Positions 1-58,651 of a stretch of 58,651 bases of DNA are shown here, piece by piece. How positions within the stretch are numbered: the stretch's first letter is position 1; each line of letters starts with the position of its first letter. This DNA comes from a virus (taxonomy: Duplodnaviria > Caudoviricetes), in the IMG/VR virus record IMGVR_UViG_3300017909_003206, positions 1 through 58,651 of that record, one strand, 5' to 3'. A program made the position numbers and the translations under genes. Below the pieces are notes generated by a model that ran no database searches, was not told the origin of the DNA, and saw only the letters and a program-made list of their open reading frames with translations.

Positions 1-354
1 AGTACAGTAAATCAAAATAGCAAAAGTTTTGCTTTGTACGATACAGAATTAATAAAACAAGACATTTTAAATCACTTTAATATTAGGAAAGGTGAAAAAA
101 TATACAATGCAGACTTTGGCACTGTAATTTGGAATACATTACATGAACCTTTAACACAGGCAACTAGAGAATTAATAGAAGAAGATATTAAGTCAATACT
201 AGATAGTGATCCTAGAATTGTGGTACAGGAAATTAATATAATTGAAAAAGAATTTGGTATCCAACTTGCCGTTGAATTAGAGTTTCAACAGTATAGCCAA
301 GTAGAAAAGATATTGTTTAATTTTGACCGTGAAAATGGTATCTCAATGCAGTAA
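1..354 (+). CDS. Baseplate wedge subunit, gp25-like (5'-truncated by the window edge)
   Basis: The frame is open from base 1. The pattern 'RKGEK..N.DFGT..W..L.EP...DPRI.V..I.I' is typical of the gp25/GPW family, and the gene lies directly upstream of a gp6-like gene. Confidence 0.8.
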   Translation, partial: STVNQNSKSFALYDTELIKQDILNHFNIRKGEKIYNADFGTVIWNTLHEPLTQATRELIEEDIKSILDSDPRIVVQEINIIEKEFGIQLAVELEFQQYSQVEKILFNFDRENGISMQ

Positions 355-387
355 ATAAAGTACGCAGTTAATAATTTAAGGTAAATA
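352..387 (+). promoter_or_regulatory. Two TAAATA boxes (T4-late-promoter-like), with an AAGTACGCAGTTAA motif between them
   Basis: TAAATA occurs at 352-357 and 382-387, just upstream of the ATG at 393. The T4 late consensus is TATAAATA. Confidence 0.5.
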
Positions 388-392
388 TTAGC

Positions 393-1328
393 ATGGCAAG
401 TTATGATAGACAAAATTCACTTTTAGTTAACGAAGATTGGAGCAAAATTTATCGCTCCTTTACTGACGCAGACTTCACTTCATATGATTTTCCTACTATA
501 CGTAGGACAATGATCAACTATCTTAGAAAGAATTATCCAGAAGATTTTAACGATTATATAGAATCAAGTGAATATTTGGCACTTATAGATGTAATTGCAT
601 TTTTAGGACAAAGTCTTGCGTATAGAGTTGATCTTAATGCTAGAGAAAACTTTATAGAAACAGCAGAAAAAAAGGAAAGCGTTCTACGACTTGCTAGACT
701 TGTTGGGTACAACAACAAAAGAAACATACCAGCAAGTGGAGTACTAAAAGTAACAGGAATTCAAACAACAGAAAACATAGTTGATAGTACAGGTACTCCT
801 TTAAGAAACAGATTTATACAATGGAATGATGATGCAAATGTAAATTGGTTAGAACAGTTTATTACAGTATTCAACAATGTGTTTACAGGATCAACCTTAT
901 ACGGTAAACCAAATGCTTCACAAGTAGTCGGTGGAATACAAACAGATCAATACAAAATCAATACAACAAATACTGATGTACCTATATATGCTTTCAACAA
1001 AAGTGTAAATGGTGTAGGTACACTTTTTAATGTTGTAAGTGCTAATGTTATTAACGGAAACATAATAGAAGAATCACCTAGACCTGGTAACACACTGGGT
1101 GTTTTGTACAGAAATGACAAAAGAGGTAACAGTTCAGAAAACACAGGATTTTTCTTTCATTTCAAACAGGGTGAACTTTTACAAAGTAATTTTACAGTAA
1201 ATGATCCTTCAAGCAATGAAGTAATCAATTTGAACACACCTAACATCAATAATAATGATGTTTGGTTATGGGAATTAGATCAAGCAGGTGCACTTGTAAA
1301 CGAGTGGACTAAAATAGATAGTGTGTAA
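393..1328 (+). CDS. Baseplate wedge protein gp6-like, N-terminal part (same frame as the following part; interrupted by TAA at 1326-1328)
   Basis: 'DF..IR..M..YLR...PE.FNDY.ESS....LID..A..G..L..R.D..A.E.F..TA....SV.RLA...GY' matches the N-terminus of T4 gp6-like proteins. Confidence 0.8.
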   Translation: MASYDRQNSLLVNEDWSKIYRSFTDADFTSYDFPTIRRTMINYLRKNYPEDFNDYIESSEYLALIDVIAFLGQSLAYRVDLNARENFIETAEKKESVLRLARLVGYNNKRNIPASGVLKVTGIQTTENIVDSTGTPLRNRFIQWNDDANVNWLEQFITVFNNVFTGSTLYGKPNASQVVGGIQTDQYKINTTNTDVPIYAFNKSVNGVGTLFNVVSANVINGNIIEESPRPGNTLGVLYRNDKRGNSSENTGFFFHFKQGELLQSNFTVNDPSSNEVINLNTPNINNNDVWLWELDQAGALVNEWTKIDSV

Positions 1329-3962
1329 GGATCAAATGCAATTTACAATAGTGTGGTTGCAAAAAACAGAAAGTTATATACAGTAATATCAAAAGATCAA
1401 GATGCTGTAAGTTTAAATTTTCCAGATGGTAGTTTTGGTGATTTACCAAATGGAAGTTTTAGAACATACTATAGAGTTTCAAACGGTTTAACTTATGCGA
1501 TTCGTCCTGCAGATATGCAAAACATAGGAATTGATATTTCTTATACAAGTAAAACAGGGCAAGTAAACACATTGACAATTCAGTGTGCTTTACAGTCTAC
1601 TGTAACAAATGCTACTGCAACAGAATCTGTAACAAGTATTAAAAGAAATGCTCCACAGTCTTTTTATTCACAAAACAGAATGATTACTGGTGAAGATTAC
1701 AATACATTACCTATTACTGCTAATCCGCAATTGGTAAAATCTAAAGCAGTCAATAGAGTTAGCAGTGGAGTATCAAGACAATTTGAAATTAAAGACCCTA
1801 CAGGAAAATATTCTTCTACAAATATAATTGCCGATGACGGCATAATATACAAGAATGATTTTGAAGTAGATTTCAGTTTTACATTCAGTAGTAGAAATGA
1901 CATATTGGGCATTTTAAGAAATAGAGTTGAACCTATTATTAACGATGTTTCTACAAAAAGTTTTTATTATGATAAGTTTCCACGTATTATTACAACTGGT
2001 TTAGATATAGATTGGGTACAAGCCACAGAAACAAGCACCGGAAGTAATGGATATTTTAGAAACAATAGGAATGGTGCTCCTGTAACAGTTGGTACATTTA
2101 CAGGAAACAACTTCAAATTTATAGCCACTGATGCAATGGTTAAATTTGTTCCACCAGCAGGTAGATATTTTTTACCAGATGGAAAGTTAACTACTACAAA
2201 GACTAAAACAACACGCGATTACATTTGGACAAAAGTTCAAAATGTTGTTGGTGATGGATCAAACGGGGGAAAAGGCGCACTAGATGATGGTACAGGACCT
2301 GTAATTATAAGTGAGAAAGTTCCTAGTTTAGCAATACCTAGTCAAATTGTTCCTAACATTGTTACTGATTTACCTAGTGATATTGAAACAGAACTTGTAG
2401 ATTTAATTTTTAATAACAAGACATTTGGTATAAGATATAATCAAAGTGACCTAACTTGGAAAATTATTACAAACGCAAATGTAAACACCATAGACACTTT
2501 TAGTTTAGATAGACAAGGTGATTTAACAGGAACTAAATCGGATAAAAGTTGGTTAGTATTGTTTGAAACAGATGGTGAAACTTACACAGTAACACATCGT
2601 GGTTTAGATTATAGATTTGAAAGCGAAAATTTAGTTCAATTTTATATAGATGCAAAAGGTAAAACATATGATCCTAAAACAGGCACAGTTATAAAAGATC
2701 AAATTAAAGTTTTAAAAGTAAACGAAGATCCTATATTAAACAACATTTTGACAAAAGATTATATTTGGGAAATAACAGGAAGTATTAGAAACTTAGATGG
2801 TTTTGATGATATTAACAAAGTAAAAATTAATTTGTACGATTCAGACGATGATGGCATGGTAGATGATCCAGATAGTTTTGATAATATTGTTGCACCTGAA
2901 AGTTTAGATGGAAGATCATACAGAGACAAATTTGTATTTTTTCAAACTAGCGTAGTAGATAATCAAACAGTTATCAAAAAAGTTTCTGCATCAAATTTTG
3001 TAATTTTTGACCAAGAAACAAGTATTCCTGCACTTTCAGATTACACTAATGGACAGTTGTTTTATTTTTATGCATCAACTGAAAATGTAGTTAAAAGTTA
3101 TAATTCTACAACAGGTTCACTTGATTTAGAAAACAGTTATTATGCAAGACCTGGTAGAGATAACATAAAGTTTCAATATATTCATAATGCCGAAGATAAC
3201 AGAAGATTAGATCCAAGTAAAACAAATATTATTGATTTATATGTCCTAACAGAAGCATATGATACAACATTTAGAAATTACATACAAAATGGAGGTTCAA
3301 AACCTACTGCTCCAACATCAGAACAACTAAGATCACAATTTGAGCCTGCTTTAGAGAAAGTAAAAAGTATAAGCGATACAATGATATTCCATACAGTAAA
3401 ATATAGAGAACTTTTTGGAGCAAGTGCTGATACAGATTTACAAGCACAATTTAAAATTGTTAGATCACCACAAAGTGTTATCAGTGATAACCAATTAAAA
3501 AGTTCTGTAATTACAGCAATAAATGAATTTTTCGATGTTAATAATTGGGACTTTGGAGATACATTTTATTTTACAGAGTTAGCGGCATATATTCATAATC
3601 AAACAGCACCTAATCTTGCTGAAATTGTAATTGTACCAAGAAGCAACAATCAAGCATTTGGTTCATTATTTCAAATTTCAAGTAAGCCAGATGAAATATT
3701 CATTAGTAGTGCAACAGTAGATAATGTTGAAATTATTGACAGTATAACTTCATCTAATTTACAAGCATCAGGAAATGTTATCAGTAGTGTAGAAAATGTA
3801 GGCACAATTTCCGTTACTTCATCTAATACTGCAACAGTGGCAACAAGCACTGTGGCAACAAGCACTGCTATATCATCAGGAACTGCAAGTACAACTAGTA
3901 GTAGTTCATACGGCAGTGGTTCATCAAGCAGTGGATCGGGTAGCGGAGGCAGTGGTTACTAA
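1329..3962 (+). CDS. Baseplate wedge protein gp6-like, C-terminal part (in-frame continuation; the full gene 393-3962 would be 1189 aa)
   Basis: Contains 'F.DG.FG..P' and 'ES..SIK.NAP...Y.QNRM.T..DY', which are gp6/baseplate-J motifs. It is in the same frame as 393-1328, has no obvious RBS before the GTG at 1353, and ends in a Ser/Gly/Thr-rich tail. Confidence 0.8.
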   Translation, partial: GSNAIYNSVVAKNRKLYTVISKDQDAVSLNFPDGSFGDLPNGSFRTYYRVSNGLTYAIRPADMQNIGIDISYTSKTGQVNTLTIQCALQSTVTNATATESVTSIKRNAPQSFYSQNRMITGEDYNTLPITANPQLVKSKAVNRVSSGVSRQFEIKDPTGKYSSTNIIADDGIIYKNDFEVDFSFTFSSRNDILGILRNRVEPIINDVSTKSFYYDKFPRIITTGLDIDWVQATETSTGSNGYFRNNRNGAPVTVGTFTGNNFKFIATDAMVKFVPPAGRYFLPDGKLTTTKTKTTRDYIWTKVQNVVGDGSNGGKGALDDGTGPVIISEKVPSLAIPSQIVPNIVTDLPSDIETELVDLIFNNKTFGIRYNQSDLTWKIITNANVNTIDTFSLDRQGDLTGTKSDKSWLVLFETDGETYTVTHRGLDYRFESENLVQFYIDAKGKTYDPKTGTVIKDQIKVLKVNEDPILNNILTKDYIWEITGSIRNLDGFDDINKVKINLYDSDDDGMVDDPDSFDNIVAPESLDGRSYRDKFVFFQTSVVDNQTVIKKVSASNFVIFDQETSIPALSDYTNGQLFYFYASTENVVKSYNSTTGSLDLENSYYARPGRDNIKFQYIHNAEDNRRLDPSKTNIIDLYVLTEAYDTTFRNYIQNGGSKPTAPTSEQLRSQFEPALEKVKSISDTMIFHTVKYRELFGASADTDLQAQFKIVRSPQSVISDNQLKSSVITAINEFFDVNNWDFGDTFYFTELAAYIHNQTAPNLAEIVIVPRSNNQAFGSLFQISSKPDEIFISSATVDNVEIIDSITSSNLQASGNVISSVENVGTISVTSSNTATVATSTVATSTAISSGTASTTSSSSYGSGSSSSGSGSGGSGY
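3837..3866 (+). repeat. Exact 15-bp tandem duplication GTGGCAACAAGCACT x2 (VATST x2) in the low-complexity tail
   Basis: Read directly from the sequence. Confidence 0.8.
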
Positions 3963-6900
3963 TGGCTTACAGTGAAAATGAGAATACTCCAGTAAACGCA
4001 CAGAACAAAGACAAATATAGAAATAGTTCTGATTTACTTCCATTATTTTTTAGAACAGAAGCAAACAAAAAGTTTTTAGGAGCAACACTTGATCCTTTAA
4101 TTTCAAAAGGACAACTAGAACGTGTAAACGGTTTTGTTGGAAGTCGTGCAAGTAAAAGTGCATTACCTGAAGATAGGTATCTACCTGAACCAACTTCAAA
4201 TAGAAGACGTTATAATGTGTTACCTAGTTTAGTAATTAGGGACGAATTTGATGACAGGACCGATTGGTTAGCAACATATGATGACTTAATTAATCAATTA
4301 GATTTTTTCAATGCAGACACTAGCAATCATGATAGAATGTTTGCAAACAATTACTATGCTTGGAATCCGCATATTGATTTTGACAAGATTGCAAATTACA
4401 GACAGTACTACTGGTTACCGCAAGGTCCAAGTCCTGTAACAGTTACAGGAAATGCAGATGGAACTATAAGTTCTTTTGCAGTTACAAATAATGCACAAGG
4501 AGCCTATGTTTTTACTCCAGACGGGACAAGCGATAATCCTGTAATTAAATTATATAGAGGAGCAACATACAAATTTGAAATTAACGCTCCAGGACATCCT
4601 TTTTATATAAAATTGGCAAAGACAGTTGGAAGTACTGATGCTTATTCAGAAGGAATTACTGGTAATGGTACAGATAGTGGTACAGTTGTATTCACTGTTC
4701 CTAAAGGTGCACCGGACATTTTATATTATGCTTGTGGCAATCATCAAAGTATGCAAGGTATTTTTGAAATCAAAAATGCTGAAGATGAGTTAGCAATTAA
4801 TATTACATCTGAAATTTTAGGAAAAGCAGAATATACAAGCACAAACGGTGTTAAATTTACAAATGGTTTGAAAGTTAATTTTACAGGAAATGTTACTCCA
4901 ACAAGTTACAGAGATAAGAATTATTATGTTGAAGGCGTAGGTACAGGAATAAAACTATTACCTGTATCTGAATTTGATACTCCAGAAGGTTACAGTCAAA
5001 ATTTTGATTATGAATTCGACGTTGATGAATTTGATGCAAAGCCTTATGATGATGCAGAAGCAACTCCTCAAAATCCTGAATACGTTACTATAAACAGATG
5101 TGCTATTGATAAAAATCCTTGGACTAGATATAATAGATGGTTTCATAGAGAGATAGTTGAACTCACTGCAAAGTATAACAATACCAATGTTGTATTAGAT
5201 GAAAACTTTAGAGCAAAACGTCCTATTATAGAATTTGTACCTGGTATACAGTTGCACAATTTTGCTACTGAAGGATTAGGAAATGTTGATGTTATAGACA
5301 CAGTGACTACTGACGCATTCAGTGAAATTGAAGGACACATTGGTTATTATGTTGACGGTGTTGATCTCGAAGAAGGTATGCGTGTAACTTTCAATGCTGA
5401 TCCAGACATCACTGTAAAAGGTAAAATTTATACAGTAAGATTTATTTCTCATGGTAATAAATCTAGATTGCATTTAGAAGAATCAGATGTTCCGTTGTCA
5501 GGGCAAGGTATTGTTGTAAACAGTGGAAAAATTAACAAAGGTACTAGTTGGTATTTTGATGGAACAAATTGGATCAAAGGACAACAAAAAACTTCAATCA
5601 ATCAAGCACCATTATTCCAACTGTATGATGCAGATGGTATTAGTTTTAATGATACAAAATATGGATTAAACTTTACTGGTAATGAATTAGTAAGTTATAA
5701 ACAAGGTGAAGGTGCAAATGATCCTGTGTTAGGATTCCCTATCGAATATCAAAATGTTTCCAACATAGGTGATATTGTTTTTGAATTTGATTGGGACGAT
5801 AAAAACTTTACATATTCTGATGGTACTAAGAATGTTGTGCAAGATACTGCAAGTGGATTGGTCAAAGTTAATTCGTCGCTTACAAACAGTGTTTATGAAT
5901 CAGGTTGGTCTCTTGTAAAAGAAAATTCACGTCAACGCATTTTACAGATAAATGATACAAATCAAAGTACTCCGTTTTTAGAAATTACATGTATACAAGA
6001 TCCAGGAATTTGGTTGAAAGGTTCTGACATCACTGTAGATATAGGAGGCACATGTTTAAAAAGCACAACAGGATTTACAACTAGAAAAGATGTAGAAACA
6101 GGCAAAAGATTATTTTTAGATTTTGTAACCCCAGTTGAAAGCAATCAAAGAATAGTTGCAAAAATTACAACTGACAGATTACCTAACGATCAAGGTTATT
6201 ATGAACCGCCTGTTAATTTAGTTAATAATAGTGAAAACAATGATCTAAGAACATTTACTTTAGGAAGTGTAACAGATCATGTAAACACTATATTTTCTAA
6301 TGATACTAGAATTACAGGAAAGTTTAACGCAAACAGTAACGCAAGAGACATAAAAGATTTATATAAATCTGGTAACAGATATGTTAAACACAAAGGTAGT
6401 TTACTTCCTGCACTGTTTGGTTTAGTTGATAGCGAAACTAATGTAATTAAATCAATTCGCAAACATGCTTTAGATTACAATGTTTTCAAACAACAATTTA
6501 TTGAAGTATTTGATCAAGTAGAAATATCAGGTTTACCAAGAGATGATGTAGATACTATATTATACAAAATGTCTCAAAACAAAAATCCACAGTCGCCGTA
6601 TTTTTATAGCGATATGGCAGGTTATGGTAGATCTCTAATAAAACTAGAATACAAAGTAGACACTTTTGAACAGCAAATTTTTGGAATACAAAACAACTTT
6701 AAATTAAATGAAGTGAGCAATAGAAGTGTATATGTATATCATAACGGTTTACATTTAGTAAACGAAAAAGATTATGTATTTGATCCAGTAGACAGTACAG
6801 TTGAACTTAAAGTTAAAACAAAAATTGGTGATAGTGTAGTTGTATATGAATATGAAACACTTGGTAATGTGATTCCAAGCACTCCAACTAAATTAGGATT

Positions 6901-9900
6901 GTACAAAAAATATGTACCTAAAAAATATACAGACAAGACGTATATAAATGATACTGAAATAATTTTAGGCCATGACGGAAGTAAAACTGTTGCATATGGG
7001 GATTACCGTGATGACATTGTATTAGAATTAGAAAAAAGAATTTATAACAATATAAAAGTAGAATACAACAGAAATGTTTTTGACAACAATGAATTTATTC
7101 CAGGCGGATTTAGAAAAACTGAAATTGATGAAGAAGTATGGAACAAACATAACCAAGAAGATTTTCAATATTGGGCAAACCTTTATGAAATAGAATATTT
7201 GAAAAATGACACATCAGTCGAAGGTGAGATTTTCTCATACAATTATGCAACTGGACAAGACACAGTAAACAATAACAAATTACCTGGTTATTGGAGAGCA
7301 ATATACAAAAAGTTTTTTGATACAGATATACCTCATACTGCACCCTGGGAAATGCTTGGATATTCAATTGAACCAACTTGGTGGAACGAAAGGTATGGAT
7401 CAGCACCTTATACAAGCGGTAATGAAATATTATGGCATGATTTAGAAAAAGGATATGACTACGGTACAAGAAGTATTAATCCTACATATTCTAGACCAGG
7501 TTTAAGTAAAGTGTTGCCTGTCAATGAATATGGGGAATTATTAAGTCCTGTAGAATGTAATCTTGTAAGTAACTTTATTACAACTAATTTAGGAGTTGAT
7601 TGGAAATTTGGAGATCAAGGTCCTTCAGAATATGCATGGCGTTCAAGCAGTTGGTATCCTTTTGCAGAACAAATTGCACTTATACTTACAAAACCTGCAT
7701 TGTATTTGACTAGTTTATTTGATACAAGTCAAAACAAAATAAACTTATCTGAAAACTTAATATACAAAGATACACAAAAGATTATAGATTTTACAGATGT
7801 TAAGATACACAACTTACTGTATAATGACATAAGATACTTTGGTAGCGGTTATCATGTGTTTGTGGTAGACTATTTGAAATCAAAAAGTCAAGATGTAAAA
7901 ACTGGATATCATGACAGATTAACCAACACTAGTATGAATTTAACATACAAGACTGGCGCTTTTGTTAATAAAGAAAGATTAAGAGTATTACTTGAAAGTA
8001 GTAATCCTAATCAACCAGATAAAAGTATTTTCTTGCCAGAAGAAAATTATGAGATAGCATTTAGAAAATCTAATCCTGTTTATACTGCAAGGATGTCCGG
8101 CGTTGTTGTTGAAGTTACAGATAAAGGATACAAAGTAAAAGGTTATGACAAATATCAACCTGTCTTTAACATATATAAACCGATTGCATCGCAGAGTGAT
8201 AGAGCAGAAGTTGTAGGTGGAGTATCTGCTAATTTTATTATTTGGCAACAGAATAAATTTTATGGTGTAGGGCAAATTGTACAATATGATGGTAGATATT
8301 ATAGAGTAAAAACGGATCATACAAGTACAGAATCATTTGACGGAAGTAAGTACAGTACATTAAGTGAATTGCCATTAACAGGTGGTGCTAGTGTAACAGT
8401 GCCAACAAGATTTGAAGAAACAATTACTCCAATTCCTTATCATACTGAACTTGCAACAAAGCAAGACGTTTACGATTTATTATTAGGTTATGAGCAATAC
8501 TTAAAAAGTATAGGATTTGATTTTGATAATAAAGTTGATGAAATAGATACAATAGGTGATTGGAAATTAAGTGGAAAAGAATTTTTATATTGGACAACAC
8601 AAGGTTGGAACAAAGGAAGTTTAATTACTTTATCGCCTTTTGCAAAGAAAGTTTCCTTTACATTTGGAACAGGACAAGTAGATAATGTATTAGATAGTTT
8701 TTATGAATATAGTATATACGATGCATCGGGAAATATTATTCCTAGATCAAATATTAGTACTACAAGAGAAAGTAGTAAATTTACAATTAAACCTGTTGAT
8801 ACAAATTTAGGGTTGTATAATGTACAGTTAAATCTTGTACAAAAAGAACACGTTTTAGTTTTAGATGATAAAACAATTTTTGGAGATATTATATATGATC
8901 AAGAAGCAGGTTACAGACAAGAAAGAGTTAAACTAGTAGGATTCAAAACTACAGAATGGGATGGAGATTTATTTTCACCAGGTTTCGTTTACGACGAAGC
9001 AAAAATTTCACCGTGGGCACCATTTAGAGATTATAATTTAGGTGATGTTGTATATTTCAAAACAAAGTATTACAGTGCAAAAAGATTTTTGCCCGGAACA
9101 GAAGTTTTTGATTATACTGATTGGACATATCTTGAAAGACAACCAACTGCTGAATTATTGCCTAATTTAGATTTTAGGATTAGCAACTTTGAAGATTTTT
9201 ATAATTTAGATACAGAAACATTTGATGATGCTACCACGCAATTATCACAACATCTAATAGGGTATCAAAAACGTTTATATTTAGATAATTTAATACAAGA
9301 CACAACTGCACAGTATAAATTCTATCAAGGATTTATTAAAGAAAAAGGAACAAAAAATGCAATTGATAAAGTTGCTAGACTAAAAATTGATGATGTGCAG
9401 ACTGATGTACAGTATGACGAAGAATGGGCATTCAAAGTTGGAAGTTTAGGTAGTACATCTACTGTAAAAGAAATAGAATTTACATTAGACGAAAAAGAAA
9501 ATCTAGACAATCCACAAGCATATGATTTTGTTAGTGCTGTTACAACTAATACTGCACCAGGTAATAACATACAATTACTTGCAAATAAAATTAGTGTAAA
9601 ACCAAGTGACTATGATAACAATCCTTGGCCTGTAACAAAACTAGATGCTACTGCTGGTATAACAAGTGATTATATAAACAAATTACCAGTAGCAGGTTTT
9701 CCTAGATTAGATGATATACCAACTACATCTTTCAGTTATGATGATCTTGTAGGAAGTAATATTATTAATGCACTTGATGACGGAGATTTAATCTGGGTAG
9801 CAAAGGATAAAGATACTAAATGGAACGTTTATCAACTTAACGCCATACCTGCTAGATTGATACAAACAGATGATATAAACACAGGATTTACAGAAGATGA

Positions 9901-12900
9901 AATTACTCTGTTTACAGATGTACCGCACGGTTTAATAAAAGATCAAATTATTAGCATTAAAAACTTTAGTGAAGATGTTGACAATGTTTATCTTATTAAA
10001 GAAATATTATCTACTACTAGTTTTAAAGTTAGCGGTGGAGACGCAAGAGGTAGAGTTGATGACAGTGCAACAGGACAAATATTAGAGTTCAACAGCACTA
10101 GAGTAACACAGCCAGATAATATAAACGATATTAAAAATGTAAGTAAAATTACACCTGGAACATTAGTATATGCAGATGATGATGGTACAGGCAAATGGGC
10201 AGTGTATGAAAAAATTAATGCATTTACTGAAAATAAATGGGGTGCTCCAAATCAATTAGCCAATCAAACGTTTGGTTCACAAATAGTTACTGCAAATGCA
10301 GGAAGAACTATTGTAGTCAGTGCTCCAACTTTTGGTGATGAAGGTCAAGTGTATGTTTTAAACAGAGAATTCAACACAGATATTTCTACATTAACAACAA
10401 CACAAGGTTTTGCTGTATCATTTAATGAAAGTGATAACATTGTTACAGGTAAAGGATTAGGATCAAGTTTAGCAATTAGTAATGATGGCACAGTACTTGC
10501 GGCAGGCTCTCCTAAAGCAAGTAATTTTAAAGCAACAGACGATAGTTCAAGAGTTGGGTTTAGAGTAAGCGTAGGAGACTTTACAATTGATCCTGACACT
10601 TATACACGTGAAGGTGTTGTGACTTTACATACTTACAATACAGAAGATAATGTATTCAAATTAAACTATGTTATAGGTAGTAGTGATCCACAAAATGATG
10701 CACACTTTGGCGAAAGTATTTTAGTTTCAAACAACAAATTACTAGTTGGTGCTCCTGGGTATAACACAAAACAAGGTAAAGTATTCATTTATGATAAAGT
10801 TACCCAAGCAGACGGAAGCACACTTGACTGGGAATTAAGCAAATATCACACTTTGAGTATACCAAACAGCAGAGACGGAGACTTGTTTGGTACAGCAATG
10901 GCAGGTAATAAAGATTTATCGTTGATAGCCATAACAGCACCAGGAGTAGAATTGGTTGGTGATGACTCTTCTAGCAACAAAGGTGCAGTGTACATTTACA
11001 AATTAGTATCCAATGATTATCAACTTGTTCAAACAATAAGTCCTAGCAACTTCAGTGAAATTAAAACAGGTGATGAATTTGGTTATGCAGTTGCAATGAG
11101 TGAGAATGGTAACACACTTGTTGTAAGTGCTCCATATAATGATAGCGGAAATATCAACAGCGGTGCAGTTTATTATTTTAAAAGAACAAGTTCAGATAGC
11201 AGTGTAGAACAGTACACTTATCAACAAACTATTCTAAGTCCACAAACAGAACTAGAAGAAAAATTTGGTGGCAACATAGCAGTTAATCCAAAAGGTGATA
11301 GCATAGCAATTTGGAGTGAACATGGTAGAAATGTACTGACAACGACTTTTGATAAATTTACAAAATTCGATGATAGCACATTAACTAACACAAACGCACA
11401 AACAACGTTTGATGCTAACAGTATGAAGGTTGTTGATGAAAATTATGCAAGTGGTACTGTGTTTACATATTCGTTACTTAACACAAAATTTGTTTTTGGA
11501 CAAAAAGTTAATTCTGAAACACTAAAAAGTTTTGATAGATTTGGAAAAGGTTTAAGTTATACAGAGAATGCACTAATGGTTGGTGCACCTAATCACAAAA
11601 CAGATACCATTAACAATATAGGTGCTTTATGGGTATACCAAAAAGTAAAAACAGGAGGATGGAATAAGTTAAGAGTTCAAGAAGATCCAACTGATCCATA
11701 TTCTGTAAAGAAAATTTTAACTTACAATACCACAAATAATAAAGTAAAAGATTTCTTTGAAACTATTGATCCAGTAAAAGGCAAAATTCCAGCACTTGCT
11801 GAAGCAGAGATTACTTACAAAACAGATGTTGATCCTGCCTCGTATACTAAAGGAACAGGTATTGTAACTGTTCAACCTATTACTTCTTGGACTGAAACGC
11901 ATGTAGGAGAAGTTTGGTGGGACACTTCAACAGTAAGATATGTTTGGTATGAACAAGGGGATACAGAATATAGAAAGTCCAATTGGGGAACAATTTTTCC
12001 TGGTTCAAGCATAGATGTTTATGAATGGGTAGAAACTGATTTACTACCAAGTGAGTGGACTGAAATTTCTGCCACACAGCAAGGCACCATACTAGGAGTA
12101 AGTGGTACACCAAAATATGGTGACGATACCCTTGTACAAAAAAATATTTACAATACACAAACCGGAGCATTTGAAACAAGATATTACTATTGGGTCAAAA
12201 ATAAAGTAAGTGTACCGTCGGTGTCTAACAGAAATTTACCTACAATTGAAGTTGCAAAGATTATTGAAGATCCACAAGCATACGGTATTAAAAGTGTGCA
12301 ACTTTTGGCAAAAAATGCATTGAGTATAAGCAATGTTAAAACAACACTGATTGACAGTGATATTAATATAAACATTCAATATAGAAATATTGAAACTGAT
12401 TTGCCTGAACATAATGAGTGGAAATTGATAGGTGAAAAACAGACTAAGAAAATTGACGATAGATTATTAGTTAAAAAATTAATTGATAGTGCAGTAGGAT
12501 ATGATAGTCAAGGTAATACTGTGCCTGATACTGCTTTGCCTAATACTAAAAAGTATGGTATACAAATACGTCCTAGACAAAGTATGTTTGTCAATAGACT
12601 AGATGCTTTAAAAACTATTGTTACATACGCCAACGAAGTAATGGCGGCAAATAGAATTGTAGACACAAAAGACATAAGCGACTTGTCAGATAAAGATCCT
12701 AAACCAAGTGCAACTTCAGGCAAATGGGACAAGCAGGTTGATGACTTTGGCGAAGTAAGTGAAATTGGAACTCAATTATTAGAACAAGCAACTTGTACAG
12801 GTCAATTAGAAAACGGTAGACTTCAATCTGTTACAATTACAAATGATGGTTTTGGTTATATGAAAGCACCAGAAGTAATTATTACAGGTGATGGTACAGG

Positions 12901-15900
12901 CGCAAAGGTTCAAGCAAATATAGATGCTAAAGGACAACTAACATCAGTGACTGTATTGAAAAAAGGTCAAAATTATACAAATATTGTATTGACTGTAAGA
13001 CCGTTTAGAGTATTAGTAGATGTAGATGAAACTGCAAATAATAATTGGGCAATATATGAATGGCAGTCTAGTGTAAAAAATTGGACTAGAACTAATACAC
13101 AAACTTATGATGTAAACAGATTTTGGAGATATGCAGATTATATTGTTCCTGATTTTGACAAAGATGAAATAATTGATTACAAATTATCTGCAACCTATGA
13201 ATTGAATACAATAAATCCTGTTTTAGGTGATTTAATTCAAATTGACAACGCCGGAGACGGTAATAAAATGATACTACGTAAAGTAGAAGCAAATGGTAGT
13301 TTTGATGAGAACTATGATTTACTTTACAAAGCAAATAGCACAATACAAATTAACACTAGTATATACAACTATACAGAATTAAATTTTGGTTTTGCTGGAT
13401 TAGAAAACTATGATGACAACTTATTTGATAGTGAACCTATATCTGAAACTAGAAAGGTGTTAGAAACACTTAAAGATAAAATTTTTGTTGATGATCTAAA
13501 AGATAAATGGAATGAATTATTTTTTGTTGCACTACGTTATGTTTTAAGCGAACAAACTTTTGTTGATTGGGCATTTAAAACAAGTTTAATTACAGTAACA
13601 AATGCACTTGGTGGATTTAGTAGAAAAGCAAATTACAAAATCAGTAATCCAGGCTTTATAGAAAGTTATGTAAAAGAAGTTAAACCATATAAAACTGTGG
13701 TAAGAAACTTTGTAAACAGTTACAATCAGTTAGAAAATAACCCTATTGGAAATACAGACTTTGATTTACCAAGTTATTGGGATGATCAAATTAAACAATT
13801 CAAATCTGTTACACTAACAGACGAAAAGATATTTGAACAACCTTATGTAAATTGGTTTGAAAATTACAAGTATAATGTAGGGCGTGTTGATGTTGTGGAA
13901 AAAGGCCAAGGGTATACAGAAGCACCAATTGTAGTTATAAGTGGCGGTAGAACAAACAAACCATCAATAACACAAACAAGTGCATTTAGAAGTCTAGTAA
14001 CAACAGATTACACCGATACAAAGGTTTATATAAAAACTACAAGTATTCCTGATCATGGTTTCCTTAGAAATCCAGGTTCTAACACTGTACTTTCACAAAA
14101 CTTAATATTTGAAATTAACAGAACTCCAGTAGAAGCATTAGACAAAGTCAAAACTCCTTTAGGACCAATTGGCATTGCGGTAAATGGTGTAGTATTTTTT
14201 AATCCACGTGCGGCAATGACAGAAACTAGATCAGGAGTTGAATATGAAGTAAATGCTGTTGACGATCATAACAATCTAAGTATAGATGATGGATCAGGAC
14301 ATCCACAAGAAGATGGAATATATCACTATCATTCTGATCCTAAACTAATGTACACAAAAGACAGTACAACTCATAGTCCTATACTAGGATATGCTTTAGA
14401 TGGATATCCAATATATGGACCGTATGGTTATGATTCTCCAACAGGAAGAAAAGATCCACGTGTTATGCAGTCAAGTTATAGATTAAAAACATCATCACGT
14501 GCAGATGGCAGTACGCCAGATGGTAGATATATTGAAGATTATGAGTTTGTGCAAGGATTAGGTGATTTAGATATACACAACGGTAGAACTTGTAACACAC
14601 CTGAATATCCTAACGGCACTTATGCTTATTTTATAACAGTTGATCCTACAGATACTGATAAACCTGTTTATCCTTATGTGTTAGGACCAACATATTATGG
14701 TGCTACTACATTACCAAATGGAAATAAAACATTACCAGGAGACACAATTATAGATGCAACAGCAACAGCATACGTTTCAAAAGGTATTATTAGAGATATA
14801 GTTTTAACAAATCCTGGTAGCGGCTATGCAAGTGCTCCAACTGTCACACTAGCAGGCGGCGGCGGTACAGATGCTGTTACAAAAACTGCAAAAGCATACG
14901 CAATATTAGAAAATAAAAAAGTTAGAATTAATTCAATCAATATGGCTTTCGACAGATTAAGCAGTAAGAAGATTATACAAACTGAAACTGCGACAGACAC
15001 ATTTACTGCTCTTGCTGGACAAGTTAAATTTAAATTAACATACTTGCCTACTTTAGATAAACGTGAAATTGACATTCAAGTACAGAATGAAACAGTATAT
15101 ATAGAAAACTATGCTGTTAGTATTGTTACAAACACTACTGCTTCATATAAAAAGAAAGAAGGTTACATAATTTTTGACGTACCGCCAACAAAAGGGCAAA
15201 CTGTAACTATTACATATAAAAAATCAATTGACTTGATGCAGGCAACAGATAGAATAGACTATTATTACAAACCAACTGACGGTATGCCAGGCAAAGATCC
15301 TGCACAATTAATGACAGGTGTTGAATATGACGGTGTTCAAGTACAAGGTTTAGAGTTCGATATCAGTGTTGGTTGGGACGGATTACCATGGATGAGTCAT
15401 GGTTGGGATACTTTTGCAGGAGCAAATACTGATTTTGCATTTAGAGCCGACGGAAGTACACAGTCATTTACTTTACCTTATGTACCAGCAAATGGACAAG
15501 AACTGAATATCTACTTTAATGGTATAAGGCAAGATCCAACTAATACACCAACTATTATAGGTGACGGTACAAAAGATACTTTTACCTTAGATGTAGGTGC
15601 TCCAGATGGTACTTTGGTTGTGTTTAGGCAAAAAGAATCAGACGGATCACTAGTTCCAACTGATGTAAACAACATTGACACTATTATAAAAGGTGGAAGT
15701 TTTGATGGCGGAGATGGTAGTACAAAATTATTCAATTACACAACAGCAACAGGACAAAAACCAGAAGATATTAGTTTAGATGGCGACGGTTTTGTAACAG
15801 TAGACACATCACATGCTCCTGAAGAAGTAGTTCCAGGACAAGTATTTGATAGTTTAGCAATGAAAGTTTATAATTCACCTGCAGATGGTTCACCTTTAAT

Positions 15901-17953
15901 TGTTACAAATAGATATTTTGGTAATGCACTTACTAGAAACTATGATTTTGAAATGTATCCTGGAACAGTAGATAGTATTTTTGTCACAGTTGCAGGCAAA
16001 TTACTTGAACCTGCATTTACAGATGAAAATGGTGTAACATCTAACAATGATTATACAATTAATTTTAACACAAAACAAATTACGTTAACTGATGCACCTA
16101 ATACAGGAGAAATTGTTACAATACAAACTCTTAATATTGGTGGTTCAAAAATATTAGAAAGAAGAACATTTATAAATGATGATTCAAGCACTGCATTTGA
16201 TTTAACAGCAAAATTTTCTGATGTGAAATCGGTGTTTGTTACAGCAAACGGAAAACCACAAACAACAAGTTTATCAAAATCATCAACAGGCGGAACTACT
16301 GTAACACTTACTGATCCACCTAATACAATGGCATCAGGCACAGCAATACAAATTGTTGCTCTAAGCAGTAGTGAACAGACTTATAGTGAGATACACAAAG
16401 ATACTATTACTGATGATGGAAGTTCTATGGCATACAGGTTAGAAAAAATTCCTGGAAACATAGGTCCATATCATTCAATGGTTATTGTTGAAGAAAAAGA
16501 TGTTTCAACTGGAACAATAAAAAGATTATTACCGCCGGACACAATTTATTATGTGTCTAATGGTGTAACAAATCAATACCTTGCAACACAAGATCCAGCG
16601 TATGCACAGTTTAGTTTAGCACTTGGTGAAATAGAAGTAAACCTAAACGGTAATAAACTTATTCCTATTAGAGATTACAACTTTGATACACAGACAAATC
16701 TTGTAACATTTAATCAAAACGTACTTACAAGTGGTGATGCTATTGCAATTACAATACTAAGAAATCATGAATATGAAATAAGTGTTACTGGTGATAGTGC
16801 TGGAAGCAGAGAAGCAAACTTAATTATTAAGAAAAATAGATCAAGTTTACCTACTAACACTGAATTTAAAGTTATTTCATTTACAAATCATGATAGTAAC
16901 TTGATTAGAAAAGAAGTTTACACAGGAAAATTAGGCGGAACTTATCCAATATCACGTCCTGCAATAAGTTCAAACTATATTTGGGTAGAAGTTGACGGAG
17001 TGTCTCTAGTTGCTGAAAGAGATTATAAAGTTCTTGACAATAATACAGTGGTAGAAATTGATAATAAGTTCAATATTTTGCCAACAGCAAGAGTTGTTAT
17101 TATGAGTTTCTCAGAAGAAAGAAGTTTTGACTCAATAGGTTACAAAATATTCAACGATATGCTTAATAGAAGTCACTACAAACGTATCAGTGAACAAGAT
17201 TCTACTACATTAGACAAAGTCTTAAACTTAACTGACAAGACAATAACAGTTAAAGATGCAAGTTTCTTACAGACCCCGTCAATAACACAACAGATACCAG
17301 GGGTAATTTGGATTGACAAAGAAAGAATAGAATTTTATACTAAAAAAGGTAATGTATTAGGGCAAATTACACGTGGTACATTAGGCACAGGTACTAAAAC
17401 TACTCATGCTAAAGGAAGTAAAGTATTTGATTATGGACCAAATCAAACTATTCCATACACTGAAACAATAAACACATATTCTAGTATAATTACTAATACT
17501 TTACCTAATGGTACAAAAGATCACGTGTTAGAAACTATTAATATAGCAAGTGGCGTTAATGCACACGATCAAGTTGATGTATATTTAGGTGGAAGAAAAC
17601 TGCAAAAACCTACAGTGTCTAGTAATCCTATTAAAAAACACAATGTTGAGATTGCTTTTGACAGTAATGAAACTAATAGTGCAGGAGTTTCAAGTGATGT
17701 TGAGCAAATAGCAGAATTTACTATTGAACCAGTTGCAGATTCAACAGGTAAAAACTATTATAAATTAGTATTAAGAGATGAACCTCAACTAGGATTAGAA
17801 CTTAAAGTAGTACAAAAACAGGGCAAAGTATGGTACGAACAAGGCGTTAATAGTGCGTCTACAGGCACCACACTCCAACGTGCGGAAACGGCACAAGCGA
17901 AGTTCTTGCTAGAAAGAACCAGTGGCTTGCCTGTAATAAATATTAGGGAGTAA
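3962..17953 (+). CDS. Giant multidomain virion structural protein (4663 aa; baseplate wedge gp7-like position)
   Basis: A single uninterrupted ORF overlapping the gp6-like stop (TAATG). It has a cupredoxin-like segment, two CBM5/12-like 'W....Y..G..V.Y....Y' modules, FG-GAP-like repeats, 'G.GY..AP.V.I.GG' repeats and a YHYH domain. Confidence 0.8.
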   Translation: MAYSENENTPVNAQNKDKYRNSSDLLPLFFRTEANKKFLGATLDPLISKGQLERVNGFVGSRASKSALPEDRYLPEPTSNRRRYNVLPSLVIRDEFDDRTDWLATYDDLINQLDFFNADTSNHDRMFANNYYAWNPHIDFDKIANYRQYYWLPQGPSPVTVTGNADGTISSFAVTNNAQGAYVFTPDGTSDNPVIKLYRGATYKFEINAPGHPFYIKLAKTVGSTDAYSEGITGNGTDSGTVVFTVPKGAPDILYYACGNHQSMQGIFEIKNAEDELAINITSEILGKAEYTSTNGVKFTNGLKVNFTGNVTPTSYRDKNYYVEGVGTGIKLLPVSEFDTPEGYSQNFDYEFDVDEFDAKPYDDAEATPQNPEYVTINRCAIDKNPWTRYNRWFHREIVELTAKYNNTNVVLDENFRAKRPIIEFVPGIQLHNFATEGLGNVDVIDTVTTDAFSEIEGHIGYYVDGVDLEEGMRVTFNADPDITVKGKIYTVRFISHGNKSRLHLEESDVPLSGQGIVVNSGKINKGTSWYFDGTNWIKGQQKTSINQAPLFQLYDADGISFNDTKYGLNFTGNELVSYKQGEGANDPVLGFPIEYQNVSNIGDIVFEFDWDDKNFTYSDGTKNVVQDTASGLVKVNSSLTNSVYESGWSLVKENSRQRILQINDTNQSTPFLEITCIQDPGIWLKGSDITVDIGGTCLKSTTGFTTRKDVETGKRLFLDFVTPVESNQRIVAKITTDRLPNDQGYYEPPVNLVNNSENNDLRTFTLGSVTDHVNTIFSNDTRITGKFNANSNARDIKDLYKSGNRYVKHKGSLLPALFGLVDSETNVIKSIRKHALDYNVFKQQFIEVFDQVEISGLPRDDVDTILYKMSQNKNPQSPYFYSDMAGYGRSLIKLEYKVDTFEQQIFGIQNNFKLNEVSNRSVYVYHNGLHLVNEKDYVFDPVDSTVELKVKTKIGDSVVVYEYETLGNVIPSTPTKLGLYKKYVPKKYTDKTYINDTEIILGHDGSKTVAYGDYRDDIVLELEKRIYNNIKVEYNRNVFDNNEFIPGGFRKTEIDEEVWNKHNQEDFQYWANLYEIEYLKNDTSVEGEIFSYNYATGQDTVNNNKLPGYWRAIYKKFFDTDIPHTAPWEMLGYSIEPTWWNERYGSAPYTSGNEILWHDLEKGYDYGTRSINPTYSRPGLSKVLPVNEYGELLSPVECNLVSNFITTNLGVDWKFGDQGPSEYAWRSSSWYPFAEQIALILTKPALYLTSLFDTSQNKINLSENLIYKDTQKIIDFTDVKIHNLLYNDIRYFGSGYHVFVVDYLKSKSQDVKTGYHDRLTNTSMNLTYKTGAFVNKERLRVLLESSNPNQPDKSIFLPEENYEIAFRKSNPVYTARMSGVVVEVTDKGYKVKGYDKYQPVFNIYKPIASQSDRAEVVGGVSANFIIWQQNKFYGVGQIVQYDGRYYRVKTDHTSTESFDGSKYSTLSELPLTGGASVTVPTRFEETITPIPYHTELATKQDVYDLLLGYEQYLKSIGFDFDNKVDEIDTIGDWKLSGKEFLYWTTQGWNKGSLITLSPFAKKVSFTFGTGQVDNVLDSFYEYSIYDASGNIIPRSNISTTRESSKFTIKPVDTNLGLYNVQLNLVQKEHVLVLDDKTIFGDIIYDQEAGYRQERVKLVGFKTTEWDGDLFSPGFVYDEAKISPWAPFRDYNLGDVVYFKTKYYSAKRFLPGTEVFDYTDWTYLERQPTAELLPNLDFRISNFEDFYNLDTETFDDATTQLSQHLIGYQKRLYLDNLIQDTTAQYKFYQGFIKEKGTKNAIDKVARLKIDDVQTDVQYDEEWAFKVGSLGSTSTVKEIEFTLDEKENLDNPQAYDFVSAVTTNTAPGNNIQLLANKISVKPSDYDNNPWPVTKLDATAGITSDYINKLPVAGFPRLDDIPTTSFSYDDLVGSNIINALDDGDLIWVAKDKDTKWNVYQLNAIPARLIQTDDINTGFTEDEITLFTDVPHGLIKDQIISIKNFSEDVDNVYLIKEILSTTSFKVSGGDARGRVDDSATGQILEFNSTRVTQPDNINDIKNVSKITPGTLVYADDDGTGKWAVYEKINAFTENKWGAPNQLANQTFGSQIVTANAGRTIVVSAPTFGDEGQVYVLNREFNTDISTLTTTQGFAVSFNESDNIVTGKGLGSSLAISNDGTVLAAGSPKASNFKATDDSSRVGFRVSVGDFTIDPDTYTREGVVTLHTYNTEDNVFKLNYVIGSSDPQNDAHFGESILVSNNKLLVGAPGYNTKQGKVFIYDKVTQADGSTLDWELSKYHTLSIPNSRDGDLFGTAMAGNKDLSLIAITAPGVELVGDDSSSNKGAVYIYKLVSNDYQLVQTISPSNFSEIKTGDEFGYAVAMSENGNTLVVSAPYNDSGNINSGAVYYFKRTSSDSSVEQYTYQQTILSPQTELEEKFGGNIAVNPKGDSIAIWSEHGRNVLTTTFDKFTKFDDSTLTNTNAQTTFDANSMKVVDENYASGTVFTYSLLNTKFVFGQKVNSETLKSFDRFGKGLSYTENALMVGAPNHKTDTINNIGALWVYQKVKTGGWNKLRVQEDPTDPYSVKKILTYNTTNNKVKDFFETIDPVKGKIPALAEAEITYKTDVDPASYTKGTGIVTVQPITSWTETHVGEVWWDTSTVRYVWYEQGDTEYRKSNWGTIFPGSSIDVYEWVETDLLPSEWTEISATQQGTILGVSGTPKYGDDTLVQKNIYNTQTGAFETRYYYWVKNKVSVPSVSNRNLPTIEVAKIIEDPQAYGIKSVQLLAKNALSISNVKTTLIDSDININIQYRNIETDLPEHNEWKLIGEKQTKKIDDRLLVKKLIDSAVGYDSQGNTVPDTALPNTKKYGIQIRPRQSMFVNRLDALKTIVTYANEVMAANRIVDTKDISDLSDKDPKPSATSGKWDKQVDDFGEVSEIGTQLLEQATCTGQLENGRLQSVTITNDGFGYMKAPEVIITGDGTGAKVQANIDAKGQLTSVTVLKKGQNYTNIVLTVRPFRVLVDVDETANNNWAIYEWQSSVKNWTRTNTQTYDVNRFWRYADYIVPDFDKDEIIDYKLSATYELNTINPVLGDLIQIDNAGDGNKMILRKVEANGSFDENYDLLYKANSTIQINTSIYNYTELNFGFAGLENYDDNLFDSEPISETRKVLETLKDKIFVDDLKDKWNELFFVALRYVLSEQTFVDWAFKTSLITVTNALGGFSRKANYKISNPGFIESYVKEVKPYKTVVRNFVNSYNQLENNPIGNTDFDLPSYWDDQIKQFKSVTLTDEKIFEQPYVNWFENYKYNVGRVDVVEKGQGYTEAPIVVISGGRTNKPSITQTSAFRSLVTTDYTDTKVYIKTTSIPDHGFLRNPGSNTVLSQNLIFEINRTPVEALDKVKTPLGPIGIAVNGVVFFNPRAAMTETRSGVEYEVNAVDDHNNLSIDDGSGHPQEDGIYHYHSDPKLMYTKDSTTHSPILGYALDGYPIYGPYGYDSPTGRKDPRVMQSSYRLKTSSRADGSTPDGRYIEDYEFVQGLGDLDIHNGRTCNTPEYPNGTYAYFITVDPTDTDKPVYPYVLGPTYYGATTLPNGNKTLPGDTIIDATATAYVSKGIIRDIVLTNPGSGYASAPTVTLAGGGGTDAVTKTAKAYAILENKKVRINSINMAFDRLSSKKIIQTETATDTFTALAGQVKFKLTYLPTLDKREIDIQVQNETVYIENYAVSIVTNTTASYKKKEGYIIFDVPPTKGQTVTITYKKSIDLMQATDRIDYYYKPTDGMPGKDPAQLMTGVEYDGVQVQGLEFDISVGWDGLPWMSHGWDTFAGANTDFAFRADGSTQSFTLPYVPANGQELNIYFNGIRQDPTNTPTIIGDGTKDTFTLDVGAPDGTLVVFRQKESDGSLVPTDVNNIDTIIKGGSFDGGDGSTKLFNYTTATGQKPEDISLDGDGFVTVDTSHAPEEVVPGQVFDSLAMKVYNSPADGSPLIVTNRYFGNALTRNYDFEMYPGTVDSIFVTVAGKLLEPAFTDENGVTSNNDYTINFNTKQITLTDAPNTGEIVTIQTLNIGGSKILERRTFINDDSSTAFDLTAKFSDVKSVFVTANGKPQTTSLSKSSTGGTTVTLTDPPNTMASGTAIQIVALSSSEQTYSEIHKDTITDDGSSMAYRLEKIPGNIGPYHSMVIVEEKDVSTGTIKRLLPPDTIYYVSNGVTNQYLATQDPAYAQFSLALGEIEVNLNGNKLIPIRDYNFDTQTNLVTFNQNVLTSGDAIAITILRNHEYEISVTGDSAGSREANLIIKKNRSSLPTNTEFKVISFTNHDSNLIRKEVYTGKLGGTYPISRPAISSNYIWVEVDGVSLVAERDYKVLDNNTVVEIDNKFNILPTARVVIMSFSEERSFDSIGYKIFNDMLNRSHYKRISEQDSTTLDKVLNLTDKTITVKDASFLQTPSITQQIPGVIWIDKERIEFYTKKGNVLGQITRGTLGTGTKTTHAKGSKVFDYGPNQTIPYTETINTYSSIITNTLPNGTKDHVLETINIASGVNAHDQVDVYLGGRKLQKPTVSSNPIKKHNVEIAFDSNETNSAGVSSDVEQIAEFTIEPVADSTGKNYYKLVLRDEPQLGLELKVVQKQGKVWYEQGVNSASTGTTLQRAETAQAKFLLERTSGLPVINIRE
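17937..17942 (+). promoter_or_regulatory. Late-promoter-like TAAATA
   Basis: ATAAATA is followed by a GGGAG RBS and the ATG at 17957. Confidence 0.4.
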
Positions 17954-17956
17954 CCA

Positions 17957-18607
17957 ATGTCAGATAAGGATAAAACAGAGAAACAAATGATTCAAAAGCC
18001 AAATGAAAATCAGGGTGTATTAATGGAAGGTCATATCAAGATCTTTGACCCTGAAACTAAAAAAGTTTATATAGATAAAAGAAATGCTATTCACTATGAG
18101 AATATGAGTATTTCTCTAGCGGAATCTTTAGGTAATGAAGGAAAAGGTAACATCGTTGAAATGGCTTTTGGTAACGGTGGAACTACTGTTGATCCAACAG
18201 GAATTATAACTTATTTGACACCTAATAATGTTGGTGTAAATGCTAGTTTATATAATCAAACGTATTATAAAACAGTAGATGACAACAATGTAAACAATAC
18301 AGACCCTAGTAGAAATTTTATAGAAACCAGACATACACTAGGAACAACATATACAGACATCCTAGTAAGTTGTTTGCTAGATTACGGTGAGCCAAGCGGA
18401 CAACAAGCATTTGATAACTCAACTGATATGGATGGAAATTTTGTATTTGATGAACTTGGTCTAAAAGCATACAATCCAACGGGTGCAAACATAGGTAGAT
18501 TACTAACTCACGTTGTTTTCCACCCAGTACAAAAATCATTAAACAGGTTAATACAAATTGATTATACTATTAGAGTACAAAGTTTGACAAATATAAGTGA
18601 GATTTAA
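17957..18607 (+). CDS. Conserved baseplate/tail structural protein
   Basis: Located in the structural operon, with the 'N.I......FG.GG...FDELGL....L.THV.F.PV.KS.NR.I.I.Y' pattern of phage tail-associated proteins. Confidence 0.6.
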   Translation: MSDKDKTEKQMIQKPNENQGVLMEGHIKIFDPETKKVYIDKRNAIHYENMSISLAESLGNEGKGNIVEMAFGNGGTTVDPTGIITYLTPNNVGVNASLYNQTYYKTVDDNNVNNTDPSRNFIETRHTLGTTYTDILVSCLLDYGEPSGQQAFDNSTDMDGNFVFDELGLKAYNPTGANIGRLLTHVVFHPVQKSLNRLIQIDYTIRVQSLTNISEI

Positions 18608-18609
18608 TT

Positions 18610-20631
18610 ATGGCATATAACGTAAATTTTACTGACAGCATTAATAAGAATCCAATTGTTGTTGACGACAACAGTTCGAACATTGTTGACTCTTCATTAA
18701 CTTTTATTGGACGTAATACAGCAAGTTATGGTCAAGCAATATCAGAAAATTTTTTGCATGTTTTAGAAAACTTTGCAAACACTACACCACCAAACAATCC
18801 TATTGAAGGTCAATTATGGTTTGATAGTGGTACTAACAGATTAAAAATTAATGACTCAACAGCAGGAGCAAGTAATTGGAGACCAGCAGGCGGAGTACAT
18901 GTTGAAGCAACAGAACCAAGCAATCCATTGTCAGGTGATATTTGGGTAGATACAACAAACAATCAATTATATCTTTATACCGGTTCACAGTTTCAATTAG
19001 TAGGACCAAACTTTGCAGGAGGACTAAAAGCAGGTGCTCAAGCAGAAGAAGTTGTTGATACAGAAAATATAACACACACTGTTATAAAAAACTATGTTGC
19101 AGACAAAGTTGTTACAATTATTTCAAAAGATCAATTTATACCAAGACAAAAAATTGAAGGCTTTGTAGAAATATTTCCAGGTATTAATATTTCAACTACA
19201 GATTTCAACAATAACGGAATTGTTTTAAACAAATTACATGCAACCGCAACTAAGGCAGACGCATTAAACGTTACGCAACCAGCAATAGAAACTGTAAATG
19301 CAAATAACTTTTTAAGATCAGATATTACAGATACTACAAACGGACAGTTGTTTATTAGAAATGATGGTGGCTTGACAATTGGTTCAAATCAGATTTTTAA
19401 CTTAGAAATTGCAAGTAATAATATAGTAATGAAAAATAATTCATTAGATGGAAATATAGACTTCAAAGTTTTCCCAGAAGCAGATAGAGATGTTATTACA
19501 GTAATGCGAGTTGATGGAAGAAACAAACGTGTAGGTATAAACCAAGTTTCTCCAGCAGTAGCATTAGATGTTACTGGTTCAGGACATTTTACAGATCAAT
19601 TACAACTTGCGGCAACACAAGATTCAACCTCAACTACTACAGGTGCTTTAAAAATCTCAGGTGGGGCAGGAATTGCTAAAAACTTATATGTAGGTGGAAA
19701 TGCAAACTTCCAAGGACACATTCAAGTAGGTGAAATTGGTAGTGGTACAGTTGCAATACAACCAACAGCAACATCAGGCAACACTTTTGACGGTCAACTT
19801 GATATTGGCCAACCAACAAACAAATTTAGAAATATATATTCAGAAACGTTTACAGGCAGACTTGTTGGTACAATGGTTGGAGACGTATTTGGTAATGTTA
19901 ATGGTACAGCAGATAGACTTGTAGCATCAACTGTTTTTAAAGTAGGCGGACATGTTGCAGACGCAACAGGGTTTAGTTTTGACGGTCAGACAGGTGGAGC
20001 AGAGAAAACTTTTAATGTTACTTTGACACAAGATGCAATCAGTGGACAAACAGAAGCAACTGATAATGAAAATGCAGACGAATTATTAATTGTTAGAGCA
20101 GGTCAAGGACTAAGACGTACTAAAAGACAAAACTTTTTTGCAGGTGCTTCCCTAGTTCCAGTAGGAGCAGTTATGCCATACGCAGGACCAATTGCTTCAT
20201 TAAGTGATTTGCCAACAGGATATTTGTTGTGTGATGGTTCAGAAGTACCACAAGGATTATATCCTGATTTGTATGCAGTAATAGGAACAACTTTTGGTGC
20301 TGGTATAAATCCAAGCACATTCAAACTGCCAGATCTACGTGGTAGATTCCCACTAGGTTTAGATAACATGGATAACGGAACAACAGTTAATGATGTTAGT
20401 GGTGTACCAGTTGATGCAGGCGGCGGCGTTGCAAACAGAGTGACAAATACAAGTGCAAGATCACTAGGTGGAAGTTCTGGTAGTGAAACTGTAGAAACAG
20501 ATAACGTTGCTTTTGGAAGCGGAACACAGTTCCAGGGTGGAACAGGTAGTGGACCATTTGAAAACCTTAACGTAATGAATCCTTACTTGGCTTTACATTA
20601 CATAATTAGATCAGGGGAGCCTGCCGCATAA
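18610..20631 (+). CDS. Tail fibre protein 1, with C-terminal tail-collar domain
   Basis: Has the shared N-terminal module. 'PVGAVMPYAG...PTGYLLCDG.....YPDLYAVIG..FG......F.LPDLRGRFP.G' and 'N.MNPYLAL.YII' form a phage tail-collar domain. Confidence 0.85.
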   Translation: MAYNVNFTDSINKNPIVVDDNSSNIVDSSLTFIGRNTASYGQAISENFLHVLENFANTTPPNNPIEGQLWFDSGTNRLKINDSTAGASNWRPAGGVHVEATEPSNPLSGDIWVDTTNNQLYLYTGSQFQLVGPNFAGGLKAGAQAEEVVDTENITHTVIKNYVADKVVTIISKDQFIPRQKIEGFVEIFPGINISTTDFNNNGIVLNKLHATATKADALNVTQPAIETVNANNFLRSDITDTTNGQLFIRNDGGLTIGSNQIFNLEIASNNIVMKNNSLDGNIDFKVFPEADRDVITVMRVDGRNKRVGINQVSPAVALDVTGSGHFTDQLQLAATQDSTSTTTGALKISGGAGIAKNLYVGGNANFQGHIQVGEIGSGTVAIQPTATSGNTFDGQLDIGQPTNKFRNIYSETFTGRLVGTMVGDVFGNVNGTADRLVASTVFKVGGHVADATGFSFDGQTGGAEKTFNVTLTQDAISGQTEATDNENADELLIVRAGQGLRRTKRQNFFAGASLVPVGAVMPYAGPIASLSDLPTGYLLCDGSEVPQGLYPDLYAVIGTTFGAGINPSTFKLPDLRGRFPLGLDNMDNGTTVNDVSGVPVDAGGGVANRVTNTSARSLGGSSGSETVETDNVAFGSGTQFQGGTGSGPFENLNVMNPYLALHYIIRSGEPAA

Positions 20632-22454
20632 TGAGTTATACAGTTAACAAATCAGACGGAACAGTACTTACTATTGTAGGAGATGGAACAATAGATGCAA
20701 CTTCTACAGACTTAACGCTTGTTGGAAGAAAATACAGCGGTTATGGAGAAGTTTTAAATGAAAACTTTGTAAAAATATTAGAAAGTTTTGCAAATAGAAC
20801 AGCACCTACTAATCCTATTGAAGGACAAATTTGGTATGACACACTTGAAGGTAGATTAAAAGTTTATACAGGCAGTGAGTTTAAACCAACTGGTGGTCCA
20901 TTAGTACAGAATACACAACCAGCAGGACTTGTGATTGGTGATTTATGGATTAACAATGAAGCAAATCAATTATATTTTTATGATGGTGTGAATCTAAGTT
21001 TAGCAGGACCAATTTATTCTACAGCACAAGGTAAACATGGTTGGGTAGTAGAGAACATTATTGATCAAGGAAACAATGGTAGATCAGTTTCAAGTTTATA
21101 TGTAAACGATTTGCGTATTGGTATTTTAAGTAGATATCAATTTACTCCGCAAACTCCTATATCTGGATTTGCTACAGTGAATGTTGGATTAAATTTATCA
21201 ACTACTGTAAACGGATTAAAATTACATGGTACAGCAAGTTCGGCGGATCAGGTTGCAGGTATTACTCCAGGACAGTTTTTAAGATCAGATGAAAGTGATA
21301 TTACAACAGGAACACTAGGTATTCTTAATGATGGTGGTATAACAATTGGTGCAGATAGTAACTTTACCATTGTTGTAGACACAAATGATAAAACAACTTT
21401 AAAAACAAACTTACAAGACAGAGACTTTAGTTTCCAAATCAACTCAAGTGCAACAGGGGGCCTAACAGGTTTATTTGATGTTGATAGCAGTGCATTAACA
21501 TTGAAAATTTATGATGGACTTGCAAACAGTACTACAACAGTAGGCGGAAACGTTAATATCAGCGGAGATTTAACTGTTGGTGGTAATACAAGTTTTATTG
21601 ATACAACTACTTTAAGAGTTGCAGATAAAAATATAGAATTAGCATATGGTGATACACCAACAGATGTACTTGCTGATGGCGGTGGTTTAAATTTAAGAGG
21701 AACTACTGATCACACTATTACATGGGCAAGATCAACACAAGAATGGACAAGTAGTGATGCTTTTGGTGTTGCAAGTACAAAATATTTTCATGTAGATGGA
21801 AATAATGTTTTATCTCAAACTGCACTAGGTGCCACAGTAAAAAATTCAAGTTTAGAAAATGTTGGTACTCTTACAGAATTACAAGTTGATGATATAAACA
21901 TCAACGATGGTGTAATAAGCACTAACGTTAGTAACGTTGATATTACACTTAATCCAAATGGAACAGGTAGTATTAGAGCAAGTAGTTCACAAATTAAAGA
22001 TGTTGCTGACCCTACTCAAGCACAAGATGTAACAACTAAAACTTATGTTGATAATGCAATTTTAAATAATACTATTGTGTTAACAATGAATGTTACTGGA
22101 ATGACACAACAAAACACAAATGATATTCCAAACCAATTAGCAAAATTGGCACCACCAGCAAGTTTTCCAGTTGGTACGCAGGCAAGAATTTTATGTGAAA
22201 CATTATCACTAGCAGGTGCTCCTACTACAATTACAGTTAATACTACTGGAGTATCTTCAGGATTAACAAATGAATTACTAGCAAATCAAGTTGCTGTTGA
22301 CAAGGATAACAATTTAAGCAGTCAAAGTGTTATACAAAGTTTAAGTTTTCCAAATGGTATTACACCTAGTGGTAACAGTATTGCAGTAGCGAGGGTTACA
22401 AAATTATTTCAAATTGATAGTACACCAACTTGGGTGTATGTACAGGATATATAA
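20631..22454 (+). CDS. Tail fibre protein 2
   Basis: Same N-terminal module (G..Y.GYGE..NENF...LE.FA....P..P..GQ.W.D), Gly/Thr/Asn-rich beta repeats, and 'VADPT..QD..TK.YVD'. Confidence 0.75.
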   Translation: MSYTVNKSDGTVLTIVGDGTIDATSTDLTLVGRKYSGYGEVLNENFVKILESFANRTAPTNPIEGQIWYDTLEGRLKVYTGSEFKPTGGPLVQNTQPAGLVIGDLWINNEANQLYFYDGVNLSLAGPIYSTAQGKHGWVVENIIDQGNNGRSVSSLYVNDLRIGILSRYQFTPQTPISGFATVNVGLNLSTTVNGLKLHGTASSADQVAGITPGQFLRSDESDITTGTLGILNDGGITIGADSNFTIVVDTNDKTTLKTNLQDRDFSFQINSSATGGLTGLFDVDSSALTLKIYDGLANSTTTVGGNVNISGDLTVGGNTSFIDTTTLRVADKNIELAYGDTPTDVLADGGGLNLRGTTDHTITWARSTQEWTSSDAFGVASTKYFHVDGNNVLSQTALGATVKNSSLENVGTLTELQVDDININDGVISTNVSNVDITLNPNGTGSIRASSSQIKDVADPTQAQDVTTKTYVDNAILNNTIVLTMNVTGMTQQNTNDIPNQLAKLAPPASFPVGTQARILCETLSLAGAPTTITVNTTGVSSGLTNELLANQVAVDKDNNLSSQSVIQSLSFPNGITPSGNSIAVARVTKLFQIDSTPTWVYVQDI

Positions 22455-22466
22455 GGAAAGTGAGCG

Positions 22467-24860
22467 ATGCCATATCAAATAGATAAAACAGACGGTACAG
22501 TATTAATTACACTTGCTGATGGTGTTGTTGATAATAGTACTGATCTGCAATTAGTAGGAAGAAACGTTGCCGGCTACGGTGAGCAACAAAACGAAAACTT
22601 TGTAAAACTATTAGAAAATTTTGCAAGGGCAGATACACCTCCTACCAAACCTCTTGTAGGTCAAATATGGTTTGACAAAAACGCTGACAAAATGCGTCCA
22701 AGTGTATTTGATGGAGTACATTGGCGTAACTTAACTATCAATCAAGTTTCAGCAACTGAGCCACAAGGTCAAAAAGAAGGTGACCTATGGTTTGATACTG
22801 TAAACAATCAACTTTACGTATTTCAAGCAGATGGTAACCAACACACTTTAGTTGGTCCTGAATCTGTTATAGGTTTTGGAAAAACTCGTTGGAGTACACA
22901 AATTTTAACTGATACAAGTGCAGTAAATCATCCTGTTTCAGTAGGTTTTATTAACAATGTTGCATACATGGTATTAGCAGATGCGGCCTTTACTATTGAT
23001 CAAACAGTAACACCTTTAGCAGGGTTTACAAGTATTGGTATTGGATTGACTGCAAGAGAAACAAATTCAAGTGGTATTGGACAGAGTACAACTAAATTTT
23101 TTGGTACTGCAACAGATTCTGATAGACTTGGCGGAAGACTTGCAGACACTTATGCAAACAGAGCCGATAACGAAACTATTACAGGACAATACAATTTTCA
23201 AAACGATTTAGGTATCACTATTGGTGATTCATTAGAACTTTCATTAAAAGTAATTAATACAAATCAACCTAGTATATTTGCTGAATTTCAAGACCAACTA
23301 AACTTAGGTGTTGCTTATTCAGGAAGTGGTGCAGATAAAACAGTCATTTACATTAAAGGCAAAAATGTTTTACCATTCCAAAACAATGAAGTTAGTTTAG
23401 GATCACCTAGCAGACAATATAGAAACATATATGCAAATGATGTGTATGCAAACTTTATAGGAACTTTATCAGGATCTATGGTTGGTACAACAACAGGAGC
23501 CAACAGAGGTAAGTTACAAGACAGTCAAGGTAACACAGTTGTTGATCCTGACACAGGTTTATCATATACAATTAACGTTGGTAATTCACAATCTACAAAC
23601 GGACTAACAGTAGTTGATGTAGATGCAACTACAACTGCTCCTGTAATTCCAACTAATGCAGGAACACGTAGAGGTAGATTCGAAGGTGTTGCCGCTTTTG
23701 TAGATTATGGAGTATATACAAATCAAAGTAACACACTAACAGGTACAAACACATTTACAGGATCTTCAGTTTTCAATGGTAGTGCTACTCATCAAGCATT
23801 AACTTCAACTAATGTTAATTTATCTATAGGTAGAATAGGTAGAGGTGCAATTACATCTCCACAAACTGATCCAAATGTAAACATTGGTGATTTGTTAATT
23901 GACAGAGTAACAATAAACGATTCAAGAATTACAAACGCAGACATGCGTGGCGGAACAATTACTAATGCCACAGTAATTGATGGTGCAGACATAGGACAAA
24001 ATGCTCCAGCAATACAAGTTAAAGCACAAAAATTTGTAGATGCAGTTGGAAATGAAATAACAAGAATTTCAGATGATGGACAGTTCCTACAAAATTATTC
24101 AACTAATTTAGTAACAGAACGTGCTATCAAAGAATATGTAGATACAAAATTTTCTAAGATAGGACAAGATATACAGTTCTTCTTAGACACAAAAGACATG
24201 ACTACAAATGATGTTAAACAACAATTAACAAGACTTGCACCACCTAATAACTTTTTAGAAGGTACAAAAGCAAGAATTATCGGAAGTTATTACTTTGCAG
24301 ACCATGGTGTTGATAGCAGAGGTCAACCTGCTTTTTACCAAAAATACGGTACAGATATAAAAACAAGTATTGGATATATTGGTGGTCGAGTAGTAACACA
24401 AGCGATTGCTAATACTACAGACTTAATTAATAAAAAATCTGCAACAGTTGGATATGAATTTGAATTAAGTGCTTCAGGACAAACTACAACAGTAACAGAT
24501 AACGTTTCTACAACAAGTGTCGCAGGCACATTTCTAAGTCAATTACAAGGAAGTACATTGAATGCTTGGGCAGTGTTTACTAATCCATTAAATGCACAAC
24601 AGGCAAATGAATTTAGCACCAATGCAGTACAAGGTGCGAAAGTAGTTGTAGTGCGTAATGGTATTGTAGAAACTTTTGCATCTAACGAATTAACTGTGCA
24701 AATTCCAGTAGGTAATGTTTTATTTAAAAGAGCAGGAGCATCGTCAGTATGGACTGGAACTATATCACTAGGAGGTTTTGCAACTTCGGTAGCAGTATAT
24801 AACTTTGATAGAGAAACAACTTCAAGTTCATCTGCATGGATTTACAAAGGCGCAATTTAA
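22467..24860 (+). CDS. Tail fibre protein 3
   Basis: Same N-terminal module, plus the fibre motif 'L.TE.AIK.YVD'. Confidence 0.75.
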   Translation: MPYQIDKTDGTVLITLADGVVDNSTDLQLVGRNVAGYGEQQNENFVKLLENFARADTPPTKPLVGQIWFDKNADKMRPSVFDGVHWRNLTINQVSATEPQGQKEGDLWFDTVNNQLYVFQADGNQHTLVGPESVIGFGKTRWSTQILTDTSAVNHPVSVGFINNVAYMVLADAAFTIDQTVTPLAGFTSIGIGLTARETNSSGIGQSTTKFFGTATDSDRLGGRLADTYANRADNETITGQYNFQNDLGITIGDSLELSLKVINTNQPSIFAEFQDQLNLGVAYSGSGADKTVIYIKGKNVLPFQNNEVSLGSPSRQYRNIYANDVYANFIGTLSGSMVGTTTGANRGKLQDSQGNTVVDPDTGLSYTINVGNSQSTNGLTVVDVDATTTAPVIPTNAGTRRGRFEGVAAFVDYGVYTNQSNTLTGTNTFTGSSVFNGSATHQALTSTNVNLSIGRIGRGAITSPQTDPNVNIGDLLIDRVTINDSRITNADMRGGTITNATVIDGADIGQNAPAIQVKAQKFVDAVGNEITRISDDGQFLQNYSTNLVTERAIKEYVDTKFSKIGQDIQFFLDTKDMTTNDVKQQLTRLAPPNNFLEGTKARIIGSYYFADHGVDSRGQPAFYQKYGTDIKTSIGYIGGRVVTQAIANTTDLINKKSATVGYEFELSASGQTTTVTDNVSTTSVAGTFLSQLQGSTLNAWAVFTNPLNAQQANEFSTNAVQGAKVVVVRNGIVETFASNELTVQIPVGNVLFKRAGASSVWTGTISLGGFATSVAVYNFDRETTSSSSAWIYKGAI

Positions 24861-25348
24861 TGTATGAAATTAAAGAAAATTTTATTACAAATGTAGACGA
24901 TATTATGGAACTAGTAGAAAAGCATGAATTAGACAACAAGTTTACTAATAGAGGTATTGGTGGTACTGATAAACATGCAACTATATATGGTGAAAGTTGT
25001 TTTGCTAGCCTATATGAAAAAGATATGGAAGAAGAATTAGTTGAAACAGTTTGGAAAACAATACCAGATGAAAGGAAATGGTGTTCACAAATTGTTGTAA
25101 ACAGATATCAACCAGGCGATTGGTTAGTAAAACATCAAGACAGTGCTGGCGGATATTGGAAATTTAAACTTGTATTTTTAACAGAGGGACAGCCTCATTT
25201 TAAATATTGGGATAATGAAGAAAATGAACATTTAGTACAAGAGAAAAAAGGTGCTATGTTTGACATGCCAATTAGTACATGGCATGAGGTAACTAAAATA
25301 AAGGAAAACGAAGATAACAAATACAGTCTTTGTTTAATATGGGAATAG
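24860..25348 (+). CDS. 2OG-Fe(II) oxygenase superfamily protein
   Basis: 'VNRYQPGD.L.KHQD' gives the HxD motif and 'WHEVT' the distal His. The probable start is the ATG at 24860 overlapping the upstream stop (TAATG). Confidence 0.75.
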   Translation: MYEIKENFITNVDDIMELVEKHELDNKFTNRGIGGTDKHATIYGESCFASLYEKDMEEELVETVWKTIPDERKWCSQIVVNRYQPGDWLVKHQDSAGGYWKFKLVFLTEGQPHFKYWDNEENEHLVQEKKGAMFDMPISTWHEVTKIKENEDNKYSLCLIWE

Positions 25349-25352
25349 AGAT

Positions 25353-25832
25353 ATGGCAGTAATGAAATTTAAAATGATGTTTAATGCTACTAACGGTGTT
25401 CTGTTAGGTCACTTGCCACCAGAACAACCAACATTTGGAATTGATCCAGATAATGTAAACATTAAAACTGTTGAATATGATCCTACTATTGAAACATATA
25501 TAGGCGGTTGGGAAGATGGAAAAGTAGTAAAAATTAAAGACATTCAATCAACCAAAACATTTATTGACGAAGAAATTGTTAAAGAAGAATTGAGATTGAC
25601 AATTGAAAAAGAATATCCTATACATAAACAACTTAATATCATGATTGACATGATTAATAAAAGTGATATGCCAAATACACCAGAGTTTCAGAAAATGATG
25701 GCATGGATTAAAGATCAAAGAGATAGAACAAAAGCAAAACTAGATAGTTACAAGGCAAACCCGGATGCTTATGACGTTCAAACTAAAGAAATGAGCGAAT
25801 TAGGTAGGAAACTGCGTATGGGCGAAGAATAG
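25353..25832 (+). CDS. Hypothetical protein, possibly tail-fibre assembly chaperone-like
   Basis: Sits between fibre genes, with a helical C-terminus 'I...YP..KQLN' reminiscent of fibre-associated accessory proteins. Confidence 0.45.
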   Translation: MAVMKFKMMFNATNGVLLGHLPPEQPTFGIDPDNVNIKTVEYDPTIETYIGGWEDGKVVKIKDIQSTKTFIDEEIVKEELRLTIEKEYPIHKQLNIMIDMINKSDMPNTPEFQKMMAWIKDQRDRTKAKLDSYKANPDAYDVQTKEMSELGRKLRMGEE

Positions 25833-25833
25833 G

Positions 25834-25839
25834 TAAATA
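25834..25839 (+). promoter_or_regulatory. Late-promoter-like TAAATA
   Basis: Intergenic GGTAAATAC upstream of an AAGGA RBS and the ATG at 25859; same GGTAAATA context as 380-387. Confidence 0.5.
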
Positions 25840-25858
25840 CTGATAGTAAGGATTTAAT

Positions 25859-27598
25859 ATGCCATATATTATTAATACATACAACGGAAAACAAATTGCT
25901 GTAATACAAGATGGTACAGTTGATACTACGACTGACATTAAACTTGTAGGTAAAAACTATGCAGGTTTTGGTGAAATCATAAATGAAAACTTTGTACATC
26001 TTTTAGAAAGTTTTGCAGGAGCCAATCAACCACCTAATCCACAAGCAGGACAAGTTTGGTATGACAGTGCTAACCGTGTAATTAAGTTTTATGATGGTAA
26101 CAGATTTAGAATAGCGGGTGGTGCCGAAATAGGCAATAACCAACCAACAGGTTTAGCAAGAGGTGATCTTTGGTGGGAAACTGATGGTGAACAGTTATAT
26201 GTTTACAATGGTGAAGACTTTATTTTAGTTGGTCCAGTATCAACTGGTGGTGAAGGTGTTTCACAAGTTACTTCAAAAGTTGTTAAAGACATTAGTGCCA
26301 ATGATAGAACTATTTTGACATTTACAGTCAATGATGATGTCATGGGTATTACTGCAAAAGATGAATTTACATTAGACAGCAATAGAAATCCTATTCCAGG
26401 TTTTAGTGCAATCAAAAAAGGTTTTAATCTTGCAAGTGATTCTACGATTCCAGGTATTAGGTATCATGGTACGGCAGTAAATGCAGATAACCTTGGAGGC
26501 ATTCCTGCTTCACAATATATTCTTAACAGTGGACTACAAAGTTTTGCAGATCTAGTTAAATTTTTAAATGACGAAGGTCTAACAGTTGGTAACGGACAAG
26601 ATATTAAATTACATGTTACTGGTGGAGATCAAGGTAACTTAACTAACCAAGTTGGTAATATTTTAAACTTCCAAGTTAACACAGGTACAGGTAGTGCTAT
26701 TGTTGGTAAATTTAGTGGAACTACATTTATTCCAAATTCAGATGGAACAGGTTCAATAGGAACAGCATCAGTTAGATGGGGTGCTGGAGTTTTTGATAAC
26801 CTAGTTGCAAGTGCTATTGCAGGTCCAGTTACAGGCAATGTAACAGGAAATGTAACAGGAAACCTAACTGGTAATGTAACAGGTAATGTTACTGCGTCTA
26901 CAGGAACAAGTTCATTTAATAATTTGACTGTTAATGGAACACTTAACGCAACAGTTACAGGTACTTCTGATATTGCTAACAAAGTTGTTGTAGATAGTGG
27001 TACTGCAAGGTCGGCGGCAACATTATTAGTAAACAACACTATAGTCGCAAGAGACGGAAACGGTGATATTAATGTTAATATAGTTAATGGGACTTCAACT
27101 AATTCACAAGCATTGAATAATGCAGTTGCTAATACTTCTACTGTTTCAGGTACTATTGCACAAAGAGATAATAACGGTGATATATTTGCACGTAAATTTG
27201 AAGGAACTGCAACAGCGGCTCAGTTTGCTGACTTGGCAGAAATGTATACAAGTGACGAAGTTTATGAACCTGGCACAGTTGTAGTACTAGGCGGTGAAAA
27301 AGAAGTAACAGTAACAAGTAATTTTTGTGATCACAGAGTTGCAGGAGTTATTTCAACAGATCCAGCATACTTAATGAATAGTACTAGTGAAGGTGTTGCT
27401 GTGGCACTACGTGGTAGAGTACCATGTAAAATACAAGGACCTGTTAATAAAGGTGACTTAATTGTTACTGGAACAGAACCAGGCACAGGAACTGCTTTAG
27501 CCAAAGATAGTGCTATGCCAAATTCAATTTGCATTATTGGAAAAGCAATAGAATCCAATCAATCTTCAGAAATAAAATTAGTAGAAATATTAGTATAA
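25859..27598 (+). CDS. Tail fibre protein 4, with C-terminal intramolecular-chaperone-like (peptidase G2-type) domain
   Basis: Shared N-terminal module, GNVT repeats, and C-terminal 'ADLAE.Y...GTVV..GG..EV...GVIST.PA..MN...VAL.GRVP.K..G...KGD..V'. Confidence 0.75.
   Translation: MPYIINTYNGKQIAVIQDGTVDTTTDIKLVGKNYAGFGEIINENFVHLLESFAGANQPPNPQAGQVWYDSANRVIKFYDGNRFRIAGGAEIGNNQPTGLARGDLWWETDGEQLYVYNGEDFILVGPVSTGGEGVSQVTSKVVKDISANDRTILTFTVNDDVMGITAKDEFTLDSNRNPIPGFSAIKKGFNLASDSTIPGIRYHGTAVNADNLGGIPASQYILNSGLQSFADLVKFLNDEGLTVGNGQDIKLHVTGGDQGNLTNQVGNILNFQVNTGTGSAIVGKFSGTTFIPNSDGTGSIGTASVRWGAGVFDNLVASAIAGPVTGNVTGNVTGNLTGNVTGNVTASTGTSSFNNLTVNGTLNATVTGTSDIANKVVVDSGTARSAATLLVNNTIVARDGNGDINVNIVNGTSTNSQALNNAVANTSTVSGTIAQRDNNGDIFARKFEGTATAAQFADLAEMYTSDEVYEPGTVVVLGGEKEVTVTSNFCDHRVAGVISTDPAYLMNSTSEGVAVALRGRVPCKIQGPVNKGDLIVTGTEPGTGTALAKDSAMPNSICIIGKAIESNQSSEIKLVEILV
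26822..26893 (+). repeat. Six imperfect 12-bp units encoding GPVT-GNVT-GNVT-GNLT-GNVT-GNVT
   Basis: Read directly. Synonymous positions have diverged between units. Confidence 0.8.
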
Positions 27599-27658
27599 AG
27601 TACGTATATTAAGGCGTCTTAAACGTATTTTAAGCGTCATACAGCGGTGTTGTAGTAT

Positions 27659-28078
27659 CTATGCTTCAGTTATAGTATCTACTTTAATAACGTTTATTTT
27701 AGACGCAATTAAGAAGTTTATACCGTCTGCACTACGATAATCTTCTGCATAAAATACACGTTTGATTCCAGTTTGATAAATCAATTTGGCACATTCCATA
27801 CAGGGTGCATGAGTAATAAAGATATCTGCTCCATCTCCACTTTCGTTGCTTTTTGCCAATTTAGCAATAGCATTTGATTCAGCATGTAATACTTCGGGTC
27901 GTGTAACATTTGATTCTTCACATTGATTCGGCCAACCACTAGGCATACCATTATAACCAATAGAAATAATGCGGTCGTCTTTGACCACTATTGCTCCTAC
28001 ATTAAGCCTAAGTGCATGTGATAGTTTTGCGAAACGTTTTGCAACGTCCATATAGGCGTTTATAAATTTTTCTTTCAT
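27659..28078 (-). CDS. dCMP deaminase
   Basis: 'IGYNG', 'HAESNAI' and 'PCMECAK' zinc-deaminase motifs; adjacent to thyX. Confidence 0.92.
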   Translation of the reverse strand: MKEKFINAYMDVAKRFAKLSHALRLNVGAIVVKDDRIISIGYNGMPSGWPNQCEESNVTRPEVLHAESNAIAKLAKSNESGDGADIFITHAPCMECAKLIYQTGIKRVFYAEDYRSADGINFLIASKINVIKVDTITEA

Positions 28079-28764
28079 ACATTTAGTTCTTTTGCTAACG
28101 GAAATACTTTTGCAATTACTTCTGCACAGGCATGAGCAATTTCCATATGTTCTTTTTGTGTTCCATTAGCGCCACGAAGTTCTATGTAATGAATCCAACT
28201 TCTTAATGTACCATTCATATACAATCGTGTTTTTGTAAGTCCTTCGGGTAATACTTTACGTGCTTGTTCTTTGGCAATCCCTTTTTTAATTGCCCAGTCA
28301 TATTCTTTTTTAGCCAAGTGAGCAATACGCATCTGTGCCCATAACCATTCTTGTTGTAATTTTTTATCTTCAGTAGTAATGCTATTCTGTCTGTTCTTTT
28401 CGTCCTGTAATCTTGCTTCACTGTATTCGAACAAATCGCCTTGATCATTTGGATCAGCATATCTTTGACTAAACTCTTGAAAGGCAAAACTTCTATGTCT
28501 TACAATTTGATGTGCTATATCTCTAGTCGTGTTAATTTCCATACAAGCATTTACCATTTCTAATGGAGACCAATGTTGATGTTTAATTAGATACTTTACA
28601 AGTTTCTCGCTTGTTTCAGTATTCATTTGATTTGAAGGGTTACTTACTCTTGCACAAAAGGCAACTAGATCTAAAAGATTATCATTGCTTATTCCTTCTG
28701 TTATATATTCTAAGGTTGGTTTCGAATAGGAAACTAATTTTACAATGTTACTTTCTTTGGTCAC
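28075..28764 (-). CDS. thyX: FAD-dependent thymidylate synthase
   Basis: 'H.SPLE', the 'RHRSF.FQEFSQRY' ThyX motif, 'KEQAR.VLP' and 'TQKEH'. Confidence 0.95.
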   Translation of the reverse strand: MTKESNIVKLVSYSKPTLEYITEGISNDNLLDLVAFCARVSNPSNQMNTETSEKLVKYLIKHQHWSPLEMVNACMEINTTRDIAHQIVRHRSFAFQEFSQRYADPNDQGDLFEYSEARLQDEKNRQNSITTEDKKLQQEWLWAQMRIAHLAKKEYDWAIKKGIAKEQARKVLPEGLTKTRLYMNGTLRSWIHYIELRGANGTQKEHMEIAHACAEVIAKVFPLAKELNV

Positions 28765-29143
28765 GTTGTTTTCTCTTTCTTTCTGCGTTGTTAACTTTGA
28801 ACTTTTTATTCACTCTTTTGGAAAAAGCATTTTTAATTTCTGCTACTTGTTTTTGTACACCACTTACATTTACTTTGAAATCAATAGTAATGATGTTTGG
28901 AGTGTTTTCTCTAATAATGTTATTCACTCTTTGTGCCGCTTGGTCAAGATTGGGACTTTGTGCTATAATAGAAGGTACATCTATTATTACTTTTTTGGTT
29001 GGATTTGTGTTTAGGTTAAGTATTAGTTCGGAAACATACTTGATGGGAAGGCTTTCAACTTTTAAATTGTCTAGTACGCCTTCCCATTCTGGATGTTCGG
29101 TTGGATCACCACTTAGGATGATTCTTCCCTGCGACTGCGTCAT
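28748..29143 (-). CDS. Hypothetical protein
   Basis: Tightly packed ORF in the - strand operon. Confidence 0.65.
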   Translation of the reverse strand: MTQSQGRIILSGDPTEHPEWEGVLDNLKVESLPIKYVSELILNLNTNPTKKVIIDVPSIIAQSPNLDQAAQRVNNIIRENTPNIITIDFKVNVSGVQKQVAEIKNAFSKRVNKKFKVNNAERKRKQRDQRK

Positions 29144-29733
29144 TACGCATTCGTTTTCGCAGTTTTTTTAGCGGATGTTTTAGGTGCTAATTCGTCTGCT
29201 TTTTTTCTAAGTTCTTGCACTTCTTTATATAGAGCATCTGCATCAGATCTATATTTTTTAGCAAGGTCTTCATCGCTTAATACACTGTCATCTTTTACAG
29301 TTGCAACAGTTTGAATTTCAGTTTTACCTGGAGTCCCATCTTCTGTAACTGCAAGTTCATCAACAGTAACACCTCTTTGGTCTGCTATTATTTTATTGAG
29401 ATCATTTAATTTAACGTTCTCATTCTTTTGTGTAGTAGGAGTAACAGTTACTTCAGTTGTAGGAACTTTTTGTAAATGTCCCTTTGCATGTAAACTTTGA
29501 AGTATGTTAGTACCATCACTAAACTTTTTAACTGCTAACACAGTTGCTAATTCAAATGCTTGTTGTCCAGCATCGCTGTCAACTACATTCATTAGTTCAT
29601 CGTGGTATGCAGGTTTTAAAGATGCAGTAGGAATCACTAATGCACTACTACTATCGCCTGGCAAAGTTCTGTATGCTATTACGATTTTAGAGTTCTGAGG
29701 TCCTATTACACCTACGTGTTTTACTTGAGCCAT
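29143..29733 (-). CDS. Hypothetical phage protein with coiled-coil C-terminus
   Basis: AGGAG RBS and operon packing. Confidence 0.7.
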   Translation of the reverse strand: MAQVKHVGVIGPQNSKIVIAYRTLPGDSSSALVIPTASLKPAYHDELMNVVDSDAGQQAFELATVLAVKKFSDGTNILQSLHAKGHLQKVPTTEVTVTPTTQKNENVKLNDLNKIIADQRGVTVDELAVTEDGTPGKTEIQTVATVKDDSVLSDEDLAKKYRSDADALYKEVQELRKKADELAPKTSAKKTAKTNA

Positions 29734-29736
29734 AAT

Positions 29737-30078
29737 TTACTCCTTTGGAGCCTCTGCCTTTGGTGCAAGAGGTTCAGGTGTTGCTTCAGGTGGAACTGCT
29801 GGTGCTCCTGTTGGTGCTGGTGCAGTACCGTCTGCTTTTCCTTCTTCCTTAGGCGTAATTGCATCTAAGAAAGTTGCTAATCTGTTGTAAGTTCTTCCAA
29901 CTACTTCCATCTCTGCTGGACGGAAACCGCCACGTTGACTTGCAACATCGATAATTGCTTTTAAAGCCTGTAAGTCCTGTACAGTAAGATCTGGTCCACT
30001 TTTTGGTGGAGTACCTTCTGGAGCAGGAGCAGTTTGACCTTCAGTATTTGCCGCTGGTTTGTTATTTTCTGTCGTCAT
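29737..30078 (-). CDS. Hypothetical protein (short helical core flanked by Pro/Ala-rich disordered arms)
   Basis: AGGAG RBS; core 'LTVQDL..LK.IIDVA.QRG.F...E...VG..Y..L..FL'. Confidence 0.7.
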   Translation of the reverse strand: MTTENNKPAANTEGQTAPAPEGTPPKSGPDLTVQDLQALKAIIDVASQRGGFRPAEMEVVGRTYNRLATFLDAITPKEEGKADGTAPAPTGAPAVPPEATPEPLAPKAEAPKE

Positions 30079-30125
30079 TTTGAGTTAACTCCTATTAATA
30101 AGTTTGTTTGTTATAACACATGTAA

Positions 30126-30434
30126 TTATATGATTCTAACATCCTGGTCATGCAAAAGTGAGCAACCTAAACTAAACATAGTGCTTTCTCCAGGTGTTTC
30201 AAAACCAATTTGGTAAACTATTTCTAATTTGTTGTTTACATTTTTAACATCGGATGTAATTGCAAATCTACCAGAAAGATTATTGTATACCCATTTTCTA
30301 AGATTGTTCACAAGTTCTTCTGCTCTCCAACCTTCACTAGAGATATTAACCTTTTCCCAACTTTTTGGAATAAAATTTAATTCTCTAATTTCCAAAGCAT
30401 TTAATGGATTAGGTTCGTCAATTAATAGTCTCAT
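30126..30434 (-). CDS. Hypothetical protein
   Basis: ATGA overlap with the small upstream ORF. Confidence 0.65.
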   Translation of the reverse strand: MRLLIDEPNPLNALEIRELNFIPKSWEKVNISSEGWRAEELVNNLRKWVYNNLSGRFAITSDVKNVNNKLEIVYQIGFETPGESTMFSLGCSLLHDQDVRII

Positions 30435-30523
30435 GATATTTCAATCATCCATGGTTGACCAGTTACTTTAATATGAATTGCATTTACAACAAATGCAATT
30501 ACCATAATTTCTAAATATGTCAT
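30431..30523 (-). CDS. Small hydrophobic protein, 30 aa (not in the ORF track): MTYLEIMVIAFVVNAIHIKVTGQPWMIEIS
   Basis: Translated by hand. The ATG directly follows the VWA gene stop, and its TGA overlaps the next ATG (ATGA). Confidence 0.55.
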   Translation of the reverse strand: MTYLEIMVIAFVVNAIHIKVTGQPWMIEIS

Positions 30524-31804
30524 TTATGCCGCCTCTGTATCGTAATGACAAGTAATACCGTGTGGTGCTTCAATTGACTTATCTGAATGAATCAACCAAA
30601 TTGTGTCACAGTAGTTTTCGTCACCCCAGTTGTATGAGTAACCATCTGTGAATACAATAAGTTTTTTAGGTTCAATATTGTTATCTTTCATATATCTCCA
30701 GTTCGCATCAAAGTCAGTACCTCCGCCACCAGCAAGTTCATAGTCTTCAATAGTTTCTCCTGCATCGGGTGTAAAGTCTTGCTCATTGTATACTTCTGTG
30801 TCAAAACACCAAATTTTAATTTTGTAATCATCATACTGATCACAAATACCTTTTACTTCACTTAAAAAGTCCTTTGCTTCTTTGTTACCAATTGAACCAC
30901 TCATGTCAAGTGCAATAGCAATATCTATTGTTTGATCAAAATCCATACCTGGAAGTACTGCACCTGTGTGCCATGCTTTACGTGATGGACGCATAAAAGT
31001 ATAGTTGCTTTTTAGTATAGATTGAATCTGTTGATTTAACAGTTCTCTCCAGTTCATTTTAGGATCAGTTAAGTCTTTAATGATTCTTGCAACGCCTTTT
31101 GGTATGTTACCAACACCTGCCGCCTGTGCCGCCGAAACTACTGCTTCTTTCATTTCGTCACGTATTTTTTTCAGTTCGTCTTTGCTATATGTTGGTTGTC
31201 CACCTTTGCCTTTTTTAGATTTTTTAGTTTTTCCTGCTGGACCTTGTCCTTTACCTTCTTCCCAGTTAATGTGTTCGTCAAGCAATTTACCAAGTTGTTT
31301 CAATTGCTCGTCATCATACTTTCCAAAAATGTCATCATATACTTCTTCTGATGACCAACCATAATATTTTGTATCATGAAATGGCTTTACTTGTGTAATT
31401 ACTTCTCCGATGTTATGTCGAATCAAATCACCATTTACACAATAGTCTGCCGCAATGTTATGAATTTGAGGATCACGTTCACCTCTACGTGTAAAGTGAT
31501 CATAAACACAATGCAATACTTCGTGTCCAAACAAAAACTCAGTTTGTTTTTGATTCAAAACATTTATAAAATTTTCATTGTAAAAAAAGTGTCTGCCATC
31601 TGTGGCCGCAGTTGCACACCAATCTGTAGCATCTTCAAGTTTCAATCTTGTTGCAAGATTACCAAAAAATGGTTGCCTAATTAGTAAGGCAATTCTTGCA
31701 GTTGTAAGTTTTTCTCTAATTTTGTTGCTATCGATTTTAGGGTCTTTCTCATAGATCTTACCCTCCATCATGCTTTGTTCTACTGCGGTTGTATTTTGTG
31801 ACAT
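30524..31804 (-). CDS. Metallopeptidase-like + VWA domain protein (DUF2201-type), MoxR partner
   Basis: 'TAATDG', HExxH ('HEVLH'), MIDAS 'DMSGS', 'GGGGTDF' and 'FTDG'. Confidence 0.88.
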   Translation of the reverse strand: MSQNTTAVEQSMMEGKIYEKDPKIDSNKIREKLTTARIALLIRQPFFGNLATRLKLEDATDWCATAATDGRHFFYNENFINVLNQKQTEFLFGHEVLHCVYDHFTRRGERDPQIHNIAADYCVNGDLIRHNIGEVITQVKPFHDTKYYGWSSEEVYDDIFGKYDDEQLKQLGKLLDEHINWEEGKGQGPAGKTKKSKKGKGGQPTYSKDELKKIRDEMKEAVVSAAQAAGVGNIPKGVARIIKDLTDPKMNWRELLNQQIQSILKSNYTFMRPSRKAWHTGAVLPGMDFDQTIDIAIALDMSGSIGNKEAKDFLSEVKGICDQYDDYKIKIWCFDTEVYNEQDFTPDAGETIEDYELAGGGGTDFDANWRYMKDNNIEPKKLIVFTDGYSYNWGDENYCDTIWLIHSDKSIEAPHGITCHYDTEAA

Positions 31805-31827
31805 GTTTATCTCCTAACTATATTTAA

Positions 31828-31855
31828 AGTATAGCATCAAAAAGGTATTTGTCAA
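31828..31855 (-). promoter_or_regulatory. Sigma70-like promoter for the VWA gene
   Basis: TTGACA-16 nt-TATACT on the - strand. Confidence 0.65.
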
Positions 31856-32431
31856 CTAAAATTGTGCTAAAAATGTGTTCTGCATGTCCAATTTGGACTC
31901 TAAATATGATTTTTTAACTGCTATATCTTGTGGTATATATTGGCCTGGAACAAATACATATTGTATCATATTGGACGGTAATTTTGTTGTTTTTAATCCG
32001 TCTCCAGCACTCGTTATATAAGGTAAAAGATCTGTTTTGGAAATTACTGCAACACTGTCCGTATCGCATATCAAAAGATATTCTGCATAGGATTCTGGAA
32101 GTGTTCTTCCTTCACTAGAACCTCTACTGTTCATTAGTTGTAGATCTGAAACAAATTTTTTCTTTTTCTTTGTTTTACGAGTAAACAAACAAGTATCTGT
32201 AAATTTCATTTCTATTGTAACACCTTCAGGGCCAATATGATCAACACCTTCTTGGTTAACGTATTTTAGATTTTGGTCACTAAACAATTCTAATGAACGT
32301 TCTAATAAATCACTTTTATCAAAACGTAATTTACGTTCATTAAGTTCATTTCCTATTGCCTTAACTAGAGTAACATATTTGTTCCAGTCGACATTGTTTT
32401 GTAACCATACTGCCAAATCAACAGTTTGCAT
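31856..32431 (-). CDS. Putative PD-(D/E)xK (restriction-endonuclease-like) nuclease
   Basis: The spacing of 'LLE...EGVDH......IEMK' fits the E..(P)D..ExK catalytic core. Has an AGGAG RBS and its own promoter. Confidence 0.5.
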   Translation of the reverse strand: MQTVDLAVWLQNNVDWNKYVTLVKAIGNELNERKLRFDKSDLLERSLELFSDQNLKYVNQEGVDHIGPEGVTIEMKFTDTCLFTRKTKKKKKFVSDLQLMNSRGSSEGRTLPESYAEYLLICDTDSVAVISKTDLLPYITSAGDGLKTTKLPSNMIQYVFVPGQYIPQDIAVKKSYLESKLDMQNTFLAQF

Positions 32432-32456
32432 TTTAAACTCCTTTGCAACTGTATAT

Positions 32457-32485
32457 ATTCTAAATTAGTGTTGTCTTGTTGTCAA
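32457..32485 (-). promoter_or_regulatory. Sigma70-like promoter
   Basis: TTGACA-17 nt-TAGAAT on the - strand. Confidence 0.65.
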
Positions 32486-33099
32486 CTGATTTGGAATAAT
32501 TTGTTTATTTTATTTGGTGGAGTTGTAATAGAAGCCATCTCTTCAAAACTTGCACATTCGTAATTCCACCACTTGCGATGTCTTTCAGGATGGTAATCAA
32601 AATTAGGCTTTTCAAACACACCACCTTTATAATGTATAATAATTTCTAATTTGCCATTTACTTCATCTGCAGGTATACAGAAAAAGTAAAATTGTTGGTT
32701 AATTGTGTTGTAACCACAAATCCTTACTAATCCTTCTTTGTGTTTAGTGCCTGGAACTGCAAAACTGTGTGTCCAGCATCCTTTTAACACTTGATTGTTT
32801 CTAAATTGACTAGTTGTAAACTTTGCATCTGATTTATCACTAAAGTCACTACCATAACCTAGTGTAATATCGATATCTTTGTTTACACATCCTATTGCAA
32901 GTTCTAGCAGATCTTCGTATGTAAGATTGCGTAAAAAATCTGTAGGATATGCAACATTCATTTCTGGTTGATGATAATAGATTTTATCAAGTAGGAAATT
33001 TTTAATTATTTCGTTTTGCTCGGCTCTACGAGAGAACCAATCCATTTTAAGACGTGTTTCAAAATCCATATCAATACTAGTTACCGGATTTGCCAACAT
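32482..33099 (-). CDS. Hypothetical protein, possible PD-(D/E)xK nuclease
   Basis: 'LLELAI...GSDFSDKSDAK' fits E..D..DxK. GAGG RBS. Confidence 0.45.
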   Translation of the reverse strand: MLANPVTSIDMDFETRLKMDWFSRRAEQNEIIKNFLLDKIYYHQPEMNVAYPTDFLRNLTYEDLLELAIGCVNKDIDITLGYGSDFSDKSDAKFTTSQFRNNQVLKGCWTHSFAVPGTKHKEGLVRICGYNTINQQFYFFCIPADEVNGKLEIIIHYKGGVFEKPNFDYHPERHRKWWNYECASFEEMASITTPPNKINKLFQIS

Positions 33100-33123
33100 T
33101 GTAAAACCTCGTTTGAAAGTGGG

Positions 33124-33155
33124 AAAAGAAGCGAGGGGATCCTAAGACCCCCTCT
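33124..33155 (-). terminator. Rho-independent terminator after the MoxR ATPase
   Basis: The - strand reads GAGGGGGTC-TTAG-GATCCCCTC followed by GCTTCTTTT. Confidence 0.7.
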
Positions 33156-33163
33156 ATAGTTAG

Positions 33164-34255
33164 TTAGGATGCCATAGCGGCTTGAACATACTTGCCGTAC
33201 TTACTGTGAAAACGGTCAAAGTTTTTCAAGTCTTTAGGCGAAAATGGCAGTTTATAAGTAGCGATAGCAACTCGCGTACCCATTACAACTAGTTCAGTTT
33301 CAAAATTATCCATCATAAAACCAAAAAAGTTATCAGCCATCTTGTTCCAACCCTTCTCCTTGCGTTTGAACGCCTCTTGAAGTTCGTAACACATACTAAC
33401 AGTCAAAGAGTACATAGCGGAAATATCTTTAGTTTCCATGCTAGTAACTTTGCCAGCAAGTATGTCAGTTGGATTAGGCAGTTGTGATGCAACCTTTCGG
33501 TGTGCGGAAAACTTAACTGCCAAGCCTTCGCCGACGGAACCAGCAACCAAATCAGTTAATGTTGATTCAGCAAGGTTATCGTCGAGAAGTTCGCTCACAA
33601 ACGACCAACTACGTGGCGTTGCGAATGCTCTTGAACTTGACTTAGGATCAAAATCATAAAGATCTTGTTTTGCAAAAGTCAAGTAACCCACTACATCTGG
33701 GTGTACTTTATTTTCAGTTGCCCAAAGCAACCAATCTTCAAAATCTACTCTCAACTCCAAGTGCAAAAACCTGTTTGCCAAAGGTGCTGGCATTCTGTAT
33801 GTAACACCTTTATCAGTTTCCCTATTACCCGCCGCTACAATAACAACGTTATCAGGAAGTTTATATGTACCTACCTTACGGTTAAGCACGAGTTGATATG
33901 CCGCCGCCTGTACTGCTGGTGCGGCCGAATTCATTTCATCTAAAAACAATACAATAGTATCATATTGTTTTGCAAACTCTTCATCAGGAAGTTCTGAAGG
34001 AGGTGCCCATTTCATAGTGTTATCATTTGCACTATAATAAGGCATACCTTTTACATCAGTAGGTTCCCACAATGACAGACGCACATCAATTAAAAATGCG
34101 TTCTTCATTGAATTTGTGATTTGTCCCATAATGTCGGACTTTCCAATGCCTGGAGGTCCCCACATAAAGATAGGACGTTTTTTGTTCATTGCGTGTTGAA
34201 CAGCCGCCTTTGCTTCATTTGGTGTAACTGTTCTTGCTTCAGTTTGTTGTGCCAT
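33164..34255 (-). CDS. MoxR-type AAA+ ATPase
   Basis: Walker A 'GPPGIGKS', Walker B 'LFLDE', sensor 'AAGN', Arg finger 'LANRF' and 'TPRSW'. Confidence 0.92.
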   Translation of the reverse strand: MAQQTEARTVTPNEAKAAVQHAMNKKRPIFMWGPPGIGKSDIMGQITNSMKNAFLIDVRLSLWEPTDVKGMPYYSANDNTMKWAPPSELPDEEFAKQYDTIVLFLDEMNSAAPAVQAAAYQLVLNRKVGTYKLPDNVVIVAAGNRETDKGVTYRMPAPLANRFLHLELRVDFEDWLLWATENKVHPDVVGYLTFAKQDLYDFDPKSSSRAFATPRSWSFVSELLDDNLAESTLTDLVAGSVGEGLAVKFSAHRKVASQLPNPTDILAGKVTSMETKDISAMYSLTVSMCYELQEAFKRKEKGWNKMADNFFGFMMDNFETELVVMGTRVAIATYKLPFSPKDLKNFDRFHSKYGKYVQAAMAS

Positions 34256-34288
34256 TTGCTATGCTCCTTTGTTTCTAACTATACATAT

Positions 34289-34316
34289 ATAATAACACAG
34301 ACAAAGGATTTGTCAA
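34289..34316 (-). promoter_or_regulatory. Sigma70-like (early) promoter for the MoxR ATPase
   Basis: TTGACA-16 nt-TATTAT, with a TG just upstream of the -10 and an AAAGGAG RBS downstream. Confidence 0.65.
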
Positions 34317-34364
34317 GCGGAAAAACCGCTTTTTTTACAAAAAACTGTCCAAAATGAAACTTTT

Positions 34365-34817
34365 TTACGTTAGTTCAAAATGGGGGGCGTCGATAAAGGG
34401 TCTTCTGCCTTGTGAACGTCTAAGATCTATGTATGAGTTCATAGCATCTTCCATAGTACCGTCCCATTCTCGCATATCATTTATATGCCAGGCCGCTCCC
34501 CAACGAACAGAAACTCCATGTTCTTTTGCCGCAATTTTCATAGCATCTGCTATTTCATCATAAACATTTAGTTCCCAAGAACCTCTACCGCCTATATATG
34601 CCATTAAGTCAACTGCTAAACCATCTAAATGTTTAGATTTCATAGTTTGTGACGCACCTTTGGCTACAAGTTCTTTTTGTTCTTCGACTGTTCGCAAACC
34701 TTGTATAACTCCAAAGTCTACTTTTGTATGTTTGATAGCAGTTTCTACTACCTTAATTAATTTAGGGTCAACTCCTTCAAGTTTCCCTAAACTTCTACTA
34801 CTCAATTTATATGCCAT
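34365..34817 (-). CDS. Peptidase M15 family endolysin (L-Ala-D-Glu peptidase-like)
   Basis: 'GLRT.EEQ', 'SKHLDG.AVD', 'WG..W' and 'D.PHFEL'. Confidence 0.9.
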   Translation of the reverse strand: MAYKLSSRSLGKLEGVDPKLIKVVETAIKHTKVDFGVIQGLRTVEEQKELVAKGASQTMKSKHLDGLAVDLMAYIGGRGSWELNVYDEIADAMKIAAKEHGVSVRWGAAWHINDMREWDGTMEDAMNSYIDLRRSQGRRPFIDAPHFELT

Positions 34818-34819
34818 TT

Positions 34820-35209
34820 TTAATCCTCCAAATCTTTGGCCATAGCACGGGCAAGGCCGTACTGTTTTATGTCACCGGCAAACATCATTAATTGTAAACC
34901 CATTTTTTCAGAGAATACATAAATGCGTTTTTTCGTAACATAATAAGGACAATCTATAAAATTGTCCAAATAAAGAAATACTTGTGGTGTAAATTTAATT
35001 TCGTTAGGAAATTTTATTTCATATGTTTGTAAATCTGCACTGTCAGTGGCATATACAAAACCATCTTTTGTAAGTCTTAATCCACTATCTCCTTTTGCTC
35101 TAGTGTTTTGCCACCATAGCATATAGTTTTTCTTAATAGACTCATTTGATAGGTCTGTTTCACTAGCACCTATCATAAATGTTTTTGTGTATGCTTCTTT
35201 TACATCCAT
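34820..35209 (-). CDS. Hypothetical phage protein
   Basis: Operon packing; 'W.N.R.....GLRLT..G' core. Confidence 0.7.
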   Translation of the reverse strand: MDVKEAYTKTFMIGASETDLSNESIKKNYMLWWQNTRAKGDSGLRLTKDGFVYATDSADLQTYEIKFPNEIKFTPQVFLYLDNFIDCPYYVTKKRIYVFSEKMGLQLMMFAGDIKQYGLARAMAKDLED

Positions 35210-35491
35210 TTACAGTTTTTCGCCTTTAGTTAACTTATATACTTCAAAATCTTCGCATTTAAAAGTTGTGTTTAACTTTCTTGCAAGATTATGAGCATGT
35301 CCAGGGTTTGAAAAGGAAACTTTCTTATACTTAGGACCCGGTGTTGGCGAAATACTATTTGAACTTTTTAGATTAAATGGCTTTCCTTGATAAAATACCG
35401 CCCAGATGGCTTCCGCATCTAAGACTTCTTCTTTACGATATGTGTTCTTATCAGTAAATTCTAATAAGATATTAGGTTTTGGTCTACTCAT
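35210..35491 (-). CDS. Hypothetical phage protein
   Basis: AAGGA RBS and upstream TAAATA; 'KYKK.SF.NPGHA.NLA.KLN'. Confidence 0.7.
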   Translation of the reverse strand: MSRPKPNILLEFTDKNTYRKEEVLDAEAIWAVFYQGKPFNLKSSNSISPTPGPKYKKVSFSNPGHAHNLARKLNTTFKCEDFEVYKLTKGEKL

Positions 35492-35508
35492 GTACGTAAT
35501 TCCTTTAG

Positions 35509-35528
35509 TTAACTACGTACTTATTTAT
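35509..35528 (-). promoter_or_regulatory. Late-promoter-like TAAATA fused to an AAGTACGTAGTTAA motif
   Basis: The - strand reads ATAAATAAGTACGTAGTTAA, a near-copy of 352-371 on the + strand. Confidence 0.5.
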
Positions 35529-35534
35529 CTGAAT

Positions 35535-35762
35535 TTAGAAGTTTCCGCCGTCCATTTGCACGTCTACATTTACATCTTGTGGCTGTTGTAAACGTTTATC
35601 TTGCAATTCTACTAGTCTAGCCATTAAAATACTAATACTATCTGCAAGATCTTTATATTGCTTAGAATCTAGTTTTATTTCACGTTGTTGAGTTTTAGTT
35701 GCAACTTTAACTGCTTGTAAAAAGTTTTCAACTGGTATTGTGTTAACTGGACTTCGAGACAT
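35535..35762 (-). CDS. Hypothetical protein
   Basis: Overlaps the end of the upstream gene; C-terminal 'V.MDGG.F'. Confidence 0.6.
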   Translation of the reverse strand: MSRSPVNTIPVENFLQAVKVATKTQQREIKLDSKQYKDLADSISILMARLVELQDKRLQQPQDVNVDVQMDGGNF

Positions 35763-36213
35763 TTGCTAATACCTGACGCATTTCTAGTTCTGTTGTAAAA
35801 GGACCTTGATACTCATATCTTTGTAGAGTAATTAGTTTAGGACAAAACGATTTGACCCATCCTTTTGCAAATTTAATTGTGTAATATCCTGCACAATATA
35901 AACTTTTTGATTTTTTACTTTTACTGTATAGTGGCAAGTTATTCTGTACATCTAACAGTGGATTGTAAGCAGGAGTACTTGTAGGATATCCATTCACTTC
36001 TAATACTTTAGAATCTTTTGTTTTCTTTTGTACTGCTTGTTCAAAAAAGTCTTTGCCAAATGTTTCATAAACTTTGTCTACAGACTCAAATATAATTTTG
36101 TCTTTTGGTGTAATCAATACAAAACTATTTTTATCTTTTGCTAGTGTACCAACTTTTCTTCCGTGATCTTGTACTATCCAAAATTTATTAGGCACTAATT
36201 GTTTGGCTTGCAT
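35743..36213 (-). CDS. Hypothetical phage protein
   Basis: Probable start is the ATG at 36213 after GGAGG; 'SKS.YCAGYY.I....GW..SFCPKL.TL..Y...GPF'. Confidence 0.7.
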   Translation of the reverse strand: MQAKQLVPNKFWIVQDHGRKVGTLAKDKNSFVLITPKDKIIFESVDKVYETFGKDFFEQAVQKKTKDSKVLEVNGYPTSTPAYNPLLDVQNNLPLYSKSKKSKSLYCAGYYTIKFAKGWVKSFCPKLITLQRYEYQGPFTTELEMRQVLANVSKSS

Positions 36214-37201
36214 CTTTACCTCCGTATTTTGCATTTAAAGGCTCTGCAAATGACTGAGCCTGTTCTGTTATTTTGTTTAAATCGTAACTACTCGCAAATT
36301 TAACTAAACGAACACCTACTTGTGAAATGTTTTTTTGTGCATTAATCCCTTCAGCAATAGTTTGCCCTATAAGTTCTTTTACTTCAGGAGGTTGTGCAGT
36401 TAAATCACATAGTGTTACATTTCTAGTATAATCATCAAGCACTCTGTGTTCATCACCGTTGTGATCTACCCAACGTTGTAGCATCAAGTTATTCCAAGCA
36501 TAACCTTTAGTTGTTCTGTCGTCAAATGCTTCTTGTAAACCTACTTTGTTTTTTGTGCCTTTTACTCTTACTCCGGGATAGGCACTAAACACGTTATCAC
36601 TTGTATCACCTCTCATACATTTTTCAAACAATAACCATTCAGGAATAGGAGCAGGTTTTTCTTGTTTTGTTTTCTTATCAATTACACTTTTGCCTTTTTC
36701 ATCAAAGTAACCTTCGTGTGTAACAGTAACTTTTTGAACTCCGTTATATTGTTTTACATTAGGTGCAATAAGTTGTGCAAAGTCTCCATCAGTACTAATA
36801 ATTACATGATTATCTTTAGGGTGTGCTTGTATCCAACCTGCAATAAGGTCATCTGCCTCTAATTTAGGATTTTGTATTACTGTACAATTAGTTTTTGTTT
36901 TTAGAAAGTTTGTAAATTCATCAAATGTTTCCCAAAAAACTTTTTCTTCTTCTTGTTGACTTACAGTAAGTGCATCTCTACTTTCTTGTCTATTACGTTT
37001 GTATGGCTCATAATAATCCTTACGCCAACTACGTCCTTCTAAACAAAAGACAACATGACTACCGTCAAAGTCCTTCCATGCTTTTCTAATACTTTGAAAA
37101 GTAGTATGTAACGCCATGCCAATCTTAATATCAGCATCACCTCTAACGGCATGTCTTGCTCTAAAAAAAGTATTTGCAGTGTCAACAAGTATATATGTCA
37201 T
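36188..37201 (-). CDS. rnh: T4-type RNase H / 5'-3' exonuclease (FEN family)
   Basis: 'ILVD..N', 'SWRK', 'EADD.I', 'STDGDF.QL' and 'GD.SDNV'. The start ATG at 37201 overlaps the upstream TGA. Confidence 0.9.
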   Translation of the reverse strand: MTYILVDTANTFFRARHAVRGDADIKIGMALHTTFQSIRKAWKDFDGSHVVFCLEGRSWRKDYYEPYKRNRQESRDALTVSQQEEEKVFWETFDEFTNFLKTKTNCTVIQNPKLEADDLIAGWIQAHPKDNHVIISTDGDFAQLIAPNVKQYNGVQKVTVTHEGYFDEKGKSVIDKKTKQEKPAPIPEWLLFEKCMRGDTSDNVFSAYPGVRVKGTKNKVGLQEAFDDRTTKGYAWNNLMLQRWVDHNGDEHRVLDDYTRNVTLCDLTAQPPEVKELIGQTIAEGINAQKNISQVGVRLVKFASSYDLNKITEQAQSFAEPLNAKYGGKDASQTISA

Positions 37202-37368
37202 CGTCCTAACCATCTCCTTGCGGCATCGATTGGATTCTTTAATCCGTCGTATGTCCGATCTATAAAGTCTATATGTTTTTCTAGTTTAGCACTTAATTGA
37301 TCAACTGTCAACTGTAATTTGTCTATTTTTTCTTCAATCCGTTTAAGTTCTTCTTTGGTTGTTGCCAT
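37198..37368 (-). CDS. Small coiled-coil protein, 56 aa (not in the ORF track): MATTKEELKRIEEKIDKLQLTVDQLSAKLEKHIDFIDRTYDGLKNPIDAARRWLGR
   Basis: Translated by hand. GAGGA RBS, ATGA overlap with rnh, heptad pattern. Confidence 0.7.
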   Translation of the reverse strand: MATTKEELKRIEEKIDKLQLTVDQLSAKLEKHIDFIDRTYDGLKNPIDAARRWLGR

Positions 37369-37376
37369 TTTATCCT

Positions 37377-37994
37377 CTACGTAACATTAAAACTAATTGC
37401 TATTCTATCTCTATCTACTATTTGTTGTCCAACACTATGTTCCAAATAACCAGGAAAAATATGTAACAGTCCTGTTTTTGGTTTTAAAATTACTTCTGTA
37501 TTACTAAAATCATTGTATTCTTTTATAACGTGACTTGCCCACTGATTATTGAATCTAGGAGGACTTAGAAACTTTAAATGTGCATCATCTTCTTGTGCTT
37601 GTACATAATATACACCACTCCAAATTGCCGGAGTATGTGCATGTACTTCGTGAAAACTATATTTCCTATTAATTGCAAACCATAAATTTTTTATAGTAAA
37701 ATTATATTCACCATCAAAACCCATAAATTCATTTAATCCTTTTATACTTTCACTGAGAAAATTTATAAAAGGTTTCATTTCATCATATGCAATTAAAGAT
37801 TTTTCCAACTGTAAATTATAACTAGTATAATAGTTAGAACTAATATCAATTTCATTTTTGTTCGGCATTGGAAAATCTTTTTCAATATTATAAAAAAGAT
37901 CTTTCATAGTTTGATTGTGTTTTTCACAATCATTCCATTCTTTTCTAGCAACTACATTTGGAAATAATCCAAGAATTTCGCCTTGGTTTGCCAT
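37377..37994 (-). CDS. 2OG-Fe(II) oxygenase-like protein (TIGR02466-like)
   Basis: 'W..IN.....H..H.H....WSGVYYV', 'G.L.IFP.YL.H.V' and 'RIAISFN'. Confidence 0.85.
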   Translation of the reverse strand: MANQGEILGLFPNVVARKEWNDCEKHNQTMKDLFYNIEKDFPMPNKNEIDISSNYYTSYNLQLEKSLIAYDEMKPFINFLSESIKGLNEFMGFDGEYNFTIKNLWFAINRKYSFHEVHAHTPAIWSGVYYVQAQEDDAHLKFLSPPRFNNQWASHVIKEYNDFSNTEVILKPKTGLLHIFPGYLEHSVGQQIVDRDRIAISFNVT

Positions 37995-38368
37995 TAACTT
38001 ACCTCAGACTTATTATCTCCAAGTGGTTTTACATTTACGTATCCTGCTCCCATTGGAACATTGTCACTAGCAACACCTTCTTCTTTTGCAATATTGCCAC
38101 AAAGTTCTTTAAACCATGCATCAACTATTTCTTCTTCTGTAGCACCATTATAACCATTCAGTCTTAAATCACGTACAAAGTATTCATTCCAATCTAATTC
38201 AAAAAAACCATTTTTTGGATTATCTTTTTTCATTTGTACATCTAAAACTGCTATATAAGGCTGTTTATTTTTAGTTGCTTGTGCTTTTGCATCATTTCCT
38301 TTTTCTTTTGATACACTTGCAGGCACATGATCTTTTTTGCTAAACATATTTTTAAGTTTATCTAACAT
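37994..38368 (-). CDS. Hypothetical phage protein
   Basis: Probable start is the ATG at 38368 after AGGAGGAG; 'GFFELDWN..F...L...GY.G..EE.IVD.WF'. Confidence 0.7.
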   Translation of the reverse strand: MLDKLKNMFSKKDHVPASVSKEKGNDAKAQATKNKQPYIAVLDVQMKKDNPKNGFFELDWNEYFVRDLRLNGYNGATEEEIVDAWFKELCGNIAKEEGVASDNVPMGAGYVNVKPLGDNKSEVS

Positions 38369-38382
38369 CTCTCCTCCTTTCA

Positions 38383-38592
38383 TTACTTTACACTCCTTTT
38401 GTTTGATTCCATATTATTTACAAACACTCTTACTAGTCTTGATACATCTACTTCTTCTCTTTTCAGTGTTTTTGGATTAGTAAAGATTACTTTACTTTTA
38501 TTTGCCTCTAATTGAATACCTATATTAGATGCAACTACGATTGCATCATCTGTATTCTTTCGCCAATCGTGTGAACTATATTCAGTCATCAC
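38383..38592 (-). CDS. Hypothetical protein
   Basis: Operon packing with overlap to the upstream gene. Confidence 0.6.
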   Translation of the reverse strand: MMTEYSSHDWRKNTDDAIVVASNIGIQLEANKSKVIFTNPKTLKREEVDVSRLVRVFVNNMESNKRSVK

Positions 38593-38903
38593 ATGTATCT
38601 CCTTATCCTTGCTAGTTTATCTTCGGGTGTGTCACTGTTTTTGCCATCCATATCTTCATACTTGATATTACTTTCAGGAGCAATAGTTTCAGTCTCAACA
38701 CCTTTACTTTTCTTATTAAGTTTATCCTTTAATAATACAAATAAGTCTAATATAGAATAAATTAAAAAGAAAGTAACAGTTAACACTAACAAAATAAATG
38801 TAAGAAGCAATTTAGAAATAGTAGAAAACAGATTAGACTTGCTTAATGCAAGTGCTTTATCTTCTGCTTCAAACCAAATAGTTGTTAATTTATCCTTAAT
38901 CAT
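38589..38903 (-). CDS. Predicted single-pass membrane protein
   Basis: Hydrophobic run LLLTFILLVLTVTFFLIYSIL; ATGA overlap with queE. Confidence 0.6.
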   Translation of the reverse strand: MIKDKLTTIWFEAEDKALALSKSNLFSTISKLLLTFILLVLTVTFFLIYSILDLFVLLKDKLNKKSKGVETETIAPESNIKYEDMDGKNSDTPEDKLARIRRYM

Positions 38904-39814
38904 GTTCCTATGGCATTGCCGAACAAGTACACATGTACTCTTGCCGCCACATTATAACCTCTTTTAAATGCCTTTTCTGCCACTTTACCTGCACTAGCAG
39001 TTTGTTCTTCTTCTCTTGCACCTGTAGGCATAATCCATACTGGCCAATCAACACCTGCATCTCTAAACTTTGCAACTGCTTCTTCCATTTCATTCCATTC
39101 TCTATCTTTATGACCTACAACAAATTTAAGTTGTCCTTTACTACTTACTTTTGAGTATTCTGCAACAATCTCAGGTTTAATTGCCTTTTCAGGTTTTTCT
39201 CCACTTACTGTAAATAGTTTAGGACTACAACTAAAAAATATTTCTGTATCTACATTTGAACCCCATTCAATAAATTCAGGCCTTAACTTTTGTGTGCCAT
39301 TAGTTTCAAATGTCATACTACCGGGCAAGTTATCTTGTCTTTTTAGTTCATTGTATATCCCTACCACTGCTTGTTGTCCTGTAATCATTAAAGGCTCACC
39401 GCCTGTAAAACAAAGATGCTGATGAAACTTACTTACAGGATGTAAAAATTTTCCTTCAGGATTGCTGTCATTTTTAATACAATCTATAATTTTATTTGCA
39501 AGTGTGCTAGGAGTTTCATGACCCATTAATTTTTTGAATTTCTTTGCCCAAGTGTAACTTGAATCACAACCTTTTTCCCATACAGGCAAGTCTTCAACTC
39601 TTTTTACACTGTCAACATCAAAATCTTCAAATGGCAATTCATATGTATCTGGGTTGGTTGGGTCTAGTTGTCCAAAACCATTACACTGTAAATTGCATAA
39701 AAAGAATCTAATCCAGGCTGTAGGAGCACCTGTATAATGCCCTTCACCTTGAATACTATAGAATATTTCTGAGTAGTAATACTTTTTTTCATCCATCTGT
39801 TTAGCCTTTATCAT
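38900..39814 (-). CDS. queE: 7-carboxy-7-deazaguanine synthase (radical SAM), atypical Cx3Cx38C motif
   Basis: 'SEIFYSIQGEG...G.P...IR...CNLQC', 'CDS.Y', 'TGGEPL', 'ETNGT', 'SPKL' and 'R.H'. Confidence 0.88.
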   Translation of the reverse strand: MIKAKQMDEKKYYYSEIFYSIQGEGHYTGAPTAWIRFFLCNLQCNGFGQLDPTNPDTYELPFEDFDVDSVKRVEDLPVWEKGCDSSYTWAKKFKKLMGHETPSTLANKIIDCIKNDSNPEGKFLHPVSKFHQHLCFTGGEPLMITGQQAVVGIYNELKRQDNLPGSMTFETNGTQKLRPEFIEWGSNVDTEIFFSCSPKLFTVSGEKPEKAIKPEIVAEYSKVSSKGQLKFVVGHKDREWNEMEEAVAKFRDAGVDWPVWIMPTGAREEEQTASAGKVAEKAFKRGYNVAARVHVYLFGNAIGT

Positions 39815-39819
39815 AATAT

Positions 39820-39848
39820 AATATAATATATATTTAGGTTTTTGTCAA
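39820..39848 (-). promoter_or_regulatory. Sigma70-like promoter with a TAAATA box in the spacer, upstream of queE
   Basis: TTGACA-17 nt-TATATT; the spacer contains CTAAATA. Confidence 0.55.
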
Positions 39849-40270
39849 GAACTTTGTAGAATTTTATTGGTTGCATCTACTAATTCTTCAGTTGTAAACT
39901 TTCCGTTTATATATTTTTCTTCAGATTTTCTATAGTTTCCTTTTTCAGGAATCACATGTCTGACTCCTCCTCTAGGGTCTTCCATGTCGCCTTTACGTCT
40001 TGGAATCAAATGTATGTGCGGATACATTACAGTTTGTCCTGCTTGTTCACCTACATTTTGTCCCAAATTAAATGCATCACAGTAACCACTTTTTACCCAA
40101 TCATAACCCCATGAATAAGCGGCCTTATAACATTTACTTAGATGTTCCCAGTCTTGGTGTTTAGGCACGAACAAAATATGTCCGTCAGTAACAGGATATC
40201 CGTCTTTAAAGACTGTGTAATCACGTGTATCTACTAATACTTCTTTCCACGGTATATCATTAAATTCCAT
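39845..40270 (-). CDS. HIT family nucleotide hydrolase
   Basis: 'P.T.GH.L.VPK' and 'N.G..AGQTV..PHIHLIPR' (the first His of the triad is replaced). Confidence 0.88.
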   Translation of the reverse strand: MEFNDIPWKEVLVDTRDYTVFKDGYPVTDGHILFVPKHQDWEHLSKCYKAAYSWGYDWVKSGYCDAFNLGQNVGEQAGQTVMYPHIHLIPRRKGDMEDPRGGVRHVIPEKGNYRKSEEKYINGKFTTEELVDATNKILQSS

Positions 40271-40827
40271 TAATAAAGGTCCTCAATTTTATCACAAATC
40301 TTAAGTTTCAATGCCTCATTTGCACTTAACCAAACATCTTGTGGTGGCAATAAAACTTCTCTTATTTTCTTTTCGTTCATACCAATACATTTCTTATAGT
40401 GTGTAATCATTCTATCTGTGGAAAGTTCAAACTCTTTTACTTTTGCATAAAGTTCATGCTCTTTACCTCTACTACCCCAACTGTATTGATGTGAAAGTAT
40501 TGCAGTGTTAGGAGTTAGTATACGTTTGCCTTTTTCTCCTGCTATAAAAATTAAAAATCCTGCACTAGCAATAAGTCCTAGTCCTACTGTTTTAATAGGT
40601 ATAGTACTTGCCTTTATTGTATCTATAAGAGCAAATGCGGCATGTACATCTCCTCCAGGTGAATTAATAATTAGTGTTAGTTCTGGCAATGGTTGTGGGT
40701 CTAAGTTTTTGTTCATTATCCATTTAATTGCTTCTTTGCAACTTGCATAATTTATTTGATCCATTAACAGATATACGCCATTACTGTCAACGTTTTGTGG
40801 TTGTGGTTGTACTTTTTCTTTAGCCAT
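40270..40827 (-). CDS. clpP: ClpP-family serine protease subunit
   Basis: 'INSPGG.V', 'G..ASAG' (catalytic Ser), 'HQ' and 'D.WLSA.EA'. Confidence 0.88.
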   Translation of the reverse strand: MAKEKVQPQPQNVDSNGVYLLMDQINYASCKEAIKWIMNKNLDPQPLPELTLIINSPGGDVHAAFALIDTIKASTIPIKTVGLGLIASAGFLIFIAGEKGKRILTPNTAILSHQYSWGSRGKEHELYAKVKEFELSTDRMITHYKKCIGMNEKKIREVLLPPQDVWLSANEALKLKICDKIEDLY

Positions 40828-41353
40828 AACTTGCTACATTCTCCCATGGATAAACCAACCAAACATCTTCTTCTGCTTTGTTGACTTCATCGCAACTAAA
40901 TGAAACTTTACTAAAATTACTAGCAAGGTTTTCTGTTAATACTGCAAACTTTACGTTTTGTCCCCATACCTTATTCCATGCTTCATTATCGGGTAAACAA
41001 CCTGCTTTCCAATCTTCCATAATCCAATTAAAAGTAGCACCTGTATCGTTAATGTCATCTACAATAAGAATATTTTTTCCTTGTCCGCCTGAATCTTGAC
41101 CTGGATAACCTAAAGCATCTTCGGCCATCCAAAAATTACTTTCATTTCCATGTCCGCTATCGTCACGTAGACTTACTTTCAATGCTTCGCAACGTACATC
41201 AATCATATTAGAAATAATAGTTGCTGGCACATTACCGCCGCGTGTAATACCTATAATGTAATCAGGTTTCCAATTTTGCCTGTACATTTGATTAGTAATA
41301 TCAAGGCACATTTTTTCTACATCGTGCCAACTGTAAAATTTCTTTTTAATCAT
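40820..41353 (-). CDS. Type I phosphoribosyltransferase (xanthine/guanine PRT-like)
   Basis: 'GITRGG..PA', PRPP loop 'ILIVDDINDTGAT', and C-terminal 'W.VYPWE'. Confidence 0.88.
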   Translation of the reverse strand: MIKKKFYSWHDVEKMCLDITNQMYRQNWKPDYIIGITRGGNVPATIISNMIDVRCEALKVSLRDDSGHGNESNFWMAEDALGYPGQDSGGQGKNILIVDDINDTGATFNWIMEDWKAGCLPDNEAWNKVWGQNVKFAVLTENLASNFSKVSFSCDEVNKAEEDVWLVYPWENVASYG

Positions 41354-41652
41354 GATAAAACGTCTATCCTGCCTTCCTTAATTGCAATAACTTTATCCCA
41401 ACGGAAACTTCTCCACCCTTGAGCATTTAAGTCCCATACTGCACAAACTTCAGGATTGATCTTTCTAATCTTTTTTTGGCTTAGAGGATCTTCTTTAGTT
41501 GCTTTGGGAATCTGATCTTCCTGTAAAGTACAAGCCATAATTCTGTTATCGCCATTATTCTTTGTAAAAGTAACAGTAAGTACTTTCTCAGTTAAAGTTT
41601 TTCTTACTTGTTCTTGTTGTTCTTGTGTATTCCATTCAAACATTGTTTTCAC
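41350..41652 (-). CDS. WYL-like/SH3-fold phage protein (DUF2693-like)
   Basis: 'V.FTK.NG..R.M.CTL' and 'VWDL...GWRSFR'. Confidence 0.7.
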   Translation of the reverse strand: MKTMFEWNTQEQQEQVRKTLTEKVLTVTFTKNNGDNRIMACTLQEDQIPKATKEDPLSQKKIRKINPEVCAVWDLNAQGWRSFRWDKVIAIKEGRIDVLS

Positions 41653-42109
41653 CTAAATATGTTTTGTGATCAATCCAACGATATCCTTGATGCTTTACAT
41701 GTCTTACAAAACCCCATTCTTTCTGTTTCTTTCCCATATAAAATAGACTCCAACAAGGAATATCATTACCATCTTTATCTTTAGCAAGTTCTAGCCAATG
41801 AAGATCATCTGCTTTTCTAAATCTAAAATGTCCAGGACCACGCCATTTTTTTGTACTGCCTACAACTGCACCTTCTTGTGAATAAACAGGAATGTGTTCC
41901 CAATATCCACCTTTCAGTATTAAGGCCGCCCAGTTCCATGGGTGATCATGTAAAGTGTCTTCATCACTTTTTAAAACTTTGTGCAGTGTAATATTAAAAG
42001 GAAAGTTTTTCCTATCTTTTAAAAAGACATACCAACGAACTAGATAAGGCTCGTTGCTATTTCTATCTCTAATTACACGTTTTCTGTCTTTAAAAAGACG
42101 TCCCAGCAT
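41636..42109 (-). CDS. Cupin-like phage protein
   Basis: 'LH....SD...LHDHPW......LKGGY.E', 'H.LEL' and 'WGF'. Probable start is MLGRLF after GGAG. Confidence 0.6.
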   Translation of the reverse strand: MLGRLFKDRKRVIRDRNSNEPYLVRWYVFLKDRKNFPFNITLHKVLKSDEDTLHDHPWNWAALILKGGYWEHIPVYSQEGAVVGSTKKWRGPGHFRFRKADDLHWLELAKDKDGNDIPCWSLFYMGKKQKEWGFVRHVKHQGYRWIDHKTYLGENNV

Positions 42110-42410
42110 TTGATTCTCCATTCAATTCTTCTTCTGCTTCACACATAGTATACACGGAAATAAACTGATTGTAAAGAGATTTTGCCGCCGGATATTTTTC
42201 CAATAATTCCAAATCAATTCTTTTGGTATTTGGATAAGGATCTAAATCCAATTTGATATCATTTGGATCAAAACTAACAGTACTTACGGTTGTTGCATTT
42301 TCGTAAGGCATATTATTGATAAGACTACTACTATACGCATCAGAATCAGTAATATCGATTGTATAGGTGCCTGTGCTAGTAAAAGTAACAGATGTGTCGT
42401 CATCATTCAT
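42090..42410 (-). CDS. Hypothetical protein
   Basis: GGAGG RBS; '..YPA....Y..F...Y..C' C-terminal pattern. Confidence 0.6.
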   Translation of the reverse strand: MNDDDTSVTFTSTGTYTIDITDSDAYSSSLINNMPYENATTVSTVSFDPNDIKLDLDPYPNTKRIDLELLEKYPAAKSLYNQFISVYTMCEAEEELNGESNAGTSF

Positions 42411-42450
42411 GCTTTGTCCTCCAATAAAAAGTAAAGGGCATTTGCTTCAA

Positions 42451-43137
42451 TTATCTTGGAGCAAATTCTTGTTGAAGTTTCACATTATCTATAAACTCTT
42501 TCTTTGTTGCTGGATCATTTTTAAATGCTCCTCTAAGAACAGTGGTTTGAGTTAATGAACTATGTGCTTGGATACCTCTGTTTTCACAACAACCATGTGT
42601 TGCTTGTACATATACACCAACATGCTCACTACCTGTTTGTTTTTGAATTTCATTAGCAATCATAACATTTAATTCTTCTTGTAGTGTTCCACGTTTTGCA
42701 CACCATTGTGCTATTCTTGTGTACTTGCTTAATCCTAATAGTTTAGGACCAGCAATGATACCAATATATGCTACACCAGATACTGGTTGATGGTGATGTG
42801 AACAAACACTCTTTAGTTCACTTCTTACCACTAGCATACCTTCATAACCGTTTTCAATATAGTTTGGAAAAGCACTTGGATTAGGCATTGGATCATAACG
42901 TCCACTCATAATCTCATTAATATACATTTTTGCCATACGTCTTGCAGTATCCATGCTATTAGGATCTGTTTCAGTATCAATTAGCAAGTGTTGTAAAACA
43001 TTTTCAAAAGCAGGTACTGCCTCATCAATTAATTGTTGCTTTTCATCTGAATCAATATATTTAGAAATATTGTCATTCGCCCAATATCTAATATTATTTT
43101 CTTTAAGTCTTTGTTGAATTTTGTCTTTAATTTTCAT
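42451..43137 (-). CDS. folE: GTP cyclohydrolase I
   Basis: 'T..R.AKMY', 'S.CSHH', 'GLSK..R', 'LQE' and 'H.C...RG'. Confidence 0.95.
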   Translation of the reverse strand: MKIKDKIQQRLKENNIRYWANDNISKYIDSDEKQQLIDEAVPAFENVLQHLLIDTETDPNSMDTARRMAKMYINEIMSGRYDPMPNPSAFPNYIENGYEGMLVVRSELKSVCSHHHQPVSGVAYIGIIAGPKLLGLSKYTRIAQWCAKRGTLQEELNVMIANEIQKQTGSEHVGVYVQATHGCCENRGIQAHSSLTQTTVLRGAFKNDPATKKEFIDNVKLQQEFAPR

Positions 43138-43177
43138 TTTTTATCTCCGATGTTAAGGCAGTGGATTGCCATATAGT

Positions 43178-44278
43178 TTATTGTAACCTCTCAAGTAAAT
43201 TTTTGCAACTAAAATAGTTTTCATTTAGATGAGTAGTCAGTTTATTTAGGTTTACAAGATGCTGATCATAATTTTCCATATAGTCAATTATGCGTTCAAC
43301 AACTTTATCTTTGTTATTTTTATATGCTTCAAATGATTCAGTCCATTCTGACGGATATAAAAATTTGCCAGTGTTTTCCATTTCACTATAACTTAATCTA
43401 TCTGGAACCATTGGCAATGTTCCAACAACAGATCCTTCATACCAACTGATACCAAGTGTTTCTTGCAAATTAGCACTAAACACTAATTTACTTTCACCTA
43501 GTAAGTTATAGTATTCTTTCTTTTGTAAATTGCGTTCCATTGCAATTACAAATTCATATTGTGTCAAAGTTTCTTTTAAATCTCTAAATATTTCTGGTTG
43601 CTTTTCTGGTGCAACTCTATGTGGGAATAAAATTATATTTTTCTTGTCCATCCCAATAAATGGAGTAAGTTCATCTCTCACATAACTCATAGGCCAGCCA
43701 CAACGAACAATCTTACCATTGTCATATCTTGCCTTCCAAGTTTCTTCATATAAAGGATTATGTTCTTTACGACCATCATTTAATAATTCATCAAAAAATA
43801 ACTTTACATGGAATTCAGATGCAAAATAATTATGATCATAACTGTGAAAGAAACTTTTTTCTGCATTTCTAACCCATGGACTATTACCAATCAATCTTCC
43901 TAAGAAGTCTTGAGGATCATAAGATCCGGCATGCCACAATGCGTGTGTAATAATTTTAACTCCAAGCAACTCGGCCATATACTTTAAATTAATAATACCA
44001 GGATGCCAAGCATCAGTAAATAAAAAATGATCACCATCTTTTACTTCGCCTGATGTAAATGCTCTCGATATTACTTCAACTTGTTTTGATTTGTAAATGT
44101 TAGTTCCACCAAAGTTAAGAAATGCGCCTGGAGTAGTTGCATTAGGTATATCTTTTGGACCTTCGACAACATTTACAGTATGTCCGTGTTTCTTTAATAG
44201 TTTTGGAAGATATGTTTTCCACTCTTTAGTGTATCTTGTTTCTACACTTTCTAAATCAATTAACCATACTGTACTCAT
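43178..44278 (-). CDS. GT-B fold glycosyltransferase within the deazaguanine cluster
   Basis: 'FPHR.APEKQPE.F', the GT1/GT4-type donor-binding motif 'S..LQETLGIS..EG...G..P.VPDRLSY.EM', and 'WHAGSYD'. Confidence 0.8.
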   Translation of the reverse strand: MSTVWLIDLESVETRYTKEWKTYLPKLLKKHGHTVNVVEGPKDIPNATTPGAFLNFGGTNIYKSKQVEVISRAFTSGEVKDGDHFLFTDAWHPGIINLKYMAELLGVKIITHALWHAGSYDPQDFLGRLIGNSPWVRNAEKSFFHSYDHNYFASEFHVKLFFDELLNDGRKEHNPLYEETWKARYDNGKIVRCGWPMSYVRDELTPFIGMDKKNIILFPHRVAPEKQPEIFRDLKETLTQYEFVIAMERNLQKKEYYNLLGESKLVFSANLQETLGISWYEGSVVGTLPMVPDRLSYSEMENTGKFLYPSEWTESFEAYKNNKDKVVERIIDYMENYDQHLVNLNKLTTHLNENYFSCKNLLERLQ

Positions 44279-44556
44279 TTAGCAACTCCTATAAGTGTCT
44301 TTATCTTGTCATCTTTATAGTTTAATATTATAGCATCTTCCATGTCTTCAGTCCAACCTTGATCTTGCCAAATAAAATCACGACCATAATGATAACCATG
44401 TACACCTAAAGTATTACAGATTTTAGCAACTGCCTCAACAGTAGTGTAATTGGCATTAAGAGCACCGCCTTCTACACTATTGCCTTGTGCGTCCGTCTTA
44501 TACGGAGTTCTAGTGCTTAAATCTTTTATTTCTATTGTAATACTTTTTGTTAACAC
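44275..44556 (-). CDS. Hypothetical protein
   Basis: ATGA overlap with the glycosyltransferase start. Confidence 0.6.
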   Translation of the reverse strand: MLTKSITIEIKDLSTRTPYKTDAQGNSVEGGALNANYTTVEAVAKICNTLGVHGYHYGRDFIWQDQGWTEDMEDAIILNYKDDKIKTLIGVAK

Positions 44557-44734
44557 GTTTTTTTGCTTTCTTTACATTGTCCCAATTAAGGAACTCTTGA
44601 TAGGTCTTGCCTTTATACAAGTCCTTTTCATCAAACTTACGACCGTTGTGTCTACACCAGTCACGATATTTTTCTAAGTCATCGAAGATTTTAACAATCT
44701 CGGGATGGGCGGCAAAGTAGTCACCGTTAGCCAT
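44510..44734 (-). CDS. Hypothetical phage protein
   Basis: Probable start is the ATG at 44734 after GGAG; 'IFDDLE.YR..CR..G..F.E.DLY'. Confidence 0.6.
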   Translation of the reverse strand: MANGDYFAAHPEIVKIFDDLEKYRDWCRHNGRKFDEKDLYKGKTYQEFLNWDNVKKAKKRVNKKYYNRNKRFKH

Positions 44735-44750
44735 TTTATTTGTCTCCATT

Positions 44751-45194
44751 TTAGTATTTGGGGTACTCGATATGAGCACCATTCTCTCCGTCTTCAGATA
44801 TGTCTATATGAACTTCCCTACCCGGATACTTTTCATGTATCTTAGTATAAAGATCATCTGACATCATTTCACATGATTTGTAATCAAGATCTAATGTTTT
44901 TTCTGCGTATAATTTCTCCATCCAACGTTTGAATTGAATAAACTCAATATCTCTGTCATTGTGTGTTACAGTGATACCTACTTTAAAATGAAATATGTGT
45001 CTGTGTGGATACCCTAAAAAAGACACATCATCCCAATCTCCTGTTGCTAACTTAGGATCATCTAAGGCCGCAGGATACTTATGAATACCTTCTTTTCTAA
45101 AAGTAACCCAAATCATTCTTTTAGCAGTATTCATAATATGTTCTTTAGTTTCTGTTTCCATTTGTTCCTTCATCTTTGTATCTACTATGCTCAT
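44751..45194 (-). CDS. QueD-like T-fold protein with LxxxHRHxF motif (DpdL-like; candidate CDG decarboxylase)
   Basis: 'EGIH.YP', 'LGYPHRHIFHF', 'DRDIEF', 'SCEM', 'SEDGENG'; lacks the QueD CxxxHGH motif. The true start is probably a downstream Met, because a -10 box abuts the first ATG. Confidence 0.7.
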   Translation of the reverse strand: MSIVDTKMKEQMETETKEHIMNTAKRMIWVTFRKEGIHKYPAALDDPKLATGDWDDVSFLGYPHRHIFHFKVGITVTHNDRDIEFIQFKRWMEKLYAEKTLDLDYKSCEMMSDDLYTKIHEKYPGREVHIDISEDGENGAHIEYPKY

Positions 45195-45223
45195 AGTATA
45201 GTGCCTTTCTTATTTGTTGTCAA
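45195..45223 (-). promoter_or_regulatory. Sigma70-like promoter driving the T-fold/glycosyltransferase/folE block
   Basis: TTGACA-17 nt-TATACT on the - strand. Confidence 0.7.
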
Positions 45224-45719
45224 GCGGATTATCATTTTCATACTTTGACCAATCAGTAAATTTTTGCCGATCTTGCAAATCATGTATTTGATGAATCCAA
45301 ACTCCATTGTTTGTTGCTTTAAAGTCTTTATCGTCAATTTTGATACAAGCATTATAATTAAGTTGATTAATATATGGAAGTTTAACACTTATTTGACTAA
45401 TAAATTTGTTATGTTCGTTATAACCTGATTCCAATACCCATTCGTGATGTTTTACATCATAATCAAGTGTAACTGTATAACCTTCACTTAATAAACCAAA
45501 AACAAGATGATCCCAATCTTCATCTGGAAAGAAAGATTGGTTAGCACCTAAGTATATGTGATCAACGTGATGTTTATTTGCTTCACTTAACACTGTTTCT
45601 AATGGTTGTACACCTACAACAAATAGTGTGTCCATATCAAATGCAGGAGTCTTTTCTACTTCATATCCTGTAAAAAATACAACATCATCTTTAATACCGT
45701 TTGAATAATCACGTTTCAT
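45210..45719 (-). CDS. Hypothetical protein in the deazaguanine cluster
   Basis: Lies between dpdA-like and T-fold genes; enzyme-like alpha/beta pattern ('TLFVVG', 'HIYLGAN.SF', 'KIDD.DF'). Confidence 0.7.
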   Translation of the reverse strand: MKRDYSNGIKDDVVFFTGYEVEKTPAFDMDTLFVVGVQPLETVLSEANKHHVDHIYLGANQSFFPDEDWDHLVFGLLSEGYTVTLDYDVKHHEWVLESGYNEHNKFISQISVKLPYINQLNYNACIKIDDKDFKATNNGVWIHQIHDLQDRQKFTDWSKYENDNPLDNK

Positions 45720-45723
45720 AATA

Positions 45724-45906
45724 CTATCCGTTTTTTATTTGATCCTTAATTGCTAATTTTTGTTTTTTAAGTTTTATTAGATGTTCTTTTGTTGGCCAAC
45801 TTCTATCACCGTTACGTTCTTTTTCTACTTCTTCAACCTTATTGTGTAGATAGTTGTGCATGTTTTGTAGTCTTTTTGCATTCTTTGTTTGCCTGCCAGT
45901 TGCCAT
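45724..45906 (-). CDS. Small helical-hairpin protein (DUF465-like)
   Basis: 'L...H..L...V...E......LKKQKL.IKD.I'; GAGGAGG RBS. Confidence 0.6.
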   Translation of the reverse strand: MATGRQTKNAKRLQNMHNYLHNKVEEVEKERNGDRSWPTKEHLIKLKKQKLAIKDQIKNG

Positions 45907-45908
45907 TA

Positions 45909-47366
45909 TTATACCTCCTCAAATAAATTCTGAAACTGTGTAGAAGCATTCACAGTTTTCTTACCTGTTGCGCCTCTAGTGCCGATAATCGACATCCAGA
46001 ATCTGGAAAACTCTTCAATGACTGCGTTTGCAGTGTCTCTGTTGTCAGTTGCGAATATTGCCTCCACAACATCTCTAAATAAAACCCTGTCAAACTGTTC
46101 ATCGACAAGCATGTTTGGAATGATGCCATTGTCGTATTGTCTGTTTGCTTCTTGTACTGCATTAATATGACTCCATACATTATGTCCCATTTGGATTGCA
46201 TATGAAAAACTATCCCAGGATGTTTTTCCTTCTTTACCTATTTTATTTAGGTCCCCAGGTGCGTATATACAAACATCTTTTGCTTGTAAATCTTTTGTTA
46301 CAGGACTATCTAAGAAACTTCCGTGTTTTCCTTCTCTAACAAATGCAGTACCAAAATGTGTTGTATCAGTTGCAAGTGCTTTATCATCGATGCTAGGCAC
46401 CATTCTGTATACCCATTTGCTTCTGTCTTGTGTTTCTAGTTCACAATAAATTTGACCATTTGCTGTAGCAAGGAACGGAGATGCACAGTCAAATGTAATC
46501 GTAAAGTTTGGATTGTGATACTTGCGTACTGCTCTTTGTATATCTGTAAGTAGTGTTGCCCACTCGAGTTTACTAGTACCTAAAAAATGCATAAAGTCAT
46601 GTACACCTTTTTCTAATAAACCATCAAAACGTAAAGACACAAGTCTTTTTAACACTAGATGTACATCACACATATTTTGACCACCCATTGACCATCCATT
46701 AAAATGTGTGTCCGGGTATAGTTTTGGATCACAATAGTCTTTCATTTGCTGATACCAATCTTCTGCATCAGTATGATTTTCACCTTGTAGAACATTTAAG
46801 AACTTACAAGCACCTGTTCTATTTTTCATAAAATAGTCGTTGTTTATTCTTGTTGCCGTTACGGCATCTTGATAGTTTGTAATGCCTGTTGCTTTTTGTC
46901 CTGCAGGTGAACGTGATACCCATGCCGGAATATCAAGTATCATACCATAGTCCATATATGCGTCCATCCAAGTTAATACTTGTTCACGTTTCTTTTTTGC
47001 TTTAGGACAGTTAGGATCTTTCCAATTACCTTCCCAAACACCTTTACCAATTTGAAAGCCTCCCGAGTCACCAAGTAACCAACTGTTTTCTCGATCACGT
47101 TCACGTATCATTAGTTCTTTAGGTGCGTCTTTATTAATGTCAAGTTCGGCATGACCCGCACTGTATAAACTCCAATGATAGTTAAACATACTATCTTTTT
47201 TGTTAAACCAGTTTAGTCCTTCCATCTCGTTGTTTGGAAATGGTATACGACTTTTTTCTACGTATTCTTCTCTACGTTGTTTGCCGATAAAAGTCGCATA
47301 GAAACCACTGATCGCCGGCAAGAAAATCGCATAATCTTTTTGTTCTTTTGTTAGATCAGTGTTCAC
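45909..47366 (-). CDS. dpdA: TGT-superfamily transglycosylase, DpdA-like (inserts 7-deazaguanine derivatives into DNA)
   Basis: 'LGDSGGFQ', 'LDIP', 'NVLQG', 'HFLG' and 'TFDCASPF' are TGT/DpdA core motifs. No C-terminal Zn CxCxxC as in tRNA TGTs. Clustered with folE and queE. Confidence 0.78.
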   Translation of the reverse strand: MNTDLTKEQKDYAIFLPAISGFYATFIGKQRREEYVEKSRIPFPNNEMEGLNWFNKKDSMFNYHWSLYSAGHAELDINKDAPKELMIRERDRENSWLLGDSGGFQIGKGVWEGNWKDPNCPKAKKKREQVLTWMDAYMDYGMILDIPAWVSRSPAGQKATGITNYQDAVTATRINNDYFMKNRTGACKFLNVLQGENHTDAEDWYQQMKDYCDPKLYPDTHFNGWSMGGQNMCDVHLVLKRLVSLRFDGLLEKGVHDFMHFLGTSKLEWATLLTDIQRAVRKYHNPNFTITFDCASPFLATANGQIYCELETQDRSKWVYRMVPSIDDKALATDTTHFGTAFVREGKHGSFLDSPVTKDLQAKDVCIYAPGDLNKIGKEGKTSWDSFSYAIQMGHNVWSHINAVQEANRQYDNGIIPNMLVDEQFDRVLFRDVVEAIFATDNRDTANAVIEEFSRFWMSIIGTRGATGKKTVNASTQFQNLFEEV

Positions 47367-47377
47367 TACTGTTCCTC

Positions 47378-48109
47378 CTACTTACTTTGTGCTGGCAAAA
47401 TATATTCATAAGTTGCTAGACCGCTGTCTACTTGAATCTGCATAGCACCTTGATCTGAAAACTTCATTACCTTATCGCCATCTAAACTTAAAATAGCAAG
47501 TGTTTGTTGTACAGGCCATGCCCACTCATTTTTAAGAGTACCGCTTATACCTGCATGGAAAACAAATTCACCTGCGTGTGTACTTGCATCGCCAAACTTA
47601 AATTTAAGATTAGCACCATCTGTTATAACTGTAAACACAGTTTCTTCAGCATTTGCAGTTGCCTGCATTTTAAATCTTTGCACACTTGCAATAGTTGGTG
47701 AAACTTCTACGTCCCACTGTGCGCCTTTGAACTTAACAGTTTTTAATTTTTCATTAATAATATCTGCGTTCATAAAGCGATAATCATTTTTAAAATCACC
47801 TGTTGCATTTTCAAAGTGTATTCCTACCGGAATAGTTTCACCATTTCTATCTTGTCTTACAACATCAATAGAAGCACCATCTTTGTATTCAGGGCATTTT
47901 AAATGAATGTCAAGTTTATTTAGGTTAGGCATACCAAAAGTACCCTTCATTTCTACTTGAGCATTTTTAGTATTTGCCTGCATGATTACAGAGCGATCCT
48001 CTGCCATGCTATCAATACCAGTTTGTGCATCATCACCGTTTACTTTAACAATGTTAAGAAAGCCAAGTGCGTGTGTATGTGCAACAATATCTTGTAATAT
48101 GTCTTTCAT
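47378..48109 (-). CDS. Probable DNA polymerase sliding clamp (gp45/PCNA-like)
   Basis: 243 aa, directly downstream of the polymerase, with a two-domain beta/alpha pattern and a PCNA-like C-terminus 'G...Y.YILPA'. The call rests on position and pattern. Confidence 0.65.
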   Translation of the reverse strand: MKDILQDIVAHTHALGFLNIVKVNGDDAQTGIDSMAEDRSVIMQANTKNAQVEMKGTFGMPNLNKLDIHLKCPEYKDGASIDVVRQDRNGETIPVGIHFENATGDFKNDYRFMNADIINEKLKTVKFKGAQWDVEVSPTIASVQRFKMQATANAEETVFTVITDGANLKFKFGDASTHAGEFVFHAGISGTLKNEWAWPVQQTLAILSLDGDKVMKFSDQGAMQIQVDSGLATYEYILPAQSK

Positions 48110-48131
48110 AAGTTTTTTCTCCGTTCCTTAT

Positions 48132-48160
48132 ATTATATTTAGAAAATCACTCAATGTCAA
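48132..48160 (-). promoter_or_regulatory. Perfect-consensus sigma70 promoter for clamp-dpdA, overlapped by TAAATA
   Basis: TTGACA-17 nt-TATAAT. The -35 lies in the last codons of the polymerase, and CTAAATA overlaps the -10. Confidence 0.8.
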
Positions 48161-50816
48161 ATAAATTATTGAATGTATTCTTCTGTTCGGTTGATTTAAT
48201 ATCCCAATCTAGTACTCCAATTAAATTATCTAACTTATTATCGATAATTGTTGACTCCATTTCGTCATCTGCGAACGGAAGTTCTTGGAACCATTTTGGA
48301 AGTCTAAGTTCATCCGTAGGATATGCAACCGAAGTATATCCCATTGGATTTGTTTTTAGTTTGCAAACGATAACTTTCATACCATCTACAATCTGCATAC
48401 TAAACTTGTCACTATTCATTTCTTTCAGTGAATTCCAGTTAATACTTGCTCTTACGTGTCCCGGCATATTCACCTTTCCATGTTTTTTAAGTCTTGCGAG
48501 ATAATCTGTAACGTTGTTTGCACGTTTAGGTGAACCTTTTTCCCAGCCAGGCCTTGCTTTAAATTTTGTTCTAAACTCAGTAATCATGTCTAGCACATCA
48601 TCTTCTTTAGCACCTGTTAGTACTGCTAACAATACCTCACTTAAAAAGTCTTGCATAAAAACTGGAGTATCAGAACGTTTCAGATCTAATCCCATTGCTT
48701 TTACTTTACCTGGTTTGCCGTCAGTGTCTGTTCTAAATCCTTCTAAGTCATAAATTAAAACTGCATATCTTTTCTTAGTAATATACAATCCTTTTTCGCC
48801 TACAACTTCTCTACCTGCCGCAATAACTTCTCCTCTTGACTTAGGACAATGAAATGCTTGTCCCATAAATGATGGAAATGTTTTGTTTGCTTCTTCACAA
48901 ATTTGATCATACAGTGTAATCACACTATCTTTATCCCAAGGTATTTGACCTTTTTCTATTTCAGCACGTAAACTAGTATATGCACTAAAATAAACAGAAT
49001 CTGTATCACCATATATAATACTTTTACCTACATGATCATATTCACCTGTAATAATCTCATTTACTTTTGCAGACATGTGTTTTGCAATACGCCTACCTGT
49101 AAGTGTTGTGCTTTGCCCAATTCTATGATCAAAAAATCTACAACCTGGATTAAGAATAGCACCATACAAACTATTTAGGTTAATCTTTTTAACTAGTTGC
49201 CTTTTATCCCAAAATGCAGTTTCAATTTTATTGCCGGCATCTTGTGCTTGACCTTTTTTTGCCTGCATTTCTTTTCGTTCAGCATACCATCGTTTTAGTA
49301 GTCCAGGAATAATGCCTTCATATTCTGTTGTAAAAATAGTTCCGTTTGCACTTAACATCCAAGGTTGACTACTATCAAAAATAAGTTTGTACACTTCTGC
49401 GGCACTTAATGTATCAGATTCACCGTTTTCCCAATCAATTATAATTTCAATATCCTTACGTTGTTCCATTACGTAATCATATTCTAAACTACCAAACTTT
49501 CCTTCCCATGCCGCCGCAAATGATTTTTTCTTAAGATGCATTTGCTCGTCGATGTAAGTTTCCGTATGATTTTGTCTAAGTTGTCCTACAACTGTTGCAG
49601 GATCCATGTTTAATGCTCTAATTACACTAGGATACAGTGAATTTAAATCCATTGATCCAATCCAATCATGTAGTCCTTTTTTAGGATATGCCACATACGC
49701 ACCAGCGGCCGCATTTGACCCAGGTTCTCTGTGTACTCTATTAGGAACAATGAAACCACGTCTATGTGCTTCGTTAATAATCGCTTGTTCAGTTACTGCT
49801 ACTGCTCCCATTGTAGTAGGAAGTAATACAGTATTTGCATGAGCAAGTTCGTTTGCTAGATCAATAAATCTTAATTTTTTGTCCAACTTGTCCAGTAGTG
49901 CAACGTCTTGCCTGTTGTATTCAATGAATGTTCTGAAGTCATTGTTATAAAGTTGATCGAGTGTACCTTCATAAACAGTTTTCTTTTCGCCAACTTCCAT
50001 TTCGCCAATAGCGTCGAGCCTATAAGTGTGTCTTTCTTCATATGTATACTTTCTATATAATTCTAAACTATCTAAATGCTGTCTACCAACAAGATCATAA
50101 GTTTCTTGTTCGCGACCGTATTTTTCATAAGTTCTTTTCTTAGGATATTGATCCCACAAACAAAAACGTCTGGTATCTTCTTTTGAAAGAACTCTTGTAA
50201 TTCTATTAACAGTGTACGGGATATCATATCCTTCACTGTTCCAACCTGATAAAACATCTGCATCTTGTATTAGATCTAAAAATGTATCTAACATTTCTGC
50301 TTCTGTTTCAAACAAGTAAGTGTTATCAAAGTCTTTACATTCTTCCTTTGCCTGTTCCATTGTAAGTGTTTTAGGCGGAAGTGCTAGTGTTATCAAACTG
50401 TCCATCCATTGTAAATGTACAGTGATAGCAGTAATTGGAGTGAATGGATCCTCTGGAGATGAATAACCTCTCTCAGGATCAAAGTCTACTTCGATATCAA
50501 AAAATGCAACATTAAGATTTGGAGCATCTTGACCTAAGTAGTTTTCTTCAAGTAATCTATATACAGGATTTACATCTGCTTCATATAGTCCGCGATGTTT
50601 ATTGATTTTTTGTTCTTTAAGGAAGTCTTTCCAACTTTTACATACTACTCTTGATGCAGTATCTCCGTGGGTGCTTTTGTGTTTACCCTTAGGATCTTTG
50701 TAATAGAATACATATCTTGCTGGAAACTCGCGAAACTCTCGTTCGCCTTTTTTACTTCGTTCGACAACTTTAATAATGTCTTTGTCTCTATCCCATAGAG
50801 CGTCTACGTAACTCAT
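48147..50816 (-). CDS. Family B DNA polymerase (T4 gp43-like)
   Basis: Exonuclease motifs 'FDIE', 'WN...YD' and 'YN.QD'; polymerase motifs 'DLNSLYPS', 'K..LNSLYG', 'YGDTDS' and 'KKRY'. Confidence 0.97.
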   Translation of the reverse strand: MSYVDALWDRDKDIIKVVERSKKGEREFREFPARYVFYYKDPKGKHKSTHGDTASRVVCKSWKDFLKEQKINKHRGLYEADVNPVYRLLEENYLGQDAPNLNVAFFDIEVDFDPERGYSSPEDPFTPITAITVHLQWMDSLITLALPPKTLTMEQAKEECKDFDNTYLFETEAEMLDTFLDLIQDADVLSGWNSEGYDIPYTVNRITRVLSKEDTRRFCLWDQYPKKRTYEKYGREQETYDLVGRQHLDSLELYRKYTYEERHTYRLDAIGEMEVGEKKTVYEGTLDQLYNNDFRTFIEYNRQDVALLDKLDKKLRFIDLANELAHANTVLLPTTMGAVAVTEQAIINEAHRRGFIVPNRVHREPGSNAAAGAYVAYPKKGLHDWIGSMDLNSLYPSVIRALNMDPATVVGQLRQNHTETYIDEQMHLKKKSFAAAWEGKFGSLEYDYVMEQRKDIEIIIDWENGESDTLSAAEVYKLIFDSSQPWMLSANGTIFTTEYEGIIPGLLKRWYAERKEMQAKKGQAQDAGNKIETAFWDKRQLVKKINLNSLYGAILNPGCRFFDHRIGQSTTLTGRRIAKHMSAKVNEIITGEYDHVGKSIIYGDTDSVYFSAYTSLRAEIEKGQIPWDKDSVITLYDQICEEANKTFPSFMGQAFHCPKSRGEVIAAGREVVGEKGLYITKKRYAVLIYDLEGFRTDTDGKPGKVKAMGLDLKRSDTPVFMQDFLSEVLLAVLTGAKEDDVLDMITEFRTKFKARPGWEKGSPKRANNVTDYLARLKKHGKVNMPGHVRASINWNSLKEMNSDKFSMQIVDGMKVIVCKLKTNPMGYTSVAYPTDELRLPKWFQELPFADDEMESTIIDNKLDNLIGVLDWDIKSTEQKNTFNNLFDIE

Positions 50817-50821
50817 TTTTT

Positions 50822-50883
50822 CTCCTGTATGCCATTTGCGGCTGACAAATACCTAAGTTGCAGTTTATGGCCTGCCGACCTTC
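50822..50883 (-). promoter_or_regulatory. Structured 5' leader of the polymerase gene: two tandem hairpins with related 8-nt loops
   Basis: GCAG-GCCAUAAA-CUGC and UGUCA-GCCGCAAA-UGGCA lie immediately before the AGGAG RBS. Confidence 0.55.
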
Positions 50884-50884
50884 A

Positions 50885-51121
50885 TCATATATACTTATCA
50901 CCTATTAAGCCTATGATATAAATTATTGTAAGGCCTGCGTTTAAAATAATCAATGATCTTTCTTTCCAAAGTACACCTACTGCTACCCAAATAGTATTTG
51001 CAATTACAAATGCATATGAGTAGTATGGATATAAATTAAAACTTGCCATAGTTGCCGCCAATAATAAAATGCCTGTACCTAACCATGCTAAACTTTGATA
51101 TGGTTTACTGTCTGTTGTCAT
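50885..51121 (-). CDS. Small membrane protein (about 3 TM segments)
   Basis: Hydrophobic segments; probable start is the ATG at 51121. Confidence 0.65.
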   Translation of the reverse strand: MTTDSKPYQSLAWLGTGILLLAATMASFNLYPYYSYAFVIANTIWVAVGVLWKERSLIILNAGLTIIYIIGLIGDKYI

Positions 51122-51131
51122 AATTTTTGCC

Positions 51132-51422
51132 TTAATACCAATTTGCCGCAACGCCATAGCCAAATACATTTACACATGCAAAATAGAAAGTTAGCAAAGT
51201 TACCCATGCCGCTCCTCTTCTATATGATGCATAACATTGTGTTACTGATCCTACAAAAAATAAAGGATACACAATTAGCATATTTGGATCTTTGGCGTTA
51301 AAAGCCAATGTTAAACTTGCACTTACTGTAAAGATAAAACTGATTAATTCATATACAAATGCTACTTTATCAGATTTAAACGAATCAATCCAAAAGTTTT
51401 TAATTTTACCTACATTTAACAA
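51132..51422 (-). CDS. Small membrane protein (about 3 TM segments)
   Basis: Hydrophobic segments; similar topology to its neighbour. Confidence 0.65.
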   Translation of the reverse strand: MLNVGKIKNFWIDSFKSDKVAFVYELISFIFTVSASLTLAFNAKDPNMLIVYPLFFVGSVTQCYASYRRGAAWVTLLTFYFACVNVFGYGVAANWY

Positions 51423-51423
51423 G

Positions 51424-51687
51424 TTACACCTTGTCCTTGCCAGTAGTCACAATGATGTTTTCTAAGTCTTCAAATTCATCTGTTACTTTACTCCACTCAC
51501 CTTTTTGTGCAATCTTAATTGCTTTGTTGATCAGTGTTGGCTTTAAATCTAATTCTTCTGCTACTGCTTTAACAGTATCGCGAAGTCCTTCTTGCAAAGA
51601 ACTTACTTCTTCCATAACTGTTACACCTTCATTTACAATCTGTACCAGTTTTGCTTTTTCTTCCGCACCGAAAACTCTATCACTCAT
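51424..51687 (-). CDS. Putative dsDNA-binding protein (T4 DsbA/GapR-like helical fold)
   Basis: 'L...L.DTVKAVAEE...KP....KAIKIA' pattern; strong promoter and AGGAG RBS. Confidence 0.6.
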   Translation of the reverse strand: MSDRVFGAEEKAKLVQIVNEGVTVMEEVSSLQEGLRDTVKAVAEELDLKPTLINKAIKIAQKGEWSKVTDEFEDLENIIVTTGKDKV

Positions 51688-51713
51688 GATATACTCCTGT
51701 TAGTTTGTTTTAT

Positions 51714-51742
51714 ATTATAAATTGATTTATGCTAAATGTCAA
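51714..51742 (-). promoter_or_regulatory. Perfect-consensus sigma70 promoter heading the polymerase operon
   Basis: TTGACA-17 nt-TATAAT. Confidence 0.8.
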
Positions 51743-52265
51743 GTGTTTTAAACGGAAATGGCAAATTTTTATCTAAGCACTTGAACCATACATTGTTAGG
51801 ACCAATATGGTAATCATTTGGTAGTAATTCATTTACTGCTTTGTTTACACCTTCGAAATCTATATCATGTCCACAAAGCCAACCGTTTGGTTTTAGTTTT
51901 GGAGTGTAATATTGGATGTCACCTTTTACACTTTCGTAATCATGACTTGCATCAATAAAAACAAAGTCTAATGATTGATCTTCAATTTCGGTATGTACAT
52001 TATGACTGTGGCCTTCAATTGGTTTTAGTCTAGGCCCATACTTTAGCATTGCTTTATCACTATAAAATAATTTGATGTCATAGTCAATTGCGTACATTTT
52101 AAGTTGCGGAAATTTATCAAGTAAATGGAAAGTTGTTCTCCCATTTCTAACACCTACTTCACACCCTACTTTAGGATTTACCTTTTTGAAAAGATCTGCT
52201 AGAAAATTATCTCTTCTATTAGGACCTTTATAGTCTATTGTTCTTTTAACTTTAACTTTTGCCAT
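51732..52265 (-). CDS. Class I SAM-dependent methyltransferase (Methyltransf_24-like)
   Basis: 'EVGV..G.T', 'D.VFIDA.H.YE.V..D......LK..G...GHD' and 'GV.KAV.E'. Confidence 0.85.
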   Translation of the reverse strand: MAKVKVKRTIDYKGPNRRDNFLADLFKKVNPKVGCEVGVRNGRTTFHLLDKFPQLKMYAIDYDIKLFYSDKAMLKYGPRLKPIEGHSHNVHTEIEDQSLDFVFIDASHDYESVKGDIQYYTPKLKPNGWLCGHDIDFEGVNKAVNELLPNDYHIGPNNVWFKCLDKNLPFPFKTLDI

Positions 52266-52420
52266 TCTTCTTCAAATCCTTCTGAGTGTATATACGACTC
52301 TTCGTTATACCATACTCTTTTAAAATAATTATCGTAACAACTTAATATACATTCCTCTGTTGCATTAAAGTGACCTTTTACAATCCAAAAAATCCTATAT
52401 GCTTCTTTCTTATTGGTCAT
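52235..52420 (-). CDS. Hypothetical protein
   Basis: Overlaps the genes on both sides. Confidence 0.55.
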   Translation of the reverse strand: MTNKKEAYRIFWIVKGHFNATEECILSCYDNYFKRVWYNEESYIHSEGFEEEWQKLKLKEQ

Positions 52421-53043
52421 CTAACAAAAGCGCCAATTCGACCGTGTACATCTGGATCTTTAATATATGTGAACCCTAACGGTGCAGTTGTATCTTGTCC
52501 TTCCCACACAGGAACATATTCGTTTCTGTCACCAGGAAAATCTGGATTAGATCTAAAATGTACTTCTATTAGTTTATCTTCTATATACTCTAAATTAATT
52601 GTTTGGTATTTTAGTATTGCCGGATACAATATTTTAGGGATAACATGTTGTTTTTGATTTTTAACTTTTATCCACTTATCCCATTTAACAAAAGTTTCAG
52701 GTTTTTTGTATCCTTGAACAGTTAATTGTTTATGTCCCCAATCAGGCCAAAAATCTACACTATAATGATTGCCATCAAACCATTCACACCAAAAATATCC
52801 TGTAGGTAAATGTGTAGTATCTTTTTCTAACCAAACTTTTTCTGCACCTAATCCTAAACCCATTATGTTAACGCATGGACGAACAATATACCATCCTGGA
52901 GTGTTAACGTCAATGCCAACTGGTCCGCAGTTATAGCCTAATTTTTTTGATAGAATAAGTTTATCAAGTACCCAAATATGATCTGGATCAATATTTTTCC
53001 AGACTAAATCTTCTACGGTATCTTCATACACTATCTTCTTCAT
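52417..53043 (-). CDS. ATP-grasp-like protein (truncated fold)
   Basis: 'YIVRP..N..G.G.G', 'W.E...G..YSVD' and 'N.E......IEV..R' resemble ATP-grasp motifs. Confidence 0.5.
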   Translation of the reverse strand: MKKIVYEDTVEDLVWKNIDPDHIWVLDKLILSKKLGYNCGPVGIDVNTPGWYIVRPCVNIMGLGLGAEKVWLEKDTTHLPTGYFWCEWFDGNHYSVDFWPDWGHKQLTVQGYKKPETFVKWDKWIKVKNQKQHVIPKILYPAILKYQTINLEYIEDKLIEVHFRSNPDFPGDRNEYVPVWEGQDTTAPLGFTYIKDPDVHGRIGAFVR

Positions 53044-53674
53044 CCTTTGATTTGTACGACCATTCGTCAGTGTGTCCTACTGACCACTTAGGTGTGTTTT
53101 CAACAGTGTAGTTTTGCGAACATACTTTAAAGTCTGGCATCTTTCTATCAGGATGAACTAGACTTTGATCAGTCCATATAACTCTGTTGTTGGGTTGTGC
53201 CGCAAACTGTCCGTTATCCATTTTAATTACATTAAATGATTTATGTTCTGGGTCGTGTTCTGAAAAATTAGTATTGAGTGTGCTGTTATCTCTATGGCAA
53301 GTATCAAGTGTAAAAATATATTCACCCTTGTGCATTTTTTTATCTTTGCCAAAAAACTCACAATCACAAAGCATAGGTTTTTTAATTACTGTAATATCAT
53401 AATCAAAGCAATCCCATATTTGTAAATGATCTAAAGGAAGTTGATTATCTTTGTCATAATCTAATTTCCATACAAAAGCACTAATAGGAAGTTTATCAAA
53501 TAAAGCACCGTACTCAGTAAGTAGTGTTTCAAAATATAATGCTTTACTTTGTATACTGCGTATGCTTATCCATACACCTGGTGTTAGTTCTCCATGACCT
53601 TTTTGTAAATCGTATAGATATTCTTTCTTTACGTATACTTCAATAGGTGGTAAATTATGAACTAAAAATGCCAT
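53024..53674 (-). CDS. Conserved hypothetical phage protein
   Basis: Long ORF with AAGG RBS and upstream TAAATA; 'GA....LPISAF', 'WDCF', 'EHKS' and 'NG.FA.QPNNR'. Confidence 0.75.
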   Translation of the reverse strand: MAFLVHNLPPIEVYVKKEYLYDLQKGHGELTPGVWISIRSIQSKALYFETLLTEYGALFDKLPISAFVWKLDYDKDNQLPLDHLQIWDCFDYDITVIKKPMLCDCEFFGKDKKMHKGEYIFTLDTCHRDNSTLNTNFSEHDPEHKSFNVIKMDNGQFAAQPNNRVIWTDQSLVHPDRKMPDFKVCSQNYTVENTPKWSVGHTDEWSYKSKDEEDSV

Positions 53675-53702
53675 ATGTATCCTTGGTTAAGTGTTACTAT
53701 GG

Positions 53703-53708
53703 TATTTA
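53703..53708 (-). promoter_or_regulatory. Late-promoter-like TAAATA
   Basis: Intergenic CTAAATAC on the - strand; the same octamer occurs at 56156-56163. Confidence 0.5.
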
Positions 53709-53711
53709 GTG

Positions 53712-53864
53712 TTACTTCTTAGGCAAGACCTTTTTTGAGCGGAATAATTTTGCACGTGGAACCTTTAGATTTTTCTTTCCATACACATCACCTATTTTAA
53801 AACGGTAACTCATATGGGCAGGATCAAGTCCATAGAAATAATCAGTAATTTCTTTTATCTTCAT
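53712..53864 (-). CDS. Small basic protein, 50 aa (not in the ORF track): MKIKEITDYFYGLDPAHMSYRFKIGDVYGKKNLKVPRAKLFRSKKVLPKK
   Basis: Translated by hand. ATGA overlap with the NifU-like stop; carries the MKIKEI N-terminal motif. Confidence 0.65.
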   Translation of the reverse strand: MKIKEITDYFYGLDPAHMSYRFKIGDVYGKKNLKVPRAKLFRSKKVLPKK

Positions 53865-54148
53865 GTATAGTAAGGGTCCACAGTTGAGTTAGGATCATCT
53901 TCAGCACTAATTGTTTTTACTTCTGGCACATAATGTTTAAGCATATTTTCAACACCCATTTTAAGTGTAATTGTACTACTAGCACAACCACTACAAGCAC
54001 CGCCAAGTATTAGATCTAAATGTCCATCTTTGTAATTTACAAAATCTATAACCCCACCATGTGAAGCCACAGCGGGTTTTATATTGAATTCGATTATGTC
54101 TTTAATCGCTTCTATTATTTCTTGATCTGTTCTGTCATCAACTATCAT
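53861..54148 (-). CDS. NifU/NfuA C-terminal domain protein (Fe-S cluster carrier)
   Basis: 'I.P....HGG.I', 'GACSGC.SS..TLK.GVE..L....PE'. The true start is probably the ATG at 54148; the longer ORF-track start runs through the metallothionein gene. Confidence 0.88.
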   Translation of the reverse strand: MIVDDRTDQEIIEAIKDIIEFNIKPAVASHGGVIDFVNYKDGHLDLILGGACSGCASSTITLKMGVENMLKHYVPEVKTISAEDDPNSTVDPYYT

Positions 54149-54257
54149 TACAACATTTGCATTCGCAACTTGTACAAACATCGTTTGGGCACTGTTCACA
54201 CTCTTTGCCGCAGTGATGATCACAACCGCATTTTTCACATTTGCAATCGTTATTCAT
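54138..54257 (-). CDS. Metallothionein-like protein, 39 aa (not in the ORF track): MNNDCKCEKCGCDHHCGKECEQCPNDVCTSCECKCCNDS
   Basis: Translated by hand: 12 Cys and 2 His in CxC/CxxC/CC arrangements, no aromatic residues. AAGGA RBS; overlaps the upstream stop and the downstream start. Confidence 0.8.
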   Translation of the reverse strand: MNNDCKCEKCGCDHHCGKECEQCPNDVCTSCECKCCNDS

Positions 54258-54765
54258 TTTTGTTTCCTTCCACTATGTTTAAATATGATGCAAAACTTTT
54301 CGTAAGCATATTTTCAACTGAATTAGTTTGCATCTCTTTTTCTTTTTCCAAATCACTTGTTGCTTTCATTAGTGCTTTTACTAAAGCAGGATCTTTCCTA
54401 GTATGTTTATTTGATTTAATATCTTGTAGTGCTTTTTTTCTAGCACGATACTCATCTGTTGACAATTCAACTAATTGATTGATAGATTCGTATAAACTAC
54501 TCAATTGGTTTTCAATTTTATCTAAACGTTTTTCAACTTCAGACCAACTACTATCTTTATTTGTAACTGCATTAGATTGAACTGTAAGATTAGGTTGTGT
54601 TGGTTGTGTTACACCTGCCAAAGTTGCAAAATCACTAGCAGTAGCAGGTTTTACTTCTTTTGTTTCATTTAAAACCTTTTGTTGTGCTGGATTGTCAGGT
54701 GTTAATCCTTTATTCTCAATACCTAACTCTGTAAATTGATTTAATATTTTTTGTAAATCTGCCAT
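54250..54765 (-). CDS. Hypothetical protein, probable head-associated/scaffold-like protein
   Basis: AAGGAG RBS, coiled-coil, 'LAGV' motif shared with 57544-57762. Confidence 0.65.
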   Translation of the reverse strand: MADLQKILNQFTELGIENKGLTPDNPAQQKVLNETKEVKPATASDFATLAGVTQPTQPNLTVQSNAVTNKDSSWSEVEKRLDKIENQLSSLYESINQLVELSTDEYRARKKALQDIKSNKHTRKDPALVKALMKATSDLEKEKEMQTNSVENMLTKSFASYLNIVEGNKNE

Positions 54766-54774
54766 AACTACTCC

Positions 54775-54930
54775 TTAAGAAACACTTTTACTTTTTGTTT
54801 TTCCTCCGCTCTGTCGTTTTTTTCTTCCTGCACAGTGAGCCTTTTGACTAAACCCTTTTGGATTGGAACAGTCGATTGCTTTTTTATATTTCTTGCTCCA
54901 GGCTTCACTAATGATCTCATAATATCTCAT
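54775..54930 (-). CDS. Small basic protein, 51 aa (not in the ORF track): MRYYEIISEAWSKKYKKAIDCSNPKGFSQKAHCAGRKKRQSGGKTKSKSVS
   Basis: Translated by hand. ATGA overlap with the upstream stop; MRYYEI..E motif. Confidence 0.75.
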   Translation of the reverse strand: MRYYEIISEAWSKKYKKAIDCSNPKGFSQKAHCAGRKKRQSGGKTKSKSVS

Positions 54931-55334
54931 TTTGTTCTGACGTTCTTTGCTTTTCCACGTCTGTTTTTGTTTGGGTCTTCTCTACGTTTGCGGCTTGCGG
55001 CTGTCTTACGACCTTTTTTACCTAGTGCTTGTGCTTTACTTCTTGGTAAACATTTAGGCTTACCTTCTTTACTAGAACCTCTTGCACAGTCGCCTCTTAT
55101 TTTTCCATCTGGACCAAAACGCACCCATTTGTCTTTAAACCATTTGCGTAAATCCTCTGGTACATTATCTTCAAATGTAAGTTCTCCACAGTTTACGCAA
55201 AAGTCTATTTCATTCATTATGTTGTTGCCAACATTTTTAAAACCAAATCTGTTGTTAGGACCTTTACCTGGTTTGTGTACAAGTCCCATTGCTTTTGCAG
55301 TGTGTGGCATTATAATGAATTCTTTAATACGCAT
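54927..55334 (-). CDS. Basic hypothetical protein, probable internal virion protein
   Basis: MRIKEF start; 'E.LRKWF..KWV...C.R......PKC.P' module; Lys/Arg-rich. Confidence 0.7.
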   Translation of the reverse strand: MRIKEFIIMPHTAKAMGLVHKPGKGPNNRFGFKNVGNNIMNEIDFCVNCGELTFEDNVPEDLRKWFKDKWVRFGPDGKIRGDCARGSSKEGKPKCLPRSKAQALGKKGRKTAASRKRREDPNKNRRGKAKNVRTK

Positions 55335-56134
55335 TATTTTTTGCTGTTACCCCAATTTTTTGCACCTACTTTTCTGCACTGCACTAAGGCACCACTTGCA
55401 TAAGCACTTGGCCAAACTTTGTATCTTGATTTTACTTTGTGATAACAAGCATCTTTTTTGCCTGCCGCTTCATCAAATTGTTCTTCAGTAATGGGTTGAT
55501 TATTTTTATCTTCTTTTACTGCTGTAAGTTTGTTTTCTAAAGAATCAAAGTATTCGTCTTTAACATCTTTCATTGCCATCATACGACTTTTTTCAACTTC
55601 TTTATATGCTTCGTATTCCATGTAATGAAAAACGCTTGAAAGATAATCACTTGCTTTAGTAATTTTAGATGCTGTCCAGCCTTCTAAGTTATCACCTGGT
55701 TGAATCATTTTAAACAGTTTTATAGCATATTCGGCCGTTTGCATTAATTGAGCACGAGCCATATCTGCTTCGTGATCTTCATAATCATCATGCCCTTCTT
55801 TTAGATTCTTTTTAGTATTTTTTTCAATGCGTTTCATTGCATCAATGTGTGTTGAATGATATCCATGACCCTTTAGTTTAGCATCGCCTATTTCTTTTTT
55901 AGCGTCTGCTACTGAATCTAAGAATTTAATCATTTGTGCATCTGTAACACTACCGCGTTCTTGTGCGGCTTTTTCCATGCCTAGATACTTGTCTACTGCT
56001 CTAGCGGCTTTTACTAATGCTTTTTCGTCAACACCTTTTTCTTTTGCAGACTTGTTAAAAGCCGTAACAGCGCCAGGGCATATATCAAAATGTTTGGTTT
56101 CAAATGAACCATGTGAGAATTGTTTTGCCATCAT
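55334..56134 (-). CDS. Modular hypothetical protein, probable internal virion protein
   Basis: Distinct modules ('HFDICPGA', 'DHE..MAR.QL...L.GW..SKITKA.DY', 'KDACYHKVK.RY.VWPSAYASGALV.CRK') separated by Glu-rich linkers. Confidence 0.7.
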   Translation of the reverse strand: MMAKQFSHGSFETKHFDICPGAVTAFNKSAKEKGVDEKALVKAARAVDKYLGMEKAAQERGSVTDAQMIKFLDSVADAKKEIGDAKLKGHGYHSTHIDAMKRIEKNTKKNLKEGHDDYEDHEADMARAQLMQTAEYAIKLFKMIQPGDNLEGWTASKITKASDYLSSVFHYMEYEAYKEVEKSRMMAMKDVKDEYFDSLENKLTAVKEDKNNQPITEEQFDEAAGKKDACYHKVKSRYKVWPSAYASGALVQCRKVGAKNWGNSKK

Positions 56135-56159
56135 ATGCTCCTATTGATTATAAGTGTAT

Positions 56160-56360
56160 TTAGCGTTTGATAGGTTGGCCAAACAAAGATATACCCTTCA
56201 TGTCAAGTGCGTTTGCACCGGGTTTTTGTTTTTTAGCCTTCTTTTTGCTGTAAGCAACTTGTGGACTTACTACTGTGGCAATACTTGCACTGCTTGTAGC
56301 ACCTGAGGTAGCAGTTTCGTCAACTTTTTTACGTTCTGCTAATATTTCATTAATACGCAT
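56160..56360 (-). CDS. Small hypothetical protein
   Basis: MRINEIL.E start; 'E.A..G.TSS.SIA' motif. Confidence 0.65.
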   Translation of the reverse strand: MRINEILAERKKVDETATSGATSSASIATVVSPQVAYSKKKAKKQKPGANALDMKGISLFGQPIKR

Positions 56361-56364
56361 AGTT

Positions 56365-57531
56365 TTATTTACCTGATTTTTTCCGACCGCTTTTCATATT
56401 TGCACACCAGTGATACATTTTAGCACGTTCACCACTAGAGTTTTTTGCTTTTTTGCGTAACTCTGAGACACTTCCATTACAACTAGCACCTGAACGTTTT
56501 ACACGCCCTGGTCTACTTTTGCCTTTTACTTTACCGTCAGCAAAGTTTTCTATTATGTATTCTAATGTATATGGAATACGTGCAACAGGAATAGTTTTTT
56601 CTCCTAAAAGTCTTACAGCATCGTATCTATGATGTCCATTAACAATCCTGTTATCACAATCTACTACAATCGGAGCATATTTTCCTTCTAACAATCTATC
56701 TACTTGACGTTTAAAATTTTCTATTATGCGTTCTTTCTGAACTGTTATAACTTCGTTGATTTTTAAAAATATAATGTCATGTTCTATATTTTCAAGATGT
56801 TTGTTTTTAATTTGTGGTAATTCTTTACGAGTATAATTTTCTTTAGCCATCTTTGTTGCTGTTGCATACATTACTGCTTCAGCATCATCGCCATAACGTT
56901 TTTTGAAATCTTTTTTATTTTTCTTCATACCCTTTACGATACGTTCTTTTTCTTTTTCTTCTCCTTTAGTAAGTTCACGTTCTTTTACTTTACTATCAAA
57001 GTTTTCAGTTTTATTTTTCAAATGTGCCATTAACTGTTTAAATGTTCTTTCAAATTTATGATCTTTGTGTTTTACACCGATACCACCTGCGGCATTCCAT
57101 TTGTCAATGTTTTTTCCAAAATCATCTATTAGTATGTTTGGTGTACCATCACTTTGTTGTGCATACTTGGCTTTGTTGCCTGTAATAATTACATCTTTAG
57201 GAGGAAATTGTTTTAGATATTTGTTTATCCACATTTTTTTATGTGGCTCTGATCTAGGATCATCTGCTAATGGGGAACTTAAAATTGTGTAAGAACCTTT
57301 TAGTTCTCTGACAAGTGCAAGTAATTTACCTGCGTTAGGAGTAGGTTTAAGTTTTAACCAAAAGTCATCTTCATCTCTAATTGCTTGTAAACCTTTGTCA
57401 ATGTCTTGTATTTTACGAAAGTTATCAACTTTCATTAACTTTGCCCAAGCATCAAAGAAGTCTACTAGAACTCCATCCATATCAATATAAACTTCTGACT
57501 TCACATTATCCCTAATTTCAAATAGTCTCAT
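56365..57531 (-). CDS. 5'(3')-deoxyribonucleotidase-like HAD domain fused to a ParB/Srx-like domain and two basic modules
   Basis: HAD/NT5C motifs 'YIDMDGVL.DF', 'ILSSP', 'K..W', 'ILIDD...N...W...GG..I.H'; ParB-like 'PIVVD....IVNGHHRY.A'. Confidence 0.8.
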   Translation of the reverse strand: MRLFEIRDNVKSEVYIDMDGVLVDFFDAWAKLMKVDNFRKIQDIDKGLQAIRDEDDFWLKLKPTPNAGKLLALVRELKGSYTILSSPLADDPRSEPHKKMWINKYLKQFPPKDVIITGNKAKYAQQSDGTPNILIDDFGKNIDKWNAAGGIGVKHKDHKFERTFKQLMAHLKNKTENFDSKVKERELTKGEEKEKERIVKGMKKNKKDFKKRYGDDAEAVMYATATKMAKENYTRKELPQIKNKHLENIEHDIIFLKINEVITVQKERIIENFKRQVDRLLEGKYAPIVVDCDNRIVNGHHRYDAVRLLGEKTIPVARIPYTLEYIIENFADGKVKGKSRPGRVKRSGASCNGSVSELRKKAKNSSGERAKMYHWCANMKSGRKKSGK

Positions 57532-57543
57532 TTATATTAACAC

Positions 57544-57762
57544 CTATCTCTTTTTTTGTCTACTTCTAAATTGAACTGGACCAGTCATATAAGGTTTTGA
57601 AAACCAAAGTTTAAACCAATCTGGATCACCTGGTTTAATGCCTAGTTTACGTTCTTTATCTTTCAAAGCCTGTGCAGTATGACTAATATTTTCTAATGAT
57701 TGAAAATTATCGTTCCTAACTACATCAACCCCTGCTAATTTTTTTAATTCATCTAATGTCAT
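57544..57762 (-). CDS. Hypothetical protein
   Basis: 'DELKKLAG', 'I.PG...WF.LWF..P..T'; TAATG overlap. Confidence 0.65.
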   Translation of the reverse strand: MTLDELKKLAGVDVVRNDNFQSLENISHTAQALKDKERKLGIKPGDPDWFKLWFSKPYMTGPVQFRSRQKKR

Positions 57763-58622
57763 TATATAAGTTTAAAACTCTTTAACATCTTACGAAGAGT
57801 GCCTTTGTTTACGTCTTTTGTTGTATTTTGTTTTGTTATGATGCCAACACCTGCGGCTTCTGTCTTTTTGATTGCATCTGATCTAAATGCTTTGTCTACA
57901 CCAACCTTACTTGCAAGTGCTCTGCGTTTTTTGATTTTGTCTGCAACACTTAACTCTTCTGGTTCTGGCGGACGTCTTTTTACAATATTTCTTTTAGGTG
58001 TTCTTGTTGCAAAGTTAAACATTTCTTCAATGCCCATACCCTTGCGTACTCTAGCAAACATCTGTTTTGCAAGTGTTTCACTACCAGGTACTCCTTGTTT
58101 AAAACTATCAAAGTCATTGTCAGTAGCAAACTGTCTTAATTTACTTGCACTCATTCCTGACACATCATCTGCATCTGGATCTCTTTCTCCACTACTTACA
58201 ACTTTAGCATTATCAAATGCAAAAGGTATAACCCCTTTCGTATCTGCTTTATTATTATATTTGTCAATTAAATCTTGATATTGTGGGACACGGTCACTGC
58301 CTGCTATTACAACAACATTTTTGTAACCTGATTTTTGTAATTTTTCTAATGCTTGTATAATTGTTTTGATACTAGTGTCTTTACTTAACGTAACACCAGG
58401 AAAAAATTCTTGTGTAAAGTGTATTTTTTCAGCAAAGGATAATGGATTTTTTTTCTTATCTTGTGTTTGCGTTACGAACAATATTGCTTCACCGTTTAAT
58501 TTTTGTGCAGTTGCTTTTAATACGTCAATAACTTTTTGATGACCTATTGTAGGTGGATTCATTCTACCCCAGGCAATTACCGCTGTTTTTTCCGGCGCTT
58601 CAAATATTTCTTTGAGTAACAT
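57762..58622 (-). CDS. Cytidylyltransferase-like (HIGH superfamily) nucleotidyltransferase
   Basis: 'WGRMNPPTIGH', 'KNPL', 'GSDR' and 'G.RDPD......MSASK.R'. Confidence 0.85.
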   Translation of the reverse strand: MLLKEIFEAPEKTAVIAWGRMNPPTIGHQKVIDVLKATAQKLNGEAILFVTQTQDKKKNPLSFAEKIHFTQEFFPGVTLSKDTSIKTIIQALEKLQKSGYKNVVVIAGSDRVPQYQDLIDKYNNKADTKGVIPFAFDNAKVVSSGERDPDADDVSGMSASKLRQFATDNDFDSFKQGVPGSETLAKQMFARVRKGMGIEEMFNFATRTPKRNIVKRRPPEPEELSVADKIKKRRALASKVGVDKAFRSDAIKKTEAAGVGIITKQNTTKDVNKGTLRKMLKSFKLI

Positions 58623-58651
58623 TACGACTCCTTAGGATCATAGTGGCCGTC
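58622..58651 (-). CDS. 3' end of an upstream gene (…DGHYDPKES*), truncated by the window
   Basis: Open frame ending in a TAA that overlaps the next ATG (TAATG). Confidence 0.45.
   Translation of the reverse strand, partial: DGHYDPKES

What the first reader, a model, noticed from the sequence alone, without database searches (positions are those of the whole stretch)
45909..50816. Possible replisome-tethered DNA base exchange: the DpdA-like enzyme shares the polymerase's C-terminal clamp-docking peptide
Seen: gene order is polymerase -> putative clamp -> DpdA-like, with 11 bp between clamp and dpdA and a consensus promoter in front of the clamp. The polymerase ends ...KNTFNNLFDIE* and the DpdA-like protein ends ...STQFQNLFEEV*, so two unrelated folds share F-x-N-L-F-[DE] at the extreme C-terminus. 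Known: T4/RB69 gp43, gp33 and gp55 dock on the gp45 clamp through a hydrophobic C-terminal peptide (SLDFLF-like). Inference: this transglycosylase rides the sliding clamp and swaps G for a 7-deazaguanine base directly behind the fork. I do not know of this being described for DpdA enzymes. Caveat: the last codons also overlap a -35 box (pol) and an RBS (dpdA), but the F-x-N-L part lies outside those elements.
Basis: partly seen in the sequence, partly recalled or inferred. Interest (0 to 1): 0.85.

Follow-up and report, generated by a model that had tools for sequence, protein, structure and literature searches.

The report
Phage base-swapping enzyme with clamp tail
A marine giant-phage fragment encodes a DNA polymerase, a ring-shaped sliding clamp and a guanine-swapping enzyme in a row, and the enzyme carries the same short tail as the polymerase, which suggests that DNA is chemically disguised while riding the replication clamp.

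Summary
On the minus strand lie a T4-type family B polymerase (48147-50816), a 243-aa protein that models as a PCNA-like clamp (47378-48109), and a 485-aa protein that models as a tRNA-guanine-transglycosylase (TGT) fold (45909-47366). The clamp-to-enzyme gap is 11 bp, and a perfect sigma-70 promoter overlaps the polymerase's last codons.

Both tails are as quoted. The enzyme's last 23 residues are predicted disordered. The motif [FY]-x-x-L-F is present in the enzyme in 80 of 80 related loci and in the polymerase in 67 of 67. Its Leu is encoded by 4-6 synonymous codons, so selection acts on the protein.

In distant lineages both tails carry the L-F core, and in some they resemble each other closely (Vibrio phage: NTDLFDW and NNDLFGW). 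The covariation test is only marginal (p = 0.043).

T4 gp43 and gp55 end in SLDFLF and SLDFLY, which a T4 review describes as clamp-binding epitopes.

The neighbouring genes encode FolE, a QueE-like protein and a homologue of the predicted decarboxylase DpdL.

Binding was not tested because the complex predictor was unavailable. My searches found no paper linking DpdA to a clamp.

Verdict: a likely clamp-docked DNA base-exchange enzyme, a new variant of known kinds. Confidence about 0.6.

The parts
48147..50816 (-). Family B DNA polymerase of T4/RB69 type, 889 aa
   Evidence: Pfam DNA_pol_B 4.1e-34 and DNA_pol_B_exo1 2.2e-17. PHROG 262 'DNA polymerase' 2.7e-193. PDB RB69 gp43 chains match at E 6e-14, aligned up to chain residue 850 of 903. 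Nearest cultured phages are Phosso at 51.8%, Atu_ph07 at 47.6% and Vibrio phage 2.275.O at 43.6%.
48150..48173 (-). Polymerase C-terminal motif F-N-N-L-F-D-I-E, the putative clamp-docking peptide
   Evidence: [FY]xxLF is present in 67 of 67 related polymerase ends. Leu uses 4 synonymous codons in 26 distinct DNA versions. It resembles the T4 gp43 end SLDFLFG.
48132..48160 (-). Sigma-70 consensus promoter TTGACA-17-TATAAT in front of the clamp gene, with the -35 hexamer inside the polymerase's last codons
   Evidence: 12 of 12 matches; sequence read. This is a consensus match only; function is not shown.
47378..48109 (-). PCNA/gp45-type sliding clamp subunit, 243 aa, two domains
   Evidence: AlphaFold2 on 44 sequences gave pLDDT 93.4 and pTM 0.90. 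Foldseek against the PDB found at least 500 matches at E <= 0.001, the top ones yeast, human and archaeal PCNA with TM 0.62-0.71 and probability 1.00. No Pfam family passed and PHROG 12062 has no known function. Homologues are annotated as PCNA or sliding clamp in phages PAC2 and Phosso.
45909..47366 (-). DpdA-like TGT-fold transglycosylase, 485 aa
   Evidence: AlphaFold2 on 53 sequences gave pLDDT 91.9 and pTM 0.92. All Foldseek PDB top matches are tRNA-guanine transglycosylases (probability 1.00). VIA-align gave Z 19-20 over about 300 residues to archaeosine, bacterial and human TGT. D100, S101, G103, D293, H260 and G263 are invariant across 53 sequences. No Pfam or PHROG hit.
45912..45980 (-). 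Disordered linker and tail of the DpdA-like protein (residues 463-485); motif F-Q-N-L-F-E-E-V lies at 45912-45935
   Evidence: pLDDT is below 50 for residues 463-485. [FY]xxLF is present in 80 of 80 related loci and in 120 of 120 close database homologues. Leu uses 6 synonymous codons in 50 distinct DNA versions.
44751..45194 (-). Protein of 147 aa homologous to phiST CGPG_00067, the predicted CDG decarboxylase DpdL
   Evidence: BLASTP to phiST CGPG_00067: 30% identity, E 7e-17. To PA5oct EST35_0318: 58%, E 8e-51. The DpdL prediction is from PMC10516641 (passages).
43178..44278 (-). Conserved 366-aa neighbour, possibly a glycosyltransferase
   Evidence: 44% identical to PA5oct EST35_0317, which also follows the DpdA-like gene. 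Only a weak, sub-threshold Pfam Glycos_transf_1 match at E 0.01.
42451..43137 (-). GTP cyclohydrolase I (FolE), the first step of 7-deazaguanine synthesis
   Evidence: Pfam GTP_cyclohydroI 8.3e-39. 39% identical to phiST FolE.
38900..39814 (-). QueE-like radical SAM enzyme
   Evidence: PHROG 2076 'QueE-like radical SAM domain' 1.1e-52. 36% identical to the PA5oct protein annotated '7-carboxy-7-deazaguanine synthase'.

Best explanation
The 485-aa protein is a divergent DpdA-type DNA guanine transglycosylase. It exchanges guanine in phage DNA for a 7-deazaguanine base made by the neighbouring FolE, QueE-like and DpdL-like enzymes.

Its catalytic TGT-fold body is followed by a flexible linker of about 20 residues and a short hydrophobic-acidic peptide, [FY]-x-x-L-F-[DE]. 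This is the same kind of peptide as on the phage's own family B polymerase.

By analogy with T4 gp43, gp33 and gp55, the peptide most likely docks on the PCNA-like clamp encoded by the gene immediately upstream. The enzyme would then be held on newly replicated duplex DNA, on clamps at or left behind the fork, and would modify it as it is made.

Shown here: the two folds, the gene order, the disorder of the tail, its conservation at protein level, and its likeness to the polymerase tails and to the T4 epitopes. Inferred: binding to the clamp, DNA rather than tRNA as substrate, the identity of the base, and the timing relative to the fork.
For: Folds:
- Clamp.
- TGT fold. Residues D100-S101-G-G-F-Q105 and D293 are invariant or nearly so.

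Pathway context:
- The window holds FolE, a QueE-like protein and a DpdL-like protein.
- Homologues in PA5oct and in Vibrio phage 2.275.O sit beside QueE, or beside QueF, QueC and FolE.

Tail conservation:
- Residues 463-485 are disordered.
- [FY]xxLF is present in 80 of 80 enzyme ends and 67 of 67 polymerase ends.
- Residues at motif positions 2 and 3 vary freely, while Leu and Phe stay fixed through 4-6 synonymous Leu codons.
- Among 99 distant representatives, hydrophobic-x-x-[LM]-F occurs in the last 50 residues of 38, against 3.7% of internal windows.

Same-genome pairs, polymerase then enzyme:
- Window: FNNLFDIE, FQNLFEEV.
- L100: FQQLFDFK, FNNLFEMA.
- Second clade, L084-L092: TTFNDLFDF, xNLFDFx.
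- L094: AMKLFNY, AKSLFEF.
- Vibrio phage: NTDLFDW, NNDLFGW.
- PA5oct: FDSLFGW, FNSLFDV.
- L165: FNKLFDF, FSSLFEGA.

Other support:
- In the 349-kb Vibrio phage record, 6 places read L-F-x-W-stop. Three of them end annotated genes: the polymerase, the DpdA-like protein and a 74-aa protein.
- The order clamp then enzyme holds on one strand in 87 loci, with a gap of at most 439 bp in 77 of them.
- T4 gp43 ends SLDFLFG and gp55 ends SLDFLYEAND. [quoted passage not shown]
- In the contig that holds L094, a D12-class adenine DNA methyltransferase also ends INHLFSF.
Against: - No binding evidence of any kind exists. The complex predictor was unavailable.
- Covariation is weak. In a permutation test over 7 lineages, 215 of 5040 permutations reached the observed score (p = 0.043). 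The cognate tail was the best match in only 3 of 7 lineages. The Phosso pair (FNDLFTF and VEGLF) scored worst.
- In marine loci whose polymerase ends DKLFG, the enzyme keeps NLFEEV.
- A bare [LM]F near the C-terminus occurs in 3-5% of ORFs. Examples include an endolysin and a head-closure protein. The methyltransferase case could therefore be chance.
- Of the 99 representatives, 46 have no [LM]F in the last 50 residues.
- In 23 of 80 loci the motif is internal and followed by an acidic extension of about 30 residues. This departs from the strictly C-terminal T4 pattern.
- The E-E-V codons double as a ribosome-binding site.
- T4's own DNA glucosyltransferases lack such a tail, so there is no phage precedent for a tethered modification enzyme.
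- The Pfam TGT model does not match the protein. DNA rather than tRNA as substrate is not shown.
Confidence: 0.6

Rival explanations
1. The shared tail is a real docking peptide, but its partner is another replisome or DNA-metabolism protein, such as the clamp loader, the single-strand binding protein or the helicase. It could also be the polymerase tail's second site. In that case the enzyme is recruited to replication factories without riding the clamp.
For: All conservation evidence fits any shared partner. The T4 review notes that the gp43 tail prefers the open subunit interface of gp45 in solution and that more than one site exists (PMC2988020). Many homologues carry a second acidic K-L-E-x-L-E module, which hints at a further partner.
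Against: The polymerase is homologous to RB69 gp43. For RB69 gp43, the review describes the 11 C-terminal residues co-crystallised on the clamp face. The clamp gene lies directly between the two tailed genes in 87 loci. The tails resemble the T4 clamp epitopes.
Confidence: 0.15
2. The enzyme is a tRNA-modifying TGT or works on free substrates. Its tail serves another purpose, such as turnover, localisation or packaging into the virion, and is unrelated to DNA modification.
For: All structural matches are tRNA enzymes. No assay exists for this family. The PA5oct clamp homologue is annotated 'structural protein' from mass spectrometry, so some of these proteins may be in particles.
Against: The gene sits among replication genes and 7-deazaguanine synthesis genes, as phage DpdA genes do (PMC10516641, passages). 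PA5oct DNA resists several restriction enzymes in a way that suggests a modified G (PMC12191111, passages). A polymerase-like tail makes little sense for a tRNA enzyme.
Confidence: 0.1
3. The likeness of the two tails is a coincidence or a by-product of overlapping DNA signals, namely the -35 box in the polymerase and the ribosome-binding site in the enzyme.
For: The overlaps are real. Short L-F ends are common: 3-5% of ORFs have one.
Against: The conserved residues [FY], L and F lie outside the ribosome-binding site and are kept through synonymous codon changes. The motif persists in lineages with about 30% identity and in different gene spacings. In the Vibrio phage the two tails share N-D-L-F-x-W.
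Confidence: 0.03

Closest known systems
Phage T4/RB69 clamp-binding C-terminal epitopes of gp43, gp33 and gp55 on gp45
   Same: Each is a short hydrophobic-acidic peptide with an L-[FY] core at the end of a variable, flexible linker. The same peptide sits on the polymerase and on unrelated proteins of one phage. T4 gp43 ends SLDFLFG and gp55 ends SLDFLYEAND (review PMC2988020, passages). The window's polymerase is a gp43 homologue.
   Different: Here the second client is a DNA base-exchange enzyme, not a transcription factor. The clamp is closer in fold to PCNA, and no gp45 row is among the 50 shown. The motif is F-x-x-L-F rather than L-D-F-L-F. In 23 of 80 loci it is internal and followed by a second acidic module. 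Binding is not shown.
DpdA DNA guanine transglycosylases (bDpdA, DpdA1-4) of bacteria, phages and archaeal viruses
   Same: TGT-superfamily fold. The gene lies beside FolE, QueE and T-fold genes. The setting in a phage replication module resembles DpdA3 of Cellulophaga phage phiST, which lies between the pathway genes and the polymerase genes (PMC10516641, passages). The window also has a homologue of phiST DpdL.
   Different: The window protein has 485 aa, against 259 aa for phiST DpdA3. The profile comparison gives only 76% probability over 82 columns. Neither the family profile nor Pfam TGT finds anything in Campylobacter phage CP220. No named DpdA subfamily could be assigned. The passages I read of the papers on these enzymes mention no clamp or C-terminal docking peptide.
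PCNA-interacting (PIP-box) DNA-modifying and repair enzymes of eukaryotes, such as DNMT1 and UNG2 (recalled; no paper read here)
   Same: The logic is the same: an enzyme that must treat all newly made DNA is tethered to the sliding clamp by a short linear motif with paired aromatic or hydrophobic residues.
   Different: The motif differs, the chemistry differs (methylation or uracil excision against base exchange), and the lineages are unrelated. This comparison rests on my own knowledge, not on a call.
Hypothetical proteins EST35_0316 of Pseudomonas phage PA5oct and NVP2275O_468 of Vibrio phage 2.275.O
   Same: These are the closest cultured-phage homologues: 36% identity over residues 4-412, and 33% over residues 3-222. 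Both share the polymerase, clamp, enzyme gene order. Both carry the L-F motif.
   Different: They are annotated only as hypothetical. PA5oct adds an acidic extension after the motif. The Vibrio protein is 596 aa long.

Membership tests
TGT / DpdA superfamily | TGT-type barrel fold | tested here: met
   Model pLDDT 91.9. All Foldseek top matches are TGT, probability 1.00. VIA-align Z 19-20, about 300 residues aligned, rmsd 4.3-4.8.
TGT / DpdA superfamily | Conserved catalytic aspartates: the D-S-G-G-[FY]-Q motif and the F-D-C aspartate | tested here: met
   D100, S101, G103 and D293 are invariant, and G102 and Q105 nearly so, in 53 diverse sequences. Equating them with the TGT catalytic residues is recalled, not computed.
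TGT / DpdA superfamily | Match to the Pfam TGT model (PF01702) | tested here: not met
   No Pfam hit for the window protein. Only 2 of 53 family members match, at best E 0.043. A profile search against PDB sequences found nothing. Membership therefore rests on fold and motifs.
Phage DpdA (DNA 7-deazaguanine insertion) | Encoded beside 7-deazaguanine synthesis genes in a virus | tested here: met
   FolE, QueE-like and DpdL-like genes lie within 7 kb. Homologues sit beside QueE in PA5oct and beside QueF, QueC and FolE in the Vibrio phage. QueC and QueD were not found in the window.
Phage DpdA (DNA 7-deazaguanine insertion) | Acts on DNA; modified base present in virion DNA | not testable with these tools
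DpdA3 subfamily | Sequence kinship with phiST CGPG_00065 or the Campylobacter phage DpdA3 | tested here: inconclusive
   hhalign gives 76% probability and E 2e-5 over 82 of 259 residues. No match in CP220 with the family profile or with PF01702. The lengths are 485 aa and 259 aa.
PCNA / gp45-type sliding clamp | Two-domain clamp fold of about 240 residues | tested here: met
   Model pLDDT 93.4. PCNA chains match at TM 0.62-0.71, probability 1.00.
PCNA / gp45-type sliding clamp | Forms a closed trimeric ring that is loaded by a clamp loader | not tested
   No oligomer model was run (unavailable). No clamp loader was identified in the window. The AAA protein at 33164-34255 matches AAA_3-type ATPase models and lies next but one to a DUF2201/VWA protein.
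T4-type clamp-binding C-terminal epitope | Hydrophobic-acidic L-[FY] peptide at the end of a flexible linker, shared with the cognate polymerase | tested here: met
   with lineage pairs. Exception: the motif is internal in 23 of 80 loci.
T4-type clamp-binding C-terminal epitope | Binds the clamp and is interchangeable between clients | not testable with these tools

The most novel reading that the evidence does not exclude
An abundant group of marine and soil jumbo phages, including PA5oct-like phages, couples DNA hypermodification to replication. A divergent DpdA-type transglycosylase, and perhaps other DNA-modifying enzymes such as a Dam-like methyltransferase, rides the phage's PCNA-like clamp through a polymerase-type F-x-x-L-F peptide. 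Many variants add a second acidic K-L-E-x-L-E peptide for a further replisome partner. Such tethering could be what allows a post-replicative base-exchange enzyme to reach very high or complete replacement of guanine.
Probability: 0.4. Interest if true: 0.8.

Novelty: new variant of a known kind. Interest (0 to 1): 0.7.

Why it matters
Phage 7-deazaguanine modifications are held to be inserted after replication by DpdA enzymes. How some phages reach complete replacement is open (PMC10516641, abstract and discussion passages).

A clamp-docking tail would give a concrete and easily tested mechanism: the enzyme would be delivered to every stretch of new DNA by the replication clamp. This would be the phage counterpart of clamp-tethered maintenance enzymes in eukaryotes.

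The family is very abundant. At least 7990 database proteins matched in a capped search, and 961 clusters at 50% identity matched. It includes cultured phages (PA5oct, Vibrio 2.275.O, Phosso), so experiments are within reach.

The finding also flags a distinct, unannotated DpdA-like subfamily and an unannotated PCNA-like clamp family (PHROG 12062). Both are useful for annotating jumbo phages and for predicting resistance to restriction enzymes.

Tried and rejected
Sequence-only identification failed.
- phmmer of both proteins against PDB sequences gave only chance hits.
- A 53-sequence profile against the PDB gave nothing.
- Pfam and PHROGs gave nothing for the enzyme.
- Megablast of 6 kb against cultured phages found no match.

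The search for further clients of the tail was inconclusive.
- The DNA pattern for [LF]-F-x-[FY]-stop gave 62 hits in contig G005 against 51 for the reversed control.
- ORF-level scans showed a 3-5% background, which includes an endolysin, a head-closure protein, a homing-endonuclease-like protein and a QueD-like protein.
- Only a D12 methyltransferase and a 74-aa Vibrio-phage protein are suggestive.
- The window ORF 32482-33099, ending NKINKLFQIS, has no family and no match in 5 related contigs.
- The second PA5oct L-F-x-W-stop site does not end a gene.
- No other ORF in four sequences ends in the acidic K-L-E-x-L-E motif.

DpdA3 in CP220 could not be located with my profiles, so whether DpdA3 phages with a gp45-type clamp carry a tail is untested. 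The CP220 polymerase ends ETLEEW.

Distant-lineage sampling was thin. Three single-protein scans found no relative. One tail-less member lies in an Azospirillum contig with no clamp or polymerase within 8 kb by BLAST (n = 1).

Literature searches were made, with passages read. None links DpdA or 7-deazaguanine insertion to a clamp, PCNA or the replisome. Supplements were closed. Supplementary Data S1 of PMC10516641 and the supplements of PMC7824862 may already list the PA5oct protein as a transglycosylase.

Full report
WHAT IS THERE

The window (58,651 bases, about 33% G+C) is a fragment of a large phage. Genes run rightward up to about 27.6 kb, including one ORF of 4663 aa, and leftward after that.

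In the stretch in question, the minus strand carries three genes:
- an 889-aa family B DNA polymerase (48147-50816);
- a 243-aa protein (47378-48109);
- a 485-aa protein (45909-47366).

The polymerase matches Pfam DNA_pol_B and the T4-type PHROG 262. It is a homologue of RB69 gp43. Its nearest cultured relatives are the jumbo phages Phosso, Atu_ph07, Vibrio phage 2.275.O and the 121Q group, at 44-52% identity.

- the two C-termini are as quoted;
- 11 bases separate the second and third genes;
- a perfect TTGACA-17-TATAAT lies at 48160-48132, with its -35 hexamer in the codons F-D-I of the polymerase;
- the E-E-V codons of the third gene form the ribosome-binding site of the next gene.

THE TWO UNANNOTATED PROTEINS

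Sequence searches name neither protein.

The 243-aa protein was folded with 44 relatives taken from related contigs. The model is confident (pLDDT 93.4). It matches PCNA chains from yeast, human, archaea and African swine fever virus at TM 0.62-0.71 and probability 1.00. It is a two-domain sliding-clamp subunit. Some phage records already call its homologues PCNA or sliding clamp.

The 485-aa protein was folded with 52 representatives of 26-45% identity. The model has pLDDT 91.9, with only residues 463-485 below 50. All top PDB matches are tRNA-guanine transglycosylases, with Z 19-20 over about 300 residues.

Across the 53 sequences, D100, S101, G103, D293, H260 and G263 never change. The stretches GDSGGFQ and FDC recall the two catalytic aspartate motifs of TGT. 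That equation is from my own knowledge.

The downstream neighbours fit a 7-deazaguanine pathway:
- FolE;
- a QueE-like radical SAM protein;

The homologues in PA5oct and in Vibrio phage 2.275.O also follow a polymerase and a clamp. They precede QueE in PA5oct, and QueF, a transporter, QueC and FolE in the Vibrio phage.

PA5oct has been said to hold a deazaguanine synthesis and incorporation system (PMC7824862, passage). Its DNA resists several restriction enzymes in a pattern that suggests a modified G (PMC12191111, passage).

The protein is therefore best read as a DpdA-type DNA transglycosylase. It fits none of the named subfamilies that I could test. Against phiST DpdA3 (259 aa), the profile comparison gives 76% probability over 82 columns. 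My profiles find nothing in CP220.

THE TAIL

The family is huge in marine metagenomes. At least 7990 proteins matched in a capped search, some with Tara labels. At 50% identity, 961 clusters matched.

In 80 related viral contigs (78-92% identity), the enzyme has [FY]-x-x-L-F in its last 50 residues in 80 of 80. The polymerase has it in 67 of the 67 contigs that hold its end.

At DNA level, the Leu of the motif is written with 6 different codons in the enzyme (50 distinct versions) and with 4 in the polymerase (26 versions). The Phe uses both of its codons. The first position is only F or Y. The two middle residues vary freely. Selection therefore acts on the peptide, not on an overlapping DNA signal.

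In 57 of 80 loci the motif lies within six residues of the end. In the other 23 it is followed by an acidic extension of about 30 residues that ends in K-L-E-x-L-E. The same two-part tail is seen in PA5oct and in many distant representatives.

Among 99 representatives of at least 400 aa:
- 31 have [LMF]F in the last 8 residues, against 3.8% of internal windows;
- 38 have hydrophobic-x-x-[LM]-F in the last 50, against 3.7%;
- 46 have no [LM]F there at all.

One such tail-less member sits in an Azospirillum contig, without a clamp or polymerase within 8 kb.

DO THE TWO TAILS GO TOGETHER?

The polymerase and enzyme tails of the same genome, polymerase first:
- Window: FNNLFDIE, FQNLFEEV.
- L100: FQQLFDFK, FNNLFEMA.
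- A second clade at about 34% enzyme identity: TTFNDLFDF, xNLFDFx.
- L094: AMKLFNY, AKSLFEF.
- Vibrio phage 2.275.O: NTDLFDW, NNDLFGW.
- PA5oct: FDSLFGW, FNSLFDV (internal).
- Phosso: FNDLFTF, VEGLF.
- L165: FNKLFDF, FSSLFEGA.
- L162 group: FQSLFEF, YKTLYD plus an acidic extension.

A permutation test on seven lineages, made before the last two were fetched, gives p = 0.043 (215 of 5040). The cognate tail is the best match in 3 of 7. This is suggestive only.

The Vibrio phage case is sharper. In the 349-kb record, six places read L-F-x-W-stop. Three of them end annotated genes: the polymerase, the enzyme and a 74-aa cysteine-rich protein. Three further F-F-x-W-stop places were not checked.

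The order clamp then enzyme holds on one strand in 87 loci, with at most 439 bp between them in 77. In Phosso the enzyme lies elsewhere, beside the primase and helicase genes.

COMPARISON WITH T4

Read from the T4 record, gp43 ends KASLDFLFG and gp55 ends SPSLDFLYEAND. The two glucosyltransferases have no such end.

The review of T4 late transcription makes four points (PMC2988020, passages):
- it calls them freely interchangeable;
- it says they are joined to the body by a divergent, probably unstructured linker;
- it says the 11 C-terminal residues of RB69 polymerase were co-crystallised with the clamp.

The tail found here has the same make-up, the same position and the same kind of linker. 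It sits on a homologous polymerase next to a clamp gene.

MOST LIKELY MECHANISM

The enzyme is made from the same operon as the clamp. It is held on newly replicated duplex DNA by docking its tail on the clamp, at the fork or on clamps left behind. There it swaps guanine for the 7-deazaguanine base supplied by the neighbouring pathway. The polymerase and the enzyme would compete for, or share, the three sites of a trimeric ring. The acidic second module of many variants may reach another partner.

Shown: folds, context, disorder, conservation, likeness.
Inferred: binding, substrate, base, timing.

I put this at about 0.6. The main rival is a shared partner other than the clamp (0.15). Next is a tRNA enzyme with a tail of another use (0.1). 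Chance or DNA-signal overlap comes last (0.03).

AGAINST, AND LIMITS

- No binding test could be run.
- Bare L-F ends are common: 3-5% of ORFs, including an endolysin and a head-closure protein.
- The further 'clients' are therefore leads, not proof. These are the D12 adenine methyltransferase ending INHLFSF in the L094 contig, the 74-aa Vibrio-phage protein, a QueD-like protein ending NEDLFA and the window ORF 32482-33099.
- Nearly half of the distant representatives lack the motif.
- Covariation is marginal.
- The clamp loader was not found in the window.

NOVELTY

Five full-text searches and the passages read show no link between DpdA or 7-deazaguanine insertion and a sliding clamp. Supplements, which may list the PA5oct protein, were closed.

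The parts are known kinds: clamp-binding tails, DpdA enzymes and PCNA-like clamps. Their combination is, as far as I could see, new. I rate it a new variant of a known kind, with interest 0.7.

Noticed in passing
Loci L002, L008, L020, L028 and others; proteins P0001, P0003, P0030, P0067, P0100; PA5oct L081:5995-7617: In 23 of 80 related loci, in PA5oct and in many distant representatives, the enzyme's L-F motif is followed by an acidic extension of about 30 residues ending in K-L-[DE]-x-L-[DE]. This looks like a second short linear motif. Its partner is unknown. No other ORF in four phage sequences ends this way.
   Followed up: partly
L113:1504-2463 (-), same contig as L094: A D12-class N6-adenine DNA methyltransferase (Pfam PF02086, 1.1e-13) ends INHLFSF. 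This resembles the polymerase end (KLFNY) and the DpdA-like end (SLFEF) of the same phage. It may be a second DNA-modifying client of the clamp, or it may be chance given the 3-5% background.
   Followed up: partly
L096:1314-1538 (+), Vibrio phage 2.275.O NVP2275O_204: A 74-aa cysteine-rich hypothetical protein ends SSLFEW. It is the only annotated gene besides the polymerase and the DpdA-like protein found to end in L-F-x-W in this 349-kb record. In size and tail it recalls T4 gp33.
   Followed up: partly
window 32482-33099 (-): A 205-aa ORF with no family ends NKINKLFQIS. It is the third ORF of the window with an L-F end. It has no match in five related contigs.
   Followed up: partly
window 44751-45194 (-) and 43178-44278 (-): The first is a homologue of the predicted CDG decarboxylase DpdL of phiST (E 7e-17). 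The second is a conserved 366-aa neighbour with a weak glycosyltransferase signal. No QueC or QueD was found in the window, so the inserted base may be 7-deazaguanine or a further-decorated derivative rather than preQ0.
   Followed up: partly
window 3962-17953 (+): A single ORF of 4663 aa sits among rightward genes that look structural. It was not examined.
   Followed up: no
window 30524-31804 (-) and 33164-34255 (-): A DUF2201 metallopeptidase/VWA-like protein and an AAA_3-type ATPase lie close together inside the replication-side gene block, with two ORFs between them. The pairing resembles MoxR-VWA pairs, a comparison I recall rather than tested.
   Followed up: no
L081:4912-5658 (PA5oct EST35_0314): The PA5oct homologue of the clamp is annotated 'structural protein' on the basis of ESI-MS/MS. 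This would mean the clamp was detected in virion preparations.
   Followed up: no
Loci L001-L094 between polymerase and clamp: The polymerase-to-clamp spacing is under 125 bp in 32 of 78 loci and 299-3374 bp in the rest, so one or more genes are inserted there in many relatives. In PA5oct the polymerase itself is split by a homing endonuclease gene.
   Followed up: no
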